Program-made: the position numbers and the translations under genes
Shown: positions 1 to 64,000 of the stretch, in pieces
Layout: every line of letters begins with the position of its first letter
How positions within the stretch are numbered: position 1 is the stretch's first letter
DNA from: an archaeon GW2011_AR15
GTDB lineage: Archaea; Nanobdellota; Nanobdellia; Woesearchaeales; GW2011-AR15
Direction: 5' to 3'
DNA: 64,000 nt
Assembly (NCBI GenBank): GCA_000830295.1
Contig: CP010425.1
Span: 64,001 to 128,000, forward strand
Notes under the pieces: generated by a model
What the model saw: the letters and a program-made list of their open reading frames with translations, nothing else
The model's database searches: none
Told to the model about the DNA's origin: nothing

Positions 1-906
1 TATAAAAATCTCTGAAAAATTCCCCCATGTAAGGAAATACTGTATAAATTCTTCTGAAAGCACCATGAGGACAAGCGAGCAGGGAACAGCAACAAGGGCA
101 GTGTATTCAATCAGCCTTATCAGGTTGAATTTGAAGACATCATAGCCCATCTCAGCAAACTTATTCTGGAGATGGCCGGCAAGGAAAAGAGTGATGTTCC
201 TGTATAAGAAAGAGCCTATGACAAATGAGATGAAAAGGAAGGAAAACTCCCTGAGGCCTATGAAAAACCCGGTGAGGATAAGCACCACATAGACAAGGTC
301 AATCCCCAGCATGCCTTTCCAGAGCTGAATTAAAATCCTGTTCAGCTCTGCCCTGTGCTTTTCCAGTTTTATCTTTATCGGGAAGTTTTTCCAGAGCAGG
401 AAGGCTGCAATTGCCTGCACTGCCAGATATCCTGCAATAGCTGAGTAAAATCCGAATTTAAAGAGCACAAGCACAGCCATGAGGGGCAGGGCAATCGTAT
501 ATGCCCTTGAATATGCCCTGTAAACTTTTTTGGGAGACTTGTCCAGGTAATAGACCTCAGGCATTGTCTTCAGCCCTATGAATATTGCAATGGCTGATGA
601 GAGCATAAATGATATGTAAAGCTGGCTGGAGACTGAGGAAAGCAGGATCATGATGCCTGCTATTACAATTCCCAGGAATATTGAGATTATGTTCAGGACA
701 TTATAGAATTTATTCTCTTCATTTTCCCCGCTGCTGTGCCTGGCTGTGTCCAGGAAGGATGTCAGAAAAGTCAGCGTCAGCAGGGGGATGAATGCGATTG
801 CGAAATCAGGCCTTGAGAGGAACCTTGCAAAGAAAAGTATGGCAATTATTTCCAAAGATTTCCAAAGATAGAAATATCCTACCTTGCTTAATTTCCTGGC
901 TGCCAT
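1..906 (-). CDS. Polytopic membrane protein, possibly Wzx/MATE-like oligosaccharide flippase (3' end runs off the window)
   Basis: Not in the ORF track. ATG at 906 opens a frame (MAARKLSKVGYFYLWKSLEIIAILFFARFLSRPDF...) with many hydrophobic segments and no stop before position 1. Confidence 0.5.
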   Translation of the reverse strand, partial: MAARKLSKVGYFYLWKSLEIIAILFFARFLSRPDFAIAFIPLLTLTFLTSFLDTARHSSGENEENKFYNVLNIISIFLGIVIAGIMILLSSVSSQLYISFMLSSAIAIFIGLKTMPEVYYLDKSPKKVYRAYSRAYTIALPLMAVLVLFKFGFYSAIAGYLAVQAIAAFLLWKNFPIKIKLEKHRAELNRILIQLWKGMLGIDLVYVVLILTGFFIGLREFSFLFISFVIGSFLYRNITLFLAGHLQNKFAEMGYDVFKFNLIRLIEYTALVAVPCSLVLMVLSEEFIQYFLTWGNFSEIFI

Positions 907-946
907 ATATGCTGATTAAGGGTTATTCACTATAAATATTTTTGCA

Positions 947-1597
947 TTATTTATTCTCAGCAAAAGCAAATCCCAGCTCTTTTCCTGTCCGGGGGTCTTT
1001 GACCCTTGAAGTCATATCCACGCTATCTGCAGCAACCGCCAGCTTTTTCGGCGGCCTGCTCTTGTGGTGCACCCTTGCAATTATCTCCTGACCGACAAAG
1101 CATCCCTTCTGGTAGGAAACATAATCCTCTGAGACATTCAGGAGCATCTCGCTGTCATAGTCAATGCCGTGGAGCGGGATATTGTTCTTCAGCCTGAAAA
1201 GAGTAAACTCCTCATCTGAAACAGTTGTTTCCAGCTCTTTTTCTGTAATGACCAGCTGCCCTTTTTTCTGGGGGATTGCGATGCCCTCTCTTATTTTGCC
1301 ATCCAGGTCAAAATAAACTTTCAGTTTTGTTTTCCCGGCCTCTGCCTTGACCAGCTTCATGTATTTTTCAATGGCTGCCATGAGCCTGCCGTAGAATTTC
1401 GGGTTGATGATGATAAAAAATTCCTCTCCTTTCCTGAACTGCTCAAACGTGACTATTATCTTTCCAAATCTGTCAAGCAGCGCATTCCTGTCAGCATCCA
1501 GGGTATTTGAGGTTACATTTCCCAGAAGCCTGTCTGCCCTGGTTATTTTCAGGACAAGCTTGTCCAGCCTGTAGATTCTTTCCATCTGATTCTGCAT
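947..1597 (-). CDS. YgfZ/GcvT-like folate-binding protein
   Basis: KGCFVGQEIIAR matches the YgfZ KGCYxGQE signature; ITRADR...LLGNVTSN N-terminus. Confidence 0.8.
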   Translation of the reverse strand: MQNQMERIYRLDKLVLKITRADRLLGNVTSNTLDADRNALLDRFGKIIVTFEQFRKGEEFFIIINPKFYGRLMAAIEKYMKLVKAEAGKTKLKVYFDLDGKIREGIAIPQKKGQLVITEKELETTVSDEEFTLFRLKNNIPLHGIDYDSEMLLNVSEDYVSYQKGCFVGQEIIARVHHKSRPPKKLAVAADSVDMTSRVKDPRTGKELGFAFAENK

Positions 1598-1678
1598 CCC
1601 GTAGAGGGAAAATGGCTGAGCGTTTAAATAAATTTGTGTAAAAGTTTAAATATGAGAATGAGCATTAAATGGTGCTGA

Positions 1679-2311
1679 ATGGGGTTTATAGCGGCTGCAG
1701 TAGAGCATGGCACATTTACAGCAGATTACGACAAGTTTCTGAATGATCATTACAACCGTTCCCTCTCCCCGCTTCTAAGGAGGCTTGCCAGAAAAAAAGA
1801 GATTATTGACAAGTCTTTTTTTGAGTCCTGCTATGCGCTCTATTCCCTTGGCCTTGATACAAGCAAAGAAAAAAATGCCGCATTTTACGACAGAGGGTTC
1901 TACAGGCTGATAAGGGTAGCGAGGAATGTCAATAATATAGGCTACAGAGACAGGATAGAAGAAGCTCATTCGGATTTCCCGATGTGGCTTCTCCCTACTG
2001 AGTTTATGAGCAGAACCATGCTTGAAGCAGAATATGTCTACAGCCTGCTCTACGATACCGACACAGAGCCGGAGATAAGAAGGACCCTTGATAGTGTTTT
2101 CCTCGGTTCTTATTATTTCGGCAGGGGGCGCTACGGGAGCACAGTGCACACCGGCCTCCTTATGATGGAAATAAAGGCAAAGCACGCAATCGGGAGAGAC
2201 CTGGCTGAGAAATATTTCTACGGCAACGGGCTCGATAAGAAACTGAAGCAGATGGCCTTCGACAAAAGGATAGATGAGATTGCTAAAATATATCTGAACA
2301 ATCAAACATAG
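1679..2311 (+). CDS. Hypothetical protein
   Basis: 210 aa ORF with a TTTAAATA box upstream; no recognisable motif. Confidence 0.6.
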   Translation: MGFIAAAVEHGTFTADYDKFLNDHYNRSLSPLLRRLARKKEIIDKSFFESCYALYSLGLDTSKEKNAAFYDRGFYRLIRVARNVNNIGYRDRIEEAHSDFPMWLLPTEFMSRTMLEAEYVYSLLYDTDTEPEIRRTLDSVFLGSYYFGRGRYGSTVHTGLLMMEIKAKHAIGRDLAEKYFYGNGLDKKLKQMAFDKRIDEIAKIYLNNQT

Positions 2312-2390
2312 CCCCGCAGTTAGGGCAGAGAACCTTGCAGTGCCTTTCATACATCTCATAGCCGCATCGTACACAGTGCATTTTCTTCAT
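2283..2390 (-). CDS. Small CxxCG zinc-finger micro-protein (35 aa)
   Basis: Manual translation: MKKMHCVRCGYEMYERHCKVLCPNCGAMFDCSDIF, with two CxxCG knuckles; below the ORF-track cutoff. Confidence 0.75.
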   Translation of the reverse strand: MKKMHCVRCGYEMYERHCKVLCPNCGAMFDCSDIF

Positions 2391-2516
2391 AGATAGAGAA
2401 AAGCAGCATTGCAATATAATATTTTTTAATTTTTAAGTTATCAGAGGGAAGTATCCCTCCGAACCACCCTCTGCTTATTCGAAACTTTTTTAATCTGGAA
2501 GGTTATTGGATAGGCT

Positions 2517-3065
2517 ATGAAGATAAAAATAGGCGTGATGGGCTCTTCTGAAAAAATCAATGATATGACTCTCGTGCGCAGGGCCAGGGAAGTTGGAAAG
2601 CATATTGCCAGGCACAACTGCATCCTTGTAAATGGGGCAACAACAGGTCTGCCTGACCAGGCTGCGCAGGGCGCAAAAGAGGCAGGCGGATTTGTCCTTG
2701 GGATTTCCCCGGCCGAGAACATGAAGGAGCACAAGAAAAGGTACAAGCTTCCTTCAAAAGGATATGACGCAATAATATTCACCGGATTCGGATTCAACCA
2801 GAGGAACATCCTCAACATAAGGACTTCTGATGCCCTTGTTTTCTTAAGGGGCTCTCTGGGAACACTGAATGAGTTCACAATTGCATTTGAGGACGGGAAG
2901 GTTATAGGCGTCCTGGAAAACATGGGCGGGATATCCAGCTTCTTTGACGAGCTTATCCAGCTTACAAAAAAGAAGACAGGAGCAAAGATAATCTACGAGG
3001 CAGACCCAAAAATTCTCATCAGCAGGCTTGTAAAGGAAGTAAAAGCAAGAGACAGCCGGCGCTGA
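2517..3065 (+). CDS. LOG/SLOG-family Rossmann-fold nucleotide-binding protein
   Basis: IGVMGSS, GATTGLP, RNILNI, GSLGTLNEF motifs. Confidence 0.85.
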   Translation: MKIKIGVMGSSEKINDMTLVRRAREVGKHIARHNCILVNGATTGLPDQAAQGAKEAGGFVLGISPAENMKEHKKRYKLPSKGYDAIIFTGFGFNQRNILNIRTSDALVFLRGSLGTLNEFTIAFEDGKVIGVLENMGGISSFFDELIQLTKKKTGAKIIYEADPKILISRLVKEVKARDSRR

Positions 3066-3238
3066 TGTGTCCTAAACAACAGAAATAATTATAAACAAAA
3101 AAATATATCTCCTTATTTTCAGAATGAGCAATACAGGCTGTTCTGAAAAAATTTCTCAGGCACTTTGCTTTGTTCATCGCGTTAAGTCAGCAGGTTAGGG
3201 AATAAAATAAGGGGGTAGCAGCTCTTCAGGGAGAGTGA

Positions 3239-4165
<927 letters not shown>

Positions 4166-4166
4166 A

Positions 4167-4622
4167 ATGGCAGAAGAAAAAGTCGTGAAGATGGCTGTAA
4201 CTGCGCTGAAAGAGGGTACTGTGATAGACCACGTACCTGCGGGCCAGGTTTTCAAGGTTGTTGATGTCATGAACCTCTATGAGTACAAGAAGGCGCTGAG
4301 GATCGGCATGTATCTTGACAGCAAAACCTATGGAAAAAAAGATATCCTGAAGATTGAGGACAGGTATCTCACCCAGGACGAGGCCAATATGATTGCGCTA
4401 ATAGCGCCGAATGCCACGATAAACATAATCAAGGACTGGAAGGTCGCAAAGAAAATACAGGTCTCTGTCCCAGATGTTGTGACAGGGCTGAGGTGCGGCA
4501 ACCCGAGATGCATAACAAGGTATGATAAAATAAAGACCGTGTTCAGCGTGCTGGACAAAAAAACCCTGAAAGTAAGGTGCCACTACTGCGAGCATGTTTT
4601 CGGGAAAGAGGAAGTGATCTGA
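4167..4622 (+). CDS. pyrI: Aspartate carbamoyltransferase regulatory subunit
   Basis: GTVIDH, GKKDILKIE, Zn motifs CGNPRCIT and CHYCE; directly follows pyrB. Confidence 0.95.
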   Translation: MAEEKVVKMAVTALKEGTVIDHVPAGQVFKVVDVMNLYEYKKALRIGMYLDSKTYGKKDILKIEDRYLTQDEANMIALIAPNATINIIKDWKVAKKIQVSVPDVVTGLRCGNPRCITRYDKIKTVFSVLDKKTLKVRCHYCEHVFGKEEVI

Positions 4623-5527
4623 TGAAAAAAGATTTCCTGAAGATGACCGACCTGACATCTCAGGAGCTGAAAGAAGTTATTGAGCTGGCTGTCCGGATAA
4701 AAAAAAATCCTGAGAAGTATTCCAAGAGTCTTTCCGGTAAAACTTTGCTGATGATTTTCGCCAAGCCTTCACTGAGGACAAGGGTGAGCTTTGAGACAGG
4801 CATGACAAAGTTAGGGGGGCATGCAATATATTATGACATTGCGACTTCTCCTCTCGGCAGGGGCGAGACAATAGCTGATACTGCAAAGTGCTCTTCGCGC
4901 TATGTTGATATTATCTCTGCCAGGCTGTTTGAGCATGCTGATATTGTTGAACTGGCTAAGAATTCAGATGCCCCTGTCATAAACATGCTTACAAATCTTA
5001 CACACCCGTGCCAGGGGCTTGCTGATTTGATGACAATTAAGGAAAAGAAAGGAAAGCTGGAAGGGCTTAAGCTGGCATACCTGGGCGACGGGAACAATAA
5101 TGTAACCCATTCTCTCCTGCTTGGCTGCGCTTTGAGCGGGATTAATATTTCTGTTGCAAGCCCCGAGGGAATGATGCCTGATGCTTCAATTGTTGCAGAG
5201 GCAAAGAAATTGGGAAAGGTTGTGATTACGCATAATGCCGGGGAAGCGGCAAAAGACGCAGATGTCATTGTCACAGACACATGGATGAGCTACCACATCA
5301 GGCCCGAGAAAAAAGAAGAAAGGGTGAAAAAATTCAGGCCATACCAGGTCAATTCCAAGATAATGAAGCTGGCAAAGAAGGATGCCATTTTCATGCACTG
5401 CCTTCCTGCCTACAGGGATTATGAAGTAACTGCAGAGGTCATAGACGGCCCCCAGTCAGTTGTTTTTGACGAGGCAGAAAACAGGATGTGGACTGAGATG
5501 GCGCTTATGGTTGCACTGCTAAAATGA
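4622..5527 (+). CDS. argF: Ornithine carbamoyltransferase
   Basis: SLRTRVSF, HPCQ, DTWMS, FMHCLPA, FDEAENR; start moved to ATG 4622, which overlaps the pyrI stop. Confidence 0.88.
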   Translation: MKKDFLKMTDLTSQELKEVIELAVRIKKNPEKYSKSLSGKTLLMIFAKPSLRTRVSFETGMTKLGGHAIYYDIATSPLGRGETIADTAKCSSRYVDIISARLFEHADIVELAKNSDAPVINMLTNLTHPCQGLADLMTIKEKKGKLEGLKLAYLGDGNNNVTHSLLLGCALSGINISVASPEGMMPDASIVAEAKKLGKVVITHNAGEAAKDADVIVTDTWMSYHIRPEKKEERVKKFRPYQVNSKIMKLAKKDAIFMHCLPAYRDYEVTAEVIDGPQSVVFDEAENRMWTEMALMVALLK

Positions 5528-6744
5528 TAATAAAGGGCGGGAATGTTTTTCTTGACAGCAGGTTTGTTAAGAGGGATCTTTTTATTTCAGGGGAAAAGAT
5601 AGTTTCTTCTTCATCCGGTGAAGTTATAGATGCTTCAGGAAAATATGTTGTGCCCGGCCTGGTTGACATGCATGTACATTTCCGAGATTTTGGCGAGGAG
5701 CATAAGGAAGATTGGAGGAGCGGCTCTGAGGCTGCTCTTGCTGGAGGGATTACGACTGTGTTTGACATGCCCAACAATAAGGTTCCGATAACTTCTAAAA
5801 AGCTTTTAGATCAAAAGAGAGACAAAGTTTCTTCCAAAGCCCTTGTTGATTTTGAGCTATATATTTCTGTGAACAATTCCAATGTTGATGAGATTAATGA
5901 GAACAAAATTAAATTTGTCAAGCTGTATTACGGCCATACAACAGGGGATAATAAGGTTGATGATGCCGGGGATATCTTCAAGAGAATCTCAAAGGATATT
6001 GTGATAGTTGTCCATGCCGAGGATAACAGGGTGATGGAGGAGAACAGGAAGAAGTTTGATGTTTCAGAGAAGAGATATCATTCTCTGGTCAGGGATAATA
6101 AAGCAGAATACACTGCTGTAAAGGATTTGATTGGGTTTGCTGAGAGGTATGGCAATAAACTGCATATTACCCATGTGAGCTGCAAGGAATCTGCTGAAAT
6201 GATAAAAAATGCTAAGAAGAGAGGAGTTAAGGTTACCTGTGATACCTGTCCGCACTATCTTTTTTTAGATGATTCGCTTTATGATAAGATAGGGAACAGG
6301 GCAAAGGTAAACCCTGCCCTGAAGTCTGGAGAAGACAGAGAAGCATTGTGGAAATATCTGAATGACGGAACAATAGATTGTGTGTGTAGTGATCATGCGC
6401 CACATACATTGGAGGAGAAAAACAGGGATTATGAGAATTGCCCTTCCGGCTTTCCCGGAGTCGAGACAACACTGCCTTTAATGCTCACTGCTGTAAATGA
6501 GGGAAAGATAAAGCTTGAAGATTTTATTCCAAAGATGACAACAGCGCCTGCAAAGATATTCGGCCTGGAGAGAAAAGGACAGCTTAAAGAAGGTTTTGAT
6601 GCTGACGTTGTTATTATTGATTTGAACAAGGAAGGAGCTATCTCCGGCAACAAATTGCAGACAAAGGTTAAGTGGAGTCCGTTTGAGGGGATGAAAACAC
6701 AGGGGAGTAGCGTTAGAGTAATTATTACTGACAAAGTATATTAG
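5524..6744 (+). CDS. pyrC: Dihydroorotase
   Basis: DMHVHFRD, DMPNN, KVNPALK, SDHAPH motifs; pyr context. Confidence 0.92.
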   Translation: MIIKGGNVFLDSRFVKRDLFISGEKIVSSSSGEVIDASGKYVVPGLVDMHVHFRDFGEEHKEDWRSGSEAALAGGITTVFDMPNNKVPITSKKLLDQKRDKVSSKALVDFELYISVNNSNVDEINENKIKFVKLYYGHTTGDNKVDDAGDIFKRISKDIVIVVHAEDNRVMEENRKKFDVSEKRYHSLVRDNKAEYTAVKDLIGFAERYGNKLHITHVSCKESAEMIKNAKKRGVKVTCDTCPHYLFLDDSLYDKIGNRAKVNPALKSGEDREALWKYLNDGTIDCVCSDHAPHTLEEKNRDYENCPSGFPGVETTLPLMLTAVNEGKIKLEDFIPKMTTAPAKIFGLERKGQLKEGFDADVVIIDLNKEGAISGNKLQTKVKWSPFEGMKTQGSSVRVIITDKVY

Positions 6745-6754
6745 AGCAAAACGG

Positions 6755-7309
6755 CTACGCAGTAATCCTGCTGTTTCTCAGAGCATTCTGGTACCAAGCT
6801 AGATTCGCACTAATGAGCTGGCTGTTTTGTTCCGATGGTAGCTTTAATACATCAACGCCATATTTCCCCAAAACATAAAACGCCCCTATATCAGCAACCA
6901 GTTCTTTTTCATCGTGAGAGCATTTTTCAAAATGCTCATATCCACTAAGTTCTATATCAAGTCCTTTCTGCTCTAGTTTTTCCTGGAGCAGATAGATTTG
7001 CCCTATCGCGTGCAGGACATGAGCCTGCTCATGCCCAAGCCTGTATAGGTTAGTTATGTTGCTGGCAGAATACTGGTAGAAAGCAATCCATATTGTATTA
7101 TTGTCTAAAGTTAAAGACATAACTCTTGCCCCTGGTTTTTCATGCCTGTATTTTTCCAGCTCTTTCTCTATCCCTTCTTCAGAGCCCATCCACATTTTGT
7201 ACACTTGTTTTGTAAACTCTGTGACATCAGGGACAAAGCCAAGATCCAGATAAGCATGGTTCTCTCTCTGCACTGTTATTCCTAAAGCTGTCAGTTGAAT
7301 ATCAGTCAT
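6755..7309 (-). CDS. Hypothetical protein with HExxH zinc-metallopeptidase-like motif
   Basis: LGHEQAHVLH and a downstream ELVAD segment. Confidence 0.55.
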   Translation of the reverse strand: MTDIQLTALGITVQRENHAYLDLGFVPDVTEFTKQVYKMWMGSEEGIEKELEKYRHEKPGARVMSLTLDNNTIWIAFYQYSASNITNLYRLGHEQAHVLHAIGQIYLLQEKLEQKGLDIELSGYEHFEKCSHDEKELVADIGAFYVLGKYGVDVLKLPSEQNSQLISANLAWYQNALRNSRITA

Positions 7310-7356
7310 AACCAGGCAAAAACAACTGCAATTTATAAATATTATTGTTTTAGTTA

Positions 7357-8427
7357 CTACTCAGTACTAACATCTATCCCGACAGCCTCTCTGACATTCC
7401 TGAAGCCGTCCCTCTTCAGAAATCCCACAATCCCTCTGTTTATGTTTTTAGCCATCATAGGCCCTTCATAAATAAACCCGGTATAGACCTGGACCAAAGA
7501 AGCGCCTGCCTTAATCTTCTCATAAGCATCCTCTGCTGTGAACACTCCGCCTACTCCGATAATAGGCAGCTTCCCTTTTGTCTTCTTATAGATATGCCTG
7601 ATAAACTCTGTTGCTGTCCTTGTCAATGGCCTGCCGCTCAACCCTCCGGCCTCATTTATTTTAGTCCTCAGCCCTTTCCTCGAAACTGTGCCGTTGACAG
7701 CTATCACGCCTGATATTTTTGTCTGCATGCACACATCAACAAATTCATCCAGCTCTTCCCACGTCAGGTCAGGCGAGACCTTGACGAACAGGGGCTTATT
7801 CTTCCTGTTGGCCTTCTGCAGTGTTTTTATTATTTTCAATAAACTGCTCTTGTCCTGCAGCTTCCTCAGCCCCTGTGTATTAGGGGAGGAAACATTTATT
7901 GTCATGAAATCAGCAAAATCATAGAGCTTCTCATAGGTATAGAGATAATCCAAATAAGCCTCTTCAAGGGAGGTGTCTTTTGATTTCCCGATATTGAGCC
8001 CGACTATGAGCCTCTTATGTTTCACAGCTCTTAATTTCCCGGCTGCCCTGTCCGCGCCCATGTTGTTGAAGCCCATCCTGTTTATCAGGGCAAGGTCCTT
8101 CGGTAGCCTGAATATCCTCGGCTTCTCATTTCCCGGCTGCTCATTCCTTGTTATTGCGCCTACCTCAATGTGGCCGAAGCCAAGGGAGGGCATAATCTCT
8201 ATCAGCCTGCATTCCTTGTCAAAGCCTGCAGCTATGCCCATGGGATTGTCAAACTTCATGCCTGCGACCTCTGTCCTCAGCATCGGATGGGAGTAGCCAT
8301 AGAGTGATTTCAGCAGGCGTCTGGTCAGGGCAAATTTCCCGAAAAAAGAGAGTGAAGACGAGACAAAACCATGGATTTTTTCAGGGTCGGCTTTGAAAAG
8401 AATCGGCCTTATAATAGCTTTATACAT
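7357..8427 (-). CDS. pyrD: Dihydroorotate dehydrogenase, class 2 (quinone-type)
   Basis: N-terminal extension with DPEKIH, AAGFDK, INRMGFNN, Ser active-site NVSSPNT, GGLSG; start moved to ATG 8427. Confidence 0.93.
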   Translation of the reverse strand: MYKAIIRPILFKADPEKIHGFVSSSLSFFGKFALTRRLLKSLYGYSHPMLRTEVAGMKFDNPMGIAAGFDKECRLIEIMPSLGFGHIEVGAITRNEQPGNEKPRIFRLPKDLALINRMGFNNMGADRAAGKLRAVKHKRLIVGLNIGKSKDTSLEEAYLDYLYTYEKLYDFADFMTINVSSPNTQGLRKLQDKSSLLKIIKTLQKANRKNKPLFVKVSPDLTWEELDEFVDVCMQTKISGVIAVNGTVSRKGLRTKINEAGGLSGRPLTRTATEFIRHIYKKTKGKLPIIGVGGVFTAEDAYEKIKAGASLVQVYTGFIYEGPMMAKNINRGIVGFLKRDGFRNVREAVGIDVSTE

Positions 8428-8512
8428 GCTAAAATGATAATAAGCCCAAGGTAGTATATATAATTGATTGTTGGATAAAAAATATAAACTAAGGATTTTT
8501 ACCTTATCCCAA

Positions 8513-9154
8513 ATGAAAGAGAGAGTCGCTGAGATACTTCTTAAGATAAAAGCTGTCGAGATATGCCCAAACAGCCCTTTCACGTACACATCAGGCATGA
8601 TAAGCCCGATCTACATAGACAACAGGAAGATAATCTCCTATCCTGAAGAGAGAAGAAAGATACTTGAAGACCTGTGCGTCCTGATAGGCTCCCTCAATAT
8701 AAAATTTGATGTGATTGCAGGAGTGGCGACAGCAGGCATACACTGGGCAGCATGGCTCTCAGAAAAATACAACAAGCCCATGGTATACATAAGGGACAGC
8801 GCAAAGGGCCATGGAAAGCAGAACCAGATCGAAGGCTATCTGGAAAAAGGAAAGAAAGTCCTTGTCATAGAGGACCACATAAGCACAGGCGGAAGCTCAA
8901 TAGCTGCTGTGAAGGCTGTAAGGGAGTTTGGCTGCGAAGTGACTGACTGCATTGCAATAACAACATATGAATTCAGGGAAGCAAAGGAAAAATTTGATGA
9001 GGAAAAATGCGGCCTGCATACGCTGACTGATTTCACGACCCTGATAAAGACAGCTGCTGAAAAGGGATATATCAGCAGTGAAGACGAGAAAAAAGTGCTG
9101 GAATGGAATAAATCCCCCCAGAAATGGGGAAAAAAGCACGGCTTTGAAAAATGA
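8513..9154 (+). CDS. pyrE: Orotate phosphoribosyltransferase
   Basis: SPIYIDNR, KGHGK loop, VIEDHISTGGS PRPP motif. Confidence 0.95.
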   Translation: MKERVAEILLKIKAVEICPNSPFTYTSGMISPIYIDNRKIISYPEERRKILEDLCVLIGSLNIKFDVIAGVATAGIHWAAWLSEKYNKPMVYIRDSAKGHGKQNQIEGYLEKGKKVLVIEDHISTGGSSIAAVKAVREFGCEVTDCIAITTYEFREAKEKFDEEKCGLHTLTDFTTLIKTAAEKGYISSEDEKKVLEWNKSPQKWGKKHGFEK

Positions 9155-9969
9155 GCTATCTTGACATCCTGAAAGAGAAAGCAGAAGAAGCAAACAGCAT
9201 CCTCTGCTTCGGCATTGACCCTGTGCTTGAGAAGATGCCTGAGAAAGATATTGTAAACTTCTATTCAGACATATTTAACGCTATGGAAGGCGAGGATGTT
9301 TCTGTCCCATCAGTAAAGCCGAACATTGCATTCTTTGAACAGTACGGACTGGAGGGATTATCCTCATTAAAGAAATTGCTTGAAGACATAAAAAAAAGAG
9401 ACATCAGCATCATACTTGACGCAAAGAGGGGAGACATAGGGACAACAGCAAAGGCCTATGCAAAATCTGTTTTTGAATACTGGCAGGCAGATGCAGTAAC
9501 CCTTCACCCCTATCTCGGCCATGATTCAATATCTCCCTTCCTTGAATACAAAAACAAGGGCGCATATGTGCTCAACAGGACTTCCAACAAAAGTGCTGTT
9601 GAGGTGCAGGATCTGAAATCAGACGGCAAGCCTGTCTATGAAAAAGTCTCTGAATTAATACTGAAATGGCATTCTCCCGGGCTTGGCTCTGTAATAGGCG
9701 CAACATATCCTAAAGAGCTTGAGCATCTCTCAAATTTATTTGTAAAATCAGGAAAACAGGTGCCATTATTGATCCCCGGAGTCGGAAGCCAGGGAGGAAG
9801 CGCTGAGGAGGTTGTTTCCATTCTGAAAAAGACAAACAATCCTCTTTGGCTGCACAGGGTCAACAGCTCTTCGGGCATAAGCTATGCCTATCTGGAAAAA
9901 GACACTGGTGATTATGCAGGCGCGGCTGTTAAAGAGATGAAAAGGCTGAATAAAATTCTGAAATTATAG
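9151..9969 (+). CDS. pyrF: Orotidine-5'-phosphate decarboxylase
   Basis: CFGIDP, KPNIAFFE, LDAKRGDIGTT, LIPGVGSQGG. Confidence 0.95.
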   Translation: MSYLDILKEKAEEANSILCFGIDPVLEKMPEKDIVNFYSDIFNAMEGEDVSVPSVKPNIAFFEQYGLEGLSSLKKLLEDIKKRDISIILDAKRGDIGTTAKAYAKSVFEYWQADAVTLHPYLGHDSISPFLEYKNKGAYVLNRTSNKSAVEVQDLKSDGKPVYEKVSELILKWHSPGLGSVIGATYPKELEHLSNLFVKSGKQVPLLIPGVGSQGGSAEEVVSILKKTNNPLWLHRVNSSSGISYAYLEKDTGDYAGAAVKEMKRLNKILKL

Positions 9970-10004
9970 AAAGGCTTAAATAATACTACCTTTCAATAGT
10001 AACA

Positions 10005-11021
10005 ATGCGAAAAGCCAGCATGAAAATTTATTATGATCCTCACCAATTCTCTGATGTTAAGGCACTCATGAATCTGTACTGGTATACGGCCGGTAAAAGC
10101 AGCAAGGCGATATTATTCAAAGATTCCCCTGTAGTAAATGACCATAACAGCGTATCTGAAGAAAAACTTCCTATAGCAGAGACTTGGAGAGGCAATACGC
10201 TTTGTATCAGCACTTACGCAGATTTTTCTAATTCATTGAACTCGGGCGGTTTAACCCTTCAGATAGATGCAAAACTTCTCCATAACTGCGGCTCTGTTTC
10301 TTCATTGGAGGATAAAATAAAGGCAAGAAAAAAACTGGACATTCCAGATGATATGCCTATTGTAGTGATAGGGTTTGTGAAAGGATCAAACATTGGCTTG
10401 CTTAACCATCTGCTGAAAAAGATTTCAGAGCTAAGCAGGATATATCTCTTTCCCAGCTGGGGGACACTGGGCACTCTGCCGCATAACCCAAACTTGATGA
10501 AGCATCCGAATATAGAAATAATAGATACATATGGTGAGCTTGAGAATTATTTTAAGTGTGCTGATATCGCCCTTTATGCTGACACAATTTCACCAAGGGA
10601 GGGGATAATGCACAATTATATTGAGGCAACAGCAGGCGGATTGCTTTACTGCGTTGAGCCAAGCAGGTCAAGAAGCCAGTATGGATTCAAGGAACTGCTC
10701 AAGGGAGGCTCAATAGTTTCATGCCAAAGTCTAGATGAGGTGAGCAACAGGATTGCAGTGCATCTTGGGTGCGGGACTCTGGAAAAAGATATCGAAGCCT
10801 CACAGATACCGAGAGATCGGCACATAAAAAAAACTATTGACACCTATCTCCCTGTATTAGCAAAATGGATAAACTTTATATCAGATGCAGGAAACCATGC
10901 TGAAATAGAAGGGTTTCCTGCTGCAGACCTTAAAGTGTACTGGAGAAAAGACCCTCTTGTTGTCAGGCTTCTGCATCCTGTCAGCAGATATAAAGGAGTG
11001 TCAGACAGTATAGTGCCTTAA
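10005..11021 (+). CDS. GT-B glycosyltransferase-like protein resembling the C-terminal domain of WaaA/KdtA
   Basis: IIDTYGELENYFKCADIA...HNYIEA resembles WaaA DTMGEL...ADLAFVGGS...HNPLEA. Confidence 0.45.
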   Translation: MRKASMKIYYDPHQFSDVKALMNLYWYTAGKSSKAILFKDSPVVNDHNSVSEEKLPIAETWRGNTLCISTYADFSNSLNSGGLTLQIDAKLLHNCGSVSSLEDKIKARKKLDIPDDMPIVVIGFVKGSNIGLLNHLLKKISELSRIYLFPSWGTLGTLPHNPNLMKHPNIEIIDTYGELENYFKCADIALYADTISPREGIMHNYIEATAGGLLYCVEPSRSRSQYGFKELLKGGSIVSCQSLDEVSNRIAVHLGCGTLEKDIEASQIPRDRHIKKTIDTYLPVLAKWINFISDAGNHAEIEGFPAADLKVYWRKDPLVVRLLHPVSRYKGVSDSIVP

Positions 11022-11029
11022 TTCTGTTA

Positions 11030-11146
11030 TCAAGCACACAATTAAAAAAAATGGGCCTGACTTGATTCCCACCAATCCTTTTCAGCATTGATGGGGAAAG
11101 TGTGTTTCCCTTCGGTCAAGCACACAATTAAAAAAAGTGGGCCTGA
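11030..11146 (-). repeat. 31-bp direct repeat of the tRNA-Ile 3' end plus trailer, enclosing a structured element
   Basis: tcaagcacacaattaaaaaaa[a/g]tgggcctga at 11030-11060 and 11116-11146, one mismatch. Confidence 0.9.
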
Positions 11147-11241
11147 GCGGATTTGAACCGCCGACCAATGGCTTTCTTAGATAACATGTACCAATGGCGG
11201 TCATATAAGACCATCGCTCCACCAGGCTAAGCTACAGGCCC
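11138..11241 (-). tRNA. tRNA-Ile(TAT) with 30-nt intron (11174-11203)
   Basis: Acceptor GGGCCTG/CAGGCCC, anticodon stem ATGGT/GCCAT, loop CT-TAT-A|A, T-loop TTCAAAT, BHB helix CTTA/TAAG. Confidence 0.92.
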
Positions 11242-11291
11242 GTAAAAAGACCCTGGTGTGATGCCATGGAAACTTAATCGATTTTTATAGT

Positions 11292-11594
11292 TTACTCATT
11301 CCCGACGACTTCATTGTGCTGGGTTTCGAGTTTCTTCACGAAGAAGTTGAGGCAGTCTAGCCCGCAGAAAGTTGCTTTTTTCCTGAAATCCTCAGGGCCG
11401 AAAAATAATGCGTATCTGGGCTCGCCTTCATGGACTGTGCCGCAGGTGGCGCATATGTTGGAAGGGAATTTTTTCTCAAACCCCTCCAGCCTGGCCTTCA
11501 GCAGCCTGGCTATGTTGCCCTCATACAGGTCCTTCTCTATTGCTTTTAAGTCCTTATAATTCATAGAACTAATCATGTTTGAGAGCCGGTTCAT
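11292..11594 (-). CDS. Small protein with TRASH-like metal-binding motif
   Basis: CATCG...FCGLDCL at the C-terminus. Confidence 0.65.
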   Translation of the reverse strand: MNRLSNMISSMNYKDLKAIEKDLYEGNIARLLKARLEGFEKKFPSNICATCGTVHEGEPRYALFFGPEDFRKKATFCGLDCLNFFVKKLETQHNEVVGNE

Positions 11595-11646
11595 ATGTAA
11601 ATCCTATATAGGAGTGCTGTTTATATTCTTTTTCCTTTTCCAATTA

Positions 11647-11714
11647 TGAAAATTCACTGAAATCTCTTTTTGTAGTGAATTTTCAACTTGAAAATCAGCT
11701 AAAGTGATTTTCAA
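11647..11714. repeat. Two adjacent perfect inverted repeats in a divergent promoter region
   Basis: TGAAAATTCACT (11647-58)/AGTGAATTTTCA (11674-85) and TTGAAAATCA (11688-97)/TGATTTTCAA (11705-14). Confidence 0.8.
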
Positions 11715-11757
11715 TTAAGAAAACTATAAAAAACAACATGAATTACTTGGATAATAT

Positions 11758-11884
11758 GCCGCGGTCGCATAGCCCGGCCATTGCGATGGATTGCTAGGAG
11801 CTTTTGTTCCTCAGAAACCTACACTGGCCCACAAATATCCATTGTCCTTTTTGGGACACGTGAGTTCAAATCTCACCCGCGGCG
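11758..11884 (+). tRNA. tRNA-Ser(GCT) with 40-nt intron (11797-11836)
   Basis: Acceptor GCCGCGG/CCGCGGC, G discriminator, stem ATGGA/TCCAT, long variable arm TGTCC...GGACA, T-arm GTGAG-TTCAAAT-CTCAC. Confidence 0.92.
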
Positions 11885-11989
11885 TCTTTTTTTCAAGTGT
11901 GGCTAAGTGAAACGCATGCCGCACCTGTTTTCCATCAATGCTTTTTCTAAAAGGATTGGTAAGAATCACACTTCGCGGCGCTTTTTTCA
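11878..11989 (+). repeat. Duplicated tRNA-Ser 3' end plus T-run, enclosing a structured element
   Basis: CGCGGCG(T)CTTTTTT(T)CA at 11878 and again at 11974; closing stem AAGTGTG (11895-901)/CACACTT (11967-73). Confidence 0.8.
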
Positions 11990-12025
11990 TCAGTTTTATA
12001 AACCAGCACTGATTTTCTATATGCC

Positions 12026-12784
12026 ATGAAAAGCAAAATATTCCTTCTCTTCATAGGCACATTGTTCTTAATAGCTGCATGCACAAAAACACAGAATATT
12101 ACCTCATTTGAGGAATGCGCAGCAGCAGGCTATCCTGTAATGGAAAGCTATCCGAGGCAGTGCAGGGCAAACGGAGAATTATTTGTTGAAGAAATGGTTG
12201 AACTTGCATGGACAGGATTTATTCAATGCCCTGATGAAAAGCCTGAAGTATGTACAGCAGATTATAGACCAGTATGCGCGCTAAAAGACAACGGTCTCAG
12301 ATGTATCAAAGCACCATGCCAGAGCTTTGATGCTGTAACAATGGGCAATGACTGTACAGCCTGCGGAGATGCAGAGGTATTTGGGTATTATCCTGGTGAG
12401 TGTGAATACAGAAGGTTTGTAATATGTGAAGAAACAGAAAAAGGATTTAATATAACAAAAATGGCAGAAGAATATGGGTGGGATTGTGTGGACATCTGCC
12501 CCGGCAACTATGATGAGTATTATACGCAGATAGGGTCAACGGCATGCATAATCCATTACGGAGAGGAAGAGATAAGTGAGTGGGAAACCTGCGATAGGTC
12601 TTCTGATTCTTGCAACTGCGTCAAGGCATATGAGACAACAGATGGTCACAAGAGTGCAGAAGAAGTGCAGGTTGAAAACGCAAAATTCAGGTGCGTGCCT
12701 GAGGAGTATGCTGAAAGGCTGCTGTTCAGGGGCGGGCAGGAAAGATTAGATGAGAACGGCGAATCCTCCACTATAATTGCCTAA
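12026..12784 (+). CDS. Secreted or lipid-anchored cysteine-rich protein with a Kazal-like segment
   Basis: Signal peptide with IAAC, ITSFEECAAAGYPVMESYPRQC module, CTADYRPVC Kazal-like motif. Confidence 0.7.
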   Translation: MKSKIFLLFIGTLFLIAACTKTQNITSFEECAAAGYPVMESYPRQCRANGELFVEEMVELAWTGFIQCPDEKPEVCTADYRPVCALKDNGLRCIKAPCQSFDAVTMGNDCTACGDAEVFGYYPGECEYRRFVICEETEKGFNITKMAEEYGWDCVDICPGNYDEYYTQIGSTACIIHYGEEEISEWETCDRSSDSCNCVKAYETTDGHKSAEEVQVENAKFRCVPEEYAERLLFRGGQERLDENGESSTIIA

Positions 12785-12835
12785 GTATTCTGCTTTGATA
12801 AAGTATTTATACTCCTTCTGTTCAATAATACTAAA

Positions 12836-13573
12836 ATGCTGAACAAAGTTGCTGTTGTGACCGGGGCTGTAAAGGGAATCGGCCTGGGCATAGCAGAAGA
12901 ATTTGCAAGGCAGGGTTCTTATGTTGTCATAGCTGACCTTGAAAAAGAGGAGTGCGATAAGACAGCAAAGGAGATTGAGGCAAAATTCAAAGTAATGGCC
13001 CTCGGGATAAAATGCGACATGGCCAGCCAGAAGGATGTGAAAAACCTTGTCAGCCAGACAGTAAAGAAATTCGGGAAGCTGGATATTTTCGTCAATAATG
13101 CAGGCATCTATCCTTTCAAGCCTATTCTTGAAATAACTGAGCAGGATTGGGACAAAGTCCTGGATATCAACCTTAAGGGCTCATTCTTCAGCATATCAGA
13201 GGCTGCAAAAGCCATGCAGCCAGGAGGAAAGATTGTCATAATCTCCTCAATCGCATCACTGGTCGGCTTCAGCGGGCTGAGCCATTACTGCGCTTCAAAA
13301 GGCGGAGTAAACGGGTTAGTGAGGGCTGCTGCCCTGGAGCTTGCAGCGAAAAAAATAAATGTAAATGCTGTTGCACCCGGAGCAATAGAGACACCAGGGG
13401 CAACAGGAGCAATGGATGAGAAAGCAAGACAGCAGACTATGGCTGCAATCCCATGGAAAAGATGGGGCCAGCCGGAAGATATTGCCCACGCTGCAGTATT
13501 CCTGTGCTCAGAAAAAGCAGACTACATCACCGGCCAGGTAATTGTTGTGGACGGCGGCTGGACTTTACAGTAG
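12836..13573 (+). CDS. Short-chain dehydrogenase/reductase (FabG-like)
   Basis: TGAVKGIG, NNAG, YCASK, VDGG. Confidence 0.93.
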   Translation: MLNKVAVVTGAVKGIGLGIAEEFARQGSYVVIADLEKEECDKTAKEIEAKFKVMALGIKCDMASQKDVKNLVSQTVKKFGKLDIFVNNAGIYPFKPILEITEQDWDKVLDINLKGSFFSISEAAKAMQPGGKIVIISSIASLVGFSGLSHYCASKGGVNGLVRAAALELAAKKINVNAVAPGAIETPGATGAMDEKARQQTMAAIPWKRWGQPEDIAHAAVFLCSEKADYITGQVIVVDGGWTLQ

Positions 13574-13639
13574 GTTTCTATAAAACAAAATCAATAAAAA
13601 AAAATTATATTGAGAATTCTTTTAATCAAGAACCTGTGT

Positions 13640-13831
13640 TTACGCTTTTGACACGTTGACAGCTTTAGGGCCTTTGTCGCCCGTGGCTACGTCAAAAGTT
13701 ACTTTGTCATTCTCACGAATTGAAACGCCGTCATTTAATCCGGTCTGGTGGACAAAATACTCTGTTCCATCATCGCCGGCTATGAAGCCGAATCTCTTCA
13801 TGTTGTTAAAGAACTTAACAACTCCTTCCAT
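13640..13831 (-). CDS. Cold-shock domain protein
   Basis: GVVKFFN, FGFI, YFVHQT, KGPKAVNV. Confidence 0.93.
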   Translation of the reverse strand: MEGVVKFFNNMKRFGFIAGDDGTEYFVHQTGLNDGVSIRENDKVTFDVATGDKGPKAVNVSKA

Positions 13832-13898
13832 TATTCTCCCTCCTGGTGTGTTTTAATAAGTCTAATAAGTGTGCAATATTGAACTTGTTTATAAAGCT

Positions 13899-15083
13899 TC
13901 ATCTTCTGCCGTGCCTGAACCCGCTTTTTCTGAAGAATCTCCCTTCTCTTCTCTGCGGGGCTTCTATCATGATCCTGTCGATTCTCGGGACATCCACTTT
14001 CTGTATGTTGATGCTCGTATCCCTCAGCACCCTGTCAAAATTCTCATAATCCCTTTCAGTGAGTATGCTTATTGCTTTCCCCTCGTGCCCTGCTCTTGCA
14101 GTCCTTCCTATCCTGTGGATATACTGCTTGCTCTCTTTCGGGATGTCGTAATTATAGACATGGGAAACCCCCTCTATATGGAGCCCCCTGGCTGCAACAT
14201 CAGTGCATACCAGCACCCCGACTTTGCCTTCGTGGAATCTTTCCATGGTATGGTTCCTTTTTGACTGGGACAGGCCGCCATGTGTTGCCATTGCCTGGAT
14301 TCCCTGCTTCTGCAGGTTCCTGGCCACAACATCAGTAAACCTCTGCGTGTTGCAGAACACCATCACGAGCCCTGATGTCTCGTTCTTAAGAAGGTGGGCA
14401 AGCAGCGAGAATTTCATGTTCACCGGCACCTGGTAATAGAACTGCTCCAGTTTTGAAGGATCAACATATGCTTCAACCCTGAGGACAACCGGATCCCTCA
14501 TATATCTCTGGGCAATACCGCGGATATCGCTTGATATCGTGGCAGAATATAATAAAGTCTGTCTGTCTGCCGGGCATTCCCTAAGTATATTATTGACATC
14601 GTCAATGAATCCCATGTCCAGCATCCTGTCAGCCTCGTCAAGCACAGCAATCCTGATTTTGCTTAGGTCCAGCGTCCCTCTTGACATGTGGTCCAGGACC
14701 CTGCCCGGGGTGCCGACAACAACCTCTGCGCTGTGGAGCTTTTCCATCTGCGGGTTTATTGAGACTCCGCCGTATATGGACGCAACCCTCAGCCTTTTGT
14801 ATTTTGAAAAAAGAACCATTGACTCTGATACCTGCTCTGCAAGCTCCCTTGTCGGCGTGAGTATGATTGCCTGTATGCCTTGTCCGGGCTCAACTATTTT
14901 TATGACTGCGCTTGCAAATGCCAGTGTCTTCCCTGAGCCTGTCGCAGAACCTGCGATAACATCCTTCCCTGAAAGTATGACAGGGATTGATTTCTCCTGT
15001 ATTTCTGTGGGATCCTGAAAGCCCTGCTCCTCAATGGATTTCAGCACAGGCTCTATTATTCCTAATTCCCTAAATGTTTTCAT
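13899..15083 (-). CDS. DEAD-box RNA helicase
   Basis: GSGKT, PTRELA, DEADRM, SAT, HRIGRTAR. Confidence 0.96.
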   Translation of the reverse strand: MKTFRELGIIEPVLKSIEEQGFQDPTEIQEKSIPVILSGKDVIAGSATGSGKTLAFASAVIKIVEPGQGIQAIILTPTRELAEQVSESMVLFSKYKRLRVASIYGGVSINPQMEKLHSAEVVVGTPGRVLDHMSRGTLDLSKIRIAVLDEADRMLDMGFIDDVNNILRECPADRQTLLYSATISSDIRGIAQRYMRDPVVLRVEAYVDPSKLEQFYYQVPVNMKFSLLAHLLKNETSGLVMVFCNTQRFTDVVARNLQKQGIQAMATHGGLSQSKRNHTMERFHEGKVGVLVCTDVAARGLHIEGVSHVYNYDIPKESKQYIHRIGRTARAGHEGKAISILTERDYENFDRVLRDTSINIQKVDVPRIDRIMIEAPQRREGRFFRKSGFRHGRR

Positions 15084-15306
15084 TTAATTTACCTCTTGAA
15101 AATCTGCAATTATGTAAAGAAAAAGTCGGGTTGTAACTGCCTTTTCTTTCTAACCAGTTTTCTGTATTATTATGAAGAGTTGGCCCTCTCTATATAAAGC
15201 TATGCATTCAGAGGAGAAAAACAGCTTTTTCCGTCGGGAGTTTTCGGTAAAAAGATTTATATACTATTATACCCTAATATGATAAAAATCTAAAAGGTGA
15301 AAATCA

Positions 15307-15501
15307 ATGGAAGAACATGAACACACACATGGCTGTATGGGAAGTAAGTGGCTGGTCGTAGGCCTGCTTGTAATAGCAAACAACTATTACGCATGGTTTG
15401 ACTGGTGGTATTTCCTGGGTGGCCTGTTGGTGCTTAAAGGGCTCTGGCTGCTGGTAATGAAGGGCCACTGCATGTGTCACGGGAAAAAATCCAAGAAATA
15501 G
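15307..15501 (+). CDS. Small membrane protein with His/Cys-rich termini
   Basis: SD AGGTGA upstream; two hydrophobic segments. Confidence 0.7.
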   Translation: MEEHEHTHGCMGSKWLVVGLLVIANNYYAWFDWWYFLGGLLVLKGLWLLVMKGHCMCHGKKSKK

Positions 15502-15509
15502 GATACCCT

Positions 15510-15677
15510 ATGATACATAATGCTGTTAAGATAGTTTCACTAATTTTTATTTTTCTTCTTTCCCTTAACCTGCTGCTTCTGGCTTTGGGAAAAATAAGCG
15601 TCCTGCTTTTCTGGATCATACTCCTGCTTGGGGCAGTTGCATCATTTCTCATAAACAGGGTCATAAAACAAAAGTAA
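15510..15677 (+). CDS. Small membrane protein
   Basis: Two hydrophobic segments; ATG 15510 follows the previous stop. Confidence 0.55.
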   Translation: MIHNAVKIVSLIFIFLLSLNLLLLALGKISVLLFWIILLLGAVASFLINRVIKQK

Positions 15678-15705
15678 TTTATACATACCCCTAATCTAGA
15701 TAAGC

Positions 15706-16065
15706 ATGGCATATCCGGGACAACCTGGCGGGCATGGTCATGGGCTTAAGCACGGCGATGACCACGGCCATTATCCTGAAGAGGAGCTTCTCAAGCAGAT
15801 GGGAAACAGGGCATACAGCCTGACCCATAATGAAAAAGAGAATGTAGATGAGATTGAAAGGCAGCTGAAATCAGGAAACCGGTTTTCGCATGATGAGCTT
15901 CACCAGTTCCAGCATTACCTTGAGCATGCAAGCCACGAGCTGAAAGAAATACTCCAGGAAGAGCAGGAGGACCATATACATAACCTCCAGCTTGAAAAAG
16001 ACCTCAGGCGGGTAGCACAGCTGCTCGGGGAAGTATCAATGCTTCTTGAGAGGCACCATCACTGA
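15706..16065 (+). CDS. Histidine-rich helical protein
   Basis: GHGHGLKHGDDHGH N-terminus, HHH C-terminus, TATA-like box upstream. Confidence 0.65.
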   Translation: MAYPGQPGGHGHGLKHGDDHGHYPEEELLKQMGNRAYSLTHNEKENVDEIERQLKSGNRFSHDELHQFQHYLEHASHELKEILQEEQEDHIHNLQLEKDLRRVAQLLGEVSMLLERHHH

Positions 16066-17181
16066 GTCCAGGACTTTCCTTATCCCTTCTGATGTTTTCT
16101 CCCAGGTATAGTTTTTTACTATTGTCTCCCTTGCTTTTTTCCCCATTCTCTCCCTTGCTGCTTCATTTTCCATAAGGTAAACTATCTTCGTATAGAGGGC
16201 ATACGAGTTCTTTTTAGGGAATATCAGGCCGTTGGCGCCGTCATTGATATATTCCCTTATGAAACCCACAGGCGTAACTATGACAGGGACTTCGCAGGCC
16301 ATTGCCTCCATTGTTGTAAGGGAGGTTGTTTCAATAAGGCTTGGCAGGACATAGACATCCATTGCCTGGTAATACGGCACAAGGTTGTCTTTTGGCCCTG
16401 TTATTATTATATTTTCTTTTCCCCTGAAAAGCCTTTCAATCTCCGGCCTTCCTCCGCCTGCTATCAGAAGAATGCAGTTGTCGTATTTTTTTGTAAGCCT
16501 GATAAACGCCCTGTGGAGGGTCTTCAGGTCTTTCTCAAGGCTTACTCTCCCGCCGTAGCCAACCACAAACTTTCTCGGGTCAATGCCTATATCCTCCTTT
16601 GCCTTTTCTTTGCTCTGCGGCGGCTTGTAGAGATTTATATCAACCCCCAGATGGACAACGCGCTTCTCTGAGTTTATCCTCAGCAGGCTGAGAAGCTCTG
16701 CGTGGTCAGATGAAGGGACTATTATTATTGTGCACATATTGTACAGCCATATTGCGATTGCCTTTGTAATTATGTTAATCGGCAGCTTTATGAAATCAAT
16801 GCCCTGGCTGTTAGGGAAGACTTCCCATTCCAGCATGTGGTTGTACATTATTACGGGCTTCCTGTGCCTTTTTCCCGCAATTATCCCTGCAATGCCTATC
16901 GGGCCTATGCACTGCACCCAGACTAAATCTGCCTTCTGCACTTCTTTGGAAACTGTCCTATAATCCACAATTGCAGAATAATAATTGTCAGCCAGCCTTA
17001 CTTTCAGTATCTTAAACCTTATTATCCTTGCCTTGTACTTGGGGGCAAGCTCTCCCAGGTCAGGTGCAATCACAGTCAGCTGGTAATCATCCTCAATCCT
17101 CGGGATGAGCTCATTAAGGAAGCTTGAGATGCCGTCCCATCTCGGAAGGAAGCCGTCTGTTGCAATCAGCAGTTTTTTCAT
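16036..17181 (-). CDS. GT4-family glycosyltransferase
   Basis: GRVSLEKD, DVYVLPSLIETTSLTTMEAMAC; start moved to MKKLLIATD. Confidence 0.92.
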   Translation of the reverse strand: MKKLLIATDGFLPRWDGISSFLNELIPRIEDDYQLTVIAPDLGELAPKYKARIIRFKILKVRLADNYYSAIVDYRTVSKEVQKADLVWVQCIGPIGIAGIIAGKRHRKPVIMYNHMLEWEVFPNSQGIDFIKLPINIITKAIAIWLYNMCTIIIVPSSDHAELLSLLRINSEKRVVHLGVDINLYKPPQSKEKAKEDIGIDPRKFVVGYGGRVSLEKDLKTLHRAFIRLTKKYDNCILLIAGGGRPEIERLFRGKENIIITGPKDNLVPYYQAMDVYVLPSLIETTSLTTMEAMACEVPVIVTPVGFIREYINDGANGLIFPKKNSYALYTKIVYLMENEAARERMGKKARETIVKNYTWEKTSEGIRKVLDSVMVPLKKH

Positions 17182-17225
17182 TTTATTCGGGTCCCCCGGA
17201 TATTTGAAAATTTTCAATTTTCATT

Positions 17226-17876
17226 TTACTTTATTTTATAAAATACCTCTGCATATTTCACATGGTTGTTGAATCCCTGGGTTATTGCCTGGAAGTAGAT
17301 GTTCCACATAAGGGAGAGTCTTGACGGCAGCTGGCTCTTGTGCTTGTTGAATGCCTCAATCTTTACCTTGAAAGTGTCTGTTATGTCCACCACAAGCTTC
17401 GGCTGCTCCCTCTTCCTGAAATTGAGGAAAAAATTCCAGATGTTGAAAGAATACACTTCCCCTTTGTAGCTGATCTTTTCAATCAGGTCCATCGTGAACC
17501 TGTAGACTGCCCTGTGGTCAGGGTGCGGGTCGTCAAGGGAATGAGTGAATATCTTTGCAGGCTTTATTCTTTTTATTATCTCCCAGACTTTCTCATCAAT
17601 CTTCCTCTCTGCAATCTCCTCTGCAAAATTCCCCTCTCTGATGCCCAGATAATAGACTTCATCTTCTCCCAGGAGTTTTGCTGCCCTCTTGGATTCCTTG
17701 ACTCTTGTTTTCCTTGAAAATTCCTCCTGTATGTGGGGAAGCGAGGTCTCGCCGAAGGAAAATATCAGGGTAACTATTTTCTTGCCCTCCTTGGCATATT
17801 TTGCTATTGTCCCCCCTGCGCCAACCAGCTGGTCGTCATTATGCGCGCACAGGAAAAGCACTGATTCAGGCTCCAT
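17226..17876 (-). CDS. PIG-L/LmbE-family deacetylase
   Basis: AHNDD, HPDH, HKSQ. Confidence 0.92.
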   Translation of the reverse strand: MEPESVLFLCAHNDDQLVGAGGTIAKYAKEGKKIVTLIFSFGETSLPHIQEEFSRKTRVKESKRAAKLLGEDEVYYLGIREGNFAEEIAERKIDEKVWEIIKRIKPAKIFTHSLDDPHPDHRAVYRFTMDLIEKISYKGEVYSFNIWNFFLNFRKREQPKLVVDITDTFKVKIEAFNKHKSQLPSRLSLMWNIYFQAITQGFNNHVKYAEVFYKIK

Positions 17877-17913
17877 TGCAGCTTTTATAGAGAAGGGGAT
17901 TATTTAAAGTTTG

Positions 17914-18273
17914 TTATAGGAGAGAAAGGAGAGAGATGCCAAGAATCAGCCCCGCAACAACAACTGCAATCACATAGAATACTGCTATGAAAACAAACTG
18001 CAGCAGCCATGCAACAAAAGCCTTCCACCATTTCAGCCTGAATATCTCCCTGTATATCCATATCATCAGCACAAATGCTATTATCCCGCCGAAAGTCCTG
18101 AAGAGGTATCTTACGGCTGAGACAACTATCCCTGTAATGAACATGACAAGAAGCGTTGTGAATATGGTTGTTTTTCCGCCAAGGAGCCTCACTGCAAAAT
18201 AGAGGGGGAGGGCAGAAATAATCATGACTACAATTATAATCAGTATTGGGATAAGCACCTCTGATAATGCCAT
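17914..18273 (-). CDS. Hypothetical membrane protein
   Basis: Four hydrophobic segments. Confidence 0.7.
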   Translation of the reverse strand: MALSEVLIPILIIIVVMIISALPLYFAVRLLGGKTTIFTTLLVMFITGIVVSAVRYLFRTFGGIIAFVLMIWIYREIFRLKWWKAFVAWLLQFVFIAVFYVIAVVVAGLILGISLLSLL

Positions 18274-18406
18274 CCGGTGAGGGAAGTGAAATAACTATAA
18301 AAATATTACCTGAGGGGTATAAAAAGCATACAACAGCAACCTTTATAATATTCCCCAATGTTCTTTTTACTAAAATAAATTATTTAAAAAATATTAGGTG
18401 ATATAT

Positions 18407-19402
18407 ATGCCAAAACATTCAGACCAGAGGGTCGGAGTATTTATAGACGTACAAAACTTATATTACAGCGCCAAGCAGCTGTACAATGCCAAAGTTAATT
18501 TTGCGCACATCCTTAAGAGGGCTGTGGCCGGAAGGAGACTTATCAGGGCAATTGCCTATGTCATTAAGGCAGACATAAAAGAGGAGCACAATTTCTTTGA
18601 AGCCCTTGAAAAGATAGGCTATGATGTGAGGTCAAAAGACCTGCAGACATTCTACACCGGAGCAAAGAAAGGTGACTGGGATGTGGGCATTGCCATGGAT
18701 ATAATGAGGATGGCAGCAAAGCTTGACGTTATTGTTCTTGTCTCAGGAGACGGGGATTTCAAGGACCTGCTTGAGCACGTGAAAGCACTTGGCTGCAGGG
18801 CCGAAGTGCTGGCTTTCGGAAAGACATCCTCTTCAAGATTAATAGGGGAAGCTGATGAGTTCGGCGACCTTGGAAAAGAGCTTGACAAGGTGCTGATAAA
18901 GGGGAACAGCAAGGCATTCAGGACTGACAATAAGCCTGCAGCAAGCAGCGGGGGAACTACCGTGACCGCCGTACCAGCAGAAAACAGGCCCGAGAGCAGT
19001 GGCAGGGCTGAAAGCAGTGTAATCGCTGCCAATGATATCAGGAATGAGATGAGCAGGGAGCGCAGAAATTTCAGGCATGACAGGATGAGAGGGAACAGGG
19101 GTTTCAGAAGGCCTGACAGGAATATGGGGGGAGGCAGGGATTTCAGGAGGCCAATGGAGCCTTCAGACAGCGCATCCCTTCTTCAGAAGATAAATATGGA
19201 CCAGCCGGTTCTTGAGCCAAGGAAAGAAGAGGCAAAGCTGGTCATGCCAAAAGACGAACCGAAAAAAGAAGAGCCCAAGAAAGAAGAGCCGAGAAGAGAA
19301 GAGCCAAAAGAAAGGGCTCCTGAAAAGCCTGCTGAGCAGCCGGAGGCAAAAAAAACAGCAAAAAAGCCGGCGAAAAAGGCTGTTCCGAAGAAAAAGAAAT
19401 AA
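18407..19402 (+). CDS. NYN (LabA/DUF88, PIN-like) domain protein with low-complexity tail
   Basis: FIDVQNLY, KGDWDVGIAMD, SGDGDF; tail rich in R/G, then EPKKE repeats and AKK repeats. Confidence 0.9.
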   Translation: MPKHSDQRVGVFIDVQNLYYSAKQLYNAKVNFAHILKRAVAGRRLIRAIAYVIKADIKEEHNFFEALEKIGYDVRSKDLQTFYTGAKKGDWDVGIAMDIMRMAAKLDVIVLVSGDGDFKDLLEHVKALGCRAEVLAFGKTSSSRLIGEADEFGDLGKELDKVLIKGNSKAFRTDNKPAASSGGTTVTAVPAENRPESSGRAESSVIAANDIRNEMSRERRNFRHDRMRGNRGFRRPDRNMGGGRDFRRPMEPSDSASLLQKINMDQPVLEPRKEEAKLVMPKDEPKKEEPKKEEPRREEPKERAPEKPAEQPEAKKTAKKPAKKAVPKKKK

Positions 19403-19434
19403 TCTTTAAATATAAATTTCCATAGCCTCTTATA

Positions 19435-19761
19435 ATGCTGTCCGCAAAGCTGCTGGAACATAGTGCTATGGATTTTTTCTACAGCATGCTTGAGAGATAT
19501 GCCAGGTATGGCATCACTCCCGATAAGATAGAAGGCATAGTCACGGATGAGATCAAAAAAGAGGTTGAATACTGGTGGCAGTACTATCAGGAGGTCGGGG
19601 CCAATCCAGGCTGGAACGAAGGCAAGAGAGAGCTTGTCCTTGACATATATACAATATGGCTGAAGCTTGACGATCTTTCCGGGAACCTCCTGGAAAAAAC
19701 AGATTACAGTACATTCTATAACTGGCATCAGCTGAAAAAACCTCTTCAGGGAGTGAACTGA
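19435..19761 (+). CDS. Hypothetical protein
   Basis: TTTAAATA box upstream; coupled to the next ORF. Confidence 0.55.
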   Translation: MLSAKLLEHSAMDFFYSMLERYARYGITPDKIEGIVTDEIKKEVEYWWQYYQEVGANPGWNEGKRELVLDIYTIWLKLDDLSGNLLEKTDYSTFYNWHQLKKPLQGVN

Positions 19762-19763
19762 GG

Positions 19764-20294
19764 ATGAGAACCCTGCAGCAGAAGGCAGATGAGCTCTTTG
19801 AAAGCCTTGAATGGATGTACAGCGATATTTTCACAGACAGGAAAATAAAGGCGCCTTCTGCCAGGTACAGCATAAGGGTAAGCCCGAAGATAAACAGCAG
19901 GGGGCTCGTAGAAATCCATATGGCAAAATTTGCCATGCTTCCCCAATACCATGATGAAGAGCTTGCTATCCACACCATCTCTATCTGTGATGTTTCTGAA
20001 ATGTATCCGTTCAGGCTGAGGCTGAAAAGGAATCCTGATTTTGATGATTATGCCCTTGATATGTTTCTGCTTGATGAGTTCGGGATAGAATATGTTGTCC
20101 AGACAACTGACAGGAAAAGATATGTCGATGACGCCACATTATTCGCCGGAAACATGGATGAGGAAAACAGGATTCACAGCAATTTCCAGACTGCCGGAAA
20201 TTTTGAGGAGAAGGTTCTTGACAGGGTCATGAAAAGAGCAATGAAATATCTCCCTCCTGAAAACGAAAGCTATCTTTCTGCATACAGCTCATAA
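19764..20294 (+). CDS. Hypothetical protein
   Basis: 176 aa ORF with SD-like GGAGTGA. Confidence 0.6.
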   Translation: MRTLQQKADELFESLEWMYSDIFTDRKIKAPSARYSIRVSPKINSRGLVEIHMAKFAMLPQYHDEELAIHTISICDVSEMYPFRLRLKRNPDFDDYALDMFLLDEFGIEYVVQTTDRKRYVDDATLFAGNMDEENRIHSNFQTAGNFEEKVLDRVMKRAMKYLPPENESYLSAYSS

Positions 20295-20344
20295 GAAAAC
20301 TTTAAATAGTTTCATCGCGATTCCTAACTCAGGTGATTTAAAAC

Positions 20345-20653
20345 ATGGGAGAACTTTACGATAAGGAATACAAAGAAGGCACAAAAAAATTTCTGGATGA
20401 GACAAAGGAAGCTGCAGAGGCATACAAGCAGTACCAAAAGGCTCTTTCTGACACCAGCCCGTTTGACAAGAAGACAAATGAGCTTATCATGGTTGCTGTC
20501 AGCGCAGCACTGCAGTGCGATTACTGCATTGAGACGCATTCAAAAAGGGCAAAGCTCGCAGGCGCAACAGACAAAGAGATTGCTTTTGCAGTGCATCTTG
20601 CGGCTTCTGTAAAGCACGGGGCAACTGTAAGCTACGGAGTGAAAGCCCTCTGA
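20345..20653 (+). CDS. AhpD/carboxymuconolactone decarboxylase-family protein
   Basis: KTNELIMVAVSAALQCDYCIETH...GATDKEI with CxxC. Confidence 0.9.
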   Translation: MGELYDKEYKEGTKKFLDETKEAAEAYKQYQKALSDTSPFDKKTNELIMVAVSAALQCDYCIETHSKRAKLAGATDKEIAFAVHLAASVKHGATVSYGVKAL

Positions 20654-20654
20654 G

Positions 20655-21530
20655 ATGCAATCCGTAATTATGAAGCCCGAGTGGCTCAGGATAATGCCTC
20701 CAAAGGAAAAGTTCAGTGAGGTAAAAGGGATAATAAGCAGCCACAGGCTCAACACTGTCTGCCAGGAAGCGCACTGCCCAAATATGTCAGAGTGCTGGTC
20801 TTCTGGGACAGCAACATTCATGCTGATGGGAGACACCTGCACAAGAGGATGCAGGTTCTGCGCTGTAAAGACAGGAAAGCCGGGAGAGCTTGACAGGACA
20901 GAGCCGGCGAGGCTGGCAAAGGCAATAAAAGAGCTCGGGGTCTTTGATTATGTTGTGCTTACTTCTGTTGACCGCGATGACCTTGAAGACCAGGGCGCCA
21001 ATCATCTTGCCGAATGCATAAGGGAAATAAAAAAGCAGTATCCGGGGATTATTGTTGAAATCCTTATCCCTGATTTCAGGGGAGACAAAGAGCTTCTCAG
21101 AATTATAGCTGATGCCGGGCCTGAGGTAATTGCGCACAATGTTGAGACTGTTGAAAGGCTTCAGAGGAAAGTGAGGGATTACAGGGCAAACTACATGCAG
21201 TCATTGTCAGTTCTCCGGAATGTGAAAAAGCTCAGCAGAAAAATCTATACAAAAACTTCCATAATGCTCGGGCTTGGTGAAAAAGAGGATGAAGTAATCC
21301 AGGCAATGAAGGATTTAAGAGCCATTGATGTTAATATTATAACATTTGGGCAATACCTAAGACCATCACAGAAACATTTGGCAGTCAGCGAATATGTAAA
21401 GCCAGAAAAATTTAAATATTATGAAGAGGTTGCCAATAGCCTGGGGTTTTTATATTGCGCGTCTGGCCCTTTTGTAAGGAGCTCATATAAAGCAGGGGAA
21501 TTATTTTTGAAGGGGAAAATAAATGGTTAA
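20655..21530 (+). CDS. lipA: Lipoyl synthase
   Basis: CQEAHCPNMSEC, CTRGCRFC, RSSY. Confidence 0.97.
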   Translation: MQSVIMKPEWLRIMPPKEKFSEVKGIISSHRLNTVCQEAHCPNMSECWSSGTATFMLMGDTCTRGCRFCAVKTGKPGELDRTEPARLAKAIKELGVFDYVVLTSVDRDDLEDQGANHLAECIREIKKQYPGIIVEILIPDFRGDKELLRIIADAGPEVIAHNVETVERLQRKVRDYRANYMQSLSVLRNVKKLSRKIYTKTSIMLGLGEKEDEVIQAMKDLRAIDVNIITFGQYLRPSQKHLAVSEYVKPEKFKYYEEVANSLGFLYCASGPFVRSSYKAGELFLKGKING

Positions 21531-22587
21531 GAAAGTCATAGGGAAATTCGAGGTTGAATACCTGCAGGTTCTTGATGAGGAAGGCAATGCTGATGAGGCC
21601 CTCATGCCGAAGCTGACAGGCAGGCAGATAAAAGAGCTCTATGAAAACATGATCCTTGTCAGGACTTTTGATGACAAGGCTTTCTCAATGCAGAGACAGG
21701 GGAGGATAGGCTCATACCTCCAGGTAAAGGGGCAGGAAGCAGCACAGGTGGGCTCTGTCTATGCCCTACAGGACAAGGACTGGCTGTTCCCTATGTACAG
21801 GAGCAGTGGGGCATTGCTTGCAAGGAAGCAGCCCATGCATCTTCTCTATCTTTACTGGGGCGGAGATGAACGCGGTTTGAAAAGTCCGGAGAATGTGAAT
21901 AATTTTCCCATTGCAATACCTGTCGGGACGCAGATACCTCATGCAGTAGGTGCTGCCTGGGCATCAAATCTCCTTGGAAAAAAAGAAGTCTCGCTGGTAT
22001 TCTTCGGAGAAGGCGCAACATCAAAGGCAGATTTCCACACTGCAATGAATTTTGCAGGAGTCTATCAGGTTCCGTGCATTCTTGTCTGCGAGAACAACCA
22101 GTGGGCAATTTCTGTGCCGAGAAAAATACAGACGCATTCAGAGACAATAGCACAGAAGGGAATTGCATACGGGGTTAAGGGAATCCAGGTCGACGGGAAC
22201 GATATTTTTGCAGTCTACAAAGCAGTAAAAGAGGCTGTTGATGATGCAAGAGCAGGCAAAGGCCCTGCATTAATAGAGTGCATGACCTACAGGATAGGGG
22301 ACCACAGCACAAGCGATGACGCAAAAAAATACAGGGGCGAAAAAGAAGTCGAGGAGTGGGCGAAAAAAGACCCTGTGCTCAGGCTTGAGAGATATATGAA
22401 AAAGAAAAAGCTGCTTGATGAAGCGTATAAGAAAAAAGTCCTTGAGAATGCAAAAGAGACTGTTGAGAAAGAAGTGAAGAAATATGAGGAGTATCCTGCG
22501 CCTGACAGGGAAGATATCTTCAAGTACACATTTGCGGAGATGCCGCAGCAGCTGAAAGAGCAGTTTGAGGAGTTCAAGAATGGTTAG
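21523..22587 (+). CDS. pdhA: 2-oxoacid (pyruvate) dehydrogenase E1 alpha
   Basis: GQEA, TPP motif GEGA...ENNQWAIS, HSTSDD. Confidence 0.92.
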   Translation: MVKKVIGKFEVEYLQVLDEEGNADEALMPKLTGRQIKELYENMILVRTFDDKAFSMQRQGRIGSYLQVKGQEAAQVGSVYALQDKDWLFPMYRSSGALLARKQPMHLLYLYWGGDERGLKSPENVNNFPIAIPVGTQIPHAVGAAWASNLLGKKEVSLVFFGEGATSKADFHTAMNFAGVYQVPCILVCENNQWAISVPRKIQTHSETIAQKGIAYGVKGIQVDGNDIFAVYKAVKEAVDDARAGKGPALIECMTYRIGDHSTSDDAKKYRGEKEVEEWAKKDPVLRLERYMKKKKLLDEAYKKKVLENAKETVEKEVKKYEEYPAPDREDIFKYTFAEMPQQLKEQFEEFKNG

Positions 22588-23551
22588 CATGAATAATGTA
22601 GAAGCAGTGAGATCCGCGCTTGACCAGGCGCTGAAATCTGATAAGAGTGTTGTTGTGCTTGGGGAAGATGTCGGAGTAAACGGCGGAGTCTTCAGGGCAA
22701 CTGACGGGCTGCAGAAAAAATACGGAAAAGACAGGGTAATTGACACTCCGCTGAGCGAGGAAGGCATTGTGGGAATGGCAATAGGCCTGGCTGTCACCGG
22801 GGTAAAGCCTGTTGCAGAGATACAGTTCTCTGGATTTTTGCCTGCTGCATTTGACCAGATATTCAGCCATGCCGCAAGGATAAGGTCAAGGAGCAGGGGA
22901 AGGTTTACATGCCCGATGGTGATAAGGGCGCCTGCAGGCGGGGGAATACGGGCTCTTGAGCTTCACTGCGAAATGCCGGAAGCGCTGTTTGCGCATATCC
23001 CTGGGATAAAGGTTGTCTGCCCGAGTACGCCTTATGACACAAAAGGCCTGCTGCTGGCTGCAATAAAAGACCCTGACCCTGTGATATTTTTAGAGCCTAT
23101 GAGGATCTACAGGGCAGTAAAGCAGGATGTCCCTGAAAAGGAATACACAATTCCGCTGGGAAAAGCCAATGTCATAAAAGAAGGAACTGACATCACAATA
23201 ATAACCTGGGGCTCAATGGTGAAATACACCCTTGATGCTGTTGCCGGGCTTGATGATGTTGATGCTGAGGTAATTGATCTGCGGACAATATATCCTTTTG
23301 ATACTGAGGCGATAATAAAGAGCGTCGGGAAAACAGGCAGGGCGGTTGTCGTGCATGAGGCCCCGAAGACCTCCGGGTTCGGAGCTGAGATTGTGGCAAC
23401 AATAAATGAGAAAGCTCTTGACTCCCTGGATGCGCCTGTGCTGAGAGTTACAGGCTATGACACTGCGCTTCCGTTTGCAAGGCTGGAGATGCAGTTCATA
23501 CCGAGCAAAGAAAGGATTATAAAGGCAATTAACGAGGTTATGGATTATTAA
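22580..23551 (+). CDS. pdhB: 2-oxoacid (pyruvate) dehydrogenase E1 beta
   Basis: GEDVGVNGGVFRAT, DTPLSE, EIQF. Confidence 0.93.
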   Translation: MVSMNNVEAVRSALDQALKSDKSVVVLGEDVGVNGGVFRATDGLQKKYGKDRVIDTPLSEEGIVGMAIGLAVTGVKPVAEIQFSGFLPAAFDQIFSHAARIRSRSRGRFTCPMVIRAPAGGGIRALELHCEMPEALFAHIPGIKVVCPSTPYDTKGLLLAAIKDPDPVIFLEPMRIYRAVKQDVPEKEYTIPLGKANVIKEGTDITIITWGSMVKYTLDAVAGLDDVDAEVIDLRTIYPFDTEAIIKSVGKTGRAVVVHEAPKTSGFGAEIVATINEKALDSLDAPVLRVTGYDTALPFARLEMQFIPSKERIIKAINEVMDY

Positions 23552-23563
23552 TTGAAAAATAGA

Positions 23564-24772
23564 ATGGTATTTGATTTTAAGTTCCCGGATGTTGGAGAAG
23601 GCATTACTGAAGGGACTATTGTAAAGTGGAAAGTAAAAGCAGGCGATTCTGTCAAGGCTGATGAGCCTATTGCTGAAATCGAGACAGACAAGGCAATTGT
23701 TGATATCCCTACGCCAAAGGCCGGAGTAATCCTGAAAATCAATCACAGAGAGGGAGAAACAATAAAAGTCGGGGAGACCCTTGCAGTTATTGGCGAGAAG
23801 GGAGAGAAGGCAGGAGAAACAAAAGAAAAAAAAGAAGGCAGGGAAGATGAGCACTACACAGGCAGTGTCGTCGGCTTCCTTGAAGAGGCAAAGGATGAGT
23901 TTAAGCCAGGAAGAAGCTCCAAAAAAGAGTCGGAGTCTTCAGAGAAAAGAATAAGGGCCACCCCGAAAATAAGAATGCTTGCAAAAGAGCTCAATGTTGA
24001 GCTGAAAAATATTGTCCCGACAGGCCACGGCGGAAGAATAAGTGAGGAAGACATCAGGAAGTCTGTTAAAAAAGCAGCTAAAAGAGAATATCACGGCAAG
24101 GTTACAAGGAGGGAACTGAAAGGGGTAAGAAAAACTATTGCAAAAAACCTTGTTGAAGCCCACCTGGCAACTGTTCCTGTAACCACAATGCATGACGCTG
24201 ATGTAACAGGGCTCTGGGAAGCAAGGGAAAAAGAAAAAATAAGCGCAGAAAAGAAGGGAGTAAAGCTTACCTTCCTCCCATATATAATAAAAGCAGCAAC
24301 TGAAGCGCTGAAAAAGCATCCTGAGATAAACTCAACTCTTGAGGGTGATGAAATTGTGCTGAAAAACTACTATCATATAGGGTTTGCCGTTGATACTGAT
24401 GACGGGCTTATAGTGCCTGTGGTAAAAGACGCTGACAAGAAATCCCTGATGGAACTTGCGAAAGAACTGGCAGAGCTGGGAGAAAAGGCAAGGGCAAGGA
24501 AGCTTGGGATAGATGAAATAAAAGGGGGTTCTTTCTCAATAACTAATTTAGGCTCTGTGGGAGTGAAATATTTTACGCCGGTAATTAATTATCCTGAAAG
24601 CGCCATACTCGGCCTGGGAAGCATCGGGAACATGCCGGTCGCATCAGAGAATGACATCAAAATAAGAAAAATACTCCCTCTTTCGCTTACATTCGATCAC
24701 AGGGTAATAGACGGCGCGCAGGCGTCAAGGTTCATGCTGGATTTAATCAAAAATCTGGAAAGCATAAAATAG
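23564..24772 (+). CDS. pdhC: Dihydrolipoamide acyltransferase E2
   Basis: Lipoyl domain ETDKA, subunit-binding ATP...TGHGGRI, catalytic DHRVIDG. Confidence 0.93.
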   Translation: MVFDFKFPDVGEGITEGTIVKWKVKAGDSVKADEPIAEIETDKAIVDIPTPKAGVILKINHREGETIKVGETLAVIGEKGEKAGETKEKKEGREDEHYTGSVVGFLEEAKDEFKPGRSSKKESESSEKRIRATPKIRMLAKELNVELKNIVPTGHGGRISEEDIRKSVKKAAKREYHGKVTRRELKGVRKTIAKNLVEAHLATVPVTTMHDADVTGLWEAREKEKISAEKKGVKLTFLPYIIKAATEALKKHPEINSTLEGDEIVLKNYYHIGFAVDTDDGLIVPVVKDADKKSLMELAKELAELGEKARARKLGIDEIKGGSFSITNLGSVGVKYFTPVINYPESAILGLGSIGNMPVASENDIKIRKILPLSLTFDHRVIDGAQASRFMLDLIKNLESIK

Positions 24773-24805
24773 AGTAAATAAAAAACATTGGGGGTGCAAA
24801 AAAAA

Positions 24806-25210
24806 ATGGTAAACTGGTTATCTGTACTAGGAACTGCATTAGCAGGCTTTTTGCTGGGATGGATTTGGTATGGCCCGTTGTTCGGAAAACAGTGGATGAA
24901 GCTGATGAAAATATCCAAGAAAGACATGCAAAAAGCAAAGAAGAAAAGCATGGTTACACCGATGGTCGGCGGGTTCCTTGCTACGGTTGTTATGGCTTAT
25001 GTGCTTGATACATTCGTTAGACTTGTGGCTGCCACAACTTTTGTTGAGGGAGCAATCCTCGGATTCTGGCTGTGGCTGGGGTTCGTGGCAACTGTTCTCC
25101 TGGGAAAAGTCCTGTGGGAGAACAAATCATTCAGCCTCTACCTTATTGACTCGCTGCATTATCTTGCTGTGCTTGGGTTGATGGGCGGTCTATTGGCTGT
25201 CTGGATATAA
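24806..25210 (+). CDS. DUF1761-like membrane protein
   Basis: GWIWYGPLFGKQWM and GFWLWLGF patterns. Confidence 0.8.
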   Translation: MVNWLSVLGTALAGFLLGWIWYGPLFGKQWMKLMKISKKDMQKAKKKSMVTPMVGGFLATVVMAYVLDTFVRLVAATTFVEGAILGFWLWLGFVATVLLGKVLWENKSFSLYLIDSLHYLAVLGLMGGLLAVWI

Positions 25211-25277
25211 TTCTTTTTTTATTTTTTATTAGTTAACTTTAAATATAGTTTAATTACTGGGTTGCTGGGGAAAACTT

Positions 25278-26132
25278 ATGGCAGAAAACAGGGTTGTTGT
25301 TATCGGCGGTTCCGGTGTGCATGACAGCCCCGGCTTCAAAGAGGCTGTATGGGAAACACTGGATTTGGGAACACCTTATGGCAGGATAGAATATCAGGAA
25401 AGAGAAGATGGTGTAGTCTTTATACCAAGGCATGGCCATAATGTGAAATATGCCCCCCATCTTACGCAGTATATTGAAAACAGCCTGGCAGCAGCCCATC
25501 TTGGTGATGTCGTTATAGCCACCAGCGCAGTAGGGACATACCATCCTGAAAAAATCAAAGTCAAAGGCCTGGTTATTCCTGATGACTATATAGACATGAC
25601 AACAGGAAGGAAATCTGACCCTTATGGCGAGGGAATTACGGTCCATGCAAACCCAAGGCCTGCATTTACTGAAGAAGTCAGGAAAATTCTTCTTGAGAGC
25701 GGGAAGAAGCATTCGCATGCTTTTAATGGAGTTACAGATGGCGGCACATACCTGACTATGGACGGATCGAGGTTCGGCACAAGAGCTGAAGGGAACATGA
25801 GGGCATATTATGCTGACCTTGCGGGAATGACCTGCAATCCTGAAGCTGAGATAATGATGTATCTTGATATGCCTTATGCACTTGCTGCATTTGTTGTTGA
25901 TGAGGATGTTGACGCTGACCACGAACTGTCAACAATGGCTGTTATGAAAGAGCTTTCACAGCCTGATAAAGTCCCTGCTTTCATAGAGACTGCAATTGAG
26001 CTTGCAAAAGAAATGAAACTGCCTGAACGTGACCCGAGAATTGCAACAGGAATAATAGAACAGGGTCTGGAAAGGATCGCCAATAAATACGCAAGACAAA
26101 GAGCAGGATATCTTATGCAGAAATACAAGTAA
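25278..26132 (+). CDS. MTAP/PNP-family nucleoside phosphorylase
   Basis: IGGSG, TPYG, PRHG, SAVG, GMT motifs. Confidence 0.88.
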   Translation: MAENRVVVIGGSGVHDSPGFKEAVWETLDLGTPYGRIEYQEREDGVVFIPRHGHNVKYAPHLTQYIENSLAAAHLGDVVIATSAVGTYHPEKIKVKGLVIPDDYIDMTTGRKSDPYGEGITVHANPRPAFTEEVRKILLESGKKHSHAFNGVTDGGTYLTMDGSRFGTRAEGNMRAYYADLAGMTCNPEAEIMMYLDMPYALAAFVVDEDVDADHELSTMAVMKELSQPDKVPAFIETAIELAKEMKLPERDPRIATGIIEQGLERIANKYARQRAGYLMQKYK

Positions 26133-26876
26133 TTATTTCATGAAATTCCACTCTCTTGTGGAATATTTTTCTTCTACCAGCTGCCTTGCCCGCTTAATCT
26201 CCTCTTCAGCAAGCTCCCCGAAGCTGAATTCCTTCCCTTCTGTAAATCCCTTGAGCAGGGCATTATATGTATCTTCCCTCGTAACTTTTTTGTAATCTAT
26301 CACTCTTGTAACCCTTTCTTCAACAGACTTTATTATTTTATCGCGGATTTTCTCATCAGGAATTTTGAGAACAGTGAACATCCTCTTCACATCAACATCA
26401 TATAATATTGTGCCGTGCTGCAGCAATACGTTATTCCTCCTTGTCTGCGCATTGCCTGATATCTTCTTATTTCCGACAACAATATCATTTATAGGCACAA
26501 ACTGCGCATCAATCCCTATATTTTTCAGCCCTTTGACCACCCAGCCGCATATTTCTTTATAGCTCTCGATTATATTTTTCGGGAACATTCCAACCGGACC
26601 AATTACGGAATAAGTTATCTCTCCGTCATGGGAATGATAGACTGCCCCGCCGCCTGTCCTTCTTCTCACTATGCTGATGCCAAGCTTCCTGCATTTTCTC
26701 GCGTCAACAACATCATCCATGCTCTGGAAATATCCTATGGAAACCGCACTCGGAAGCCATCTGTAGAATCTTATTGTCGGCTCTCCCCCTTCTGCAACTG
26801 ATTCAGAGACTGCCTCATCTATCGCCATATTCATGAAAGCATGGTCCATTTCCAGGGGTATGACTCTCCACTTCAT
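26133..26876 (-). CDS. lplA: Lipoate-protein ligase catalytic domain
   Basis: NMAIDE, RRRTGGGAVYH, KKISGNAQ, QHGT. Confidence 0.92.
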   Translation of the reverse strand: MKWRVIPLEMDHAFMNMAIDEAVSESVAEGGEPTIRFYRWLPSAVSIGYFQSMDDVVDARKCRKLGISIVRRRTGGGAVYHSHDGEITYSVIGPVGMFPKNIIESYKEICGWVVKGLKNIGIDAQFVPINDIVVGNKKISGNAQTRRNNVLLQHGTILYDVDVKRMFTVLKIPDEKIRDKIIKSVEERVTRVIDYKKVTREDTYNALLKGFTEGKEFSFGELAEEEIKRARQLVEEKYSTREWNFMK

Positions 26877-27160
26877 TTTTGATCAACTGCCTTTTTCAGC
26901 ACTCTTGCTATTGCGGCCGCATCCAGGCCTATCAGCTGGTAGCCCTTTTCTGCTATGACTTTCTGCAGCTCTTCTGCAATCTCTTTTTCATCAAAATCCT
27001 TTTTTATGCCCGCCAGTCTTTTCTCTATCTCTTTTATTGATTCTTCAGGGTGCGCAAAGAAATCGCCTGTAATATCAACTTTCTCTATTTTGTCACCGAA
27101 ATCTACTTTTATAACTAGAAGTTTTCCGCCCTCAACTTTCTCCATTGCCTGAGTGTGCAC
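26873..27160 (-). CDS. Lipoate-protein ligase accessory (C-terminal-domain) subunit, LplB-like
   Basis: KVEGGKL, ITGDFF; overlaps the lplA start as in archaeal split ligases. Confidence 0.85.
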   Translation of the reverse strand: MHTQAMEKVEGGKLLVIKVDFGDKIEKVDITGDFFAHPEESIKEIEKRLAGIKKDFDEKEIAEELQKVIAEKGYQLIGLDAAAIARVLKKAVDQK

Positions 27161-27341
27161 AATAAATGAAAGTGATTCACTTATAAATATGTTTCCAAAT
27201 ACAAAATATCAATTTGGAAAATCTTAAATAGAAAATATCCTTACCCAGGCCTAAAAGGGGGTGGAATATGAGGCGAGCATATCGCTTTATAGTCAATAGT
27301 TTAGTTCTTAATAGTTCTTTTAATAGAGGGGGTAATCTGAA

Positions 27342-29450
27342 ATGAAAAAAATATTGTTTGTAGTGTTAGCTTTGATAATGATTGTTTCTGCAGCGGCTGT
27401 TCAGGATAATATTGAGAGAAAGGACGGCGGGATAAAGACTGAGAACAAGGATTTTGTCCTTGACTGGGACTTGGAAGTTACAGGCTACAGCCCGCACTCA
27501 GGGAAATTCATACTTGAAGGGACTGCGCTGAGAAGCAAGGAAACAGATAGGAAAGCAGATATTGCAATAATCAGTCCCGTCCCTCTGGTGTCGATGAGCA
27601 GCGCTGTTGTATGGGAAGATATTGAAGAAGTTTTAACTGAGGAGAAAATTTATCCCTGTGACGGTCAATACGGCTGGAATAATGAAGAACACACCCAGAT
27701 TTATTGTGCAAGAACATACACAAGGTTAAATAATCAGACCGAGCAAATAGAGAACTATACTTCAACTTCAGTCATTGATGTTAACTCCGGAATATCTGTT
27801 ACTGATTTGGGGGATTCAATTGCATGGAACAACACAAAAACAGTAAAAAGGATATCTGAGAATGTAATATCATCAAAAATATCTTCCATTGAACATAAGA
27901 CAGATTATGGAAATTACGTCTACTATGTAAAAAACAATACTTTCAAAGCAGATGAAGATTACAGGTTCAGGTTTGAGATTGATGTAGCTAAAGAGATGCT
28001 TCCTGTAAAATATACTGTTTGTATAGGTGATGCAGAAGCCAACATATATTATTTCTGCCTAGACCCTACAATTGTCGATGCAAGGACATGGACAACTGAT
28101 GCTGACTTCACGAACGGAACAACACTTCTTAATTTGACTGCGGAGAATGATGATTTAAGGTTGGATATTGACAATGATGCTGCCTATTCAGATAGTCTAA
28201 TTCATTATTATTCGTTTGATTCTAATGCCAGTGATAGTGTTGGCAGTCTTGACGGAAGCGTGGATGGAGCAACCAGCACTACAGCCAAGAACAATAATGG
28301 GTACTCCTTTGATGGAACTAATGATAGAATAACTTATGATGGTGGCAGTAGATTTTATGATGATTCTGGCGATTTTTCAGTTTCTTATTGGGTATACATA
28401 GATTCTGATGGAACAGGAGTCCAAAAGCACATTTCAGCTCTTCAATGTGACTCTAATGCGGGAATGGCATATTACTATACTCATACAGGAGACATATATC
28501 ACGTTCAGATGAATAATGTAGGAGACATTTTAAGTGATAGTGCATTAACAGAGGATGCATGGACACATATTGTCTTTACAAGGAATGTCTCAGGGACAAT
28601 CCAGAACGCACTATACATAAATGGGGTATCTCAAACTTTAAGTGCTTCAGAACAAACCTACGACCCGATTTCCGGTGGTAGTTCATATACTAATGTTATA
28701 GGTGCACAACAGAGTGATTGCTTTTCATATGTTCAGTTTACAAAAGGGGATATTGACGAAATTGCTTTCTGGAACAGGTCTTTGACAGAAGAAGAGGTAG
28801 TATCTCTCAATAATTCCCATTTCTACTCTCCAGGGAGTTCAGAAACATTCTCACAGGGATTATACAGCGATGTTCAAGGTTGGTATCCTCAGAATGGATC
28901 AAAGCTAACAAGTGTTGATGTGCAAACTGTGCTCGCTGTTGATAGCTCTATCTTATTTAAATATAACAGCACTAATGCTTCACTGGACAGTTCTGAGTGG
29001 ATAAATCTTACTACTAATGGAACTAACATAATCAGTTTAGATCTGTCTAATGACCAGCCAATCTACTATCAGTTCAAGCTAATAGGGCCTGTTTCAACAC
29101 CAAGTGTAACTTCATATACTCTTCAGGAGACGATATATTCTGAGTCAGGAGCCAACAATTTTATTGATTTGGGTATACAACAGAGCTCAGCATGGCCTGA
29201 AGCGAATGTGTATAATGGCCAACAAGTTTACCTGAGAAACCTCAATAATGACCAAATATTAGCAACCGTAGACAGAGTTGTGGTGTATGGGAATAAAAGA
29301 TGGATTATCAACTATGCACTACCAAATGAATCTCTTGTGGGTTTGACTTTCAACATAACTCCGGTTGTTTATGTTCTTGATATGGCAAACCTGTCTTCGA
29401 CAGAGCTAACCACAACAGTAAAAAATCTCATAGACGCAACCATTAACTAA
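27342..29450 (+). CDS. Secreted LamG/concanavalin-like domain protein
   Basis: Signal peptide; HYYSFD, FDGTNDRI, WTHIVFT, LYING, GDIDEIAFWNRSL. Confidence 0.85.
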   Translation: MKKILFVVLALIMIVSAAAVQDNIERKDGGIKTENKDFVLDWDLEVTGYSPHSGKFILEGTALRSKETDRKADIAIISPVPLVSMSSAVVWEDIEEVLTEEKIYPCDGQYGWNNEEHTQIYCARTYTRLNNQTEQIENYTSTSVIDVNSGISVTDLGDSIAWNNTKTVKRISENVISSKISSIEHKTDYGNYVYYVKNNTFKADEDYRFRFEIDVAKEMLPVKYTVCIGDAEANIYYFCLDPTIVDARTWTTDADFTNGTTLLNLTAENDDLRLDIDNDAAYSDSLIHYYSFDSNASDSVGSLDGSVDGATSTTAKNNNGYSFDGTNDRITYDGGSRFYDDSGDFSVSYWVYIDSDGTGVQKHISALQCDSNAGMAYYYTHTGDIYHVQMNNVGDILSDSALTEDAWTHIVFTRNVSGTIQNALYINGVSQTLSASEQTYDPISGGSSYTNVIGAQQSDCFSYVQFTKGDIDEIAFWNRSLTEEEVVSLNNSHFYSPGSSETFSQGLYSDVQGWYPQNGSKLTSVDVQTVLAVDSSILFKYNSTNASLDSSEWINLTTNGTNIISLDLSNDQPIYYQFKLIGPVSTPSVTSYTLQETIYSESGANNFIDLGIQQSSAWPEANVYNGQQVYLRNLNNDQILATVDRVVVYGNKRWIINYALPNESLVGLTFNITPVVYVLDMANLSSTELTTTVKNLIDATIN

Positions 29451-29460
29451 AGGAGGAAAC

Positions 29461-32400
29461 ATGAAGAAAACTAGTTTCCTCCTGCTTTTTGTATTTTTAT
29501 TAGTGATTAGTGTGAGCTATGCGGCTGATACGTACAAGCCTTACATACACAAAGCCAATCTTCCTGAACACCCTAAAATAATCCTGTACGGCCAGTACAG
29601 GACCAGCCTGTTTCCTGGGGCAGCCACTTATTCTTACGGCATTGAAGTTCCTAGAGGAACAAACGGGCTGCAGCCTCTGGTTTTTGCCAGCTACAACAGC
29701 CAGTCTGCATCACAAAGGCCCGGGATACTTGGAAGCGGCTGGGCAGAAAGCAGCATATGGACGATTCCTGAGGATTTCATAAACAGCTCAGGAGACACAG
29801 GCATCAGGGTTATAGATATTAATGGAGATGGTCTGCCTGATATCCTGCAGGGCGCAGCCAGTACTAAAAAAGCATGGCTCAACAATGCAAGCGGCTGGGA
29901 AAATTATGATGCAGTGTGGCAGCCGCCGACCTCTTTTATAGACGGAAACGGGAAAGACGAGGGAACAAGGTTTATAGATGCCAATCTTGACGGGCTGGTT
30001 GATATCATAAAGCAGGATGATTCAGCATGGCTCAACAATGGCTCAGGCTGGCAGGCTACTGATGGCTGGAAATCGCCTGCAGATTTCATTGTCAGTAATG
30101 AAAACCTTGGCAGGAGCATCGCAGATGTCAACGGAGACGGGTTTGCCGATATAATCATTTCAACTTCAGGAGGGAATACAACATGGATTAAGAATTCAAC
30201 ATATCCTCAAATGCTGAAAAACATAGAGAATGAATATGGCGGGATTACAAATATAAGCTATGCCAGCTCAACACAGTTCAATAATTCAGAAAATGTGACT
30301 TCCCAGCTTGGCTTTAATATTTATGTTGTTTCCAATGTAACAACAGCAAACGGGCTTTCGGATGATTTTAACTTTGCTACTTCAACATCTTATAATTATT
30401 CTCTTGGAAAATACAATTACGGAAACTCTGAGTTCAGGGGTTTCGGAGTTTCTAAAGAGATAATGCCGTCAAAGATTGTCAGCCATTATTTCCATCAAGA
30501 TAATCCTAGAAGGAGCAAGGAGTTTAAGACTCAGATATATGATACGAATTTAAGCATCTTTTCAAAAAGCGAGAAAGAATATGCGGTTGTGTTTTCTGAT
30601 GGTGTTTATAATATAAGTCTTGATTCTTCTGCTGAATATCTCTATGATGGTTCTAATTCTCCTGTAATTACAAATAAAAGCTATACCTATGACTGGTACG
30701 GCAACCTGCTTTATTTAGAAGATCAAGGAGATGTTTCTGTTGCCGAAGATGAGAGATATTTCAACTATAGCTATGGTTTTGACAAGCAAAACTGGATAAT
30801 GGATAGGGCTGCGAGAGAAACTATCTATGATGATGAATTAGAGAAAGTAAGCGAGACAAAATACTATTATGATAATTTGGGCCTGGAAGGAGTGAGCGGC
30901 TATGGCAGACTGACTAAAACAGAAAGATGGGATTCAGGCGGAGATAATGTGTTTACTTACTTTAGTTATGATGGTTTTGGGAATGTGATTAAGAAAACAG
31001 ATAGTTTAGGGAACAGCTATAAGTTTTCGTACGACAGCACGCACACCTATCCTGTTACAGAGATAAATCCCCTGGGGCATATTACCACAAGGGTTTTTGA
31101 TTTACGGACAGGGAATGTTTTGTCTTTCACACAGAATGATATTACCGCAAGCTTTGTTTATGATGCTCATGGAAGAATAGCTAAAGAGGTCATGCCTTTT
31201 GACACGAATTTCTCTCCGACAAAAGAGTATGAGTATAGCTTTGATGGGGCGGCTCCTGAGAAGGTAAAGGTTAGTATGAAAACAACAGCTAACAGGACAG
31301 ACCGCATGTCCTATTTCTATGACGGGTTTGCCAATCTTATTCAGGTCAAGTCAGAGGTTGAAGATGGCCGGGAGATTGTCAAGAATATCTTCTATGATTC
31401 TGAATACAGGGTTGAGAGTGAGCAGAACCTTTATTTTGCTGATTATTCTTTAGAGCTAAGTCCTGCGGACAATGAAAGCAATTATGTTTTCTATAACTAT
31501 GATGCTTTAGATAGAGTTGTTTCTGTAACTAATCCTGACGGGACTTCTAAGACTGTCAGCTTTGAAAAGTACAATATAAGCTCTTATGATGAAAACGGGA
31601 ACAGGCATGATTACCTATTGGATGCGTTCGGCAGGATTGCTGAGGTCCACGAGTATAACACAAATGATGTCGGCCTGCAGAAAGTCTATAACACAACCTA
31701 TGAATATGACTCCAATGACAATCTGGTTAGAATTACAGATGAGGAAGGCAATGAGTTTTTGTTCTTCTATGATTCGCTGTCGAGGAAAACAGCAATGGAT
31801 GACCCTGATCTGGGCAGCTGGAGTTATGGCTATGACAAGAATTCAAACCTGATCAGCCAGACAGATGCAAAGAATAATACTATCAGACTTGGCTATGATG
31901 CCCTGAACAGGGTAACAGAAAAAAACAGCTCAGACGTTAACATTACTTTCAGCTATGACGGGGCTTACTCCGGTGTGCTGACAAATATGAGTATGAATGA
32001 TATCAATTTCAGCTTTGAATATGATGATAGGTTAAGACTTATAGAGATGATCATGCTGGCAGATGACCAGTCTTTTACAACTGAATTTATCTATGATTCC
32101 CAAAACAGGCTTATCTCAAAAGTTGGATTAGGAGAACTGGATTTTATATTCAACAGGCAAGGCAAAGTAAGGAAAATCCCGGGATTTGTTACAGATTCTT
32201 CTTATAATGCCTTTGGCAGTATTTTGAATAGAACTTATGGCAATGGCCTGATACAGCAGTTCAGTTATGATGAGGAGAATAACAGGCTTACAAACATCTA
32301 TATTTCAGGAGTCCAGAACTTGACTTATGATTATGATTCTGTAGAAAACATTATCTCCATACTTGACCCTGTGAATAATAGAAACCACTATCTTGGCTAT

Positions 32401-33927
32401 GATGGATTAAACAGGCTGATCAATGCCACAATAGGAGATGATGTCTACAAGTATTCTTACAACCCCTTAGGAAACATGATGAAGATAGTGCATAACAACG
32501 AAAGCAAGAAATTCGTTTACAATGGCGATCAGGCTCACGCCCCATCCCAGATAATCGAAGGGGAAGCTGGAGTGGACGTCTATAACCCAAGGGAGATAGA
32601 CACAGGCAGGAAATCCCGATTAACTGAATTCTGGTTATTGAATGACAAAAACACAAGCATTCTGGCCAACATATCTGTCTGGTTTGATGATAATAAGAAT
32701 TTCACGAATAATTCCATTACTCTCGACAGCAACATTTGGTTCCTTGTTGAGAACAACTACAGCTATGGCAGGGATTACAGCGTCAATATAACAGCAGATT
32801 CAGAGAACATATCAGACAGCCAGCTATACAGTATAAAATTCGGCACACGGGCAAAATCCCTTAAGGTTATAGATCCAAATGTCTCAGTCAAGACATTTGA
32901 GTTCATTATCGAGAATGATGTCTCTGATAAGGTCTATAACGTAAGCTGGAACTGCTCTAATGACATAGACACGATATATTCGACTGATTTGGCAGGAAAT
33001 CAAAGCCTGTATGACTATCTCCAGCACAATTACACTCTGCCTGGAGAAAAGACATTTACATGCACAGTCACAAGCAATGACGGGACAGAATCAGAGACAG
33101 TAGAATTTACTTTAAACGGCCTGGAGATAGAAGATTATGACATCCTGCTGACAAACATAAGCAGGAGAGTTGTTGCCTATGATGTTGTGAACTATTTCAC
33201 GCCGATAGAGGCCAATATTTCAATGGAGGACGAGACTGCCTCATTCTCCAGGATAACAACTCTTGAATCAGACGAGGATGTGATGGTTTTCGTCGAGACA
33301 AACTATTCCTCAGACGGCTCAAAGACATTCAGCATTGATGTCTCGTCAAGCAATTATTCTAATTCGTACAGCGAATCATTTGATTTAGAGAGTGTCTCAA
33401 TAGAGAATTATGAGAGGGTAAATCAAAATACCGGTCAGATATTAGTGTTCGGCATCAGGAACAAATGGTATTCTGGGGTGGTAAACTGGTCAGTGTCAGA
33501 GCCCAGCATACAGAACCTTAGCACTTTGAACACAGGCGAATTATTATTGGTTGCAATTGAGCATAATTATACTCAGGGCAGCAAAACACCGAGAATAACT
33601 GCTGTTGTGTCTTCTGTTCAGGACGAGGTAACAGATTATTTCTCTGTTACTCCTCTTGAAATCAGCAGTTTAGCAGTGATATCAGAAGACCGTTCCAAAG
33701 CAGTTTCCGAGCTGGTTGTGCTTAATAAGCTGGATGACAGCCAGCAGTTTTCATGGAGACTGGATACGGAGATAGAGAACATAACCTCCTCCTTAATCAA
33801 TCTCACTGGCAATGTTTTCATCTATATTGGCAGCTATTACAACACAGAAGGCATCTACAGGCAGGTTGCAGTGATAAACAGCAGCAGCTACGATGACAAT
33901 GAGAGCATCGGGGTGGTTATCTCGTGA
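29461..33927 (+). CDS. Secreted Rhs/TcB-like shell protein (SpvB-like start, FG-GAP repeats, YD repeats, beta-rich C-terminal repeats), no toxin tip
   Basis: GAATYSYGIEVPRGTNGLQP, DINGDG repeats, EFRGFG, many YD repeats, DPDLG; no terminal DPxG motif. Confidence 0.88.
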   Translation: MKKTSFLLLFVFLLVISVSYAADTYKPYIHKANLPEHPKIILYGQYRTSLFPGAATYSYGIEVPRGTNGLQPLVFASYNSQSASQRPGILGSGWAESSIWTIPEDFINSSGDTGIRVIDINGDGLPDILQGAASTKKAWLNNASGWENYDAVWQPPTSFIDGNGKDEGTRFIDANLDGLVDIIKQDDSAWLNNGSGWQATDGWKSPADFIVSNENLGRSIADVNGDGFADIIISTSGGNTTWIKNSTYPQMLKNIENEYGGITNISYASSTQFNNSENVTSQLGFNIYVVSNVTTANGLSDDFNFATSTSYNYSLGKYNYGNSEFRGFGVSKEIMPSKIVSHYFHQDNPRRSKEFKTQIYDTNLSIFSKSEKEYAVVFSDGVYNISLDSSAEYLYDGSNSPVITNKSYTYDWYGNLLYLEDQGDVSVAEDERYFNYSYGFDKQNWIMDRAARETIYDDELEKVSETKYYYDNLGLEGVSGYGRLTKTERWDSGGDNVFTYFSYDGFGNVIKKTDSLGNSYKFSYDSTHTYPVTEINPLGHITTRVFDLRTGNVLSFTQNDITASFVYDAHGRIAKEVMPFDTNFSPTKEYEYSFDGAAPEKVKVSMKTTANRTDRMSYFYDGFANLIQVKSEVEDGREIVKNIFYDSEYRVESEQNLYFADYSLELSPADNESNYVFYNYDALDRVVSVTNPDGTSKTVSFEKYNISSYDENGNRHDYLLDAFGRIAEVHEYNTNDVGLQKVYNTTYEYDSNDNLVRITDEEGNEFLFFYDSLSRKTAMDDPDLGSWSYGYDKNSNLISQTDAKNNTIRLGYDALNRVTEKNSSDVNITFSYDGAYSGVLTNMSMNDINFSFEYDDRLRLIEMIMLADDQSFTTEFIYDSQNRLISKVGLGELDFIFNRQGKVRKIPGFVTDSSYNAFGSILNRTYGNGLIQQFSYDEENNRLTNIYISGVQNLTYDYDSVENIISILDPVNNRNHYLGYDGLNRLINATIGDDVYKYSYNPLGNMMKIVHNNESKKFVYNGDQAHAPSQIIEGEAGVDVYNPREIDTGRKSRLTEFWLLNDKNTSILANISVWFDDNKNFTNNSITLDSNIWFLVENNYSYGRDYSVNITADSENISDSQLYSIKFGTRAKSLKVIDPNVSVKTFEFIIENDVSDKVYNVSWNCSNDIDTIYSTDLAGNQSLYDYLQHNYTLPGEKTFTCTVTSNDGTESETVEFTLNGLEIEDYDILLTNISRRVVAYDVVNYFTPIEANISMEDETASFSRITTLESDEDVMVFVETNYSSDGSKTFSIDVSSSNYSNSYSESFDLESVSIENYERVNQNTGQILVFGIRNKWYSGVVNWSVSEPSIQNLSTLNTGELLLVAIEHNYTQGSKTPRITAVVSSVQDEVTDYFSVTPLEISSLAVISEDRSKAVSELVVLNKLDDSQQFSWRLDTEIENITSSLINLTGNVFIYIGSYYNTEGIYRQVAVINSSSYDDNESIGVVIS

Positions 33928-35216
33928 GAACCGCCAGATATATAAAGAGAATTGCCCTGTTCTTCATCATGCTTATTGCTCTTCAATCTGTTGTTTTTGC
34001 TGGAACATTAAATTTAGAATATGACGCTAATGGCAATTTAGTTAGCGGAGACGGCCTTTTCAGGGAGTATAACTCACTGAACCAGTTATGGAGAGTGTAT
34101 AATGGCTCAAATTCCTCTGGTGATTTATTGCAGGAATACACATATCATCCTACAGAAGAGAGAGCCCTTATAAAGAAAACATACAATAATTCTGTTCTGG
34201 TTGAGAGAGCCTATTACGTTGATGAAAACTTTGTCAGGATCATAAATCTATCTGGAACTTTCGATTTTACGTATGTGTATCATAACGGACAACAGATAGC
34301 ACAGATACTGCCTTCAGGAGATAAAGAATTCATCCACGCAGACCATATCGGCTCTTCCAGTGTTGTAACTAATGAAGCCGGTCAAGTTATTGAGAATACT
34401 ACGTATGCTCCTTTTGGCTCAATTGTCTCAGGAGGAGAAGAGACGAGATATGATTACGAGAATAAGGAATATGATGAAACAATAGGCACTTACGACTTCC
34501 ATTTCAGGCAGTACAACCCAGAGTTCGGGATATTCATGCAGCCGGACACGCTCATACAGAATGTCTATGACCCGCAGTCTCTAAATAGATATGCGTTTGA
34601 GAGGAATAATCCGTATAACAGGGTTGATCCGACAGGTCATTTTGAACTAGTTTCTGGTACTGTTTTTGTTGGGGCTCTTGCAGTAGCATCTATAGCAGCA
34701 TTCATTGCATGGTCGAGTCCCATTATTGGACCTAGTATTGATTGGTATAAGTCATCAAGACAGGTTCTTCAAGCAAAAGCCACGGAGAATAAAGCTAAAT
34801 CTCTTTATGATTTGGGAGAAAAATGGTATCAATACTATGAGGATGATACTCCAGAAAACTTTAAGAAAGCACTTCTAGAAACAGCTGGTTTTGCTGTAGA
34901 TGAGATAATTAGTAGTGGATTACAAAGAACAGCAGGTAAAGTCTTTTCAGATTATTACGAGGCTAATCAAGGCATGGGAGGGATAACAATAAATGTTTTA
35001 AATAATATACTTGATTGGAATAATCAAGCCAATGAAATAATTGGTATCTCATCATCAGAAAAAGGTTCAAAAGCATTACTTCGCTCAAGAAGAAGTGGAG
35101 GATATAGTCTAGTAGAAAGTAATGCCAATGGAGAAACGAATACTTATACAGGTAATATCTATGACATTAATGGTGAAAAAAGATTTATTGGAATAAGACC
35201 AGTCAGTAGAGACTGA
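33924..35216 (+). CDS. Rhs core protein with signal peptide and hydrophobic toxin tip
   Basis: HADHIGS, YAPFG, QPD...PQSLNRYAFERNNPYNRVDPTG; GTG start overlaps the upstream TGA. Confidence 0.88.
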   Translation: MRTARYIKRIALFFIMLIALQSVVFAGTLNLEYDANGNLVSGDGLFREYNSLNQLWRVYNGSNSSGDLLQEYTYHPTEERALIKKTYNNSVLVERAYYVDENFVRIINLSGTFDFTYVYHNGQQIAQILPSGDKEFIHADHIGSSSVVTNEAGQVIENTTYAPFGSIVSGGEETRYDYENKEYDETIGTYDFHFRQYNPEFGIFMQPDTLIQNVYDPQSLNRYAFERNNPYNRVDPTGHFELVSGTVFVGALAVASIAAFIAWSSPIIGPSIDWYKSSRQVLQAKATENKAKSLYDLGEKWYQYYEDDTPENFKKALLETAGFAVDEIISSGLQRTAGKVFSDYYEANQGMGGITINVLNNILDWNNQANEIIGISSSEKGSKALLRSRRSGGYSLVESNANGETNTYTGNIYDINGEKRFIGIRPVSRD

Positions 35217-35254
35217 GACACATATTTAAATAGAAAAACATCCTAATAGCATAA

Positions 35255-35704
35255 ATGGTATTTTTTATCCAACAAAACATTGAAGCCATACTGCTTTATG
35301 TAGGTCTTTTCTCACTGCAAATTAGTTTTTTAATAACAAGTATTCTTGGTTGGAAAGTATATAAAAACAAAACTAAACTAGTACACAAAAAGAAACTAAA
35401 TCACGATGTTGCTGAGGATAATTTTCTTCTAGTTTTCTATATTTTAACAATATTACTGCCAATATTTTTTACTTATGTAATTTTTTCTCAAAATACCTAT
35501 TTAGGTTTCATTAATGTGTTCATATTATTCATATACTCAGTTGGAGTACATAGATTATCGATTTCAGAATTTGAAAAAATAATTTATTCAAGAAGACTAA
35601 TAAACCCAAAATTTAAAAAAAATATTTATAATTTAATTTTTAGACCATACATATATTTCGGCATAGCATTTTTTTGTTTAATAATAAACCTAATAATTAG
35701 ATAA
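35255..35704 (+). CDS. Putative membrane immunity protein
   Basis: Very AT-rich, about 4 TM segments, directly after a toxin tip. Confidence 0.6.
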   Translation: MVFFIQQNIEAILLYVGLFSLQISFLITSILGWKVYKNKTKLVHKKKLNHDVAEDNFLLVFYILTILLPIFFTYVIFSQNTYLGFINVFILFIYSVGVHRLSISEFEKIIYSRRLINPKFKKNIYNLIFRPYIYFGIAFFCLIINLIIR

Positions 35705-35705
35705 A

Positions 35706-36155
35706 ATGACAAACACAAAAACATTGAAAGTGTTTTATTTAGGGTTAACATTAATTGTATTTATCATTCTAACTATCTCTTTAATAATTAATATTAGTAT
35801 CCCCTTTATTGGGTGGGTTTTTGGATTGTCTGGTATAGGACTCTCAATCTTCCTATTTTTTTATATTGATTCAACTAAGAAAATCAACAAGGACACAAAT
35901 CAAATTTTTCATATTCTAGAAGAAAATAGATTATTTAAGATTAACTTTATACAATTGTCAATAATATATTTGATTCTAGTCTTTATATATACTCAATTTA
36001 GATATTCTATAGTCAAAGAGGCGTATTTTTCAGACACACTACCAATTTCTATATCTGTTATCTGCGTTTATTTTGTTTTGTTAACTATTCAATATCATAA
36101 AGGCTTGTTAATTTTATTAAGAAAAGATCTGAAGAGTTTCAAGAAGATAAAATAA
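35706..36155 (+). CDS. Putative membrane immunity protein
   Basis: Very AT-rich, about 4 TM segments, tandem with the previous gene. Confidence 0.6.
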   Translation: MTNTKTLKVFYLGLTLIVFIILTISLIINISIPFIGWVFGLSGIGLSIFLFFYIDSTKKINKDTNQIFHILEENRLFKINFIQLSIIYLILVFIYTQFRYSIVKEAYFSDTLPISISVICVYFVLLTIQYHKGLLILLRKDLKSFKKIK

Positions 36156-36160
36156 ATACC

Positions 36161-37894
36161 AATTCATCATACAATGCTTTCGGCAGCATTCTCAATAGGA
36201 GCTATGGCAATGGCCTGATACAGCAGTTCAGTTATGATGAGGAGAATAACAGGCTTACAAACATCCATATTTCAGGAGTCCAGAACTTGAGCTATTCATA
36301 TGATTCTGTAGGAAACATTATCTCCATACTTGATCCTGTGAATAATAGAAACCACTATCTTGGCTATGACAGCTTGAACAGGCTTGTAAATGCCACAATA
36401 GGAGGTGATGTCTACAAGTATTCTTACAGCCCCTTAGGAAACATGATGAAGATAGTGCATAACAATGAAAGTAAGAAATTCGTTTACAATGGCGATCAGG
36501 CTCACGCTCCGTCTTCAATTATTGAAGGAGACGCAGGCATTGACGTTTTCAGCCCGAGAGAGATTGATACTAACAGGAAATCCAGATTGACTGAGTTTTG
36601 GCTGCTTAATGACAGGAACACGAGCATTGTAACTAACTTTACTGTTGGCTTTTGAGACGGGAATTCCTTCAGCAATGATTCTGTTTCAGTAGAGAACAAC
36701 ATCTGGTTCCTTGTTGAGAACAATTATTCCAACGGAGGCAATTATTCTGTAAATGTGAGTGCTGTTTCCTTAGGCATCTCAGACAGTGAGGTTTATGATA
36801 ACAGATTTGGAGCAAGGGCTAACAACCTGAAAACTATTTATTCAAATAGCTCATTGAGAACATTTGAGTTCATTATTGAGAATGATGTCTCTGACACCAT
36901 ATACAATGTTACGTGGAACTGCTCAGACGGCCTTGACTCAATATACTCGACTGATTTGGAAGGAAATCAAAGCCTGTATGACTATCTTCAGCATAATTAC
37001 AGCAGCCCAGGCCAGAAGACCTTTGGCTGCACAGTTGTTAGCAATGACGGTGCTGAAAGCAAAGCAATAGTGTTTACTCTCAATGGATTAGAAATAGAGA
37101 ATTTTGACATTTTGTCTAATAATGCTTCATGGAGAGTCGTCAGCTATGATGTAAGGAATTATTTCATACCAATGGAAACAAATATCTCCATGGATGACGG
37201 CGCAGCTGAATATTCCAGAGTAACAACTTTAGCTTCCAATGAGAACATATTCGTGTTTGCAGAGCAGAATTTCAGTTCTGACGGCTCAAAGACATTCACG
37301 ATTTCACTGAATTCAGAGAATTATACCAATGATTATGCAGAAGCCTTTAGTTTAGAAGGAGTCTCAATAGAGAATTACAACAGGCATTCATCAGGGACTG
37401 ACCAAATCTTTTCTTTCGACGTGAGAAACAACTGGAACCCTTCAGTAGTTGTGTGGAACATCAGCGGAGTTCTAAGCAATTCCTCCTCTCTTGACAATGA
37501 TGAGCTTTTGATGGTAATCGTTGAGAACAATTATACAGTGCAGGGCAAAAAACAAGCAATAATTACAGCCAGAAGCTCATCATATGAAGACACAATAACG
37601 GATTATTTCCTAATTCAACCTTTATTAATACAATCTCTAATCACATTGTCAGAGGATGATTCAGAGGCAGTCTCAGAATTAATAGTAGAGAATACGATAA
37701 ACAACACGCAACAGTTTTCATGGAGACTGGATACACAAGAGGAGAATATAACCTCCAACTTAATCAATGTAAGCGACAACATCTTTGTTTATATAGGCAG
37801 CGAGTACAATGATGAAGGTGTCTATAATATCCGGCTGAATATCAATAATACGAATTATAACGACAGCGAGAAAAGAGGAGTGGTGATATCGTGA
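36161..37894 (+). pseudogene. 5'-truncated paralog of the shell-gene 3' part with an in-frame TGA at 36653-36655
   Basis: Starts mid-domain (NSSYNAFGSILNR), homologous to about 32195-33927; ORFs 36287-36655 and 36755-37894 are in the same frame; both copies end GVVIS. Confidence 0.85.
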
Positions 37895-39231
37895 AAAAAG
37901 CCACCTATCTAAAAATCATCGCCGGATTATTGCTCTATTTGGTAGTTTCGCTCCCTGCCGTATTCTCAGCTGAACTCAGTCTAACTTACGATGCTAATGG
38001 CAACCTTGTAACAGGAGACGGCAAGTATAGAGAATACAATTCATTGAACCAGCTCTGGAAGATTTACAACGGCTCAAATTCTTCTGGTGATTTATTGCAG
38101 GAATACGAGTATCATCCGATAGAGGAGAGAATGCATGTAAAAGTTTCTTATAATGGGGATGGGAGCAACGAAACCACGATTTATATCTCTGAAAACTTTG
38201 TCAGGGTAATCAACAGCTCAGGTACTTTTGACTTTACTTATGTTTATCATAACGGACAACAGATAGCTCAGGTAAAGCCTTCAGGAGATAAAGAGTTCAT
38301 ACATAACGATCATTTAGGCTCAACATCAATTATAACAAATGAAAGTGGAGCAATTATTGAAAATACGACATATAGTCCTTACGGTGAAATTATTGCAGGA
38401 GGACAAGAATCTAGAAAAGATTATACAGGAAAAGAATTTGATTTAGGTCTAGAGGAGTATGATTTTGGCGCAAGAATGTATAAAGCAGAGTGGGGGTTAT
38501 TCACCAAAGCAGATAGTATAATCCCTGATCCATTTGAACCTCAAGCTTTCAATCGTTATTCTTATGCAAAGAATAATCCATTTAGATATATTGACCCAGA
38601 TGGTTTTGCATACTGTGATGCTGTTCAAGGGTGTGTACAATTAGTGGATGTTTCAGGTGGAGTACATACTTCTGGTCCTTTGACGTTAGAAGAAGGAGAA
38701 CTTGGAGAATATTCTGAATATAATGGTTATGAATATAATCCACCATGGTCCGTAGATAAAGCACCAGAAGGAAAAAATCAATTTTGGAACCAGTTAGTAG
38801 GAGATTTGTTTACTGCTATTGGTTTTAGTCTTTCAACTTCACCATTTAGTTTTACTGGTAGAACTTCAATAGCCCCACCAAAACCTGGCGATGATGTCTT
38901 AAGTGAAGCATCTAAAAAGGGATTCTCATCTGATGAACTGCTACAAAAGCATTTTGCAAAGCACAAAGATGAATTTGGATTTAAAACAGTTAAACAATAT
39001 GATAATGCCGCAAAAAGCTTTGCTAGCTCAAATAATGCAGATATACAACAATATATAAGACCAAATGGGGATGTTTTAAGATATAATCCTGCGTCAAATG
39101 AGTTCCTAGTTGCTTCTAGTAAAGGGACAATAAGGACATATTTTAAACCAAGAGCAGGATATAGCTACTACTATCAACAGACAATTAGTGGAGAAGAATT
39201 TATTATTGGAATACGAAAACCTAAAAAATAA
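37891..39231 (+). CDS. Rhs core protein with signal peptide and putative RNase (BECR/colicin D-like) tip
   Basis: HNDHLGS, NNPFRYIDPDG, then LQKHFAKHKDEFG...NGDVLRYNPASNEF...GTIRTYFKP. Confidence 0.88.
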   Translation: MKKATYLKIIAGLLLYLVVSLPAVFSAELSLTYDANGNLVTGDGKYREYNSLNQLWKIYNGSNSSGDLLQEYEYHPIEERMHVKVSYNGDGSNETTIYISENFVRVINSSGTFDFTYVYHNGQQIAQVKPSGDKEFIHNDHLGSTSIITNESGAIIENTTYSPYGEIIAGGQESRKDYTGKEFDLGLEEYDFGARMYKAEWGLFTKADSIIPDPFEPQAFNRYSYAKNNPFRYIDPDGFAYCDAVQGCVQLVDVSGGVHTSGPLTLEEGELGEYSEYNGYEYNPPWSVDKAPEGKNQFWNQLVGDLFTAIGFSLSTSPFSFTGRTSIAPPKPGDDVLSEASKKGFSSDELLQKHFAKHKDEFGFKTVKQYDNAAKSFASSNNADIQQYIRPNGDVLRYNPASNEFLVASSKGTIRTYFKPRAGYSYYYQQTISGEEFIIGIRKPKK

Positions 39232-39256
39232 GCGAATCTTCCAAATAGTCATTAAA

Positions 39257-39658
39257 ATGGTAATTGATAAAGAAAAAAGTCATTTTAAAGCACCCACCAC
39301 GAAGATTGATAAACTAATTAAAGAATGGAGGGAGTTTGTTAATTCTTGTAAAGCAGGCTATGAACTTTCTTTTTATGATTATAAGAATGATTTGGATATT
39401 AGGCTTCTTATTCAAAAGATAATAGACTCAAATACTAAAAAAAGTGAAAAAATAAGAAGACAAATCCAATTTGAGGATACGGAATTTAGGGAGTTATTAG
39501 TTAATATTAACGCTTGCATATATCCTAAAAATACGGAAACACAATTTGATGAATCTAAAAGGGACAAGTATTTTTGGTATTGGGGAATTATCAAAAATGC
39601 ACGTGGGGAATTATTGAAAGATTTAGAATCAGAAAAAAGATTTGAGTATTATTCTTAA
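39257..39658 (+). CDS. Putative soluble immunity protein
   Basis: Directly after the nuclease-like tip; WREFV...GY...DYKNDLDIR; AT-rich. Confidence 0.7.
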   Translation: MVIDKEKSHFKAPTTKIDKLIKEWREFVNSCKAGYELSFYDYKNDLDIRLLIQKIIDSNTKKSEKIRRQIQFEDTEFRELLVNINACIYPKNTETQFDESKRDKYFWYWGIIKNARGELLKDLESEKRFEYYS

Positions 39659-39683
39659 ATTAATATACTGATCCAGCCAAGAA

Positions 39684-40634
39684 ACTTTTGACTTTACTTA
39701 TGTAAAACACGAAGGGCAGCTGATAGCGCAAGTCAACCCGGATGGCAGCAAATACTTTATCCATTCTGACCATTTAGGCTCAACATCTGTAGTTACCGAT
39801 GAAGCAGCTGCTGTCATTGAAAACACGACTTACAGCCCATTCGGAGAGATTGTAGCAGGCGGTTCTGCTGTCAGGTATGGCTATGAAGGCAAGGAGTATG
39901 ATAGTGTTGTTGGGGATACGGATTTTAACTTCAGAAAGTATAATCCAAGCTGGGGAATATTTTTACAACCAGATACAATAATCCAAAACTTATACGATCC
40001 GCAGTCGTTGAATAGGTATATGTTTGAGAGGGGGAATCCTTATTATTATATTGATCCGACAGGACAGAACCCCGTTGCTATTGCTGCTGGAATATACATA
40101 GGAATTATGGCATTATCTGGAGGGGGACAAGAATTGGCAGTTCAATTAATTTATTCAGGAAGAGTATACGACTGGAGCAGGATAGGATATGCTACATTAG
40201 AAGGTACAACTATAGGAGCTATAGCTATTGCTACATTGTTTATTCCCTCTATTGGTCCACATATATTTTCAGCAATAACATTTGGGTATGAATGGGAAGG
40301 ATATAAAGAGTTAGAAGAATCTATTGGCACAGCAAAAGAAAATAGATTAGAAGATGATGAAAGTACACTCACCTCTAAAGTGACTATACCAAACATGCAA
40401 AGTCAAGCCAATAATCAACATATAGTAACTCCTCCTTCAACACAAACTGCAATAGAAAATATAATATGGTTTGTTTCAAAAACGGCAAGAAGATATCTTG
40501 GTGGAAGTACATATACAATATCAGGGAGAGAATATGGACTAAGTGTTTATCAACCTGCCAGAGACGCAGAAGGCAAAACAAGATGGGATAGAATTATAGA
40601 AAGGAATAAAGAGAGAAGTCAAAAAAATACATAA
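39684..40634 (+). pseudogene. Orphan Rhs core/toxin cassette without start or signal peptide
   Basis: Frame reads TFDFTYVKHEGQLIAQV...HSDHLGS...NPYYYIDPTG then a Gly/Ala-rich hydrophobic tip; in-frame TGA at 39669 upstream. Confidence 0.85.
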
Positions 40635-40668
40635 ATTTTTATAGTATGAGCTATGTTAATATGATATA

Positions 40669-40893
40669 ATGAGTAAGAAAATTGCGTCCAGATTTGGAAC
40701 ATATTTATCATTGAATTTGATTGTTTTTAGTGTCTTATATACTTGGGGGATTATTACATTAAAAAATATCATTACTGATATGTTTGTGCCATTGATTGTA
40801 TTTTATCGTAGTTTAATAGTCACAATTGGATTAAATTTAGCAGCGTTTATATACATTAAAATTAATAAAATTGAGTTAGATAAATTTCTTTAA
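40669..40893 (+). CDS. Putative small membrane immunity protein
   Basis: 74 aa, 2 TM segments, AT-rich, after the orphan tip. Confidence 0.6.
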   Translation: MSKKIASRFGTYLSLNLIVFSVLYTWGIITLKNIITDMFVPLIVFYRSLIVTIGLNLAAFIYIKINKIELDKFL

Positions 40894-41011
40894 ATCATTT
40901 TCAATTACTTTTTGATCCAGCCATTGCTTATACAATCGCTTGTAACGCTCTCAGAAGTTTGACAGCACCGCAAACAAAAACCTTAAAAAACAATTCTGTT
41001 TTCATGCCCAG

Positions 41012-41260
41012 ATGGGGAAATTCAGGATAATATACGACAGGAAGGCATGCATCGGTGCGAATGCCTGCGTTGTGCTTGACCCTCAGCTTTTTGAGATGGA
41101 CAAGGACGGGAAGGCCAACCTTATAGGCGGGAAGAAACTGGCTGACGGCACGTTTGAGCTTGTAACAGATGCCAGAGAGTCAATAATAGAATCTGCGCGC
41201 GGCTGCCCTGTTGAGGTAATAAAGGTTATTGATTTGGAAACAGGGAAAAAGATTGTCTGA
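41012..41260 (+). CDS. Monocluster ferredoxin, probably [3Fe-4S]
   Basis: CIGANAC...CP. Confidence 0.88.
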   Translation: MGKFRIIYDRKACIGANACVVLDPQLFEMDKDGKANLIGGKKLADGTFELVTDARESIIESARGCPVEVIKVIDLETGKKIV

Positions 41261-41314
41261 TTCATTCTGAGAATAGCTTTATAAATAAGCTCTTTACACT
41301 ACCACTTGATAGTA

Positions 41315-43336
41315 ATGGCATTGAAGACAAAGTTTGAGGCACGCCTTGACAGGCACGCATTCGATCAGCCTGATGTAGAAGATTTTGAGCAGCTTGAAGA
41401 TTCCGGCCTTGCGCCATTGATTATTTCTTTGTACAGGAGCATAGAGCAGGGAAAGGGGCTCCAGAGGACATTCAGGGAAAGCCTGGGCAAGCACGGGATT
41501 ATATATGCTGTTGAAGAGCAGCTCCGCGTCCTGCCTTACAAGCTGACCGGCTTTATGAACTCTATACTCCCGGGGATAGAAGAATCAGATATCTCTCCTG
41601 ACAAACTGATAAAAAGGCCTGTAATCAGGGATGGAAAGCTTGATGCAGAATACAGCGACCCAGGGTCATTTGCAAGGTTAGTGTCATTGCTTCCCGGCTA
41701 TACTGTGCAGAATACCCCTCTCTGGACAAAAAATAATCTCGGGCAGGCAAGAGAAAGAAATGTAATGAAGATATATGCCGAGACAATGGAGCTCGCAGAA
41801 AGAGTTTCCCAAATTGGCGACGGGGCAGACAGGGACAGCATTGTATCAAAAATACAGTCTGCAGCAAAAGGATTCCTGAACAGGACTGCCAACTATCACG
41901 CCATAAATGATATGTTCGGGGAAGTGCTGGAATCTGTGAAGGGGAAAATAGACCAGAGAGAGCTTGAGCTGATATACAGGCTTCATGAGCTGCAGTCAGG
42001 AGACAAGGCACTGAAGCACAAGTTTACGAGGAAATTCATAGAGCCTTATGAGAAAAAAATCAAAAGCGCAGAAAACAAGGAAGATGTTTTCAGGCAGACT
42101 GTTTCAGACAGGATATCATCTGCATTCCAGTGGGTAGCCTCAAGGCAGCCTCTTGTATATGCTTCTCTTGTTGGAGTTGCCCTGGCTTTGGGAGGAGGGC
42201 TGCTGGTAAAGAACGGGGTATATAATTATCTCCAGCATCAGGACAAGAACAGGGTCTCTGAAGTTGCAAGGGTGCTTCCGCCTGACTATGAGGGCCTCGG
42301 AGCAATAATACCTTTTACTGTGCATGCTGCCAACACCTCGCACTGGGCTGACCAGGCATATGTTGCGCAGTTTCCTGAGGAATCAGAAATAGATGTGCCA
42401 TTAAATGACGGACAGCTTTATGTCCTGCTGGATTCGCATATAGAAACAGGGCTAAGGGATTCTGGTGCCCTTTTGGAGCTTTACAGGGATAGCAGGCTGA
42501 TAAATGCACTTGATGCAATAAATAATGGCGGCGGCACGATAATCAATAGTTTCAGCCACTGGTATACTGAGTCAGGGCATATGAACTGCACCACACGCAC
42601 AGATTCTGACGGGAATACAACAGAAACATGCTACTATGTGTGCGATTCCCGTACACATTTCCAGTCAAAAGACCAGGGGCAGATAAACCAGGGCGTTGAA
42701 ATGGCAAGGCAGGGCCTTGCAACAGAAGTTTTCGGTGAACATTTTGGGGATATATTCTTTCCTGTTATTGATGTAAGCCAGTATGTGAATGCAGATACTA
42801 CTGCAGTGAGGGATTACCTTGCAGCAGCACAGGGACAGGCTCAGCTTCCTGCAACACTGGAAAGCAATGCATCAAGAATTGCACAGCTTCCTGACAGTGA
42901 TGTATTTTACGATTGGGGATGCTGGTATGGCTACGGCTATCCTCCTTACTGGGAACCAAGAAGCCTTGCCGGCCAGATTTACGGGCTTACAAATGACGTG
43001 CAGAACTTCAGCTCTGTCAGCTCTTATCTTGAAAAAGCAAACGAAGCGCTCCAGCAGGGAAGCGAGATAATGCATTCAAGCAGCGACGCCGAAACAATTT
43101 TCAAGGAGGAAATGGGGGATTTTAGCATATACTTGCACAAGGCTTTGGGAATTCCCGGAGCAGGCCACTTGTTCCAGGATGAGATAAAATTCATAAGCAA
43201 TCTGGCAGGAATAGGCATGGGCATAATTGGAATTGCTGCAGCATATGGGTTCTACAACAGCCTCATGAACGGGATGTTCGGAGTCGAGATGGGAAACATC
43301 AGAAGAAAATACGGCCTTTCCTCATATTCCTATTAA
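41315..43336 (+). CDS. Large hypothetical membrane protein
   Basis: Two TM segments flanking a domain containing CTTRTDSDGNTTETCYYVC. Confidence 0.7.
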   Translation: MALKTKFEARLDRHAFDQPDVEDFEQLEDSGLAPLIISLYRSIEQGKGLQRTFRESLGKHGIIYAVEEQLRVLPYKLTGFMNSILPGIEESDISPDKLIKRPVIRDGKLDAEYSDPGSFARLVSLLPGYTVQNTPLWTKNNLGQARERNVMKIYAETMELAERVSQIGDGADRDSIVSKIQSAAKGFLNRTANYHAINDMFGEVLESVKGKIDQRELELIYRLHELQSGDKALKHKFTRKFIEPYEKKIKSAENKEDVFRQTVSDRISSAFQWVASRQPLVYASLVGVALALGGGLLVKNGVYNYLQHQDKNRVSEVARVLPPDYEGLGAIIPFTVHAANTSHWADQAYVAQFPEESEIDVPLNDGQLYVLLDSHIETGLRDSGALLELYRDSRLINALDAINNGGGTIINSFSHWYTESGHMNCTTRTDSDGNTTETCYYVCDSRTHFQSKDQGQINQGVEMARQGLATEVFGEHFGDIFFPVIDVSQYVNADTTAVRDYLAAAQGQAQLPATLESNASRIAQLPDSDVFYDWGCWYGYGYPPYWEPRSLAGQIYGLTNDVQNFSSVSSYLEKANEALQQGSEIMHSSSDAETIFKEEMGDFSIYLHKALGIPGAGHLFQDEIKFISNLAGIGMGIIGIAAAYGFYNSLMNGMFGVEMGNIRRKYGLSSYSY

Positions 43337-43374
43337 ACCATAATTTTTTATAAACCGGACTTTTCATCTGTTCT

Positions 43375-44010
43375 ATGCTAACTGCAGGGAAAGTATGTTC
43401 TATGCTTGATAAGGAATATCCAAAAGCTGAGATTGCGCTCGGCCATGAAAACCCGCTTGAGCTTCTTATTGCTGTGATGCTGTCTGCGCAGTGCACTGAC
43501 AAGCGCGTGAATATTGTTACAAAAGAGCTTTTCAGGGAATACAGGAAGGCAGAGGACTATGCATACGGCAGCCCTGAAAAGCTGAAGAGATACATAAAGT
43601 CAACAGGATTCTATAATACAAAGGCAAAAAACATACAGAACGCGTGCAGGATAATAATTGAAAAGCACTCTGGAAAGGTCCCGGGGACAATGGAAGAGCT
43701 TACAGCGCTGCCGGGAGTCGGAAGGAAAACAGCCAACATTGTGCTGAGCAATGCTTTCGGCAGACTTGAGGGCATGGCCATTGATACCCATATGAAGCGG
43801 GTTAATTTTAGGTTAGGGCTGACAAAAAACACAGACCCTGTGAAAATAGAGCAGGATCTCATAAAGCAGCTTCCCAATGAAAAATGGAACCATTATACCT
43901 ATCTTATAATAGAGCATGGCAGGGCTGTCTGCAAGGCTCCGACGCCCAGTTGCAGCATCTGTGTGCTCGAGAAAGAATGCCCTAAAAAGGGAGTTTTGAA
44001 GAGTAAATAA
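43375..44010 (+). CDS. nth: Endonuclease III
   Basis: LSAQCTD, LPGVGRKTAN, DTH, C-x6-C-x2-C-x5-C. Confidence 0.96.
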   Translation: MLTAGKVCSMLDKEYPKAEIALGHENPLELLIAVMLSAQCTDKRVNIVTKELFREYRKAEDYAYGSPEKLKRYIKSTGFYNTKAKNIQNACRIIIEKHSGKVPGTMEELTALPGVGRKTANIVLSNAFGRLEGMAIDTHMKRVNFRLGLTKNTDPVKIEQDLIKQLPNEKWNHYTYLIIEHGRAVCKAPTPSCSICVLEKECPKKGVLKSK

Positions 44011-44133
44011 TATGCTTTTAAAGGGTTAAAAAGGGGTTGCAAACCCGTTTGAACGCAGTTTAGTTCAAGAGGCCCCGAAAGCCATTTAAAGGCTTTCGAA
44101 AGCTTTATATAAGCACTTTTTCTCTTGGGATAT

Positions 44134-44391
44134 ATGGCAAAAGGATTCAAAATTCTGCACGATAAACCCAACTGCATAGGCTGCGGAGCCTGCGCTGTGA
44201 TAGCCCCGAAATTCTGGGAGATGAACGATGACGGCAAGGCAGACGTGATAGGCGGAAAAAACATGCCGGACGGCAAGCAGGAAGGAAGGATAGACCAGAA
44301 GGACTTTGATATCAACCTTGAGGCTGCTGAATCATGCCCTGTTGAAGTCATACACTTAATAGATGAGGAAACAGGCGAGAAGATAATCTAA
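44134..44391 (+). CDS. Monocluster ferredoxin [4Fe-4S]
   Basis: CIGCGAC...CP. Confidence 0.9.
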   Translation: MAKGFKILHDKPNCIGCGACAVIAPKFWEMNDDGKADVIGGKNMPDGKQEGRIDQKDFDINLEAAESCPVEVIHLIDEETGEKII

Positions 44392-44393
44392 TC

Positions 44394-46913
44394 TTATTTT
44401 TTCTTAGACAATAATTCTTTCTTGAACCTGCTTAATGTATTAGGTATGTGCTGGGCCTGTGTCTTGAGAAGGTTGGCTGTGTTCTTGAGTATCATGGGTT
44501 CTGTGTTATTCGACTCTGCTGTGCTTGCCAGCTTGAAGTCATCAGGCGAGTCAATCCTGCCTTTTTTCACGACTTTCTTCCACTTGTTGAAAAGCTCTTC
44601 TGACCTTGCCTCTACCTGGTTTATCCTGCAGTCAAGTATTTTTGCTGCCTCTTTCAGTATATCTGATTCCCTGTTTATCTCCTTGGCAGCAGCTTCCCCT
44701 GCAGTGAATTCAATCCTGACCATGCCGTCCTGTATCTTGCTCGTCTTGATAATCTTGATTATCTTTGCTTCTCCTGTCAGATGGAGGTGTGTCCCTCCGC
44801 ATGCCTCTGTGTCAAACTCTGGGATAGAGATAATCCTCAGCATTTTTCCCGGGACTGCTCCTCCCTGATATAATACGAATCCGTATTCTTTTTCAGCAAG
44901 GTCCCTTCTCATGAGTGTTGAGTATACAGGCCTGTTTTCCTCAATCACTTTATTGGCAAGGTCCTCAATTTTCTTCACTTCTTCATCTGTTAAAGCATCA
45001 TAGTGGGTTATGTCCAGCCTTGCCTTGTCCAGCGCCTTGTGCGCTCCTGCCTGCCAGATGTGGTTGCCGAGTATCCTTTTTGCAGAGCCGTTTATTATGT
45101 GGGTTGCTGTGTGGTGCTGGGCCAGCTGCAGCCTTCTTTCAAAATCAATATCGCCGTGCACAATATCTCCTTTTTTCATTTTCGGCTTGTCTTCAAGGAC
45201 ATGGATTACATGGCCGCCCTGCTTGTATACATCAACTACCTTATGGCCTTCAAGAGTTCCTATGTCATGTATCTGCCCCCCTGATGTCGGATAGAATGCC
45301 GTCCTGTCAAGCACGACATTGCTGCCTATGACTTTCTGGACTGCCCCCTTGAATTTCACGAGGCTGAAATCGCTGTAGTATAATATCTCAGTTTCCTGCA
45401 CACCTTCCAGGTCAAGCTTTTCTTTTTTCTCAGGCTCTGGGGCTTCCTCTTTCTTCAGCTCAGAGACTTTTGCATAGAAATCTTCAGGATAAGTGATTTT
45501 CTTCCCAAGATTTTTTGCCTGCTCTGCAATCATCTCAGGGCTTATCCCCTGCGATGTGTAACGCTCAATGAATTTTTTCTCCGAGATTTTCTCGTCTTTT
45601 TTCAGCAGGTTAAGGATTATCTGCCTTGATTTGTTTTTTGTCTCTTCATATTTTCTTTTCTCAACGTCCAGAACTTTCTTTACAGTGTCTATATTTTCGA
45701 TAAGCTCAGGGAACAGCGGCTTCAGGTATTCAGCGTGCCATTCTGCGATGTCATTCATTGAGATCTTCCAGCCATATTTGTCTATGAAATCCATTGCCCT
45801 CCTTATTATGACCCTTAGGTTATAGCCTCCACCTACGTTGTTCGGCAGCGCGCCGTCTGAAATCGCAAACAGTGCAGAGCGAGTGTGCTCGGCAACAGAA
45901 TACAGTGCTGATAGCGGGAGAATTTTCTCTTTCAGCTCTTCAACATCAATTTTGATTTCTTTTGCTACTTTTTTCCATGCTTCCTCAATATTGTCAACCT
46001 CATCAATGTTCAGATATGATGAGTAAGGCAGGAATTTTTTCATCAGGCTTCCCTCAGGCCTTATGCCTGTTATTTTATACAGCTTTTCTGAGACTGTCGG
46101 GAATGTTGTCTCGTAGCTTGTGCTTGCCCCTTTTGTGAACCATGCAATCCTCTCGTGGCCCATGCCCATGTCAAGAACCTTAAGAGGGAGCTCTTTTGCT
46201 CCTTTTTCAGTCTGCTCAAAAAGCATGTAAACCTGGTTTCCCAGCTCAAGGCCCCTGCAGAAATACTCCATGCACGGCCCAAAATTCCCGCCGCCTGCCC
46301 ATGCGTCCTCGTGGAAAGTTATCTCGCTGTTCGGAAGCCCCAGTCCGTCTTTCAGCCACATATGAATATGTGAGAATACCATGTTCTGGTCCCATTTTTC
46401 TTTTGGCACGAACATGTGCTGACCTATCATCACGAATCCTGTGTAATGCGCCCCGGTTATGCCTACGTTGTCTATGTCATTGAACCTCAGGCAGAACTGC
46501 GGCACAACAAGAGGGTTTGCTGGCGGGTCGACTGCCCCTGATACAACATGCGGCTGGAAATCATATATTGATGCGCCCACCCAGTACTGGTCATCCCTCC
46601 ATCTTGCAACAACAGGATAGCGCTTTATTTCTGTATATCCCAGTTTCTTGAAAAATTTTGAAAATTCCTTCCAGACCTGGATATAGTCCAGCTCTTTTTT
46701 TGCAGGAGACCTGCCTATGAACCTGAAGCCGCCAGAGCATGAGGGGTCCCCGCATAATTTCTGGTCTTTGTTTACTGTCCAGAAGTGTGTTCCGCAGCTG
46801 CACTTTTTCCTCATGAATCCCTCTTTCTTGAGGTGCTTTACTGCATAGTACTTTTCAGGGCTCTCAGAGGCCCTTTTCTTGAACTCCGCCTTTATCTCCT
46901 TGTCTGTCTTCAT
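44394..46913 (-). CDS. alaS: Alanyl-tRNA synthetase, archaeal type
   Basis: YPVVARWR, ASIYDFQP, DMGMGHER, editing motifs HHTATH and CGGTH. Confidence 0.96.
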   Translation of the reverse strand: MKTDKEIKAEFKKRASESPEKYYAVKHLKKEGFMRKKCSCGTHFWTVNKDQKLCGDPSCSGGFRFIGRSPAKKELDYIQVWKEFSKFFKKLGYTEIKRYPVVARWRDDQYWVGASIYDFQPHVVSGAVDPPANPLVVPQFCLRFNDIDNVGITGAHYTGFVMIGQHMFVPKEKWDQNMVFSHIHMWLKDGLGLPNSEITFHEDAWAGGGNFGPCMEYFCRGLELGNQVYMLFEQTEKGAKELPLKVLDMGMGHERIAWFTKGASTSYETTFPTVSEKLYKITGIRPEGSLMKKFLPYSSYLNIDEVDNIEEAWKKVAKEIKIDVEELKEKILPLSALYSVAEHTRSALFAISDGALPNNVGGGYNLRVIIRRAMDFIDKYGWKISMNDIAEWHAEYLKPLFPELIENIDTVKKVLDVEKRKYEETKNKSRQIILNLLKKDEKISEKKFIERYTSQGISPEMIAEQAKNLGKKITYPEDFYAKVSELKKEEAPEPEKKEKLDLEGVQETEILYYSDFSLVKFKGAVQKVIGSNVVLDRTAFYPTSGGQIHDIGTLEGHKVVDVYKQGGHVIHVLEDKPKMKKGDIVHGDIDFERRLQLAQHHTATHIINGSAKRILGNHIWQAGAHKALDKARLDITHYDALTDEEVKKIEDLANKVIEENRPVYSTLMRRDLAEKEYGFVLYQGGAVPGKMLRIISIPEFDTEACGGTHLHLTGEAKIIKIIKTSKIQDGMVRIEFTAGEAAAKEINRESDILKEAAKILDCRINQVEARSEELFNKWKKVVKKGRIDSPDDFKLASTAESNNTEPMILKNTANLLKTQAQHIPNTLSRFKKELLSKKK

Positions 46914-46984
46914 TATTCTCCTTAATTATTGGGAGTGGATTTAAATATTTTGGGATGGGTTTATATATAGGAATCAGTGATAAC

Positions 46985-46993
46985 TTTTATAAA
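46985..46993 (+). promoter_or_regulatory. TATA box of tRNA-Gly
   Basis: TTTTATAAA about 25-30 nt before the tRNA 5' end. Confidence 0.55.
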
Positions 46994-47017
46994 CAATTCA
47001 TATTTCTCATCTATTGC

Positions 47018-47106
47018 GCGACGATAGTTGAATGGTACAATACGACGTTGCCAATGCGCAAGCAAGCAAACACGTTGTGGCCCGGGTTCGATTCCCGGTC
47101 GTCGCA
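47018..47106 (+). tRNA. tRNA-Gly(GCC) with 18-nt intron (47054-47071)
   Basis: Acceptor GCGACGA/TCGTCGC, stem CGACG/CGTTG, BHB helix TTGC/GCAA, T-arm CCGGG-TTCGATT-CCCGG. Confidence 0.93.
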
Positions 47107-47169
47107 TACATATTACGTCTAAAAATAAAAAGTTTATATATTCTATAAGGTATCCCGTCTTTGGGGGCT

Positions 47170-48678
47170 ATGAAAGAAACTGCGAATTCTAAAGGGGCAA
47201 AAATCTTCCGATGGAATGAAGAAGACATTGAGAGAATTCGTAAAGAAAATACTGAATCTAGTAAAGAGTTTAAAGAGGCTTATAATGAATGGAGAAAAGA
47301 AAAGAAGCGCCCGCATTACCATATACCTAAACGTAAAGATATTATAAAAAAAATATACCGACCAAAGAAAAATAAGCCAAAGTGGTTAACACCAAATTTT
47401 AAGAGTAGTATACTTCTCCTTTTTGTAATTATTTTAGTTCTATTTTTATATAATGTCTTCATAAATAGACCTGTAAATGAAGGAGCACAAAAACTAGTAA
47501 ATCAAACTGTTGAAGAGAATATCTCGTTTCAGGAATATATCAACACACCTTCAGAATATTATAACGAGAAAATCACTCTAAAAGGTTATCTCTCACTTAC
47601 ACCTTCAAATGACAAGGAAAATTCTCTTTTAGTGCCCGTTATTATAGACGACAAAAATACTCAAATTAAACTTGCTAAAGTTACTTCTAATTTTTATTCC
47701 TTATTTCCAAAAAGTGCAAAAACCATAGAGGTATACGAAGTCAATGGTATCTTTAAGAGATATGGAGATTCTTTTAATGTTGAGGTAAACAACATAAAAC
47801 TATCAAAGAAGGAGTCAAAAATTATACAAGTTTCTATTAATGAAAATGTTGCAGATAAAACAAAAGATTCATTTATTACAAATATACTAAATATATTTAA
47901 GAGCAATTTCCAAGAAACAATTTTTTATAATTGCAGTGATGGAACTAATCATAACGGCTGTTCATCAAGTAAGCCATTTTATTGTACTAATGGGACCTTA
48001 ATCGAAAAACCAAACACCTGTGGCTGCCCTGAAACGCTAAAATTATCAAATAGCAAGTGCATGGAAACTTGCTCGGATGGGACCATAGTAGGTAGCTGCT
48101 CTAGTAATAAACCATATTATTGCGATAATAAAAAATTAATTGAAAGACCGTCTAGTTGCGGCTGCAAGAATAATGAAGTACTAAGTAATGATAAGTGCGT
48201 GAGCCAGGTTGAATATATCGAATTAAAGGTTCATGAATATACCAACTTGGAAAGAGAGAGAAACGGATTGGATTTACTTGAGTGGGATTATGAAATAAAT
48301 AATATTGCAAGAGAACATAGTGAGGATATGATAACTAGGGCTTTCTTCTCTCATACAAATCCAGATGGCGATGAACCTACGGATAGAGGAGAAAAGCATG
48401 GATATGATTGTAGAAAGGATTATGGTTCATACTATACTTATGGTCTGGCGGAGAATATACATCAGGGATGGACGTATGGTTCAACCTACTATATAGATGG
48501 AATAGAATCTGGGAAAGATTGGCTAACGTCAGATGAAATTGCCAAAACTGCTGTCGATGGATGGATGAATAGCCCTGGCCACAGAGAAAATATACTAGAA
48601 CCCAACTATGATAGAGAGGGTATTGGTGTAGGAATCTCTTTTGATGGTAAAGTATTTGTAACACAAAATTTCTGTTAA
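47170..48678 (+). CDS. Membrane-anchored CAP (SCP/Tpx) domain protein with two Cys-rich repeats
   Basis: TM segment, CSDGT...CSSxKPxYC...CGC twice, then NLERERNGL, AREHSEDM, FFSH, WMNSPGHRENIL, TQNF. Confidence 0.88.
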   Translation: MKETANSKGAKIFRWNEEDIERIRKENTESSKEFKEAYNEWRKEKKRPHYHIPKRKDIIKKIYRPKKNKPKWLTPNFKSSILLLFVIILVLFLYNVFINRPVNEGAQKLVNQTVEENISFQEYINTPSEYYNEKITLKGYLSLTPSNDKENSLLVPVIIDDKNTQIKLAKVTSNFYSLFPKSAKTIEVYEVNGIFKRYGDSFNVEVNNIKLSKKESKIIQVSINENVADKTKDSFITNILNIFKSNFQETIFYNCSDGTNHNGCSSSKPFYCTNGTLIEKPNTCGCPETLKLSNSKCMETCSDGTIVGSCSSNKPYYCDNKKLIERPSSCGCKNNEVLSNDKCVSQVEYIELKVHEYTNLERERNGLDLLEWDYEINNIAREHSEDMITRAFFSHTNPDGDEPTDRGEKHGYDCRKDYGSYYTYGLAENIHQGWTYGSTYYIDGIESGKDWLTSDEIAKTAVDGWMNSPGHRENILEPNYDREGIGVGISFDGKVFVTQNFC

Positions 48679-48693
48679 GTTATATCCTAAGAA

Positions 48694-49017
48694 TTACCTA
48701 AGCCCTGAACTGTAATGCCTGGCTAACATATGGAATAAATGTTCGGGGATAGGCCACCTATAAATTACTCTGTCCCCTCCTCCTTCTGATGGGATTCTGA
48801 CAATTTTAGAGACTGCAAGGTTGCTTATTGATGACATCTCTGTCCTGCTTTTTACAAGGACATCTGCCAGTTCTTCAAGTGTTTCTTTTTCAAAAGCCTT
48901 GATATCCTGGTCTTCATCCACAATATTAGTCGGGGTATATCCGAATCCGTCTTCCTTTCGGACTCCGTTTACATAAACTGTGGTGCAATAGACCGTGCCA
49001 TGCAGCATGTTAACCAT
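48694..49017 (-). CDS. Hypothetical protein
   Basis: ORF with an AT-rich promoter-like upstream region; start uncertain. Confidence 0.5.
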   Translation of the reverse strand: MVNMLHGTVYCTTVYVNGVRKEDGFGYTPTNIVDEDQDIKAFEKETLEELADVLVKSRTEMSSISNLAVSKIVRIPSEGGGDRVIYRWPIPEHLFHMLARHYSSGLR

Positions 49018-49110
49018 AACTTCAGGAAGGGGATATTTATTTATAAAAATATTCATTTAACAGTAGTAAAGATAGGTAAATTTATATATATCCTGTATCT
49101 ACTTTTCTGA

Positions 49111-49404
49111 ATGGCAGATTTAAACAATATTGTAAGAAAAATGCTTCTTGAGGATTATGGTATAGCACAGGGTGCAATAGATGGTATCCTTAAAGGAGGC
49201 AAAAATTATCAGGTTATAGACGAGGATTATGTCAGGCCAACTATGAACCCCAGGGCAAATCTTCCTCTGGAGAGCCATGGCGGTGCGTTCTTTTATTACA
49301 AGACAATAAGAGATGCTCTGGAATCTGCTTTGGCATTCGGCCAGATTTCTGAGGAGCAGCTGCCTCCAAGATCACCGCAGTACCTTAGCGTTTTGGTCAA
49401 ATAA
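49111..49404 (+). CDS. Hypothetical protein
   Basis: TTTATATA box about 25 nt upstream. Confidence 0.55.
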   Translation: MADLNNIVRKMLLEDYGIAQGAIDGILKGGKNYQVIDEDYVRPTMNPRANLPLESHGGAFFYYKTIRDALESALAFGQISEEQLPPRSPQYLSVLVK

Positions 49405-49454
49405 TTTTTTCTGAATTCACTAAATTTAAATATAACTTCCTTTCCTTTCAGCGG

Positions 49455-49811
49455 ATGGCAGAGCTGCTGGATGCTTTATTTGATGAGGACGGAGAGATAG
49501 ATCTATCCAGCGAGCGTCTTAATGTGGGCTGGGTTAATGTAGACGGGAAAATGATTGCCGCTGCCTGCTTCACGCACCCCATATGGTATAAGGGCGCCAG
49601 AGGTGTTCTTGTAACCGAAGGCCTTGCGGATAAATACAACACTGAAGTAAAACAGGAGAGCTACGTGTATTCCATAATCCCTGAAAAAGAGACGCTGCCT
49701 GAGAGTTATTCTGTGCTTGAGACTCTTGCTGCAAATCTGGCAAAGAAAGGGTTTCCTGTCGTATTCTCCGATGATAAAAGTTACAGAAGACTGGAATATG
49801 TAAGCAATTAA
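49455..49811 (+). CDS. Hypothetical protein
   Basis: TTTAAATA box upstream. Confidence 0.55.
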   Translation: MAELLDALFDEDGEIDLSSERLNVGWVNVDGKMIAAACFTHPIWYKGARGVLVTEGLADKYNTEVKQESYVYSIIPEKETLPESYSVLETLAANLAKKGFPVVFSDDKSYRRLEYVSN

Positions 49812-49887
49812 ATAATAACCCATTCTTAAATAGTCAAAAAATTTTATAAGCATATCTCCATTACCTTTTCATAATGAGGTGGTCAGT

Positions 49888-50241
49888 ATGAGCAATTTGC
49901 CGGCATTTTCTGAGCCGTTGGAAAACTTTCTTAATAAAAAGGGGACTTTGGAAGAATACTTAATAGTTGATTTCTGGGCGCCCTGGTGCATGCCATGCAG
50001 GGTGCTTGACCCTGTAGTGGAAGAGCTGAGCAATGATTACAGGGGAAAAATAGGGTTCTATCAGATAGATGCTGATGTGCACCCGAAAATAGCCCGGGAG
50101 TATGAGGTCTTGGGCATACCTACTCTGGCTTTCCTGAAGGCAGATAATGGAAAATACAGTGTTGAAGAATTAGGGAGAATAGTCGGAGTCCAGCCAAAGC
50201 ACAGGATAGAAGAAAAGATTAAGGAATATTTTTATTCCTGA
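49888..50241 (+). CDS. trxA: Thioredoxin
   Basis: VDFWAPWCMPC and IPTL cis-Pro motif; SD GAGGTG. Confidence 0.9.
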   Translation: MSNLPAFSEPLENFLNKKGTLEEYLIVDFWAPWCMPCRVLDPVVEELSNDYRGKIGFYQIDADVHPKIAREYEVLGIPTLAFLKADNGKYSVEELGRIVGVQPKHRIEEKIKEYFYS

Positions 50242-50357
50242 TTTCTCCTCTGAAAAACTCTTTAGGCAAATTATTTAGTTTTCTTTACACTGGACTTTCT
50301 AGTGTGAGATATATAAACTAATCATTTAGATTACACTCTAATAAAAGTGAGCTATTT

Positions 50358-51173
50358 ATGGAAAGTCCAAGATGGATTATTGATATTGAAGATTTGCTCT
50401 CAACGTATGAGTATTTTATACCAAAAACAAAAATTTTACAGGCAGAAAAATGGCTTCCGCTGGAGGATAGTTCGAGATTGTCTTGTGAGTTTGCTTATCT
50501 CCTGGGGAAATCATTTGGTGACGGCCATCTTGATAAAAGATTTACATTCAAACACTCGGGTGAGAAAGAAAATCAAGAGCAATTAAAATATTTTTTAATA
50601 GAAACTTTTGACTTGTCAGATAGCTCGGTTAAATTAATAGAGAACAAATACTCAAAGGGAAGCTCAACAATTCTTCAAGTAAACAATTCAATATTCGGTC
50701 GCATTCTATATACACTCGGTGCCCCAATTGGAAATAAAACAAAACAGTCCTTTCTGGTACCTACGTGGATTATTGAAAATAAAGAGAACTCTAGATCTTT
50801 TCTAAGGGGGATTTTAGAAGATGAATTATCAACTATAAAAATCAGGAATAAAACTCACTCTTCTAGTGCAATGTTAAAAATGACAAAAAGACCAGGGCTA
50901 ATAGCCTCGCTACGTGAGTTTCTAGAAGAGATAGGGCATATGCTAGAAAGCTTAGATATTGAATGCAGTGAAGTTTCAGGTAAGACTTACTCCAAAAAAG
51001 AACAAAAAACGCAGGAATTATATCTCCTCATACACGGTAATAAGAAGAATATTTTACAGTTTAGAGATAATATCGGGTTTAGATTGCACAAGAGGAAAAT
51101 CAACGAATTAGAAAATTGTTGCAAGATAATTGAGAATTCTTTATTGAAAGAAGATGCGGGAGACCGGATTTGA
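50358..51173 (+). CDS. Free-standing two-motif LAGLIDADG endonuclease-like protein
   Basis: FAYLLGKSFGDGHL, LGAPIGNK...VPTWI, FLRGILEDE, FRDNIGF; no intein splicing termini. Confidence 0.82.
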   Translation: MESPRWIIDIEDLLSTYEYFIPKTKILQAEKWLPLEDSSRLSCEFAYLLGKSFGDGHLDKRFTFKHSGEKENQEQLKYFLIETFDLSDSSVKLIENKYSKGSSTILQVNNSIFGRILYTLGAPIGNKTKQSFLVPTWIIENKENSRSFLRGILEDELSTIKIRNKTHSSSAMLKMTKRPGLIASLREFLEEIGHMLESLDIECSEVSGKTYSKKEQKTQELYLLIHGNKKNILQFRDNIGFRLHKRKINELENCCKIIENSLLKEDAGDRI

Positions 51174-51266
51174 ACCGGCGAACTCACTAAGAGACAGGAT
51201 GACCAAGGTACAACCAAGGCTGTCCACTTAAGTCCTGCGGATTTGACCATGCTTTCCTACTCCCGC
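51155..51266 (-). tRNA. tRNA-Leu(TAA) with 26-nt intron
   Basis: Acceptor GCGGGAG/CTCCCGC, stem CAGGA/TCCTG, loop CT-TAA-G|A, long variable arm, T-arm GCCGG-TTCAAAT-CCGGT. Confidence 0.92.
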
Positions 51267-51384
51267 ATAGTATTTTAGAATCTGACTAGGATTTAAAAAG
51301 TTGTCTAAATGCCCTGTTCAGACTCTTTAAATATTGATCTTTTCCACAATCTTTAAATATAGTCTATTTAGTTATCCACCACAA

Positions 51385-51900
51385 ATGGATGCTAAAAGCT
51401 TTTTACTGGGTGCTGCTGCCGGAGCGCTTGTGCTATATTCTGCTTTATCACTGGCAGGAAAAGATGCAAAGTATTTTTATACTTTGAACAGGATTGAGAA
51501 TGCTTCTTTTTACGCTGATATGACCCGGGACAATGCTGTAACCTATGGATTATGCAATGTAGAAGGCATTAGCATAACAACAGAGAAATGGAGCCTTGAT
51601 GCTGTAGTCCAGGTAATGCTTGACGAGACGCAGGAAAGCTGCCAGAACCCATGGCCGCAGACAGTAGAAGTATGGGAAGCAAGAGGCCTTCTGGATGCCG
51701 GTACAGGAGAGCCTGTAGGATATGAGCTTATCTTCAGGCCAACATATATAGGGGTTAACCTGGATATGGAGAATATTATGGGATTTAACTCTAATGGCCC
51801 TGCTATTCTGGATACTCTGACCCTGACAACCAGGAAAACATTATCCGTAGGTTATGCAGACGCTCCGGTCGGAACATTCTATGATGTAGTTGAGAATTAA
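51385..51900 (+). CDS. Hypothetical membrane-anchored or secreted protein
   Basis: N-terminal hydrophobic segment after ATG 51385. Confidence 0.6.
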   Translation: MDAKSFLLGAAAGALVLYSALSLAGKDAKYFYTLNRIENASFYADMTRDNAVTYGLCNVEGISITTEKWSLDAVVQVMLDETQESCQNPWPQTVEVWEARGLLDAGTGEPVGYELIFRPTYIGVNLDMENIMGFNSNGPAILDTLTLTTRKTLSVGYADAPVGTFYDVVEN

Positions 51901-51903
51901 TCT

Positions 51904-52806
51904 CTAATTAACCAGCCCTTCAACAATAGTTCCTGCATTTGCCTTAAGCAGTTCAAGATATGTCGGAGCCGGGCCGTCGGCTTCAGAAAGTGAATCGACA
52001 TACAGCACTCCTCCGAACTTCGCTCCTGTCTGGGCCGCAACTGTCCTCTGCGCCTTGTCATTGACTGTGCTCTCGCAGAACACAGCAGGGATATTATTTT
52101 CTGCAACCTCATCAATAACATACTTTATCTGCTGGGGCGTCCCCTCCTGGTCAGAGTTGACAGCCCACAAATACAACTCTCCCATCCCGTAATCCCTTGT
52201 CAGGTAGGAGAATGCGCCCTCGCATGTTGCAAGCACCCTCTGATTCGAAGGCAGTGATGACAATTCTTCCCTAAGGTAATTATCAACCTCTTTGATTTCA
52301 TTAATATAATCCTCTGCGTTCTCCCTGAATGCTGCCTCATTCTCAGGATCCAAATCAATAAACGCATCTCTTATGTTTTCTACATAAATAATTGCATTTG
52401 TAGGGGACATCCATGAGTGCGGGTTAGGCCTGCCGTCAAAAGGCCCTCCGGAAATCATTATAGGGGTTATGCCTTCAGTCAGTGTTGCATGCGGGACATC
52501 AGGGGCATTTGCATAGAATCTTTCTGCCCATGCTTCCAGCCCGAAGCCGTTGTCAAGTATGAAATCAGCGTCCTGCGCCCTTACAATATCGCTCGGCGTC
52601 GGCTCGTAATGATGAATCTCCGCTCCCGGCTTTGTGATTGAAACAACTTCAATTTTATCTCCGGCGACATTTGAAGCCATGTCTGCAAGGATAGTGAAAG
52701 TCGTAAGGACTTTCTTTTTCTCAGGTCCTGATTCTGCGGAGATCTGGCAGGCTACTGTCAGCAACAGCAGGACGAGCGCAGCAGCTACTAACATGGGTTT
52801 ATCCAT
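51904..52806 (-). CDS. Mn/Fe ABC transporter substrate-binding protein (TroA/SitA family)
   Basis: Lipobox TVAC, EIHHYEPTP, NPHSW, CEGAFSYL, VDSLS. Confidence 0.93.
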   Translation of the reverse strand: MDKPMLVAAALVLLLLTVACQISAESGPEKKKVLTTFTILADMASNVAGDKIEVVSITKPGAEIHHYEPTPSDIVRAQDADFILDNGFGLEAWAERFYANAPDVPHATLTEGITPIMISGGPFDGRPNPHSWMSPTNAIIYVENIRDAFIDLDPENEAAFRENAEDYINEIKEVDNYLREELSSLPSNQRVLATCEGAFSYLTRDYGMGELYLWAVNSDQEGTPQQIKYVIDEVAENNIPAVFCESTVNDKAQRTVAAQTGAKFGGVLYVDSLSEADGPAPTYLELLKANAGTIVEGLVN

Positions 52807-52807
52807 G

Positions 52808-53674
52808 CTAAATCATCTCCTGCTTTGACTCATGCCTGAGCCTGCGCACTGCAAGCAGTCCCCTTTTAGGCGCGAGTATCATTGCAGCTACAAATATCAG
52901 GGCCTGCAGGACTACAATAGTCCCGCCTGTTGATGCATCAATAAGGTAACTGATGTATGTTCCAGCTACGCTTGAGAAGACCCCGCATGCTATTGCAAGC
53001 ATCATCATGTGGTCAAACCTGTCAGTCAAAAGATAGGCAAAAGAGCCCGGTGTTATAAGCATTGCAATTACCAGTATAATCCCTACTGTAATCTGCGAGG
53101 CAACAACAGTAAGGGCAAGCAGGGAAAACAGTGCATAGTACAGGAAATCAGTGTTCAGCCCTATTGAGCGGGCATGGTTCTGGTCAAAGCAGTACAGCAG
53201 CAGGTCTTTCCTAAGTATAAAGACCCCGAGCAGCGTGATAAGGCTTATAATTACTGTCTGGACAATATCAGAGGGAAGCATGCCCAGCACATTCCCGAAT
53301 AATATGTGGGTTATATCGACAGTGCTGGGGGTTTTGGATATTATGACAATGCCAAGTGCAAAAAAGCCTGTGAAAACAACGCCTATTACTGCATCTTCCT
53401 TTATCCTTGTTTTTGATTTTATGTAGCCGATGGCTATTGTCGCCCCGAATCCGAATATGAATGCACCTATTGCAAAAGGGATCCCTAGTATGTAGGAAAC
53501 TGCAACTCCGGGCACCACTGAATGTGAGATCGCATCTCCCATAAGCGACCATCCTTTCAGCGTGATATAGCATGAGAGGACTGCACAGACCAGCCCGACA
53601 AGGGCGCTGACCAGCACTGCCTTTACCATGAAGTCATAGGCAAACGGCGCAAGGACAGCCTGAAGCAGGCTCAT
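52808..53674 (-). CDS. Mn/Fe ABC transporter permease
   Basis: SLMGDAISHSVVPG, KEDAVIG, HILFGN. Confidence 0.93.
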   Translation of the reverse strand: MSLLQAVLAPFAYDFMVKAVLVSALVGLVCAVLSCYITLKGWSLMGDAISHSVVPGVAVSYILGIPFAIGAFIFGFGATIAIGYIKSKTRIKEDAVIGVVFTGFFALGIVIISKTPSTVDITHILFGNVLGMLPSDIVQTVIISLITLLGVFILRKDLLLYCFDQNHARSIGLNTDFLYYALFSLLALTVVASQITVGIILVIAMLITPGSFAYLLTDRFDHMMMLAIACGVFSSVAGTYISYLIDASTGGTIVVLQALIFVAAMILAPKRGLLAVRRLRHESKQEMI

Positions 53675-54459
53675 GACAGCAGCACCTCTCTTTCAATGGA
53701 AGATGCATTACTATTTCGCTTCAGGCTCAGAAGCACGCCTCCAAAAGCATCTGTAATATTGCCTTCTGTAAAGACCTCTTCAGTGCGGCCATATGAGCGC
53801 AGTGTCCTGTTAATCATAATCACATGGTCGCAGAATCTTGGGACTGAATTCAGGTCATGCGTTGATACCAGTATAGTGCTTCCCTGCCTGCTCAGCTCTA
53901 TAAGCAGTTCAATTATCGCGTGCTCTGTCTTTGCGTCCACTCCTGTAAAAGGCTCATCCAACAGCATTATATTGCCCTGCTGGGCCAGTGCCCTGGCAAG
54001 GAAAACCCTTTTTCTCTGCCCGCCGGACAGCGCTCCGATTTGCCTGTCCTTAAACTGCGTCATGTGCACTCTCTCAAGGCACTCGGCAGCAACATCTTCA
54101 TCTTCTTTGGAGGGCTTCCTCAGAAAATTCATATGGCCGTATCTTCCCATCATGACAACCTCCCTTACGCTTACAGGAAAATTCCAGTCAATCTCCTCAG
54201 ACTGCGGCACATATGCAATCAGGTTTTTTTTCTGTGCTTCCCTGTTGGAAAGGCCATTGATAGCAACACTGCCTCCTGAAGGCCTGATGAATCCCATAAT
54301 TGCCTTGAACAGCGTTGATTTTCCCCCTCCGTTGGGACCGACAAGGCCGTTGATAGTGCCCGGCTGCAGCTCAAGATTGATACCACTTATTGCGACTTTC
54401 CCATCGTATGCCACGAATAGGCCCTCTGTCTTTATAGCTGGCTGTATTTTATTTTTCAT
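53671..54459 (-). CDS. Mn/Fe ABC transporter ATPase
   Basis: GPNGGGKST, LSGGQ, LLDEP, STHDL. Confidence 0.94.
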   Translation of the reverse strand: MKNKIQPAIKTEGLFVAYDGKVAISGINLELQPGTINGLVGPNGGGKSTLFKAIMGFIRPSGGSVAINGLSNREAQKKNLIAYVPQSEEIDWNFPVSVREVVMMGRYGHMNFLRKPSKEDEDVAAECLERVHMTQFKDRQIGALSGGQRKRVFLARALAQQGNIMLLDEPFTGVDAKTEHAIIELLIELSRQGSTILVSTHDLNSVPRFCDHVIMINRTLRSYGRTEEVFTEGNITDAFGGVLLSLKRNSNASSIEREVLLS

Positions 54460-54483
54460 TTTTCATTTTTCATTCCCAAAGAA

Positions 54484-54885
54484 TCAGGAATTTGGTATTG
54501 GCTCTCCGTGCGGATCTGTCTTCGGATTCCCCAGAAACTCCCTTATTTTTTTTATTGATTTGTCGCTGAAGGCATGCTCAAGCCTGTGGGCTTCATCATG
54601 AATCTCCTTCCTGTCCATCTTCAGCACTTCTGTCAGGAACAGCTCTATAATCCTGTGTTTCATCGTAAGCTTTCTTGCAATCTCCCTCCCTTTTTTTGTC
54701 AGGCACGGGGAGGCATATTTTTCATATGTGGCAAGCCCTTCTTTATCCAGTTTCTTTACCATTTCAGTCACACTCGGCTTTGCAATATTGAGCTTTTCAG
54801 CTATTTCAGTTATAGACGGCTCTTTATTCTTCTCCTCCATAAGATAGAACTCCCTCAGATAGTCCTCCCTGCTCGCTGATTCCAT
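54484..54885 (-). CDS. DtxR/MntR-family metal-dependent repressor
   Basis: REDYL, KPSVTEM, KHRIIELFL, EAHRLEH, DPHGEPIP. Confidence 0.93.
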   Translation of the reverse strand: MESASREDYLREFYLMEEKNKEPSITEIAEKLNIAKPSVTEMVKKLDKEGLATYEKYASPCLTKKGREIARKLTMKHRIIELFLTEVLKMDRKEIHDEAHRLEHAFSDKSIKKIREFLGNPKTDPHGEPIPNS

Positions 54886-54886
54886 A

Positions 54887-54906
54887 ATGTTAGGTAAGCC
54901 TAACAT
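54887..54906. promoter_or_regulatory. DtxR-type operator palindrome
   Basis: ATGTTAGG-TAAG-CCTAACAT between the TATA box and the repressor ATG; resembles the DtxR TTAGGTTAGCCTAA consensus. Confidence 0.85.
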
Positions 54907-54964
54907 ATATTTAAATCTTTGGATTACGATAAAGTATTTTAATCAAAGGCGCTTCTGTGCCGGA

Positions 54965-55471
54965 ATGAAGAAGATAAAATTTGATAAGAAATTGTCTCTC
55001 TATGCCGTGCTGCTGTTAGCAGCCCTGGCTGCCCTCATGATTTTTGGAAAAACAACTCTTTTGCTGCAGGTAGCACTGTTTATCTTCTGCTTTTTCTTCA
55101 TGCTGAGATTCGGCTCTGCATTCCCGCTGGATCTCGACCCTGTTCCGTTCTGCGGCCTTGTGGTACTGCAGACCAGCGGCATGACTTCAGCAATACTCTT
55201 TCTTGTGCTTGCAGCCATTGCCATAGATATGCCTACAGGAAGATTCAACCATTTCACCCTGATCAACCTGGCCTCGTCGCTTTCAGCAGTCCTTGTTTTC
55301 AGCTATCTCCTTCCGACAAATTTTGCTATTGTGCTGGGCATACTGCTTTTTGACATCACCAGAATACTTATTGCACTGGCTCTGAGGCTCGGCCCGCAGA
55401 CTATACTCTTCTCAGCACTGCACGGAGCAATCTATGCTGTACTAGGAAGTGTCGTAATCTTGTTTATCTAG
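54965..55471 (+). CDS. Hypothetical membrane protein
   Basis: About 6 hydrophobic segments. Confidence 0.65.
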   Translation: MKKIKFDKKLSLYAVLLLAALAALMIFGKTTLLLQVALFIFCFFFMLRFGSAFPLDLDPVPFCGLVVLQTSGMTSAILFLVLAAIAIDMPTGRFNHFTLINLASSLSAVLVFSYLLPTNFAIVLGILLFDITRILIALALRLGPQTILFSALHGAIYAVLGSVVILFI

Positions 55472-55541
55472 CAAAATTTATATAGTTATTTCTTATTTTA
55501 GATATCAAAAAAGAAATAATTTCCTAAAGTATATATAAAAA

Positions 55542-56039
55542 ATGAAATATATAACTCAAAAGGATATGAGAAAGCTGATAGGCTCAGTCAGCAGCCAGAG
55601 GGATTCCCTGGTAATCAGAATTATTTATGAGACCGGATGCTCCCTAAAAGAGCTTGCTGGAATTAAAGTCTCGGATATCGCAGGCAACATGATAAGGACA
55701 GGAAAAGCAGCAAGGTTCTCCCAGATATCCGGGAAGCTATCAAAAGACCTTAAGCTTTACACAGAAGGGAATAGCATCAAAAAAGAGTCATTATTATTTG
55801 ACATATCCGGCAGAAGAATTTCACAGCTGACAGAATCCCATGCTGAAAAAATACTCGGAACCAGGTTAACACCCCATGATCTAAGGAACCTCCACATAAT
55901 GCATGCCTATCTCAATGGTGTTTATCTGGAAAACATAGCCGGCCAGACTGGGTTAAGTGAGCTTAGGATATTCCAGATAATAAGCAGTTTCAATGTAAAA
56001 CCTGAAAGAAACTACGGGAATTTCCTGAAGAGAACCTAG
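55542..56039 (+). CDS. Degenerate tyrosine recombinase-like protein (catalytic domain only)
   Basis: RDSLVIRIIYETGCSLKEL and TPHDLR boxes; first Arg, second His and nucleophile Tyr positions not conserved. Confidence 0.75.
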   Translation: MKYITQKDMRKLIGSVSSQRDSLVIRIIYETGCSLKELAGIKVSDIAGNMIRTGKAARFSQISGKLSKDLKLYTEGNSIKKESLLFDISGRRISQLTESHAEKILGTRLTPHDLRNLHIMHAYLNGVYLENIAGQTGLSELRIFQIISSFNVKPERNYGNFLKRT

Positions 56040-57127
56040 TCATCAAAAACAAATACCTTGTACTCCGGGATTTCTTCTTCTATATCCTCGCTGGCTTCAA
56101 CCTTTCCCAATGCATCTTTTTTGGCATCCACCAGCCTGTTTACCTTGTATTTCTTCTGCCTGCTTTTGTCTTCTTCAGTCTTCAGCTGGTCCGGCGAAAG
56201 TTCTTTTGGCTTCTCTTCCGGAACCTGCTGCTGAATCTCTTTAACTTCTTTTTCTTTAAGCTCAAGTTCAGGCTCGGGCCTTTTCTTTTCTATCTGAACA
56301 GCCGGCTCTTCCTGCTTTTCAATAACTGCAGGAGTTTCTATAAATTTTGGTTTCTCCTCTGCCTTTTCCTGCTTTGGAATCCTGTTCAGCTGCCTCTGCT
56401 TCTTCCTTTTTTCTTTCTGTTCTTTTATTGCTGCTGAAAGTGCGGTCTCAACATGGAAATCAGTAACCTTGAGGTCTTCTGTCTCAACAGCATACCTTGC
56501 TGCATCCTCGCAGTATTCAAGGAACCTTCTCGGATTTTTGTCTGAAAGCGCATATATCCTTGCAAGGATTTTGGCCGGGAACAGGTCTATATTTCCTATT
56601 CTGTTCCTGACAAGCTCGAATGCGTCTTTCTGTGTGAGGGAGATTGTCCTTAGCATATTGCCCCCAAGATGCTTCTCTATCTCCTCAGGCAGCCTGGCAA
56701 TTGAGGAATCATGATTCACAAAAACAACTGACTGCAGCTGTCCGCTAGTGTAATATTTCAGTATCTGGGAGCTGTCTGACCTGCCCATATAATGGACTTC
56801 ATCAAGCAGCAGTATCACCTTCTTGGCTTTTATTCCTGCAATCTTTCCGAAAAATGAGCTGGCTCCGTCAAGAAGCTCCTTCATGTTAAACTGTTTTCCG
56901 CTGTTAAAGCTGAAATAGATTATCCTGTTCTTCCCCCTGAACCTGGCAATTATGTTTTTCAGGATTGTAGTCTTTCCCGTCCCATAGTCCCCTTCTATAA
57001 AAAGCATCTCAGCATTTTCAATTTTCTTATAGATGTAATCCAGGTCATAGGCAACCATCTCATTATTGAATGCTGCCGGCTTTATGCTGAACGGATTGTC
57101 ATGGAATCCAAGTCTCTTATACCACAT
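56036..57127 (-). CDS. AAA+ ATPase with long charged C-terminal tail
   Basis: WYKRLGFHDNPF, GDYGTGKT, LLLDE, NPRRFL. Confidence 0.8.
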   Translation of the reverse strand: MWYKRLGFHDNPFSIKPAAFNNEMVAYDLDYIYKKIENAEMLFIEGDYGTGKTTILKNIIARFRGKNRIIYFSFNSGKQFNMKELLDGASSFFGKIAGIKAKKVILLLDEVHYMGRSDSSQILKYYTSGQLQSVVFVNHDSSIARLPEEIEKHLGGNMLRTISLTQKDAFELVRNRIGNIDLFPAKILARIYALSDKNPRRFLEYCEDAARYAVETEDLKVTDFHVETALSAAIKEQKEKRKKQRQLNRIPKQEKAEEKPKFIETPAVIEKQEEPAVQIEKKRPEPELELKEKEVKEIQQQVPEEKPKELSPDQLKTEEDKSRQKKYKVNRLVDAKKDALGKVEASEDIEEEIPEYKVFVFDD

Positions 57128-57833
57128 CTTTCAACACCCTGAGATCCACTGCCTGTGCCATGCTGCGCCTTTTCCTGGAGGCAGAACTGGCCACATGTTC
57201 GCAGTTATGGAGGAACTTCTTTATAGAATTGTCTGACAGCTTAAAAATTTTTTTTAGGAGGGCATCATTAAACAGCTTGCTGTCTCCTATCCTGCTCCTT
57301 GCTATATCAACTGCATCCTCTTCTGTAAGCACTGGCAGGCTTATCACTCTCTTGCCTATCCTGTCCCTGAGACTGTCTGAGAATTTTGCTCTCTTATATG
57401 AAACTGTTGTGAAGATTATTGACTTTATGTAATTCTGGTCAAAATAATACTTCAGCCTTTCAGTATTTTTCTCTGAAAGCTGCTGCACATTGTCCATCAG
57501 CACAATCATGTTCCTCGGCTTTTTATTGAAAAGCTTCCCGAAAAGACCGTTCCTTTCCTGCAGCACTGTTGTTATGTTAAGCTTCCTGTCAAGTGTCCTG
57601 CAGTCAAGATAGACTACGTTTCTCATGCCTCCGAATTTTTTTGCAGCAATCATGAGCAGCGTTGTCTTGCCGTTGCCGTCTGCCCCCTCAACAGCCAGCA
57701 TGCTCCCTGAATCAATCCTGTAGAAAATCTCCTCTACTGCATGCTCCATCCCAACAAGCTTATCGTGGTTCTTTCTCGGGTCAGTGGAAAAGGGATTTTC
57801 GCCAAACCCAGATTTCTCATACCATTCCATCAT
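57117..57833 (-). CDS. AAA+ ATPase paralog with degenerate Walker B
   Basis: WYEKSGFGENPF, GADGNGKT, VLMDN. Confidence 0.8.
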   Translation of the reverse strand: MMEWYEKSGFGENPFSTDPRKNHDKLVGMEHAVEEIFYRIDSGSMLAVEGADGNGKTTLLMIAAKKFGGMRNVVYLDCRTLDRKLNITTVLQERNGLFGKLFNKKPRNMIVLMDNVQQLSEKNTERLKYYFDQNYIKSIIFTTVSYKRAKFSDSLRDRIGKRVISLPVLTEEDAVDIARSRIGDSKLFNDALLKKIFKLSDNSIKKFLHNCEHVASSASRKRRSMAQAVDLRVLKDVV

Positions 57834-58045
57834 GATTTCTCCTGCTTCATTGCCCTTTCCCTGTACTCATTAGAAAGCATATAGTGATACTTTGCTTTTT
57901 CATCATTCCCTTTTAAATGATATTCCTCTCCCAGCTTATGGTGCTTCCTTGCTCTCCTGAAATTATTGCCAGGACTGCCTTTCAGATAAAAATAAAGCAC
58001 AACTGCAAGGAAGATTACGGCTGCTATTAACCATATGCTGACAAT
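57830..58045 (-). CDS. Possible small membrane-anchored protein (no canonical start codon)
   Basis: Open frame IVSIWLIAAVIFLAVVLYFYLKG...QEKS; TGA overlaps the ATPase ATG; only ATT/ATA available after GGGTGGG. Confidence 0.4.
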   Translation of the reverse strand: MVSIWLIAAVIFLAVVLYFYLKGSPGNNFRRARKHHKLGEEYHLKGNDEKAKYHYMLSNEYRERAMKQEKS

Positions 58046-58112
58046 CTTAACCCACCCAAAATACTTGTAAGCACTTTGAAATGGTGAGTATATTTAAGCT
58101 TTTCCCCGGGCT

Positions 58113-58700
58113 TTATTCACCTGGAGAGGCATAGTCTATGCCGAAAGAATCATTGTCAATAGCAATGATACCCGTTATGGAATAAGGGCCCTGAAGGCCG
58201 TCTATCGGCCTGTTATTGGTATATGGATAGTCATATAGATTTAAAAAAGTTGATATGTCCGCCACAGTTATTATCTCGCCTTCTTTTACAGGAAAGTATT
58301 CCAGCTGCACTTCCGCCCCTGTTATTACCGGCCTGTCTCCAAGGTAGAGAAAAGTATCATAACTATCTATATCGCTTTGTCCGGACTCGCGCGCGATAAT
58401 CCTGGTAAGCCTGAAATTGTATCCCCTGCTTGATTGGTCTGTAAACATAAGAGGATAATCCACACTTATGACTACATAATTTCCGCTTTCCCTGTTGCTA
58501 TCAAGTTTTGATGCCAGGGAATCTGAATCTCCGACAATAAGGGAAATCTGGCTGCTCAGTATGCCTGAGCCTCCGGCCTCTATTGTTGCCCGGACATCTG
58601 TATCGGATTCTACATAACCCGGTGTACAGGCTCCCAAGACAAAAGCTCCTCCCAGTATGACCGGCAACATATATTTTTTCACTATTGTGTCTAAACCCAT
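58113..58700 (-). CDS. Lipoprotein array member, subfamily A
   Basis: LGAC lipobox; VDYP, TFLYLGDRP, GPYSITGII, ends SPGE. Confidence 0.8.
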   Translation of the reverse strand: MGLDTIVKKYMLPVILGGAFVLGACTPGYVESDTDVRATIEAGGSGILSSQISLIVGDSDSLASKLDSNRESGNYVVISVDYPLMFTDQSSRGYNFRLTRIIARESGQSDIDSYDTFLYLGDRPVITGAEVQLEYFPVKEGEIITVADISTFLNLYDYPYTNNRPIDGLQGPYSITGIIAIDNDSFGIDYASPGE

Positions 58701-58702
58701 TT

Positions 58703-59302
58703 TTATTCACCTGGCGAAATATACTCTATGGCAGGAAGGCCGTTTTCAATTGCAATAATGCCAGTTATTGAGTAAGGCCCATGGAACCCCTCTATAACCC
58801 TGTTAAGGCCATAAGATGAGGAAAACATGAAATCTGTAATATCATCTTCTGTTATAAGCTGGCCCTCTTTTACAGGAAAATACTCAAGCCTGACTTTTGT
58901 CCCTTCAATCAGCGGCCTGTTTCCCAGATATAGGAAGGTCTCATAATTCTCCACATCAGTAAACCCTGACTGAATGGCAACTATCCTTGTTATGTTTATA
59001 TCATACGTCGCACCTTCCTCAAATGTTTCTTCCAGTAATAGAGACGGATAGTCTACTCTTACTATGTTATATGTTCCGCTTTGTTTTTCTGTTTCCAGTT
59101 TTGGAATAAGGGAGGCTGACGGTCCGGTAAAAAAAGTAAGCTCGCTTCCGAATATTGCTTCTCCGCCTGCTTCTGTTGTTGCCTGGGCCTCGGCATCAAA
59201 CCTTCCTGCTGCATCCGGGCTGGGACCGCAGGACACCATAAAAAGCCCTAATCCTAAAGTTATTGGAAGAGTATATTTTTTTATTATGCTGCTTAAACTC
59301 AT
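58703..59302 (-). CDS. Lipoprotein array member, subfamily A
   Basis: MVSC lipobox; same motifs; ends IEYISPGE. Confidence 0.8.
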   Translation of the reverse strand: MSLSSIIKKYTLPITLGLGLFMVSCGPSPDAAGRFDAEAQATTEAGGEAIFGSELTFFTGPSASLIPKLETEKQSGTYNIVRVDYPSLLLEETFEEGATYDINITRIVAIQSGFTDVENYETFLYLGNRPLIEGTKVRLEYFPVKEGQLITEDDITDFMFSSSYGLNRVIEGFHGPYSITGIIAIENGLPAIEYISPGE

Positions 59303-59303
59303 T

Positions 59304-59888
59304 TCATTCACCTGGTGATATGTATTCTATTCCAGAAACGCCTTCATTATAAGCCACTATCCCTGTTATTGAATACGGGCCGTGGAATCCCTCTATTACC
59401 CTATACACACTGACACTCTCCTGCTCTCCAAGGACCGACATGATATCATCATTTGTTATTGCGTTCCCAGGTATCACTGGGTAGTATGTAATCCTTATGC
59501 GGCCGCCTTCCATTATCGGCCTATCTCCGAAATACAGAAAAGTCTCATAGTTCTCCACATCTGTTAATCCGGACTGAAGAGCAACTATCCTTGTTATTCT
59601 TATATCATAGCCCTCCTCGCCATCATCGTACATTATCGTCGGGTAGTCTACCTGAATGACTGTATATTCCCCTCTTACGGTTTCAGGCTCTATTTTGTCA
59701 GTCAAAGATTCAGAATTTTCCGCTATGAAAGTAAGATTATCCTGGAATACCGCTTTTCCTCCTGCATCTACTGTTGCCTGCGCAACTTCATCCTGTTCAG
59801 GAGTTATAGGCGCGCAGCCTCCGGCAGCAAGAGCCGCCCCTAATGTGACTGGTAATATGTATTGTCTTAGTATTCTGGTTAAACTCAT
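59304..59888 (-). CDS. Lipoprotein array member, subfamily A
   Basis: AGGC lipobox; same motifs; ends IEYISPGE. Confidence 0.8.
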   Translation of the reverse strand: MSLTRILRQYILPVTLGAALAAGGCAPITPEQDEVAQATVDAGGKAVFQDNLTFIAENSESLTDKIEPETVRGEYTVIQVDYPTIMYDDGEEGYDIRITRIVALQSGLTDVENYETFLYFGDRPIMEGGRIRITYYPVIPGNAITNDDIMSVLGEQESVSVYRVIEGFHGPYSITGIVAYNEGVSGIEYISPGE

Positions 59889-59889
59889 T

Positions 59890-60498
59890 TCATTCACCTG
59901 GTGAGATGTATTCTATGCCTGGGCCATCTGAATCTATCCCGATTATCCCGGTTATTGCAGAATCGCTGAATCCTTCTATGACACGATCAGTCCCAACATA
60001 AGAGCCGCTGCTTATCAAAGAAGCTACGTTATTGTTTGTTATAACCTGGCCGGGCTTCACAGGATAATATTCCAGCCTTGCCTGGGAGCCCTCGATTACC
60101 GGCTTGTCCCCAAGGTAAAGGAAAGTAACATAATTCTCCATATCCGTAAATCCCTTTTCCAGTGCAACTATCCTTGTAATTGAAATGTTCAGGGTTCCGT
60201 AAGAATCATCAAACATTATAATAGGGTGGTCAACAGCAATAATCGTGTAGAGCCCGGTTTCTGTTTCAGTCTCCAGCTTGTCTGTCAGCGTTGCTGAGTT
60301 TTCAACAATGTAAACTAAGTTAGTCTGCAGTATAATCTCTGCCTCTCCTCCTACTTCTGCTGTTTCTGTTGCTGCCTGCTCTGTTCCCTGAGGATCGTAG
60401 TTATCATAATATCCTGCGGGCCCGCAGCCTCCAATTATCAGTCCTGCGCCCAGTGCAACCGGCAGAGCATATTTTTTTATTATTTTTGCTAGACTCAT
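59890..60498 (-). CDS. Lipoprotein array member, subfamily A
   Basis: IGGC lipobox; same motifs; ends IEYISPGE. Confidence 0.8.
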   Translation of the reverse strand: MSLAKIIKKYALPVALGAGLIIGGCGPAGYYDNYDPQGTEQAATETAEVGGEAEIILQTNLVYIVENSATLTDKLETETETGLYTIIAVDHPIIMFDDSYGTLNISITRIVALEKGFTDMENYVTFLYLGDKPVIEGSQARLEYYPVKPGQVITNNNVASLISSGSYVGTDRVIEGFSDSAITGIIGIDSDGPGIEYISPGE

Positions 60499-61118
60499 TC
60501 TAAATCACCTGATGAAACAAAATCAACGGCATTCAGCTCTATTACACCGTCTGTATGTCCGTCAGGAGCAGAGCTTTGAATAAGGAAGTCCATCCTAACA
60601 TCGTAACTCATATAATGGTCTGGTATGAAAATATCTGTAATGTATGATAGCATATTATTCAGGAGGAGGGCACTCTCATTCATTTCCCAGTACCTTCTTA
60701 TAACAATCTCCTGCCCTATTGGGAATCTTCTTTCTGTAGGGTAGATGAAGTAGTACATGCTACCATCTATATCCCTCTTCACAGTCAGCCATGTAAACGG
60801 CCTCTGTGTTACTTTCTCTCCGTAATCACCGATGGTGTAGCCAAAGTACGTGTCTACCACTGTTCCCCTGAGATTCTCAACTGGCTCAGGCTTAAACATG
60901 TACTCAAATGAATCGCTTATAGGATAGTTATATTGTATTCTAAAAGGGCTATTTTCCTGTGATATTGCAAATGTAGGGGCCGGGGTAATCTCTCCGGAAG
61001 ACGGTGTTGCAGTCCTCTGGATTGTCAGATCCTCTATATTTTGAGTCCGGGGACCGCAGGCTGCCATTGTTGTCCCAAGCAGCACAAGAGCTGCCAGCCC
61101 TTGATATAATCTCTTCAT
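60495..61118 (-). CDS. Lipoprotein array member, subfamily B
   Basis: MAAC lipobox; RPFTW, IYPTER, NNML, SAPDGHTDG. Confidence 0.8.
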   Translation of the reverse strand: MKRLYQGLAALVLLGTTMAACGPRTQNIEDLTIQRTATPSSGEITPAPTFAISQENSPFRIQYNYPISDSFEYMFKPEPVENLRGTVVDTYFGYTIGDYGEKVTQRPFTWLTVKRDIDGSMYYFIYPTERRFPIGQEIVIRRYWEMNESALLLNNMLSYITDIFIPDHYMSYDVRMDFLIQSSAPDGHTDGVIELNAVDFVSSGDLE

Positions 61119-61739
61119 CTATTCCCCTCCTCCGACATAATCAACAGCGCTAAGAGTTATGATGCCGTCAACATGGCCGTCCGGAGCTGAGCTTTCTATA
61201 AGGAAGTCCATCCATGAACCGTAGGATATACTTTCATTTGTCCCGACTTCTGTAATATATGCCAGCATATTGTTGGTAACAACTTTTGCATCCTCCTTTA
61301 TAGGCCAGTATTCCCTTATTATGATCTCCTGGCCTAGAGGAAACACCCTTTCAGTCGGGTAGATGAAATAATACAGTTCATTGTCTATATCCCTCTTTAC
61401 AGTCAGCCAGGTGAAAGGCCTTTGTATTCCTATGTCATTATAATAATTCACAACTACAAAACCCGAGTAGCTGTCAATAACTGTCCCCCTGAAATTTTCA
61501 ACAGGCTCTCTCTCGAGCAGGTATTCAAAGGAATCTTCGATGTTATACTCGTAACCATCCCTGAACGGATTGTGGTTCTGTGATACGGGAAATGTCGGAA
61601 CCGGTGTAATCCTGCCGCTGCTCGGAGTTGGCGTTTTTTCAATTGTCAGGTCAACTATATCCCTCTCTTCTGCTGGACCGCAGGCTGCCATTGTTGCTGC
61701 CACGACCAGTGCTGCCAATCCCTGATATACTCTTTTCAT
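61119..61739 (-). CDS. Lipoprotein array member, subfamily B
   Basis: MAAC lipobox; same motifs. Confidence 0.8.
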   Translation of the reverse strand: MKRVYQGLAALVVAATMAACGPAEERDIVDLTIEKTPTPSSGRITPVPTFPVSQNHNPFRDGYEYNIEDSFEYLLEREPVENFRGTVIDSYSGFVVVNYYNDIGIQRPFTWLTVKRDIDNELYYFIYPTERVFPLGQEIIIREYWPIKEDAKVVTNNMLAYITEVGTNESISYGSWMDFLIESSAPDGHVDGIITLSAVDYVGGGE

Positions 61740-61740
61740 T

Positions 61741-62433
61741 CTATTCCCCCTCTGCACTAATATATTCCACTGCTCCCAGTTCTATTATGCCGTCAACATG
61801 ACCATCGGGGGCTGAGCTCTCTATTATATAGTCCAGCCCGACATAATAATTTATGCTGCCTTCCTGCTTATCATTGGAAGTGATGTAAACGAGCATGTTA
61901 TTCATTAATGTAACGCCTTTCCTGATTGCCCAGTACTTCTCAATCTTGATCTCTTCTCCCTCAGTAAAAGTCCTTTCTCCGGGATATATAAGATATTCCA
62001 GACTGTCATCAACCCTGTCTCTTACAACCAGCCATGTAAACGGCCTGGAAACACTGCCATAGTCCCCACCATAATTATATATCATTTCTGCTTTATAGGT
62101 CTCGATTATGGTCCCGTAGAAATTTTCAACAGGTTTTCTTTCAAATATGTCAAATGAGGTCGAAGCATCATACTCAAGTGTGCTTACGGCAAACGGGTTG
62201 TCTATCTGCGATATTGATAAAGTCGGAGTTGGTGTTAGTGTCGGAGTCGGGGTGAATGTCGGTGTGCCTTCAAGTACTGAGTCTATTGTTTCAACTACTG
62301 GGGTCGGTTCTTCCTGTATCTCTGTGTTTCCGCCGAACCCATCTGTAAAATAGTACACTATCCCAACTACAGCAGCAACAGCTGTTCCCAAACCTACAAA
62401 TAACAGGCAACCATCACTTTCATCATAATACAT
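61741..62433 (-). CDS. Array member, subfamily B, TM-anchored with Pro/Thr linker
   Basis: N-terminal TM segment, TPTFTPTPTLTPTPT, same core motifs. Confidence 0.8.
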   Translation of the reverse strand: MYYDESDGCLLFVGLGTAVAAVVGIVYYFTDGFGGNTEIQEEPTPVVETIDSVLEGTPTFTPTPTLTPTPTLSISQIDNPFAVSTLEYDASTSFDIFERKPVENFYGTIIETYKAEMIYNYGGDYGSVSRPFTWLVVRDRVDDSLEYLIYPGERTFTEGEEIKIEKYWAIRKGVTLMNNMLVYITSNDKQEGSINYYVGLDYIIESSAPDGHVDGIIELGAVEYISAEGE

Positions 62434-62434
62434 C

Positions 62435-63040
62435 CTATTCGCCCTCCGGCCCTATATATTCAACTGCACCCAGTTCTATTATACCGTCAACGTGGCCGTC
62501 CGGGGCTGAGCTCTCTATCTGAAAATTCATCCTGTCATCATAAGTGAATTCCCCCGGAATATCTGTTATGTATGTAAGCATATTGTTAAGTAATACTGCA
62601 TCCTCTTTTATTTCCCAGTATCTTGCTATCCTGACTCTCTGGCCTTCAGGAAAAATTCTTTCAGTAGGGTATATCATGTAATAGAGGTTATTGTCAGTTC
62701 CTCTTAGTATTATCCAGCTGAAGGGCCTCACTGTTCCTTCGTCGCCATAATCACCAACAGAATAACCTAAGTAGCTGTCTATAATTGTCCCCCTCAGCCC
62801 TTCAACTGGTTCTTCTTCAAAAAGATATTCAAAAGAGATTTTCTCATTAAAATTATAATTTATTCTGAACGGGTTATTGTCTCTTGAAATCGGGAATCCC
62901 GGGCCTTCTGTATAATCTTCGCCTGAAGGCGTGGCTGTTTCAGTATCCAGGCTGATAACTTCTCCTTGGGAACCTGGTTCGCACGACGCTATGGTTGCAG
63001 CCAGAACCAATGCTGCAAGACCCCGATATATTCCTTTCAT
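62435..63040 (-). CDS. Lipoprotein array member, subfamily B
   Basis: IASC lipobox; RPFSW, SAPDGHVDGIIELGAVEY. Confidence 0.8.
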   Translation of the reverse strand: MKGIYRGLAALVLAATIASCEPGSQGEVISLDTETATPSGEDYTEGPGFPISRDNNPFRINYNFNEKISFEYLFEEEPVEGLRGTIIDSYLGYSVGDYGDEGTVRPFSWIILRGTDNNLYYMIYPTERIFPEGQRVRIARYWEIKEDAVLLNNMLTYITDIPGEFTYDDRMNFQIESSAPDGHVDGIIELGAVEYIGPEGE

Positions 63041-63041
63041 C

Positions 63042-63746
63042 TTACTTTTCCTCCGGGCTGATGTATTCCACAGCGCCAAGCTCAATTATCCCGTCGACAT
63101 GGCCATCGGCAGCCGGGCTTTCTATAGTAAAATCAAGGAGAGTGTAAAAGTCCTCGCTGCCCCTGTTATCCCTGGTGACATATGCAAGCATATTGTTCAT
63201 CAGTGTTACTCCTTCTTTTATTTCCCAATATCTCTGTATGTTAACTTCCTGGCCTATTGGGAATATTTTTTCTGCCGGATAGATAAGATAATGTATGCTG
63301 CCTATCTGGTCTCTTAAAATCATCCAGCTGAACGGCCGCAATGTCCCAGAGTCATATTCCACAGCCATATACCCAAGATAGCTGTCAACTACTGTTCCCT
63401 TGAGATTTTCTGAGGGATATCTTTCAAATATAAGGTCGAATGACTCATCCACATTATACTCAAGCGGGCTCTTGAAAGGGTTGTTCTCCCATGATATTGC
63501 CAAGGTGGGCGTCGGGGTCAATGTAGGGGTGGATATTAGTGTAGGTGTCGGCATAGCCGTATATTCAGGTGTGCCTAATGCTATGGACTCAAGAGTCTGT
63601 ACTGCTGCTGTCTCTTCCTGCTTCTGCTGCTGTTCTGCTGCTGCCAGCTCTGAATCAAATGCCCCTTTGCACATATAAATCATCGCTATCCCTAGAACTA
63701 TATACAATGCATTGTCCCATAGCCATTCGCCAACACTTCTTACCAC
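63042..63746 (-). CDS. Array member, subfamily B, TM-anchored with Pro/Thr linker
   Basis: Likely GTG start at 63746 just after the upstream stop; PTPTLISTPTLTPTPT; same core motifs. Confidence 0.75.
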   Translation of the reverse strand: MVRSVGEWLWDNALYIVLGIAMIYMCKGAFDSELAAAEQQQKQEETAAVQTLESIALGTPEYTAMPTPTLISTPTLTPTPTLAISWENNPFKSPLEYNVDESFDLIFERYPSENLKGTVVDSYLGYMAVEYDSGTLRPFSWMILRDQIGSIHYLIYPAEKIFPIGQEVNIQRYWEIKEGVTLMNNMLAYVTRDNRGSEDFYTLLDFTIESPAADGHVDGIIELGAVEYISPEEK

Positions 63747-63747
63747 C

Positions 63748-64000
63748 TTATTCGCCCTCTGGTGTAACATATTCGATTCCGCCAAGCTCTATGATGCCGT
63801 CTGTATGTCCGTCAGGGGCAGGGCTCTCTATACGGAATACTGTTTCAGCATAATAGTAGAGATTTTCTGGGTTGATTGAAATTATATATGCAAGTATATG
63901 ATTTGTAAGTGCTACATTTTTCTTTATCGGCCAGTACCTATCTATTATAACTTCTCCACCCGGAAAAACTCTCTCTGCCGGGTACATCAGGTATTCAAGT
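63748..64000 (-). CDS. Array member, subfamily B (5' part outside the window)
   Basis: YPAER, YWPI, PAPDGHTDGIIELG, ends PEGE. Confidence 0.8.
   Translation of the reverse strand, partial: LEYLMYPAERVFPGGEVIIDRYWPIKKNVALTNHILAYIISINPENLYYYAETVFRIESPAPDGHTDGIIELGGIEYVTPEGE

Follow-up and report, generated by a model that had tools for sequence, protein, structure and literature searches.

The DNA analysed here (the window) is a stretch of 64,000 nucleotides from the genome of a DPANN-type archaeon.

Positions 11030–11989 of the window contain two copies of a short element, designated E1, each located behind a different tRNA gene, tRNA-Ile(UAU) or tRNA-Ser(GCU), and each followed by a partial copy of the 3′ end of that tRNA. 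The intact, proximal tRNA-Ile(UAU) gene lies on the minus strand at 11138–11241 (Rfam RF00005, 54.3 bits), with an anticodon UAU and a 30-nt canonical intron that were read by eye from the sequence. ARAGORN finds this gene, labels it Ser(tga) and places the intron elsewhere; the gene so labelled has no long variable arm, and the motif CTTATA in its anticodon loop is kept by the tRNA-Ile orthologues of five same-genus genomes. The repeat finder identified a 31-nt direct repeat (30 of 31 positions identical between 11146–11116 and 11060–11030; score 28, the best flanking repeat), the proximal copy of which (11116–11146, minus strand) covers the acceptor 3′ strand and discriminator, TCAGGCCCA, followed by a T7 run and AATTGTGTGCTTGA. 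Hairpin 1 of E1 was read by eye at 11100–11125 (minus strand; type GTGTG..CTTGA..GAAA..CACAC), and hairpin 2, formed by CCATCAATGC, a GAAA loop and GGATTGGTGG, lies at 11068–11096 (minus strand; pattern match at 11071–11094), with a match to covariance model R1 at 11070–11104 (42.9 bits). The distal, orphan copy of the tRNA-Ile 3′ end (11030–11067, minus strand; sequence reading and repeat finder) consists, in order, of a diverged T-loop/T-stem (AATCAAG), an exact TCAGGCCCA, a T8 run and 14 nt that correspond to the start of the 5′ end of another E1.

On the plus strand, the intact tRNA-Ser(GCU) gene lies at approximately 11758–11884 and has a long variable arm as well as a canonical intron of 40 nt; ARAGORN run with introns reported it at genome positions 75757–75886 (window 11757–11886), and the Rfam search of the window made no call for it. 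The tRNA-Ser 3′ end and its T-run (CGCGGCG-T-C-T7-CA; read by eye) occupy 11878–11895, and the combination of CGCGGCG, T-run and CA recurs at 11974–11989, a repeat missed by the automatic repeat finder because it is too short and interrupted. Between them are hairpin 1 (11897–11924, plus strand; GTGTGGC...GCCGCAC, read by eye) and a linker with hairpin 2 (11922–11961, plus strand; R1 46.1 bits, pattern match at 11932–11960). The distal orphan (11964–11989, plus strand; read by eye) begins with a diverged AATCACACTT, the counterpart of the proximal AATCTCACC-CGCGGCG, and continues with CGCGGCG-C-T6-CA. Contigs from three other studies span the window arrangement with no differences in the elements, so the arrangement is not an assembly artefact. 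Both window copies are best read as sense-type insertions with decaying orphan copies.

The distal tRNA-end copies and T-runs behind both tRNAs, and the GAAA tetraloop of the Ile copy, are present as reported in the preliminary description of this locus, and the motifs that it found to be shared are real, occurring exactly twice in the window (11071–11094, minus strand, and 11932–11960, plus strand) and in none of 100 shuffles. The common three-way junction that it proposed did not survive analysis, as RNAfold forms one for the Ile copy (z −3.33) and none for the Ser copy (z −1.72). Across 68 copies, the 5′ region is complementary to the stretch past hairpin 2 over 5.03 nt, no better than the 4.78 nt of shuffled sequence, and the junction was dropped as a family feature because it is not conserved. 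GAATCA and the 3′ halves of the supposed closing stems, taken as parts of the element, are in fact the diverged T-loop/T-stem of the duplicated tRNA end.

E1 comprises two hairpins and no ORF, with a median length of 78 nt (50 bounded copies). The Ile type of hairpin 1 is also found in the copies at genome positions 763003 and 1111706, and GTACG/CGTAC at genome position 769560 is a compensated variant of it; this subtype is not strongly predicted by RNAfold. The Ser-type stem is present in other copies with compensated changes (GTGTGAC/GTCGCAC and GTGGGAC/GTCGCAC). Folding of the hairpin-1 regions gave a mean z of −2.28 relative to shuffles, with z below −2 in 39 of 68. The R1 scan recovered further copies, and hairpin 2, which has a conserved G-G mismatch, covaries: the top pair of its lower stem is GC in 37 copies, UA in 17, CG in 5 and AU in 4, a second pair is CG in 62 and UA in 5, and the covariation score of 0.146 (0.067 in shuffled alignments) was reached in 0 of 500 shuffles. 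G-U pairs occur on the sense strand, one hairpin-2 pair being UG in 30 copies and UA in 21, and GNRA loops are present in some copies. T5–T7 runs are usual in sense E1 or its leader ahead of the distal copy, and the antisense strand of the element has an A-rich end. Terminal inverted repeats are absent (longest inverted match of the 20-nt ends 4.12 nt versus 3.82 nt in shuffled sequence; 50 bounded copies).

E1 has no match in Rfam 15, either with gathering thresholds or with E values up to 10 within 10900–12100, and none at E up to 1 at ten other E1 loci; since gathering and permissive searches returned only tRNAs and RNase P RNA, a ribozyme or known RNA family was dropped as an identity for E1. 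The absence of a match from Rfam, ribozymes included, together with the lack of a conserved junction, leaves the tRNA-trailer RNA and the self-cleaving RNA of the preliminary description without support. Resemblances to a K-turn, a hammerhead, a tetraloop receptor and a dif site, judged by eye, were dropped as unconvincing. A promoter and terminator scan yielded nothing useful, its signal models being bacterial.

At least 21 copies of E1 are present in the 1.16-Mb genome (16 detected by R1 and at least 5 by a direct-repeat scan). Beyond this genome, R1 matched 15 of the 19 genomes examined from its family, versus 2 of 41 genomes from other families of the order, and the hairpin-2 pattern occurs on at least 118 metagenome contigs. 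Presence at orthologous sites is patchy: E1 is behind tRNA-Ile in none of five same-genus genomes, four of which carry a different insert family, E2, at this gene, and behind tRNA-Ser one same-genus genome has E1 and one does not. E1 is therefore best read as a dispersed insertion element and not as a tRNA-specific trailer RNA. A literature search, with supplementary tables outside its scope, returned no account of elements of this kind, whether from DPANN or from other archaea.

A flanking repeat was seen at only 14 of the 76 evaluable metagenome matches to hairpin 2 and at none of the other 62, which suggests that hairpin 2 may be a functional module by itself. Taken further, the whole of E1 could be a non-mobile RNA or DNA module under selection, such as a terminator, a protein-binding 3′ element or a self-cleaving three-way junction, with the duplications arising as by-products of adjacent recombination. 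The high conservation and wide distribution of hairpin 2, its sense-strand G-U pairs, the GNRA loops and the T-runs in sense orientation are consistent with such a role. This is nevertheless very improbable given the patchy presence, the Rfam results and the unconserved junction, and a single cis function would not readily account for E1 in both orientations, in introns and in RNase P RNA.

Flanking direct repeats were found in 50 of 68 copies (median 20 nt, range 12–56), as expected of the miniature mobile element with target duplication that had been suggested from the window alone. In these, the terminal 12–56 nt of a gene are present twice, once joined to the intact gene and once as an orphan that begins within a few nucleotides past hairpin 2. 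The gene body was on the hairpin-1 side in every nameable case (approximately 40 of 50, assigned by hand), with no exception. E1 reads in the sense of the gene when it sits at the 3′ end and in antisense when it sits at the 5′ end. Among tRNA genes, the last 12 nt are repeated within 250 nt downstream in 17 of 40 tRNA genes and the 5′ end is repeated upstream in 2 of 40, with 0 of 40 in each wrong-side control, and the downstream copies arise from at least three insert families. Targeting is not confined to tRNAs, contrary to the earlier proposal. E1 was also found at the 3′ ends of the genes for AsnRS and Pth2 and of a third gene, at the 5′ ends of groEL, dnaK and one more gene, and in the P3 loop of RNase P RNA (a 51-nt insert; Rfam 98.7 bits), and the more than 20 different sequences that it occupies in a single genome share no target motif. 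Tandem arrays occupy single sites (genome positions 594705 and 594797; 765286 and 765336). In approximately eight protein-gene 3′-end cases, inspected by eye, the proximal copy stops at, or within a few nucleotides of, the stop codon; this position is not fully explained by insertion. The copies in RNase P RNA and in T-loop introns lack a duplicated flank, which shows that insertion need not generate one.

Some orphan copies look foreign. Mismatches between the two gene-end copies are often clustered beside the element instead of being evenly spread, a point against the insertion-element reading, and the acceptor parts of distal tRNA copies are identical even where other parts diverge. Foreign-looking orphans were seen for Pth2, in both the source genome and G003, and for enolase (Ser TCT versus AGT), with further cases in RNR and AsnRS; at Pth2, an identical core beside the element is followed by diverged gene ends. 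Prophages can supply a replacement gene end, and the Pth2 pattern is alike.

This likeness bears on the reading of the inserts as miniature remnants or satellites of integrase-driven virus or plasmid elements, in which the gene-end copies would be attL and attR and E1 would provide recombinase-binding arms, mobilised in trans. The fixed orientation, the tandem arrays, the identity block that spans T-loop to 3′ end in tRNA genes and the use of tRNA-Ile by both E1 and E2 would all follow, and integration into tRNA genes has been modelled as a source of tRNA fragments and introns (PMC3293823, PMC9897764). A single element family at more than 20 different sequences per genome with no common motif is difficult to reconcile with site-specific integration. 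The genome contains one Phage_integrase match over the cut-off (a 331-aa frame, putatively Xer-like) and one weak match; the two Phage_integrase positions in the genome are 1153920 and 119548, and neither adjoins an E1 copy. Two IMG/VR scans with exact hairpin-2 patterns gave 19 and 4 matches, all in unrelated sequence on inspection (13 of the 23 being copies of one repeated phage region that resembles coding sequence), and a viral origin was dropped. The integrase explanation is thus quite unlikely.

The tRNA orphans begin in the T-loop, at positions 56–59 in 17 of the 21 loci with a recognisable T-loop; in these 17, the repeat starts 2–5 nt past T54, and it runs to the tRNA 3′ end and brackets E1. 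Such a start would reflect a reverse-transcriptase stop at m1A58 if E1 RNA were reverse-transcribed with template switching onto abundant RNAs (tRNAs and chaperone mRNAs), giving SINE-like variable duplications. Variable duplication length, the A-rich antisense end and the targeting of highly expressed genes also point this way. Retroposition is nonetheless disfavoured and extremely improbable, as RVT_1 is absent from the source genome and from 17 of 20 family genomes in all (source included), among them the E1-rich G004, G005 and G007, while G015 has a reverse transcriptase and no E1 match, and RVT_1 is unrelated to the number of E1 matches. At dnaK, moreover, the 5′ repeat starts 5 nt past the stop codon of the upstream gene; the repeat boundary at 5′ ends is not a transcript start, and transcript-end models were rejected.

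Antisense copies of E1 were found inside T-loop introns of tRNA genes in relatives. A strict bulge-helix-bulge test (exon-exon helix, 3-nt bulge, 4-bp helix, 3-nt bulge and intron helix, with splice sites in the bulges) was passed by seven antisense-E1 T-loop loci, six in relatives and one on a metagenome contig, with TTCG:CGAA covariation among them. Six copies initially regarded as neighbours of RNase P RNA are tRNA genes interrupted in the T-loop. In the source genome, a T-loop intron free of E1 in tRNA-Ala near 1043100 (3′ module TGAA-AGT) also has bulge-helix-bulge geometry, and the tail of the antisense-E1 introns (GCTTGG-TGAA-AGT) resembles that of sense E1 (GCTTGG-TGAG-AAT).

The tRNA-linked duplications could accordingly be T-loop bulge-helix-bulge introns that hold a complete spare 3′ end, in which proximal position 60 through E1 would be spliced out, the distal copy would be the real or an alternative 3′ exon and E1 would be a structured core. 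Pairing of the distal copy with the 5′ strand of the tRNA had been suggested in the preliminary description, and this stands to the extent that E1 tail and distal copy would complete a T-loop bulge-helix-bulge in 7 of 21 tRNA-linked copies, where the splice-register 4-mer pairs 4/4 with T-loop positions 54–57 (0 of 189 in control registers). Three source-genome loci with three insert families pass all pairings (T-stem 5/5, central helix 4/4, acceptor 7/7), and the identity of the distal acceptor parts despite divergence elsewhere also favours this reading. The other 14 of 21 copies fail the 4/4 test. In the window, the candidate central helix is paired 4/4 in the Ile copy, one of the seven, and 3/4 in the Ser copy (by hand), but both loci carry mutations in the T-stem part of their distal copy, making the exon-exon helix impossible in Ile and imperfect in Ser, so that the alternative pairing has lost its T-stem in Ile. 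The proximal tRNA is, in addition, already complete, the T5–T7 runs that usually precede the distal copy are archaeal terminators, and hand checks of the protein-gene copies at Pth2 and AsnRS revealed no bulge-helix-bulge. Introns with spare 3′ ends are thus an unlikely account of the tRNA-linked loci.

A related reading, in which E1 and its sister families are mobile T-loop introns that move via the archaeal RNA-splicing machinery, is improbable. If it were true, the excised RNA, probably circular, would consist of a gene-end piece and E1, and this RNA or its DNA copy would re-enter homologous or new gene ends, a transposition route requiring no transposase of its own. The duplicated-end loci would then represent intron gain captured midway, or reserve 3′ exons by which a damaged tRNA 3′ end could be replaced through splicing.

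E1 is probably a miniature DNA insertion element, retained solely at sites where the gene stays intact through duplication or splicing. Such an element would enter DNA at or near gene termini, in tRNA genes at the T-loop, through an enzyme that may be encoded outside the source genome, and copies would survive only where the gene product is still made. In sense copies, a terminal gene segment duplicated upstream of the insert would keep the gene intact, and the T-runs of 5–7 would end archaeal transcription ahead of the orphan; in antisense copies, which have no long T-runs, the insert would be removed by the tRNA splicing endonuclease. Cassettes of gene end, E1 and orphan, once established, may then be passed from lineage to lineage through homologous recombination in which the gene body and the orphan copy provide the homology arms; this would explain why orphans resemble foreign but functional alleles.

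The search for mobility enzymes in the source genome covered RVT_1, Cas1, Y1_Tnp, DDE_Tnp_1, TnpB-type and Phage_integrase domains and, beyond the Phage_integrase matches, returned none for RVT_1, Cas1, Y1_Tnp or DDE_Tnp_1 and a sub-threshold match for the TnpB type. No empty site in a near-identical strain was seen in Logan contigs or a metagenome string search, and insertion is deduced solely by comparison with diverged genomes. Logan contigs break at repeats and contained no joint deleting E1, two apparent joints being intron-less tRNAs of other organisms, and the predicted tRNA-Val empty-site string had no metagenome match, a weak test as near-identical records possibly lie outside the search.

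The closest known systems each share part of this pattern. Similar to MITEs, E1 is small, ORF-less, multi-copy, structured, flanked by direct repeats, patchy among relatives and without its own transposase, and a MITE-like sRNA element of Pyrobaculum calidifontis has been described (PMC6009581). E1 differs in having no terminal inverted repeats, in its 12–56-nt duplications (median 20) where those of MITEs are short and fixed, in its strict orientation to gene ends at gene termini, with some copies within introns, and in that no cognate transposase was found among the domains searched. Its four-fold variation in repeat length is unlike most transposases. DNA transposition with long, variable-length direct repeats has a precedent in IS1634 and IS1549 (titles cited in PMC2266710), although these are full insertion sequences with a DDE transposase and inverted ends, and DDE_Tnp_1 is absent from the source genome. 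Casposon-derived elements use Cas1, which the source genome lacks, and generate duplications of approximately 14–15 bp, and SINE-like retroposons need a reverse transcriptase.

Integrative elements of tRNA genes share with E1 the bracketing of the insert by an intact tRNA and a partial 3′ copy, the block from the T-loop, the tandem or alternative occupants of one site and the link to intron gain. They are, however, kilobases long, with a recombinase and one target, whereas E1 is approximately 80 nt, has no recombinase nearby and uses more than 20 targets per genome, including 5′ and 3′ ends of protein genes. In the mitochondria of Glomus and Allomyces, one study (PMC3630166) describes mobile-ORF 'gene hybrids', attributed by its authors to horizontal transfer, in which a gene body with a C-terminal copy is followed by a mobile insert and a second, diverged C-terminal copy, many of the differences being synonymous. 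There, a homing-endonuclease gene explains mobility; E1 has no ORF, duplicates much smaller pieces and also targets tRNA genes and 5′ ends. Non-canonical tRNA introns of archaea likewise place related sequences at non-canonical positions of different tRNAs, and the T-loop introns described here have the same bulge-helix-bulge geometry, but E1 is also found outside tRNAs, reversed, with duplicated gene ends and in protein genes. Transposition of tRNA introns has reportedly been proposed for the Thermoproteales, and ultrasmall archaea are said to have a splicing endonuclease of broad specificity.

How the odd-position introns, splits and fragments of archaeal tRNA genes originated is an open question. 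Within one lineage, E1 occurs in three states, namely inserted at a duplicated gene end, contained in a potentially spliceable T-loop intron, and inserted in RNase P RNA. These states provide concrete intermediates by which the origin of tRNA introns and fragments can be tested. Close to half of the tRNA genes in a genome of 1.16 Mb have such an insert, which makes the inserts an important part of how the genomes of these ultrasmall archaea are organised. If insertion can proceed without an enzyme of its own or by means of the splicing machinery, selfish DNA would have a new route to persistence in streamlined genomes. The inserts can also mislead annotation: they leave partial tRNA copies behind, aminoacyl-tRNA synthetase, RNR, chaperone and enolase genes acquire short 'pseudo-ends', and tRNAs interrupted in the T-loop were missed by both ARAGORN and Rfam.

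At two loci in the window, the same small, ORF-less element, here called E1, follows a tRNA gene and is itself followed by a copy of that tRNA's own 3′ end, as the preliminary description had held. The genes are tRNA-Ile(UAU) (window 11138-11241, minus strand; Rfam, 54.3 bits) and tRNA-Ser(GCU) (window ~11758-11884, plus strand; ARAGORN with introns), and the order of parts behind both is identical in tRNA sense. A T-run leads into hairpin 1, which a short linker rich in U connects to hairpin 2, built on CCATCAATGC...AAGGATTGG; after a few nucleotides come part of the tRNA 3′ end once more and a second T-run. The window contains this two-box motif at these two places only, and 100 shuffles gave no match. 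The genome containing the window is a single contig of 1,157,790 bp (42.5% G+C; CheckM-type completeness 96.8%), whose archaeal features are intron-bearing tRNAs (ARAGORN) and an RNase P RNA of archaeal type (Rfam). The arrangement is no assembly artefact, as contigs from other studies also carry it: contigs of 7,780 nt and 2,978 nt cover window 10700-11164 with zero differences, and a 3,092-nt soil-metagenome contig (run X8) covers 11757-12300 with matching tRNA-Ser, E1, distal copy and downstream gene. At window 11787-11853 this last contig has 24 substitutions and 8 gaps, every one within the tRNA-Ser intron, which thus evolves or is exchanged much faster than its surroundings; the contig's sequence 5′ of tRNA-Ser is unrelated to the window. 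At both loci the proximal tRNA is intact and the acceptor part of the distal copy unchanged, with the distal T-stem part mutated (3/4 nt in the Ile copy; several nt plus one extra base in the Ser copy); both look like ageing sense-type insertions. A third tRNA gene, at window 47018-47106 (Rfam tRNA score 55.3 bits), is read as Trp(cca) by plain ARAGORN and as Gly(gcc) with an 18-nt intron once introns are allowed; no E1 lies behind it.

A covariance-model scan, proposed in the preliminary description, revealed many more copies in this genome and its relatives, and the Rfam scan also named there returned no family matching E1. The model of the second hairpin (R1), a short model whose E-values are rough, found 16 copies in the genome. 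A genome-wide direct-repeat scan (13-mers, spacing 40-260 nt, 76 runs) added at least five further E1 copies too divergent for R1, at genome ~32826, 635421, 680222, 1106518 and 1106666. Among 60 related genomes scanned, R1 matched 15/19 of the same family and 2/41 of other families of the order. E1 copies are mutually related, so that counts of them are not independent. At least 118 metagenome contigs match a degenerate hairpin-2 pattern; the exact patterns matched only unrelated sequence in viral contigs. No near-identical strain lacking E1 was found among contigs of other studies or by metagenome search.

Hairpin 2 was compared across 70 aligned copies, 68 of them distinct. The top pair of the lower stem is GC in 37, UA in 17, CG in 5 and AU in 4; a CG pair (62 copies) is replaced by UA in 5; another is UG in 30 and UA in 21; and a conserved G-G mismatch is unpaired in 57 and G-C in 10. 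The covariation score was 0.146 versus 0.067 for shuffled alignments, a value reached by 0/500 shuffles, for an alignment that is fitted to the model and whose copies share kinship. Several sequence types of hairpin 1 occur, their stems compensated, and the hairpin-1 region folds with a mean z of -2.28 relative to shuffles (below -2 in 39/68 copies). The three-way junction with complementary closing stems that had been proposed for both window copies is not conserved: the closing stem is present in the Ile copy (RNAfold z -3.33) and absent from the Ser minimum-energy fold, and family-wide the complementarity of the 5′ region to sequence after hairpin 2 is at chance level (5.03 versus 4.78 nt). 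The 3′ halves of the supposed stem are a diverged T-loop/T-stem portion of the duplicated tRNA end.

A flanking direct repeat was present in 50/68 copies, with the distal copy starting -9 to +16 nt from the hairpin-2 model end. In these 50, E1 has a median length of 78 nt (range 50-164) and the repeat one of 20 nt (range 12-56), with no enrichment of terminal inverted repeats. In the ~40/50 copies whose gene could be identified, all read by hand like the gene assignments at many relatives' loci, hairpin 1 faces the intact gene and hairpin 2 the orphan fragment, without exception; E1 therefore runs in sense where it sits at a 3′ end and in antisense where it sits at a 5′ end. In this genome it is found at the 3′ end of about a dozen tRNAs and the 5′ end of one tRNA, at the 3′ end of AsnRS, of Pth2 and of a third gene, at the 5′ end of groEL, of dnaK and of another gene, and in the P3 loop of RNase P RNA (51-nt insert; Rfam, 98.7 bits). 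Further targets in relatives include RNR (four genomes), AsnRS and enolase. tRNA repeats begin 2-5 nt after T54 in 17/21 loci, and in protein 3′ cases, read by hand, the similarity between copies ends at the stop codon or within a few nt of it. By a rule of 12 nt with at most one mismatch within 250 nt, the last 12 nt are copied downstream of 17/40 tRNA genes and the first 12 nt upstream of 2/40, with 0/40 in each wrong-side control; the former number is truly at least 20, because the strict rule misses both window loci and one more. The proposed targeting of tRNAs is not exclusive: E1 also occurs at protein-gene ends and in RNase P RNA. The insert in the RNase P RNA gene (genome 561703-562045, outside the window; locus L001 504-846) is an entire sense E1, with hairpin 1, linker and hairpin 2, and no duplication is visible there; the hairpin-2 3′ arm (GGACTG) is also the P3 3′ strand.

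We consider E1 to be, with somewhat better than even probability, a miniature DNA insertion element, retained by selection only where the gene survives, its cassettes then being exchanged between lineages. Survival would come through a duplicated terminus, splicing out of the insert or a position in a structural-RNA loop that tolerates it, and exchange would proceed via homologous recombination. Candidate routes for primary insertion are a staggered cut followed by long fill-in (IS1634 and IS1549 are reportedly precedents), a trans-acting integrase, strand invasion in which the invading piece carries the gene end, and a route via the splicing machinery. Domain searches of the genome gave no match to RVT_1, Cas1, Y1_Tnp or DDE_Tnp_1, and only a sub-threshold match to a TnpB-type domain. 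One 331-aa Phage_integrase frame (genome 1153920) exceeded the cut-off and a 166-aa frame (window 55548-55967, genome 119548-119967; 25.5 bits) fell below it; these searches gave no other recombinase-like signal. Reverse transcriptase occurs in 3/20 family genomes, unrelated to the E1 match count.

Proximal and distal tRNA repeats are mostly identical; in protein-coding repeats, synonymous or conservative changes are frequent and the stop codon is kept. In Pth2 of this genome the two copies agree over the first 21 nt and are ~50% different over the last 33 nt, both encoding a family-like C-terminus; Pth2 of the related genome G003 carries a second, independent E1 insertion with another start position, its distal copy again a coding-like variant. 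In one enolase 5′ case the same serine is TCT in one copy and AGT in the other. Such allele-like differences point to inter-lineage recombination, not to a fresh duplicate in decay, and match mitochondrial 'gene hybrids' made by mobile ORFs (PMC3630166). The evidence is mixed, since at several loci differences cluster beside E1 and some of these are non-synonymous (AsnRS of relative G013). In one relative (G008:C18 46082-46119, L037-type copies) the RNR frame appears to continue into E1 after a 13-nt repeat, with no end at the duplicated stop, and E1 may supply a new C-terminus to that protein. The C-terminal 293 aa of this genome's own AsnRS, an Asn/Asp-tRNA synthetase (L006 3-881), share 78-85% identity with many Asgard-labelled MAGs (L069-L148), unusually high for such distant groups, which may reflect gene transfer or mislabelled bins.

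At least three more insert families (E2, E3 and E4) have the same duplicated-end architecture. tRNA-Ile(UAU) carries E1 in this genome only, and E2 instead in 4/5 same-genus genomes. E2 (genome 997012, 170574, 770874, 765286/765336 and 1078713; loci L153, L154, L156 and L158) shares a motif like CTCACTTGCGTTCG in either orientation, and its large form starts with an antisense T-arm-like stretch; behind E2, too, the tRNA 3′ end is repeated. E3 (genome 24744 and 1133360) has a terminal hairpin GATAAGGG..CCCTTATGTGG directly before AATCC, and E4 (genome 635507 and 863004) starts with CATCAGCTGGTTACGC.

Six E1 copies in relatives lie inside tRNA genes interrupted in the T-loop, which neither Rfam nor ARAGORN called. 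In tRNA-Ile of relative G009 (L033), the T-stem 5′ strand is followed in tRNA sense by TTCAAAT, an antisense E1, a conserved adaptor ending ...GCTTGG-TGAA-AGT, and the T-stem 3′ strand and acceptor. The predicted structure is a canonical bulge-helix-bulge, with the T-stem as exon-exon helix, 3-nt AGU and AAU bulges, a 4-bp central helix (UUCA:UGAA) and an intron helix beyond the AAU bulge. An antisense T-loop directly follows hairpin 2 in 17/151 copies scanned, 7/17 passing a strict test (central helix 4/4, A[G/A]T bulge, T-stem 5/5), each with a different T-stem; at one of these, a metagenome locus, the central helix covaries (UUCG:CGAA). RNAfold reproduces the motif there (z -2.69) and gives a related fold for the G009 locus (z -4.19). 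This genome has an E1-free T-loop intron of its own. The gene, which resembles tRNA-Ala(UGC) (genome ~1043072-1043195, minus strand, outside the window) and is missing from the ARAGORN list, contains two introns, a canonical one and one of ~34 nt in the T-loop with TGAA-AGT at its end. T-loop introns may be why only 39-40 tRNA genes were found.

In the main rival reading, the tRNA-linked loci function as T-loop introns that bring a spare 3′ exon. The 3′ tail of sense E1 (GCTTGG-TGAG-AAT) resembles the T-loop intron adaptor. The suggestion that the distal copy could pair with the tRNA 5′ strand gains partial backing from the 7/21 tRNA-linked copies, Ile included, whose tail pairs 4/4 with T-loop positions 54-57; the other 14 fall below 4/4. 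Pairing of at least 3/4 occurs in 12/21, and control registers gave 4/4 in 0/189 and at least 3 in 27%. Three loci of this genome (one E1, one E2, one E3) also show T-stem and acceptor pairing. T5-T7 runs occur on sense E1 and not on antisense E1, which would explain why only antisense copies occur as introns and why sense copies stand only behind a complete gene copy. We regard the rival as unlikely and retain the insertion-element reading. ARAGORN with introns also reported a 'tRNA-Stop (tta)' (genome 179899-179984, minus strand, 13-nt intron); since it shares its 5′ end with tRNA-Gln(ctg), this is probably a case of a misplaced intron and not a suppressor tRNA.

Follow-up and report, generated by a model that had tools for sequence, protein, structure and literature searches.

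A bipartite Rhs/Tc-like polymorphic toxin cluster with a late shell/core split in a Woesearchaeota (DPANN) archaeon

Does a secreted YD-repeat shell that ends before the Rhs core form a toxin cocoon with the separate core and toxin genes behind it? This question is raised by a cluster in the archaeon GW2011_AR15, in which we analysed a stretch of 64,000 nucleotides (the window). The toxin-related genes lie in a single cluster on the plus strand at window positions 27342-40925, with their open reading frames where a first-pass annotation had placed them. The host genome is 1.16 Mb in size and 96.8% complete, its tRNAs are intron-bearing, and the named homologues carry the labels Woesearchaeota or Nanoarchaeota. 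The host is thus a Woesearchaeota (DPANN) archaeon. Domain matches, two genes and heuristically called N-termini bear out the bipartite Rhs system with a signal-peptide-like start on both chains that the first-pass annotation had proposed for a DPANN-like archaeon.

The shell gene (29461-33927, plus strand) encodes 1488 aa comprising a signal peptide, an SpvB remnant, three FG-GAP repeats, TcdB_toxin_midN, a YD/RHS array and an Ig-like tail. Pfam matches included RHS_repeat (1.1e-35), TcdB_toxin_midN (8.8e-21) and FG-GAP, and the YD array expected of Rhs systems was matched by YD_repeat_2x (2.8e-20) and extends to about aa 1010. Judged by these domains, the shell is TcB-like. Neither TIGR03696 nor a custom core HMM matched the 1488 aa, and the tail (aa ~1011-1488) was modelled as all-beta with a mean pLDDT of 88.3, forming about four Ig-like beta-sandwich domains whose Foldseek matches were strings of Ig/FN3/MG domains. 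N-x-S/T sequons number 24 in aa 1011-1488, against 9.6 expected by composition. A shell that stops before the core and ends in a beta-rich, sequon-dense tail had been noted from the sequence, and stands. The idea of a surface shell does not fare as well, as the shell has a single TM-like segment, its N-terminal signal, and the same holds for the secreted protein encoded upstream, with no membrane anchor seen in either.

The core is encoded by separate cartridge genes on the plus strand. Cartridge 1 (430 aa, 33924-35216) has a GTG start, a signal peptide at aa 1-26, the core at aa ~27-239 and toxin 1 at aa 240-430; cartridge 2 (446 aa, 37891-39231) has a GTGA junction, a signal peptide, the full core module and toxin 2. 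In each, the last YD hairpins come immediately behind the signal peptide and lead into the aspartyl-protease plug, which ends at DPxG. TIGR03696 matched both at aa 161-239 (4e-16 and 4.2e-16), exceeding its cut-off of 32.5 bits, and the two core modules are 59% identical. A third match, from the genome search, falls at 39831-40067 inside the cartridge 3 fragment (39672-40634), whose open frame begins within the core and runs into the hydrophobic toxin 3; the fragment covers positions 83-218 of the custom core HMM and lacks both a signal peptide and a start codon ahead of the core. The cores end in DPTGH, DPDGF and DPTGQ (cartridges 1 to 3), giving the order of core, DPxG and variable toxin known from Rhs systems, and R175, D188, D215 and G218 of the catalytic region are invariant among 27 cores. 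Signal peptides were called by a hydrophobicity heuristic: the N-termini of cartridges 1 and 2 have K/R residues, an 11-residue hydrophobic window of 3.0-3.3 and then VFA|G or VFS|A. Cleavage is predicted 2-6 residues ahead of a conserved 'YDANGN' motif, and this motif comes after other domains in the fused forms described below; therefore, the module boundary is precise.

Where Rhs systems carry shell, core and toxin in one polypeptide, translation here stops and restarts at 33924-33927, where the GTG start of cartridge 1 overlaps the TGA stop of the shell. Both junctions in the window read TCGTGA with a GTG start. Across 16 shell/cartridge junctions in 14 genomes (the window's two, a G241 cassette and 13 other loci), an NTGA overlap (ATGA, GTGA or TTGA) together with a signal-peptide-like start was found at 15, and 10 of these 15 have GGTG(A/G) or GGAGG within 12 nt upstream, which we take to be an anti-Shine-Dalgarno match. 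Thus, the earlier description of core, DPxG motif and toxin as a separate gene with a GTGA overlap and its own signal peptide agrees with the TIGR03696 matches, the junction sequence and the N-terminal heuristic.

We favor, at a probability of about two in three, a multi-cistron Rhs/Tc-like polymorphic toxin operon whose cocoon is built from two separately Sec-exported chains. In this proposal, translation would be coupled by the start/stop overlap, which in many cases comes with a GGTGAT- or GGAGG-like ribosome site within the last codons of the shell, and the two chains would be synthesized and exported jointly. Once across the membrane, the cartridge would prolong the shell spiral with its YD half, the plug (aspartyl protease, Rhs core) would shut the shell with the toxin enclosed, and the core would cleave after DPxG. 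We know of no precedent for a closed cocoon built from two chains after Sec export.

The shell-core interface proposed in this reading was examined with a complex model of shell aa 236-1015 and core aa 27-242, with the N-terminus and tail of the shell omitted. Three runs gave ipSAE values of 0.85, 0.85 and 0.84, against 0.00 for the best of three controls; 58 of 80 solved complexes and 2 of 110 mismatched pairs had attained the mark applied to this score, a calibration that holds only roughly because custom alignments were used for the present model. The runs share at least 98% of contacts, with pLDDT of about 87 for the shell chain and at least 88 for the partner, and place shell aa ~718-1009 against core aa ~34-163 and 201-232. 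Docking of the core onto the shell, the interface that the first-pass annotation had called for, is therefore supported by the model and by the co-occurrence described below, although the docking score may mirror known structures, because Rhs and TcB-TcC structures have already been solved. The closed two-chain cocoon of Tc toxins is a prediction here (0.85 versus 0.00, with similar complexes solved), and enclosure of the toxin lies beyond the reach of the model because of the omitted shell segments.

The same split, which the first-pass annotation had suggested looking for in DPANN genomes, is widespread in the phylum. The survey took in 37 shell genes: in 14 of them, a cartridge gene follows with an overlap, and two more have one 1.2-2.5 kb downstream; in 11 a cartridge gene lies directly upstream on the same strand, and coordinates place an upstream cartridge just beyond the fetched DNA in five others, for an upstream total of at least 16. 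The core is fused to the shell in three (L039, L055 and L068), and two shell genes lie at contig ends. Among 401 genomes of the phylum, 37 bear a shell, and 36 of these also have a core. In the 61 core-bearing genomes, the core module includes its N-terminal YD half in 33 of the 36 with a shell and in 3 of the 25 without one, a contrast for which Fisher's p = 2e-10 overstates the case because relatives are not independent.

It is also conceivable, if unlikely, that the core-toxin proteins are autonomous secreted, self-cleaving toxins, that the YD shell is a secreted or adhesive protein with a role of its own, and that they are neighbors only through a recombination-prone conflict island. A shell of this type was undetected in 25 of the 61 core-bearing genomes, YD repeats are wholly absent from four of five core-rich genomes examined (G306, G173, G027 and G230, with 7-13 cores each), and G173:C35 carries six tandem cartridges with the plug half of the core alone. 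Many cartridges consist of a signal peptide and the plug half only, downstream half-core cartridges in G364 have signal peptides of their own, and among the 150 best cluster representatives, 131 do not exceed 517 aa. However, the 4-nt overlap with the shell gene is retained at 15 of 16 junctions, a core accompanies nearly every shell, and the YD half, about 130 aa of beta-hairpins with little plausible use by themselves, goes along with the presence of a shell and is placed on it by the complex model. Fused shell-core-toxin forms in the same lineage also speak against this alternative. At the least, cartridges with only the plug half cannot depend on the modelled docking, and in view of the cartridge-rich relatives without a YD shell, cartridges may also be active alone. 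Intact cartridges with a signal peptide, such as cartridge 2, might likewise be expressed independently.

Upstream of the shell, an accessory secreted protein (702 aa, 27342-29450, plus strand) has a signal-peptide-like start, Laminin_G_3 at aa 324-486 (Pfam, 3.7e-18) and a conserved alpha/beta domain of ~100 aa at aa 601-702 (AF2 pLDDT 83-95), for which a fold search gave a best Z of 7.4. Both in the window and at nine other loci (L039 and L044-L051), a homologue of this C-terminal domain is encoded directly 5' of the shell gene, at a spacing of -42 to +4 nt, and by this recurrence the LamG-type upstream gene is a conserved third component. Under the two-chain proposal, attachment to a target cell or glycan would fall to its product and to the Ig-like tail. 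The absence of PAAR, VgrG and type VI genes, noted before for the window, extends to the whole 1.16-Mb genome: PAAR (PAAR_motif), VgrG (Phage_GPD) and VipB were absent where control genomes gave matches, so neither PAAR/VgrG linkage nor a genomic T6SS accompanies the cluster. The TcA families PF18276 and PF03538 gave no match in the genome, but control genomes were equally without one.

The three toxins are mutually unrelated, sharing no matches, and are followed by small genes on the plus strand with a GC of 0.23-0.28, compared to 0.424 for the window. Toxin 1 begins with a hydrophobic helix and has no Pfam match. Behind it are two 149-aa genes (35255-35704 and 35706-36155, GC 0.23-0.25) with four TM-like segments each, which are candidate immunity genes; at locus L120 a relative of the second stands directly behind a toxin 1 relative. 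Toxin 2 (cartridge 2, aa 353-430) resembles a CdiA C-terminal toxin domain (PDB 8ey4_A, E 6e-11). For toxin 2 the immunity candidate is a soluble protein of up to 156 aa, depending on the start codon (39188-39658, GC 0.28); it lacks TM-like segments, and the Pfam search gave it no family above threshold. For toxin 3 the candidate is a 74-aa ORF (40669-40893, GC 0.24) with two TM-like segments, which among the fetched loci had no homologue beyond L001-L003 of this genome. Gene order and composition thus fit the immunity genes and orphan cassettes of Rhs systems, with one toxin/immunity pair recurring at L120. The earlier account of three tips with matching AT-rich genes holds for the TM-like segments (four and four, none, and two), but the third tip is 5'-truncated, and the nuclease-like tip 2, which is indeed followed by a soluble gene, can be described only as resembling a CdiA C-terminal toxin. 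Given their hydrophobic character and the membrane proteins proposed as their immunity partners, toxins 1 and 3 would target membranes, whereas the CdiA-CT-like toxin 2, with its soluble immunity candidate, would work in the cytoplasm.

Signs of decay in the window suggest a further reading, in which the architecture works in relatives but this locus is a remnant that has lost toxin delivery. The shell lacks ~390 N-terminal residues that are kept by all six aligned relatives, an in-frame internal gap after aa ~107 that removes most of SpvB and several FG-GAP blades. SpvB was not matched by Pfam in this shell, whereas two (L045 and L039) of three related shells scanned, L045 being one of the six relatives, have it. 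In Tc toxins the SpvB/FG-GAP region closes and gates the cocoon; therefore, this shell copy may be impaired. In addition, a second shell copy (36158-37894, plus strand), equal to shell aa ~912-1488, begins immediately 3' of the preceding gene's stop, has no start codon and contains an in-frame TGA at 36653-36655. We nevertheless consider this reading quite improbable: the 1488-aa frame is unbroken, as are both cartridge genes and every candidate immunity gene, the junction has been kept along with the signal peptides, and start-less orphan fragments are usual in functioning Rhs loci, as described in part of Zhang 2012 (PMC3482391). The split junction does appear twice, in diverged copies (32195-33410 versus 36162-37377, 74.6% identical; 33742-34456 versus 37709-38423, 67.6%), with the reservation that the second follows this decayed copy. 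Similarly, of the plugs said to be interchangeable, cartridge 2 is intact with its signal peptide but stands behind the decayed shell, and cartridge 3 is, as its open frame indicates, a silent, 5'-truncated orphan cassette in need of recombination. Toxin exchange may therefore follow the pattern of ordinary Rhs orphan arrays; under the two-chain proposal, new toxins would come in by recombination with downstream cassettes.

That shell and core are truly one polypeptide, cut by an assembly error or joined by programmed frameshifting or stop read-through, would accord with canonical single-chain Rhs proteins and the fused 3 of 37 but is scarcely credible, given that independent contigs concur, the same junction occurs in 14 genomes, the cartridge frame is open merely 7-10 codons 5' of its start, shell-frame read-through of the TGA hits a TAA six codons on, no slippery heptamer is common to the stretches ahead of the overlap, and the conserved signal peptide right behind the start suits a separate protein. 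Metagenome contigs from runs X1, X2 (both possibly the source sample) and X6 run across position 33924 without a single difference or gap, so that together with the 15 similar junctions they rule out an assembly or frameshift artefact, in agreement with the first-pass annotation. As a whole, that earlier interpretation is partly supported. The TcB-like shell, the conserved LamG gene, the ~390-residue shell gap and the phylum-wide architecture go beyond it.

Among known systems, TcB-TcC of Photorhabdus and Yersinia forms its YD cocoon from two adjacent genes, as is proposed here. L045 and L039 share SpvB, the FG-GAP propeller and TcdB_toxin_midN with TcB, and the window shell shares the last two; the second gene, like TcC, bears the Rhs core and a variable toxin, and with the third gene upstream the order is A-B-C-like. 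Unlike Tc, both chains carry predicted signal peptides, the shell ends in an Ig-like tail, the upstream gene encodes a LamG or alpha/beta-domain protein of 410-700 aa rather than a 2500-aa TcA, and the cluster has candidate immunity genes and orphan cassettes. The split is also much later, as had been anticipated: beyond its signal peptide, the cartridge contributes ~210 conserved aa versus about 650 for TcC, and cartridges of 430 and 446 aa fall short of TcC proteins, 97.2% of which are 851-1050 aa, about one-third of the shell, with a toxin region of 201-400 aa in the relevant section of PMC7861908. Single-chain 'TcdB/TcaC-type' Rhs toxins, which include one from Methanosarcina acetivorans, share the signal peptide, SpvB, integrin-like propeller, RHS, core and toxin, with cassettes and immunity genes downstream, and have a length peak near 2200 aa, as far as the corresponding part of Zhang et al. 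2012 (PMC3482391) describes them. Here the chain is cut ahead of the core, a further signal peptide heads the piece behind the cut, and only the three fused genes of 37 match that form. T6SS Rhs effectors such as P. laumondii Rhs1 have a YD beta-barrel with a C-terminal aspartyl-protease plug and the toxin inside, cleavage at PxxxxDPxGL and toxins exchanged by recombination (part of PMC8636562). In contrast, the genome described here has no PAAR, VgrG or sheath gene, export is apparently by Sec, and plug and toxin have their own gene. WapA-type toxins of Gram-positive bacteria are Sec-dependent Rhs toxins with an N-terminal signal peptide that fold outside the cytoplasm (compare the abstract of PMC12704120), but WapA is a single chain rather than separate shell and cartridge.

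The cluster is thus a lineage-wide variant of Rhs/Tc polymorphic toxins, new in its late shell/core split. A toxin cocoon encoded as separate, translationally coupled secreted proteins would be common in the phylum, well beyond one genome.

The toxin region of the window is a single gene cluster on the plus strand, and the split cluster observed in the first-pass annotation is confirmed. It begins with a 702-aa protein (27342-29450) that has a signal-peptide-like start and a Laminin_G_3 match, followed by the shell, a YD-repeat protein of 1488 aa (29461-33927) with a signal peptide, FG-GAP repeats, a TcdB_toxin_midN match, RHS/YD repeats to about aa 1010 and a tail of ~480 aa. The start of the first cartridge, as we call the short genes that carry an Rhs core and a toxin, overlaps the shell stop (cartridge 1, 430 aa, 33924-35216), and two 149-aa proteins with four TM-like segments each lie behind it (35255-35704 and 35706-36155; GC 0.23-0.25). 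A copy of the last ~580 codons of the shell gene (36158-37894; 74.6% DNA identity), which lacks a start codon and has an in-frame TGA at 36653-36655, then leads into cartridge 2 (446 aa, 37891-39231), a soluble protein of up to 156 aa (39188-39658), an open frame beginning mid-core (cartridge 3, 39672-40634) and a 74-aa protein with two TM-like segments (40669-40893). The three cores of this cluster are the only ones detected by a search of the whole genome, a single contig of 1,157,790 bp with a completeness score of 96.8%.

Three lines of evidence say that the shell and cartridge would work together, namely the 4-nt overlap of their genes, their co-occurrence across genomes and a model of their complex. 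Among 401 genomes sampled from the same phylum, a TIGR03696 core was found in 61, mostly in open frames of ~350-530 aa, and a homologue of the shell YD region in 37; one unpublished genome (G359) is tallied among the 61 core-bearing genomes and among the 25 of these without a shell. A core is present in 36 of the 37 shell-bearing genomes. The YD half of the conserved core region (cartridge aa 28-135) occurs in 33 of the 36 core genomes with a shell vs. 3 of 25 without one (Fisher p = 2e-10, which overstates the case because relatives are not independent). Modeling of shell aa 236-1015 with core aa 27-242 gave ipSAE values of 0.85, 0.85 and 0.84, compared with 0.00 for the best of three controls, with ~205 confident contacts, at least 98% contact agreement between runs and a partner pLDDT of at least 88. 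Solved complexes pass the ipSAE mark in 58 of 80 cases and mismatched pairs in 2 of 110, counts that apply here approximately since our own alignments were used. The modeled interface brings the last third of the shell YD region together with the YD hairpins and plug of the cartridge. The model may pass through likeness to solved Rhs and TcB-TcC structures, and it shows compatibility of shell and core, not binding.

The main rival explanation is that the core-toxin proteins are autonomous secreted toxins. A shell of this type is missing from 25 of the 61 core-bearing genomes, no YD repeat at all was found in four of the five core-rich genomes examined, and many cartridges of core-rich genomes consist of a signal peptide and only the plug half of the core. 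For these reasons, the plug-toxin proteins probably also function alone or with another carrier. Set beside the gene overlap, the co-occurrence and the complex model, however, autonomy seems an unlikely account of the system; the best explanation, in our view, is a two-chain Rhs cocoon assembled outside the cell, with a LamG protein as accessory, at a probability of about 0.65. The initial interpretation, a surface shell loaded with interchangeable plugs, is supported as regards the docking, the signal peptides and the split; a surface location is not supported, and interchangeability is supported in part.

As had been claimed from the sequence, the split is not a frameshift artefact. Contigs from three public sequencing runs span the junction at 33924 with 0 differences and 0 gaps, although two of these three runs may represent the source sample and a fourth (X9) has no coverage of 33773-33955. 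Stronger evidence comes from comparing 16 junctions: the two of the window, one in a downstream cassette of genome G241 and those of 13 other loci. At 15 of them the shell TGA is overlapped (as ATGA, GTGA or TTGA) by a cartridge-frame start codon with signal-peptide-like sequence behind it; at the exception, locus L038, the shell stop is TAA and an ATG lies nearby. Cartridges 1 and 2 both start with a GTG within TCGTGA, overlapping the TGA stop of the shell. A frameshift or read-through fusion was rejected, as read-through in the shell frame would end at a TAA six codons beyond the TGA and the junctions compared show no conserved slippery site 5' of the overlap, and an alternative code with TGA as a sense codon was rejected at this junction on the same TAA and the 96.8% genome completeness. 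In 10 of the 15 overlapping junctions, GGTG(A/G) or GGAGG is found 5-10 nt before the cartridge start, which we take to resemble an archaeal ribosome-binding site matching the anti-Shine-Dalgarno sequence. These GGTGAT- or GGAGG-like motifs lie within the final codons of the shell gene (33900-33927 in the window; peptide '...GVVIS'), and the conserved C-terminal peptide of the shell may reflect the ribosome-binding site rather than protein constraint.

The shell itself contains no Rhs core recognizable by TIGR03696 or by a custom HMM built from 28 related cores. Its tail (aa ~1011-1488) has 24 N-x-S/T sequons vs. 9.6 expected, is modeled as all-beta (pLDDT 88.3) and in a fold search resembles strings of Ig, FN3 or macroglobulin domains, with the low TM-scores to be expected of domains arranged as beads on a string. 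At the other end of the protein, comparison of aa 1-250 (29461-30200) with six aligned relatives (L045, L046, L048, L051, L039 and L034) revealed an in-frame gap of ~390 aa behind aa ~107 of the window shell against every one of them; several FG-GAP blades and the greater part of the SpvB domain are lost through this gap. Correspondingly, Pfam detected SpvB in two of the three related shells scanned and gave no match in the window copy. According to PMC8636562, the SpvB/FG-GAP region closes and gates the cocoon of Tc toxins. Since ~390 residues are gone from this region, the window copy may be impaired or may work differently, its reading frame being intact.

The first 26-28 residues of cartridges 1 and 2 resemble Sec signal peptides by a hydrophobicity heuristic (used here in place of SignalP), with basic residues, a hydrophobic stretch and VFA|G or VFS|A at the end. 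The mature protein is predicted to begin no more than a few residues from the conserved 'YDANGN' motif, after which come ~130 aa of YD hairpins, TIGR03696 (aa 161-239), DPxG and the toxin; R175, D188, D215 and G218 (alignment numbering) are invariant in 27 cores. The C-terminal toxin of cartridge 2 (aa 353-430) matches (E 6e-11) the 88-aa chain of PDB 8ey4, which is named 'PT-VENN domain-containing protein'. In toxins 1 and 3, as in many relatives, a hydrophobic stretch comes right after DPxG. None of the three toxin regions matched a Pfam family at E <= 1, and toxin homologues among the fetched proteins and loci were too few for useful alignments. At one fetched locus (L120, 2-1500), a gene with weak similarity to toxin 1 (E 5e-05) precedes one with weak similarity to the second of the 149-aa membrane proteins (E 1.5e-05), a pairing that supports these two as a candidate conserved toxin-immunity pair. 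A different arrangement is found at L035 (G173:C35, 13494-20002), where six back-to-back ORFs of ~350-390 aa have the plug half only and differing C-termini, with no space for immunity genes between them, in a genome without any YD repeat.

The conserved part of the protein upstream of the shell is a C-terminal domain of ~100 aa. In the window and nine other loci, the shell gene is immediately preceded by a homologue of this domain, and in one more a homologue is found downstream. This domain is modeled with pLDDT 83-95, the first 118 residues of the model being unreliable. Its best fold match was to restriction-endonuclease-like alpha/beta domains (Z 7.4, rmsd 3.1, 92 residues), and such a fold was not assigned because this Z falls in the uninformative range of common arrangements. 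Searches of the ESM Atlas with this domain and with toxin 1 returned only matches below the stated bars. LamG domains recur, either in the upstream protein or, as fusions, ahead of the core, and we infer that they serve binding.

We classified 37 shells, comprising all 36 full-length fetched loci and that of the window. Three are fused to the core (the main gene of L039, L055 and L068), 14 have a separate, overlapping cartridge gene downstream, two have one 1.2-2.5 kb downstream, and in 11 a gene with a core sits immediately upstream in the same orientation. The remaining seven lack a cartridge in the fetched DNA; in five the core is just beyond the fetched stretch, upstream on the same strand, and two are at contig ends. 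Gene boundaries shift between lineages. The nearest shells (G295, G281, G004, G310, G084 and G110) are 52-56% identical and all share the Ig-like tail, and each has the overlapping cartridge gene except G110:C47, where the contig stops. In G051, of the same genus, the shell stops 26 aa past the YD repeats and a second gene of 1039 aa encodes a signal peptide, Laminin_G_3, core and toxin. The G241 locus (L039, G241:C1, 3833-13586) has as its main gene a canonical fused shell-core-toxin Rhs of 1570 aa, and downstream a cassette with the arrangement of the window (YD fragment, Ig-like tail, ATGA overlap, 432-aa cartridge), which could turn the fused gene into the split form by recombination.

Relatives of the cartridges are also widespread in databases. 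Cartridge residues 1-245 are matched by 350 proteins of 236-753 aa, the named ones mostly titled 'hypothetical protein' or generically 'RHS repeat-associated'. A profile of the core region found 15,883 cluster representatives at E <= 1e-30 in a protein library; among the best 150 of these, 131 are no longer than 517 aa and have the start of the matched region at residues 2-102, and the lengths of the other 19 span 633-6193 aa. Scanning 185,579 species genomes gave 532 stretches that code for a relative, and the best 80 of these mostly bear Woesearchaeota, Nanoarchaeota, Nanoarchaeia or Pacearchaeota titles, together with many TPA records titled 'uncultured Methanosarcinales' and single records titled Aenigmatarchaeota, Micrarchaeota, Bilamarchaeaceae, Gracilibacteria, Nitrospinota and 'uncultured bacterium'. 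For the window itself, the earlier label of a DPANN-like archaeon is borne out by tRNA introns and by the nearest named homologues, which carry the names Candidatus Woesearchaeota, Nanoarchaeota or Nanoarchaeia; the tRNA genes at 11138-11241 and 47018-47106 are 104 and 89 nt long and therefore contain introns. Around the toxin cluster, the 676-aa ORF that comes immediately after it (41306-43336) has no Pfam match at E <= 0.001, a 505-aa ORF (47161-48678), possibly coding for a further secreted protein, carries a CAP (cysteine-rich secretory protein) domain at its C-terminus, and 20655-26876 holds a 2-oxoacid dehydrogenase complex cluster (E1 alpha, E1 beta, lipoyl-domain E2, a radical SAM protein and lipoate-protein ligase), which as a metabolic module is fairly rich for a genome of 1.16 Mb.

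By its N-terminal architecture, the predicted shell family belongs to the 'TcdB/TcaC' polymorphic toxin class, described by Zhang et al. (2012, PMC3482391) as having a signal peptide, SpvB, an integrin-like propeller and RHS repeats, with a length peak of ~2200 aa for the single chain. TcB/TcC is likewise a two-gene cocoon, but 97.2% of TcC proteins are 851-1050 aa long (PMC7861908), whereas the cartridges here are 430 and 446 aa. Release by cell lysis is reported for the Tc complex of Yersinia entomophaga (PMC10847048). No T6SS parts were found in the genome, and searches for TcA with PF18276 and PF03538 gave nothing there or in control genomes. From the architecture, the TcC sizes and the absence of T6SS parts, it follows that the system may be filed as a putative Rhs/Tc-type polymorphic toxin that departs from the 'single chain' of Rhs and from the 'TcC size and split point' of Tc. 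The split is undescribed in the literature searched, and our claim to novelty is limited because that literature excludes supplements and the main archaeal polymorphic-toxin survey of 2019.

Tentatively, we propose that in Woesearchaeota and related DPANN archaea an Rhs/Tc-like toxin cocoon is put together extracellularly from chains whose translation is coupled but which pass through Sec separately (LamG protein, shell and cartridge). Toxins would then be exchanged by way of the small cartridge gene rather than the giant shell gene, a single type of shell could take up several independently expressed cartridges, and the system may be a main weapon against competitors or hosts. If true, Rhs encapsulation would need neither a single chain nor cytoplasmic folding. 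Rhs/Tc cocoons are thought to enclose the toxin by co-folding of shell, plug and toxin, whether these belong to a single chain or to two chains produced together in the cytoplasm. In the present system, plug and toxin have a separate gene with its own signal peptide, a split kept in many genomes, and if the parts assemble, the co-folding assumption would be relaxed and there would be a simple route to reloading a cocoon with new cargo. DPANN archaea depend on cell-cell contact, and to our knowledge their conflict systems are almost unknown. The system described here is a concrete and widespread candidate for how these archaea fight or manipulate their neighbours.
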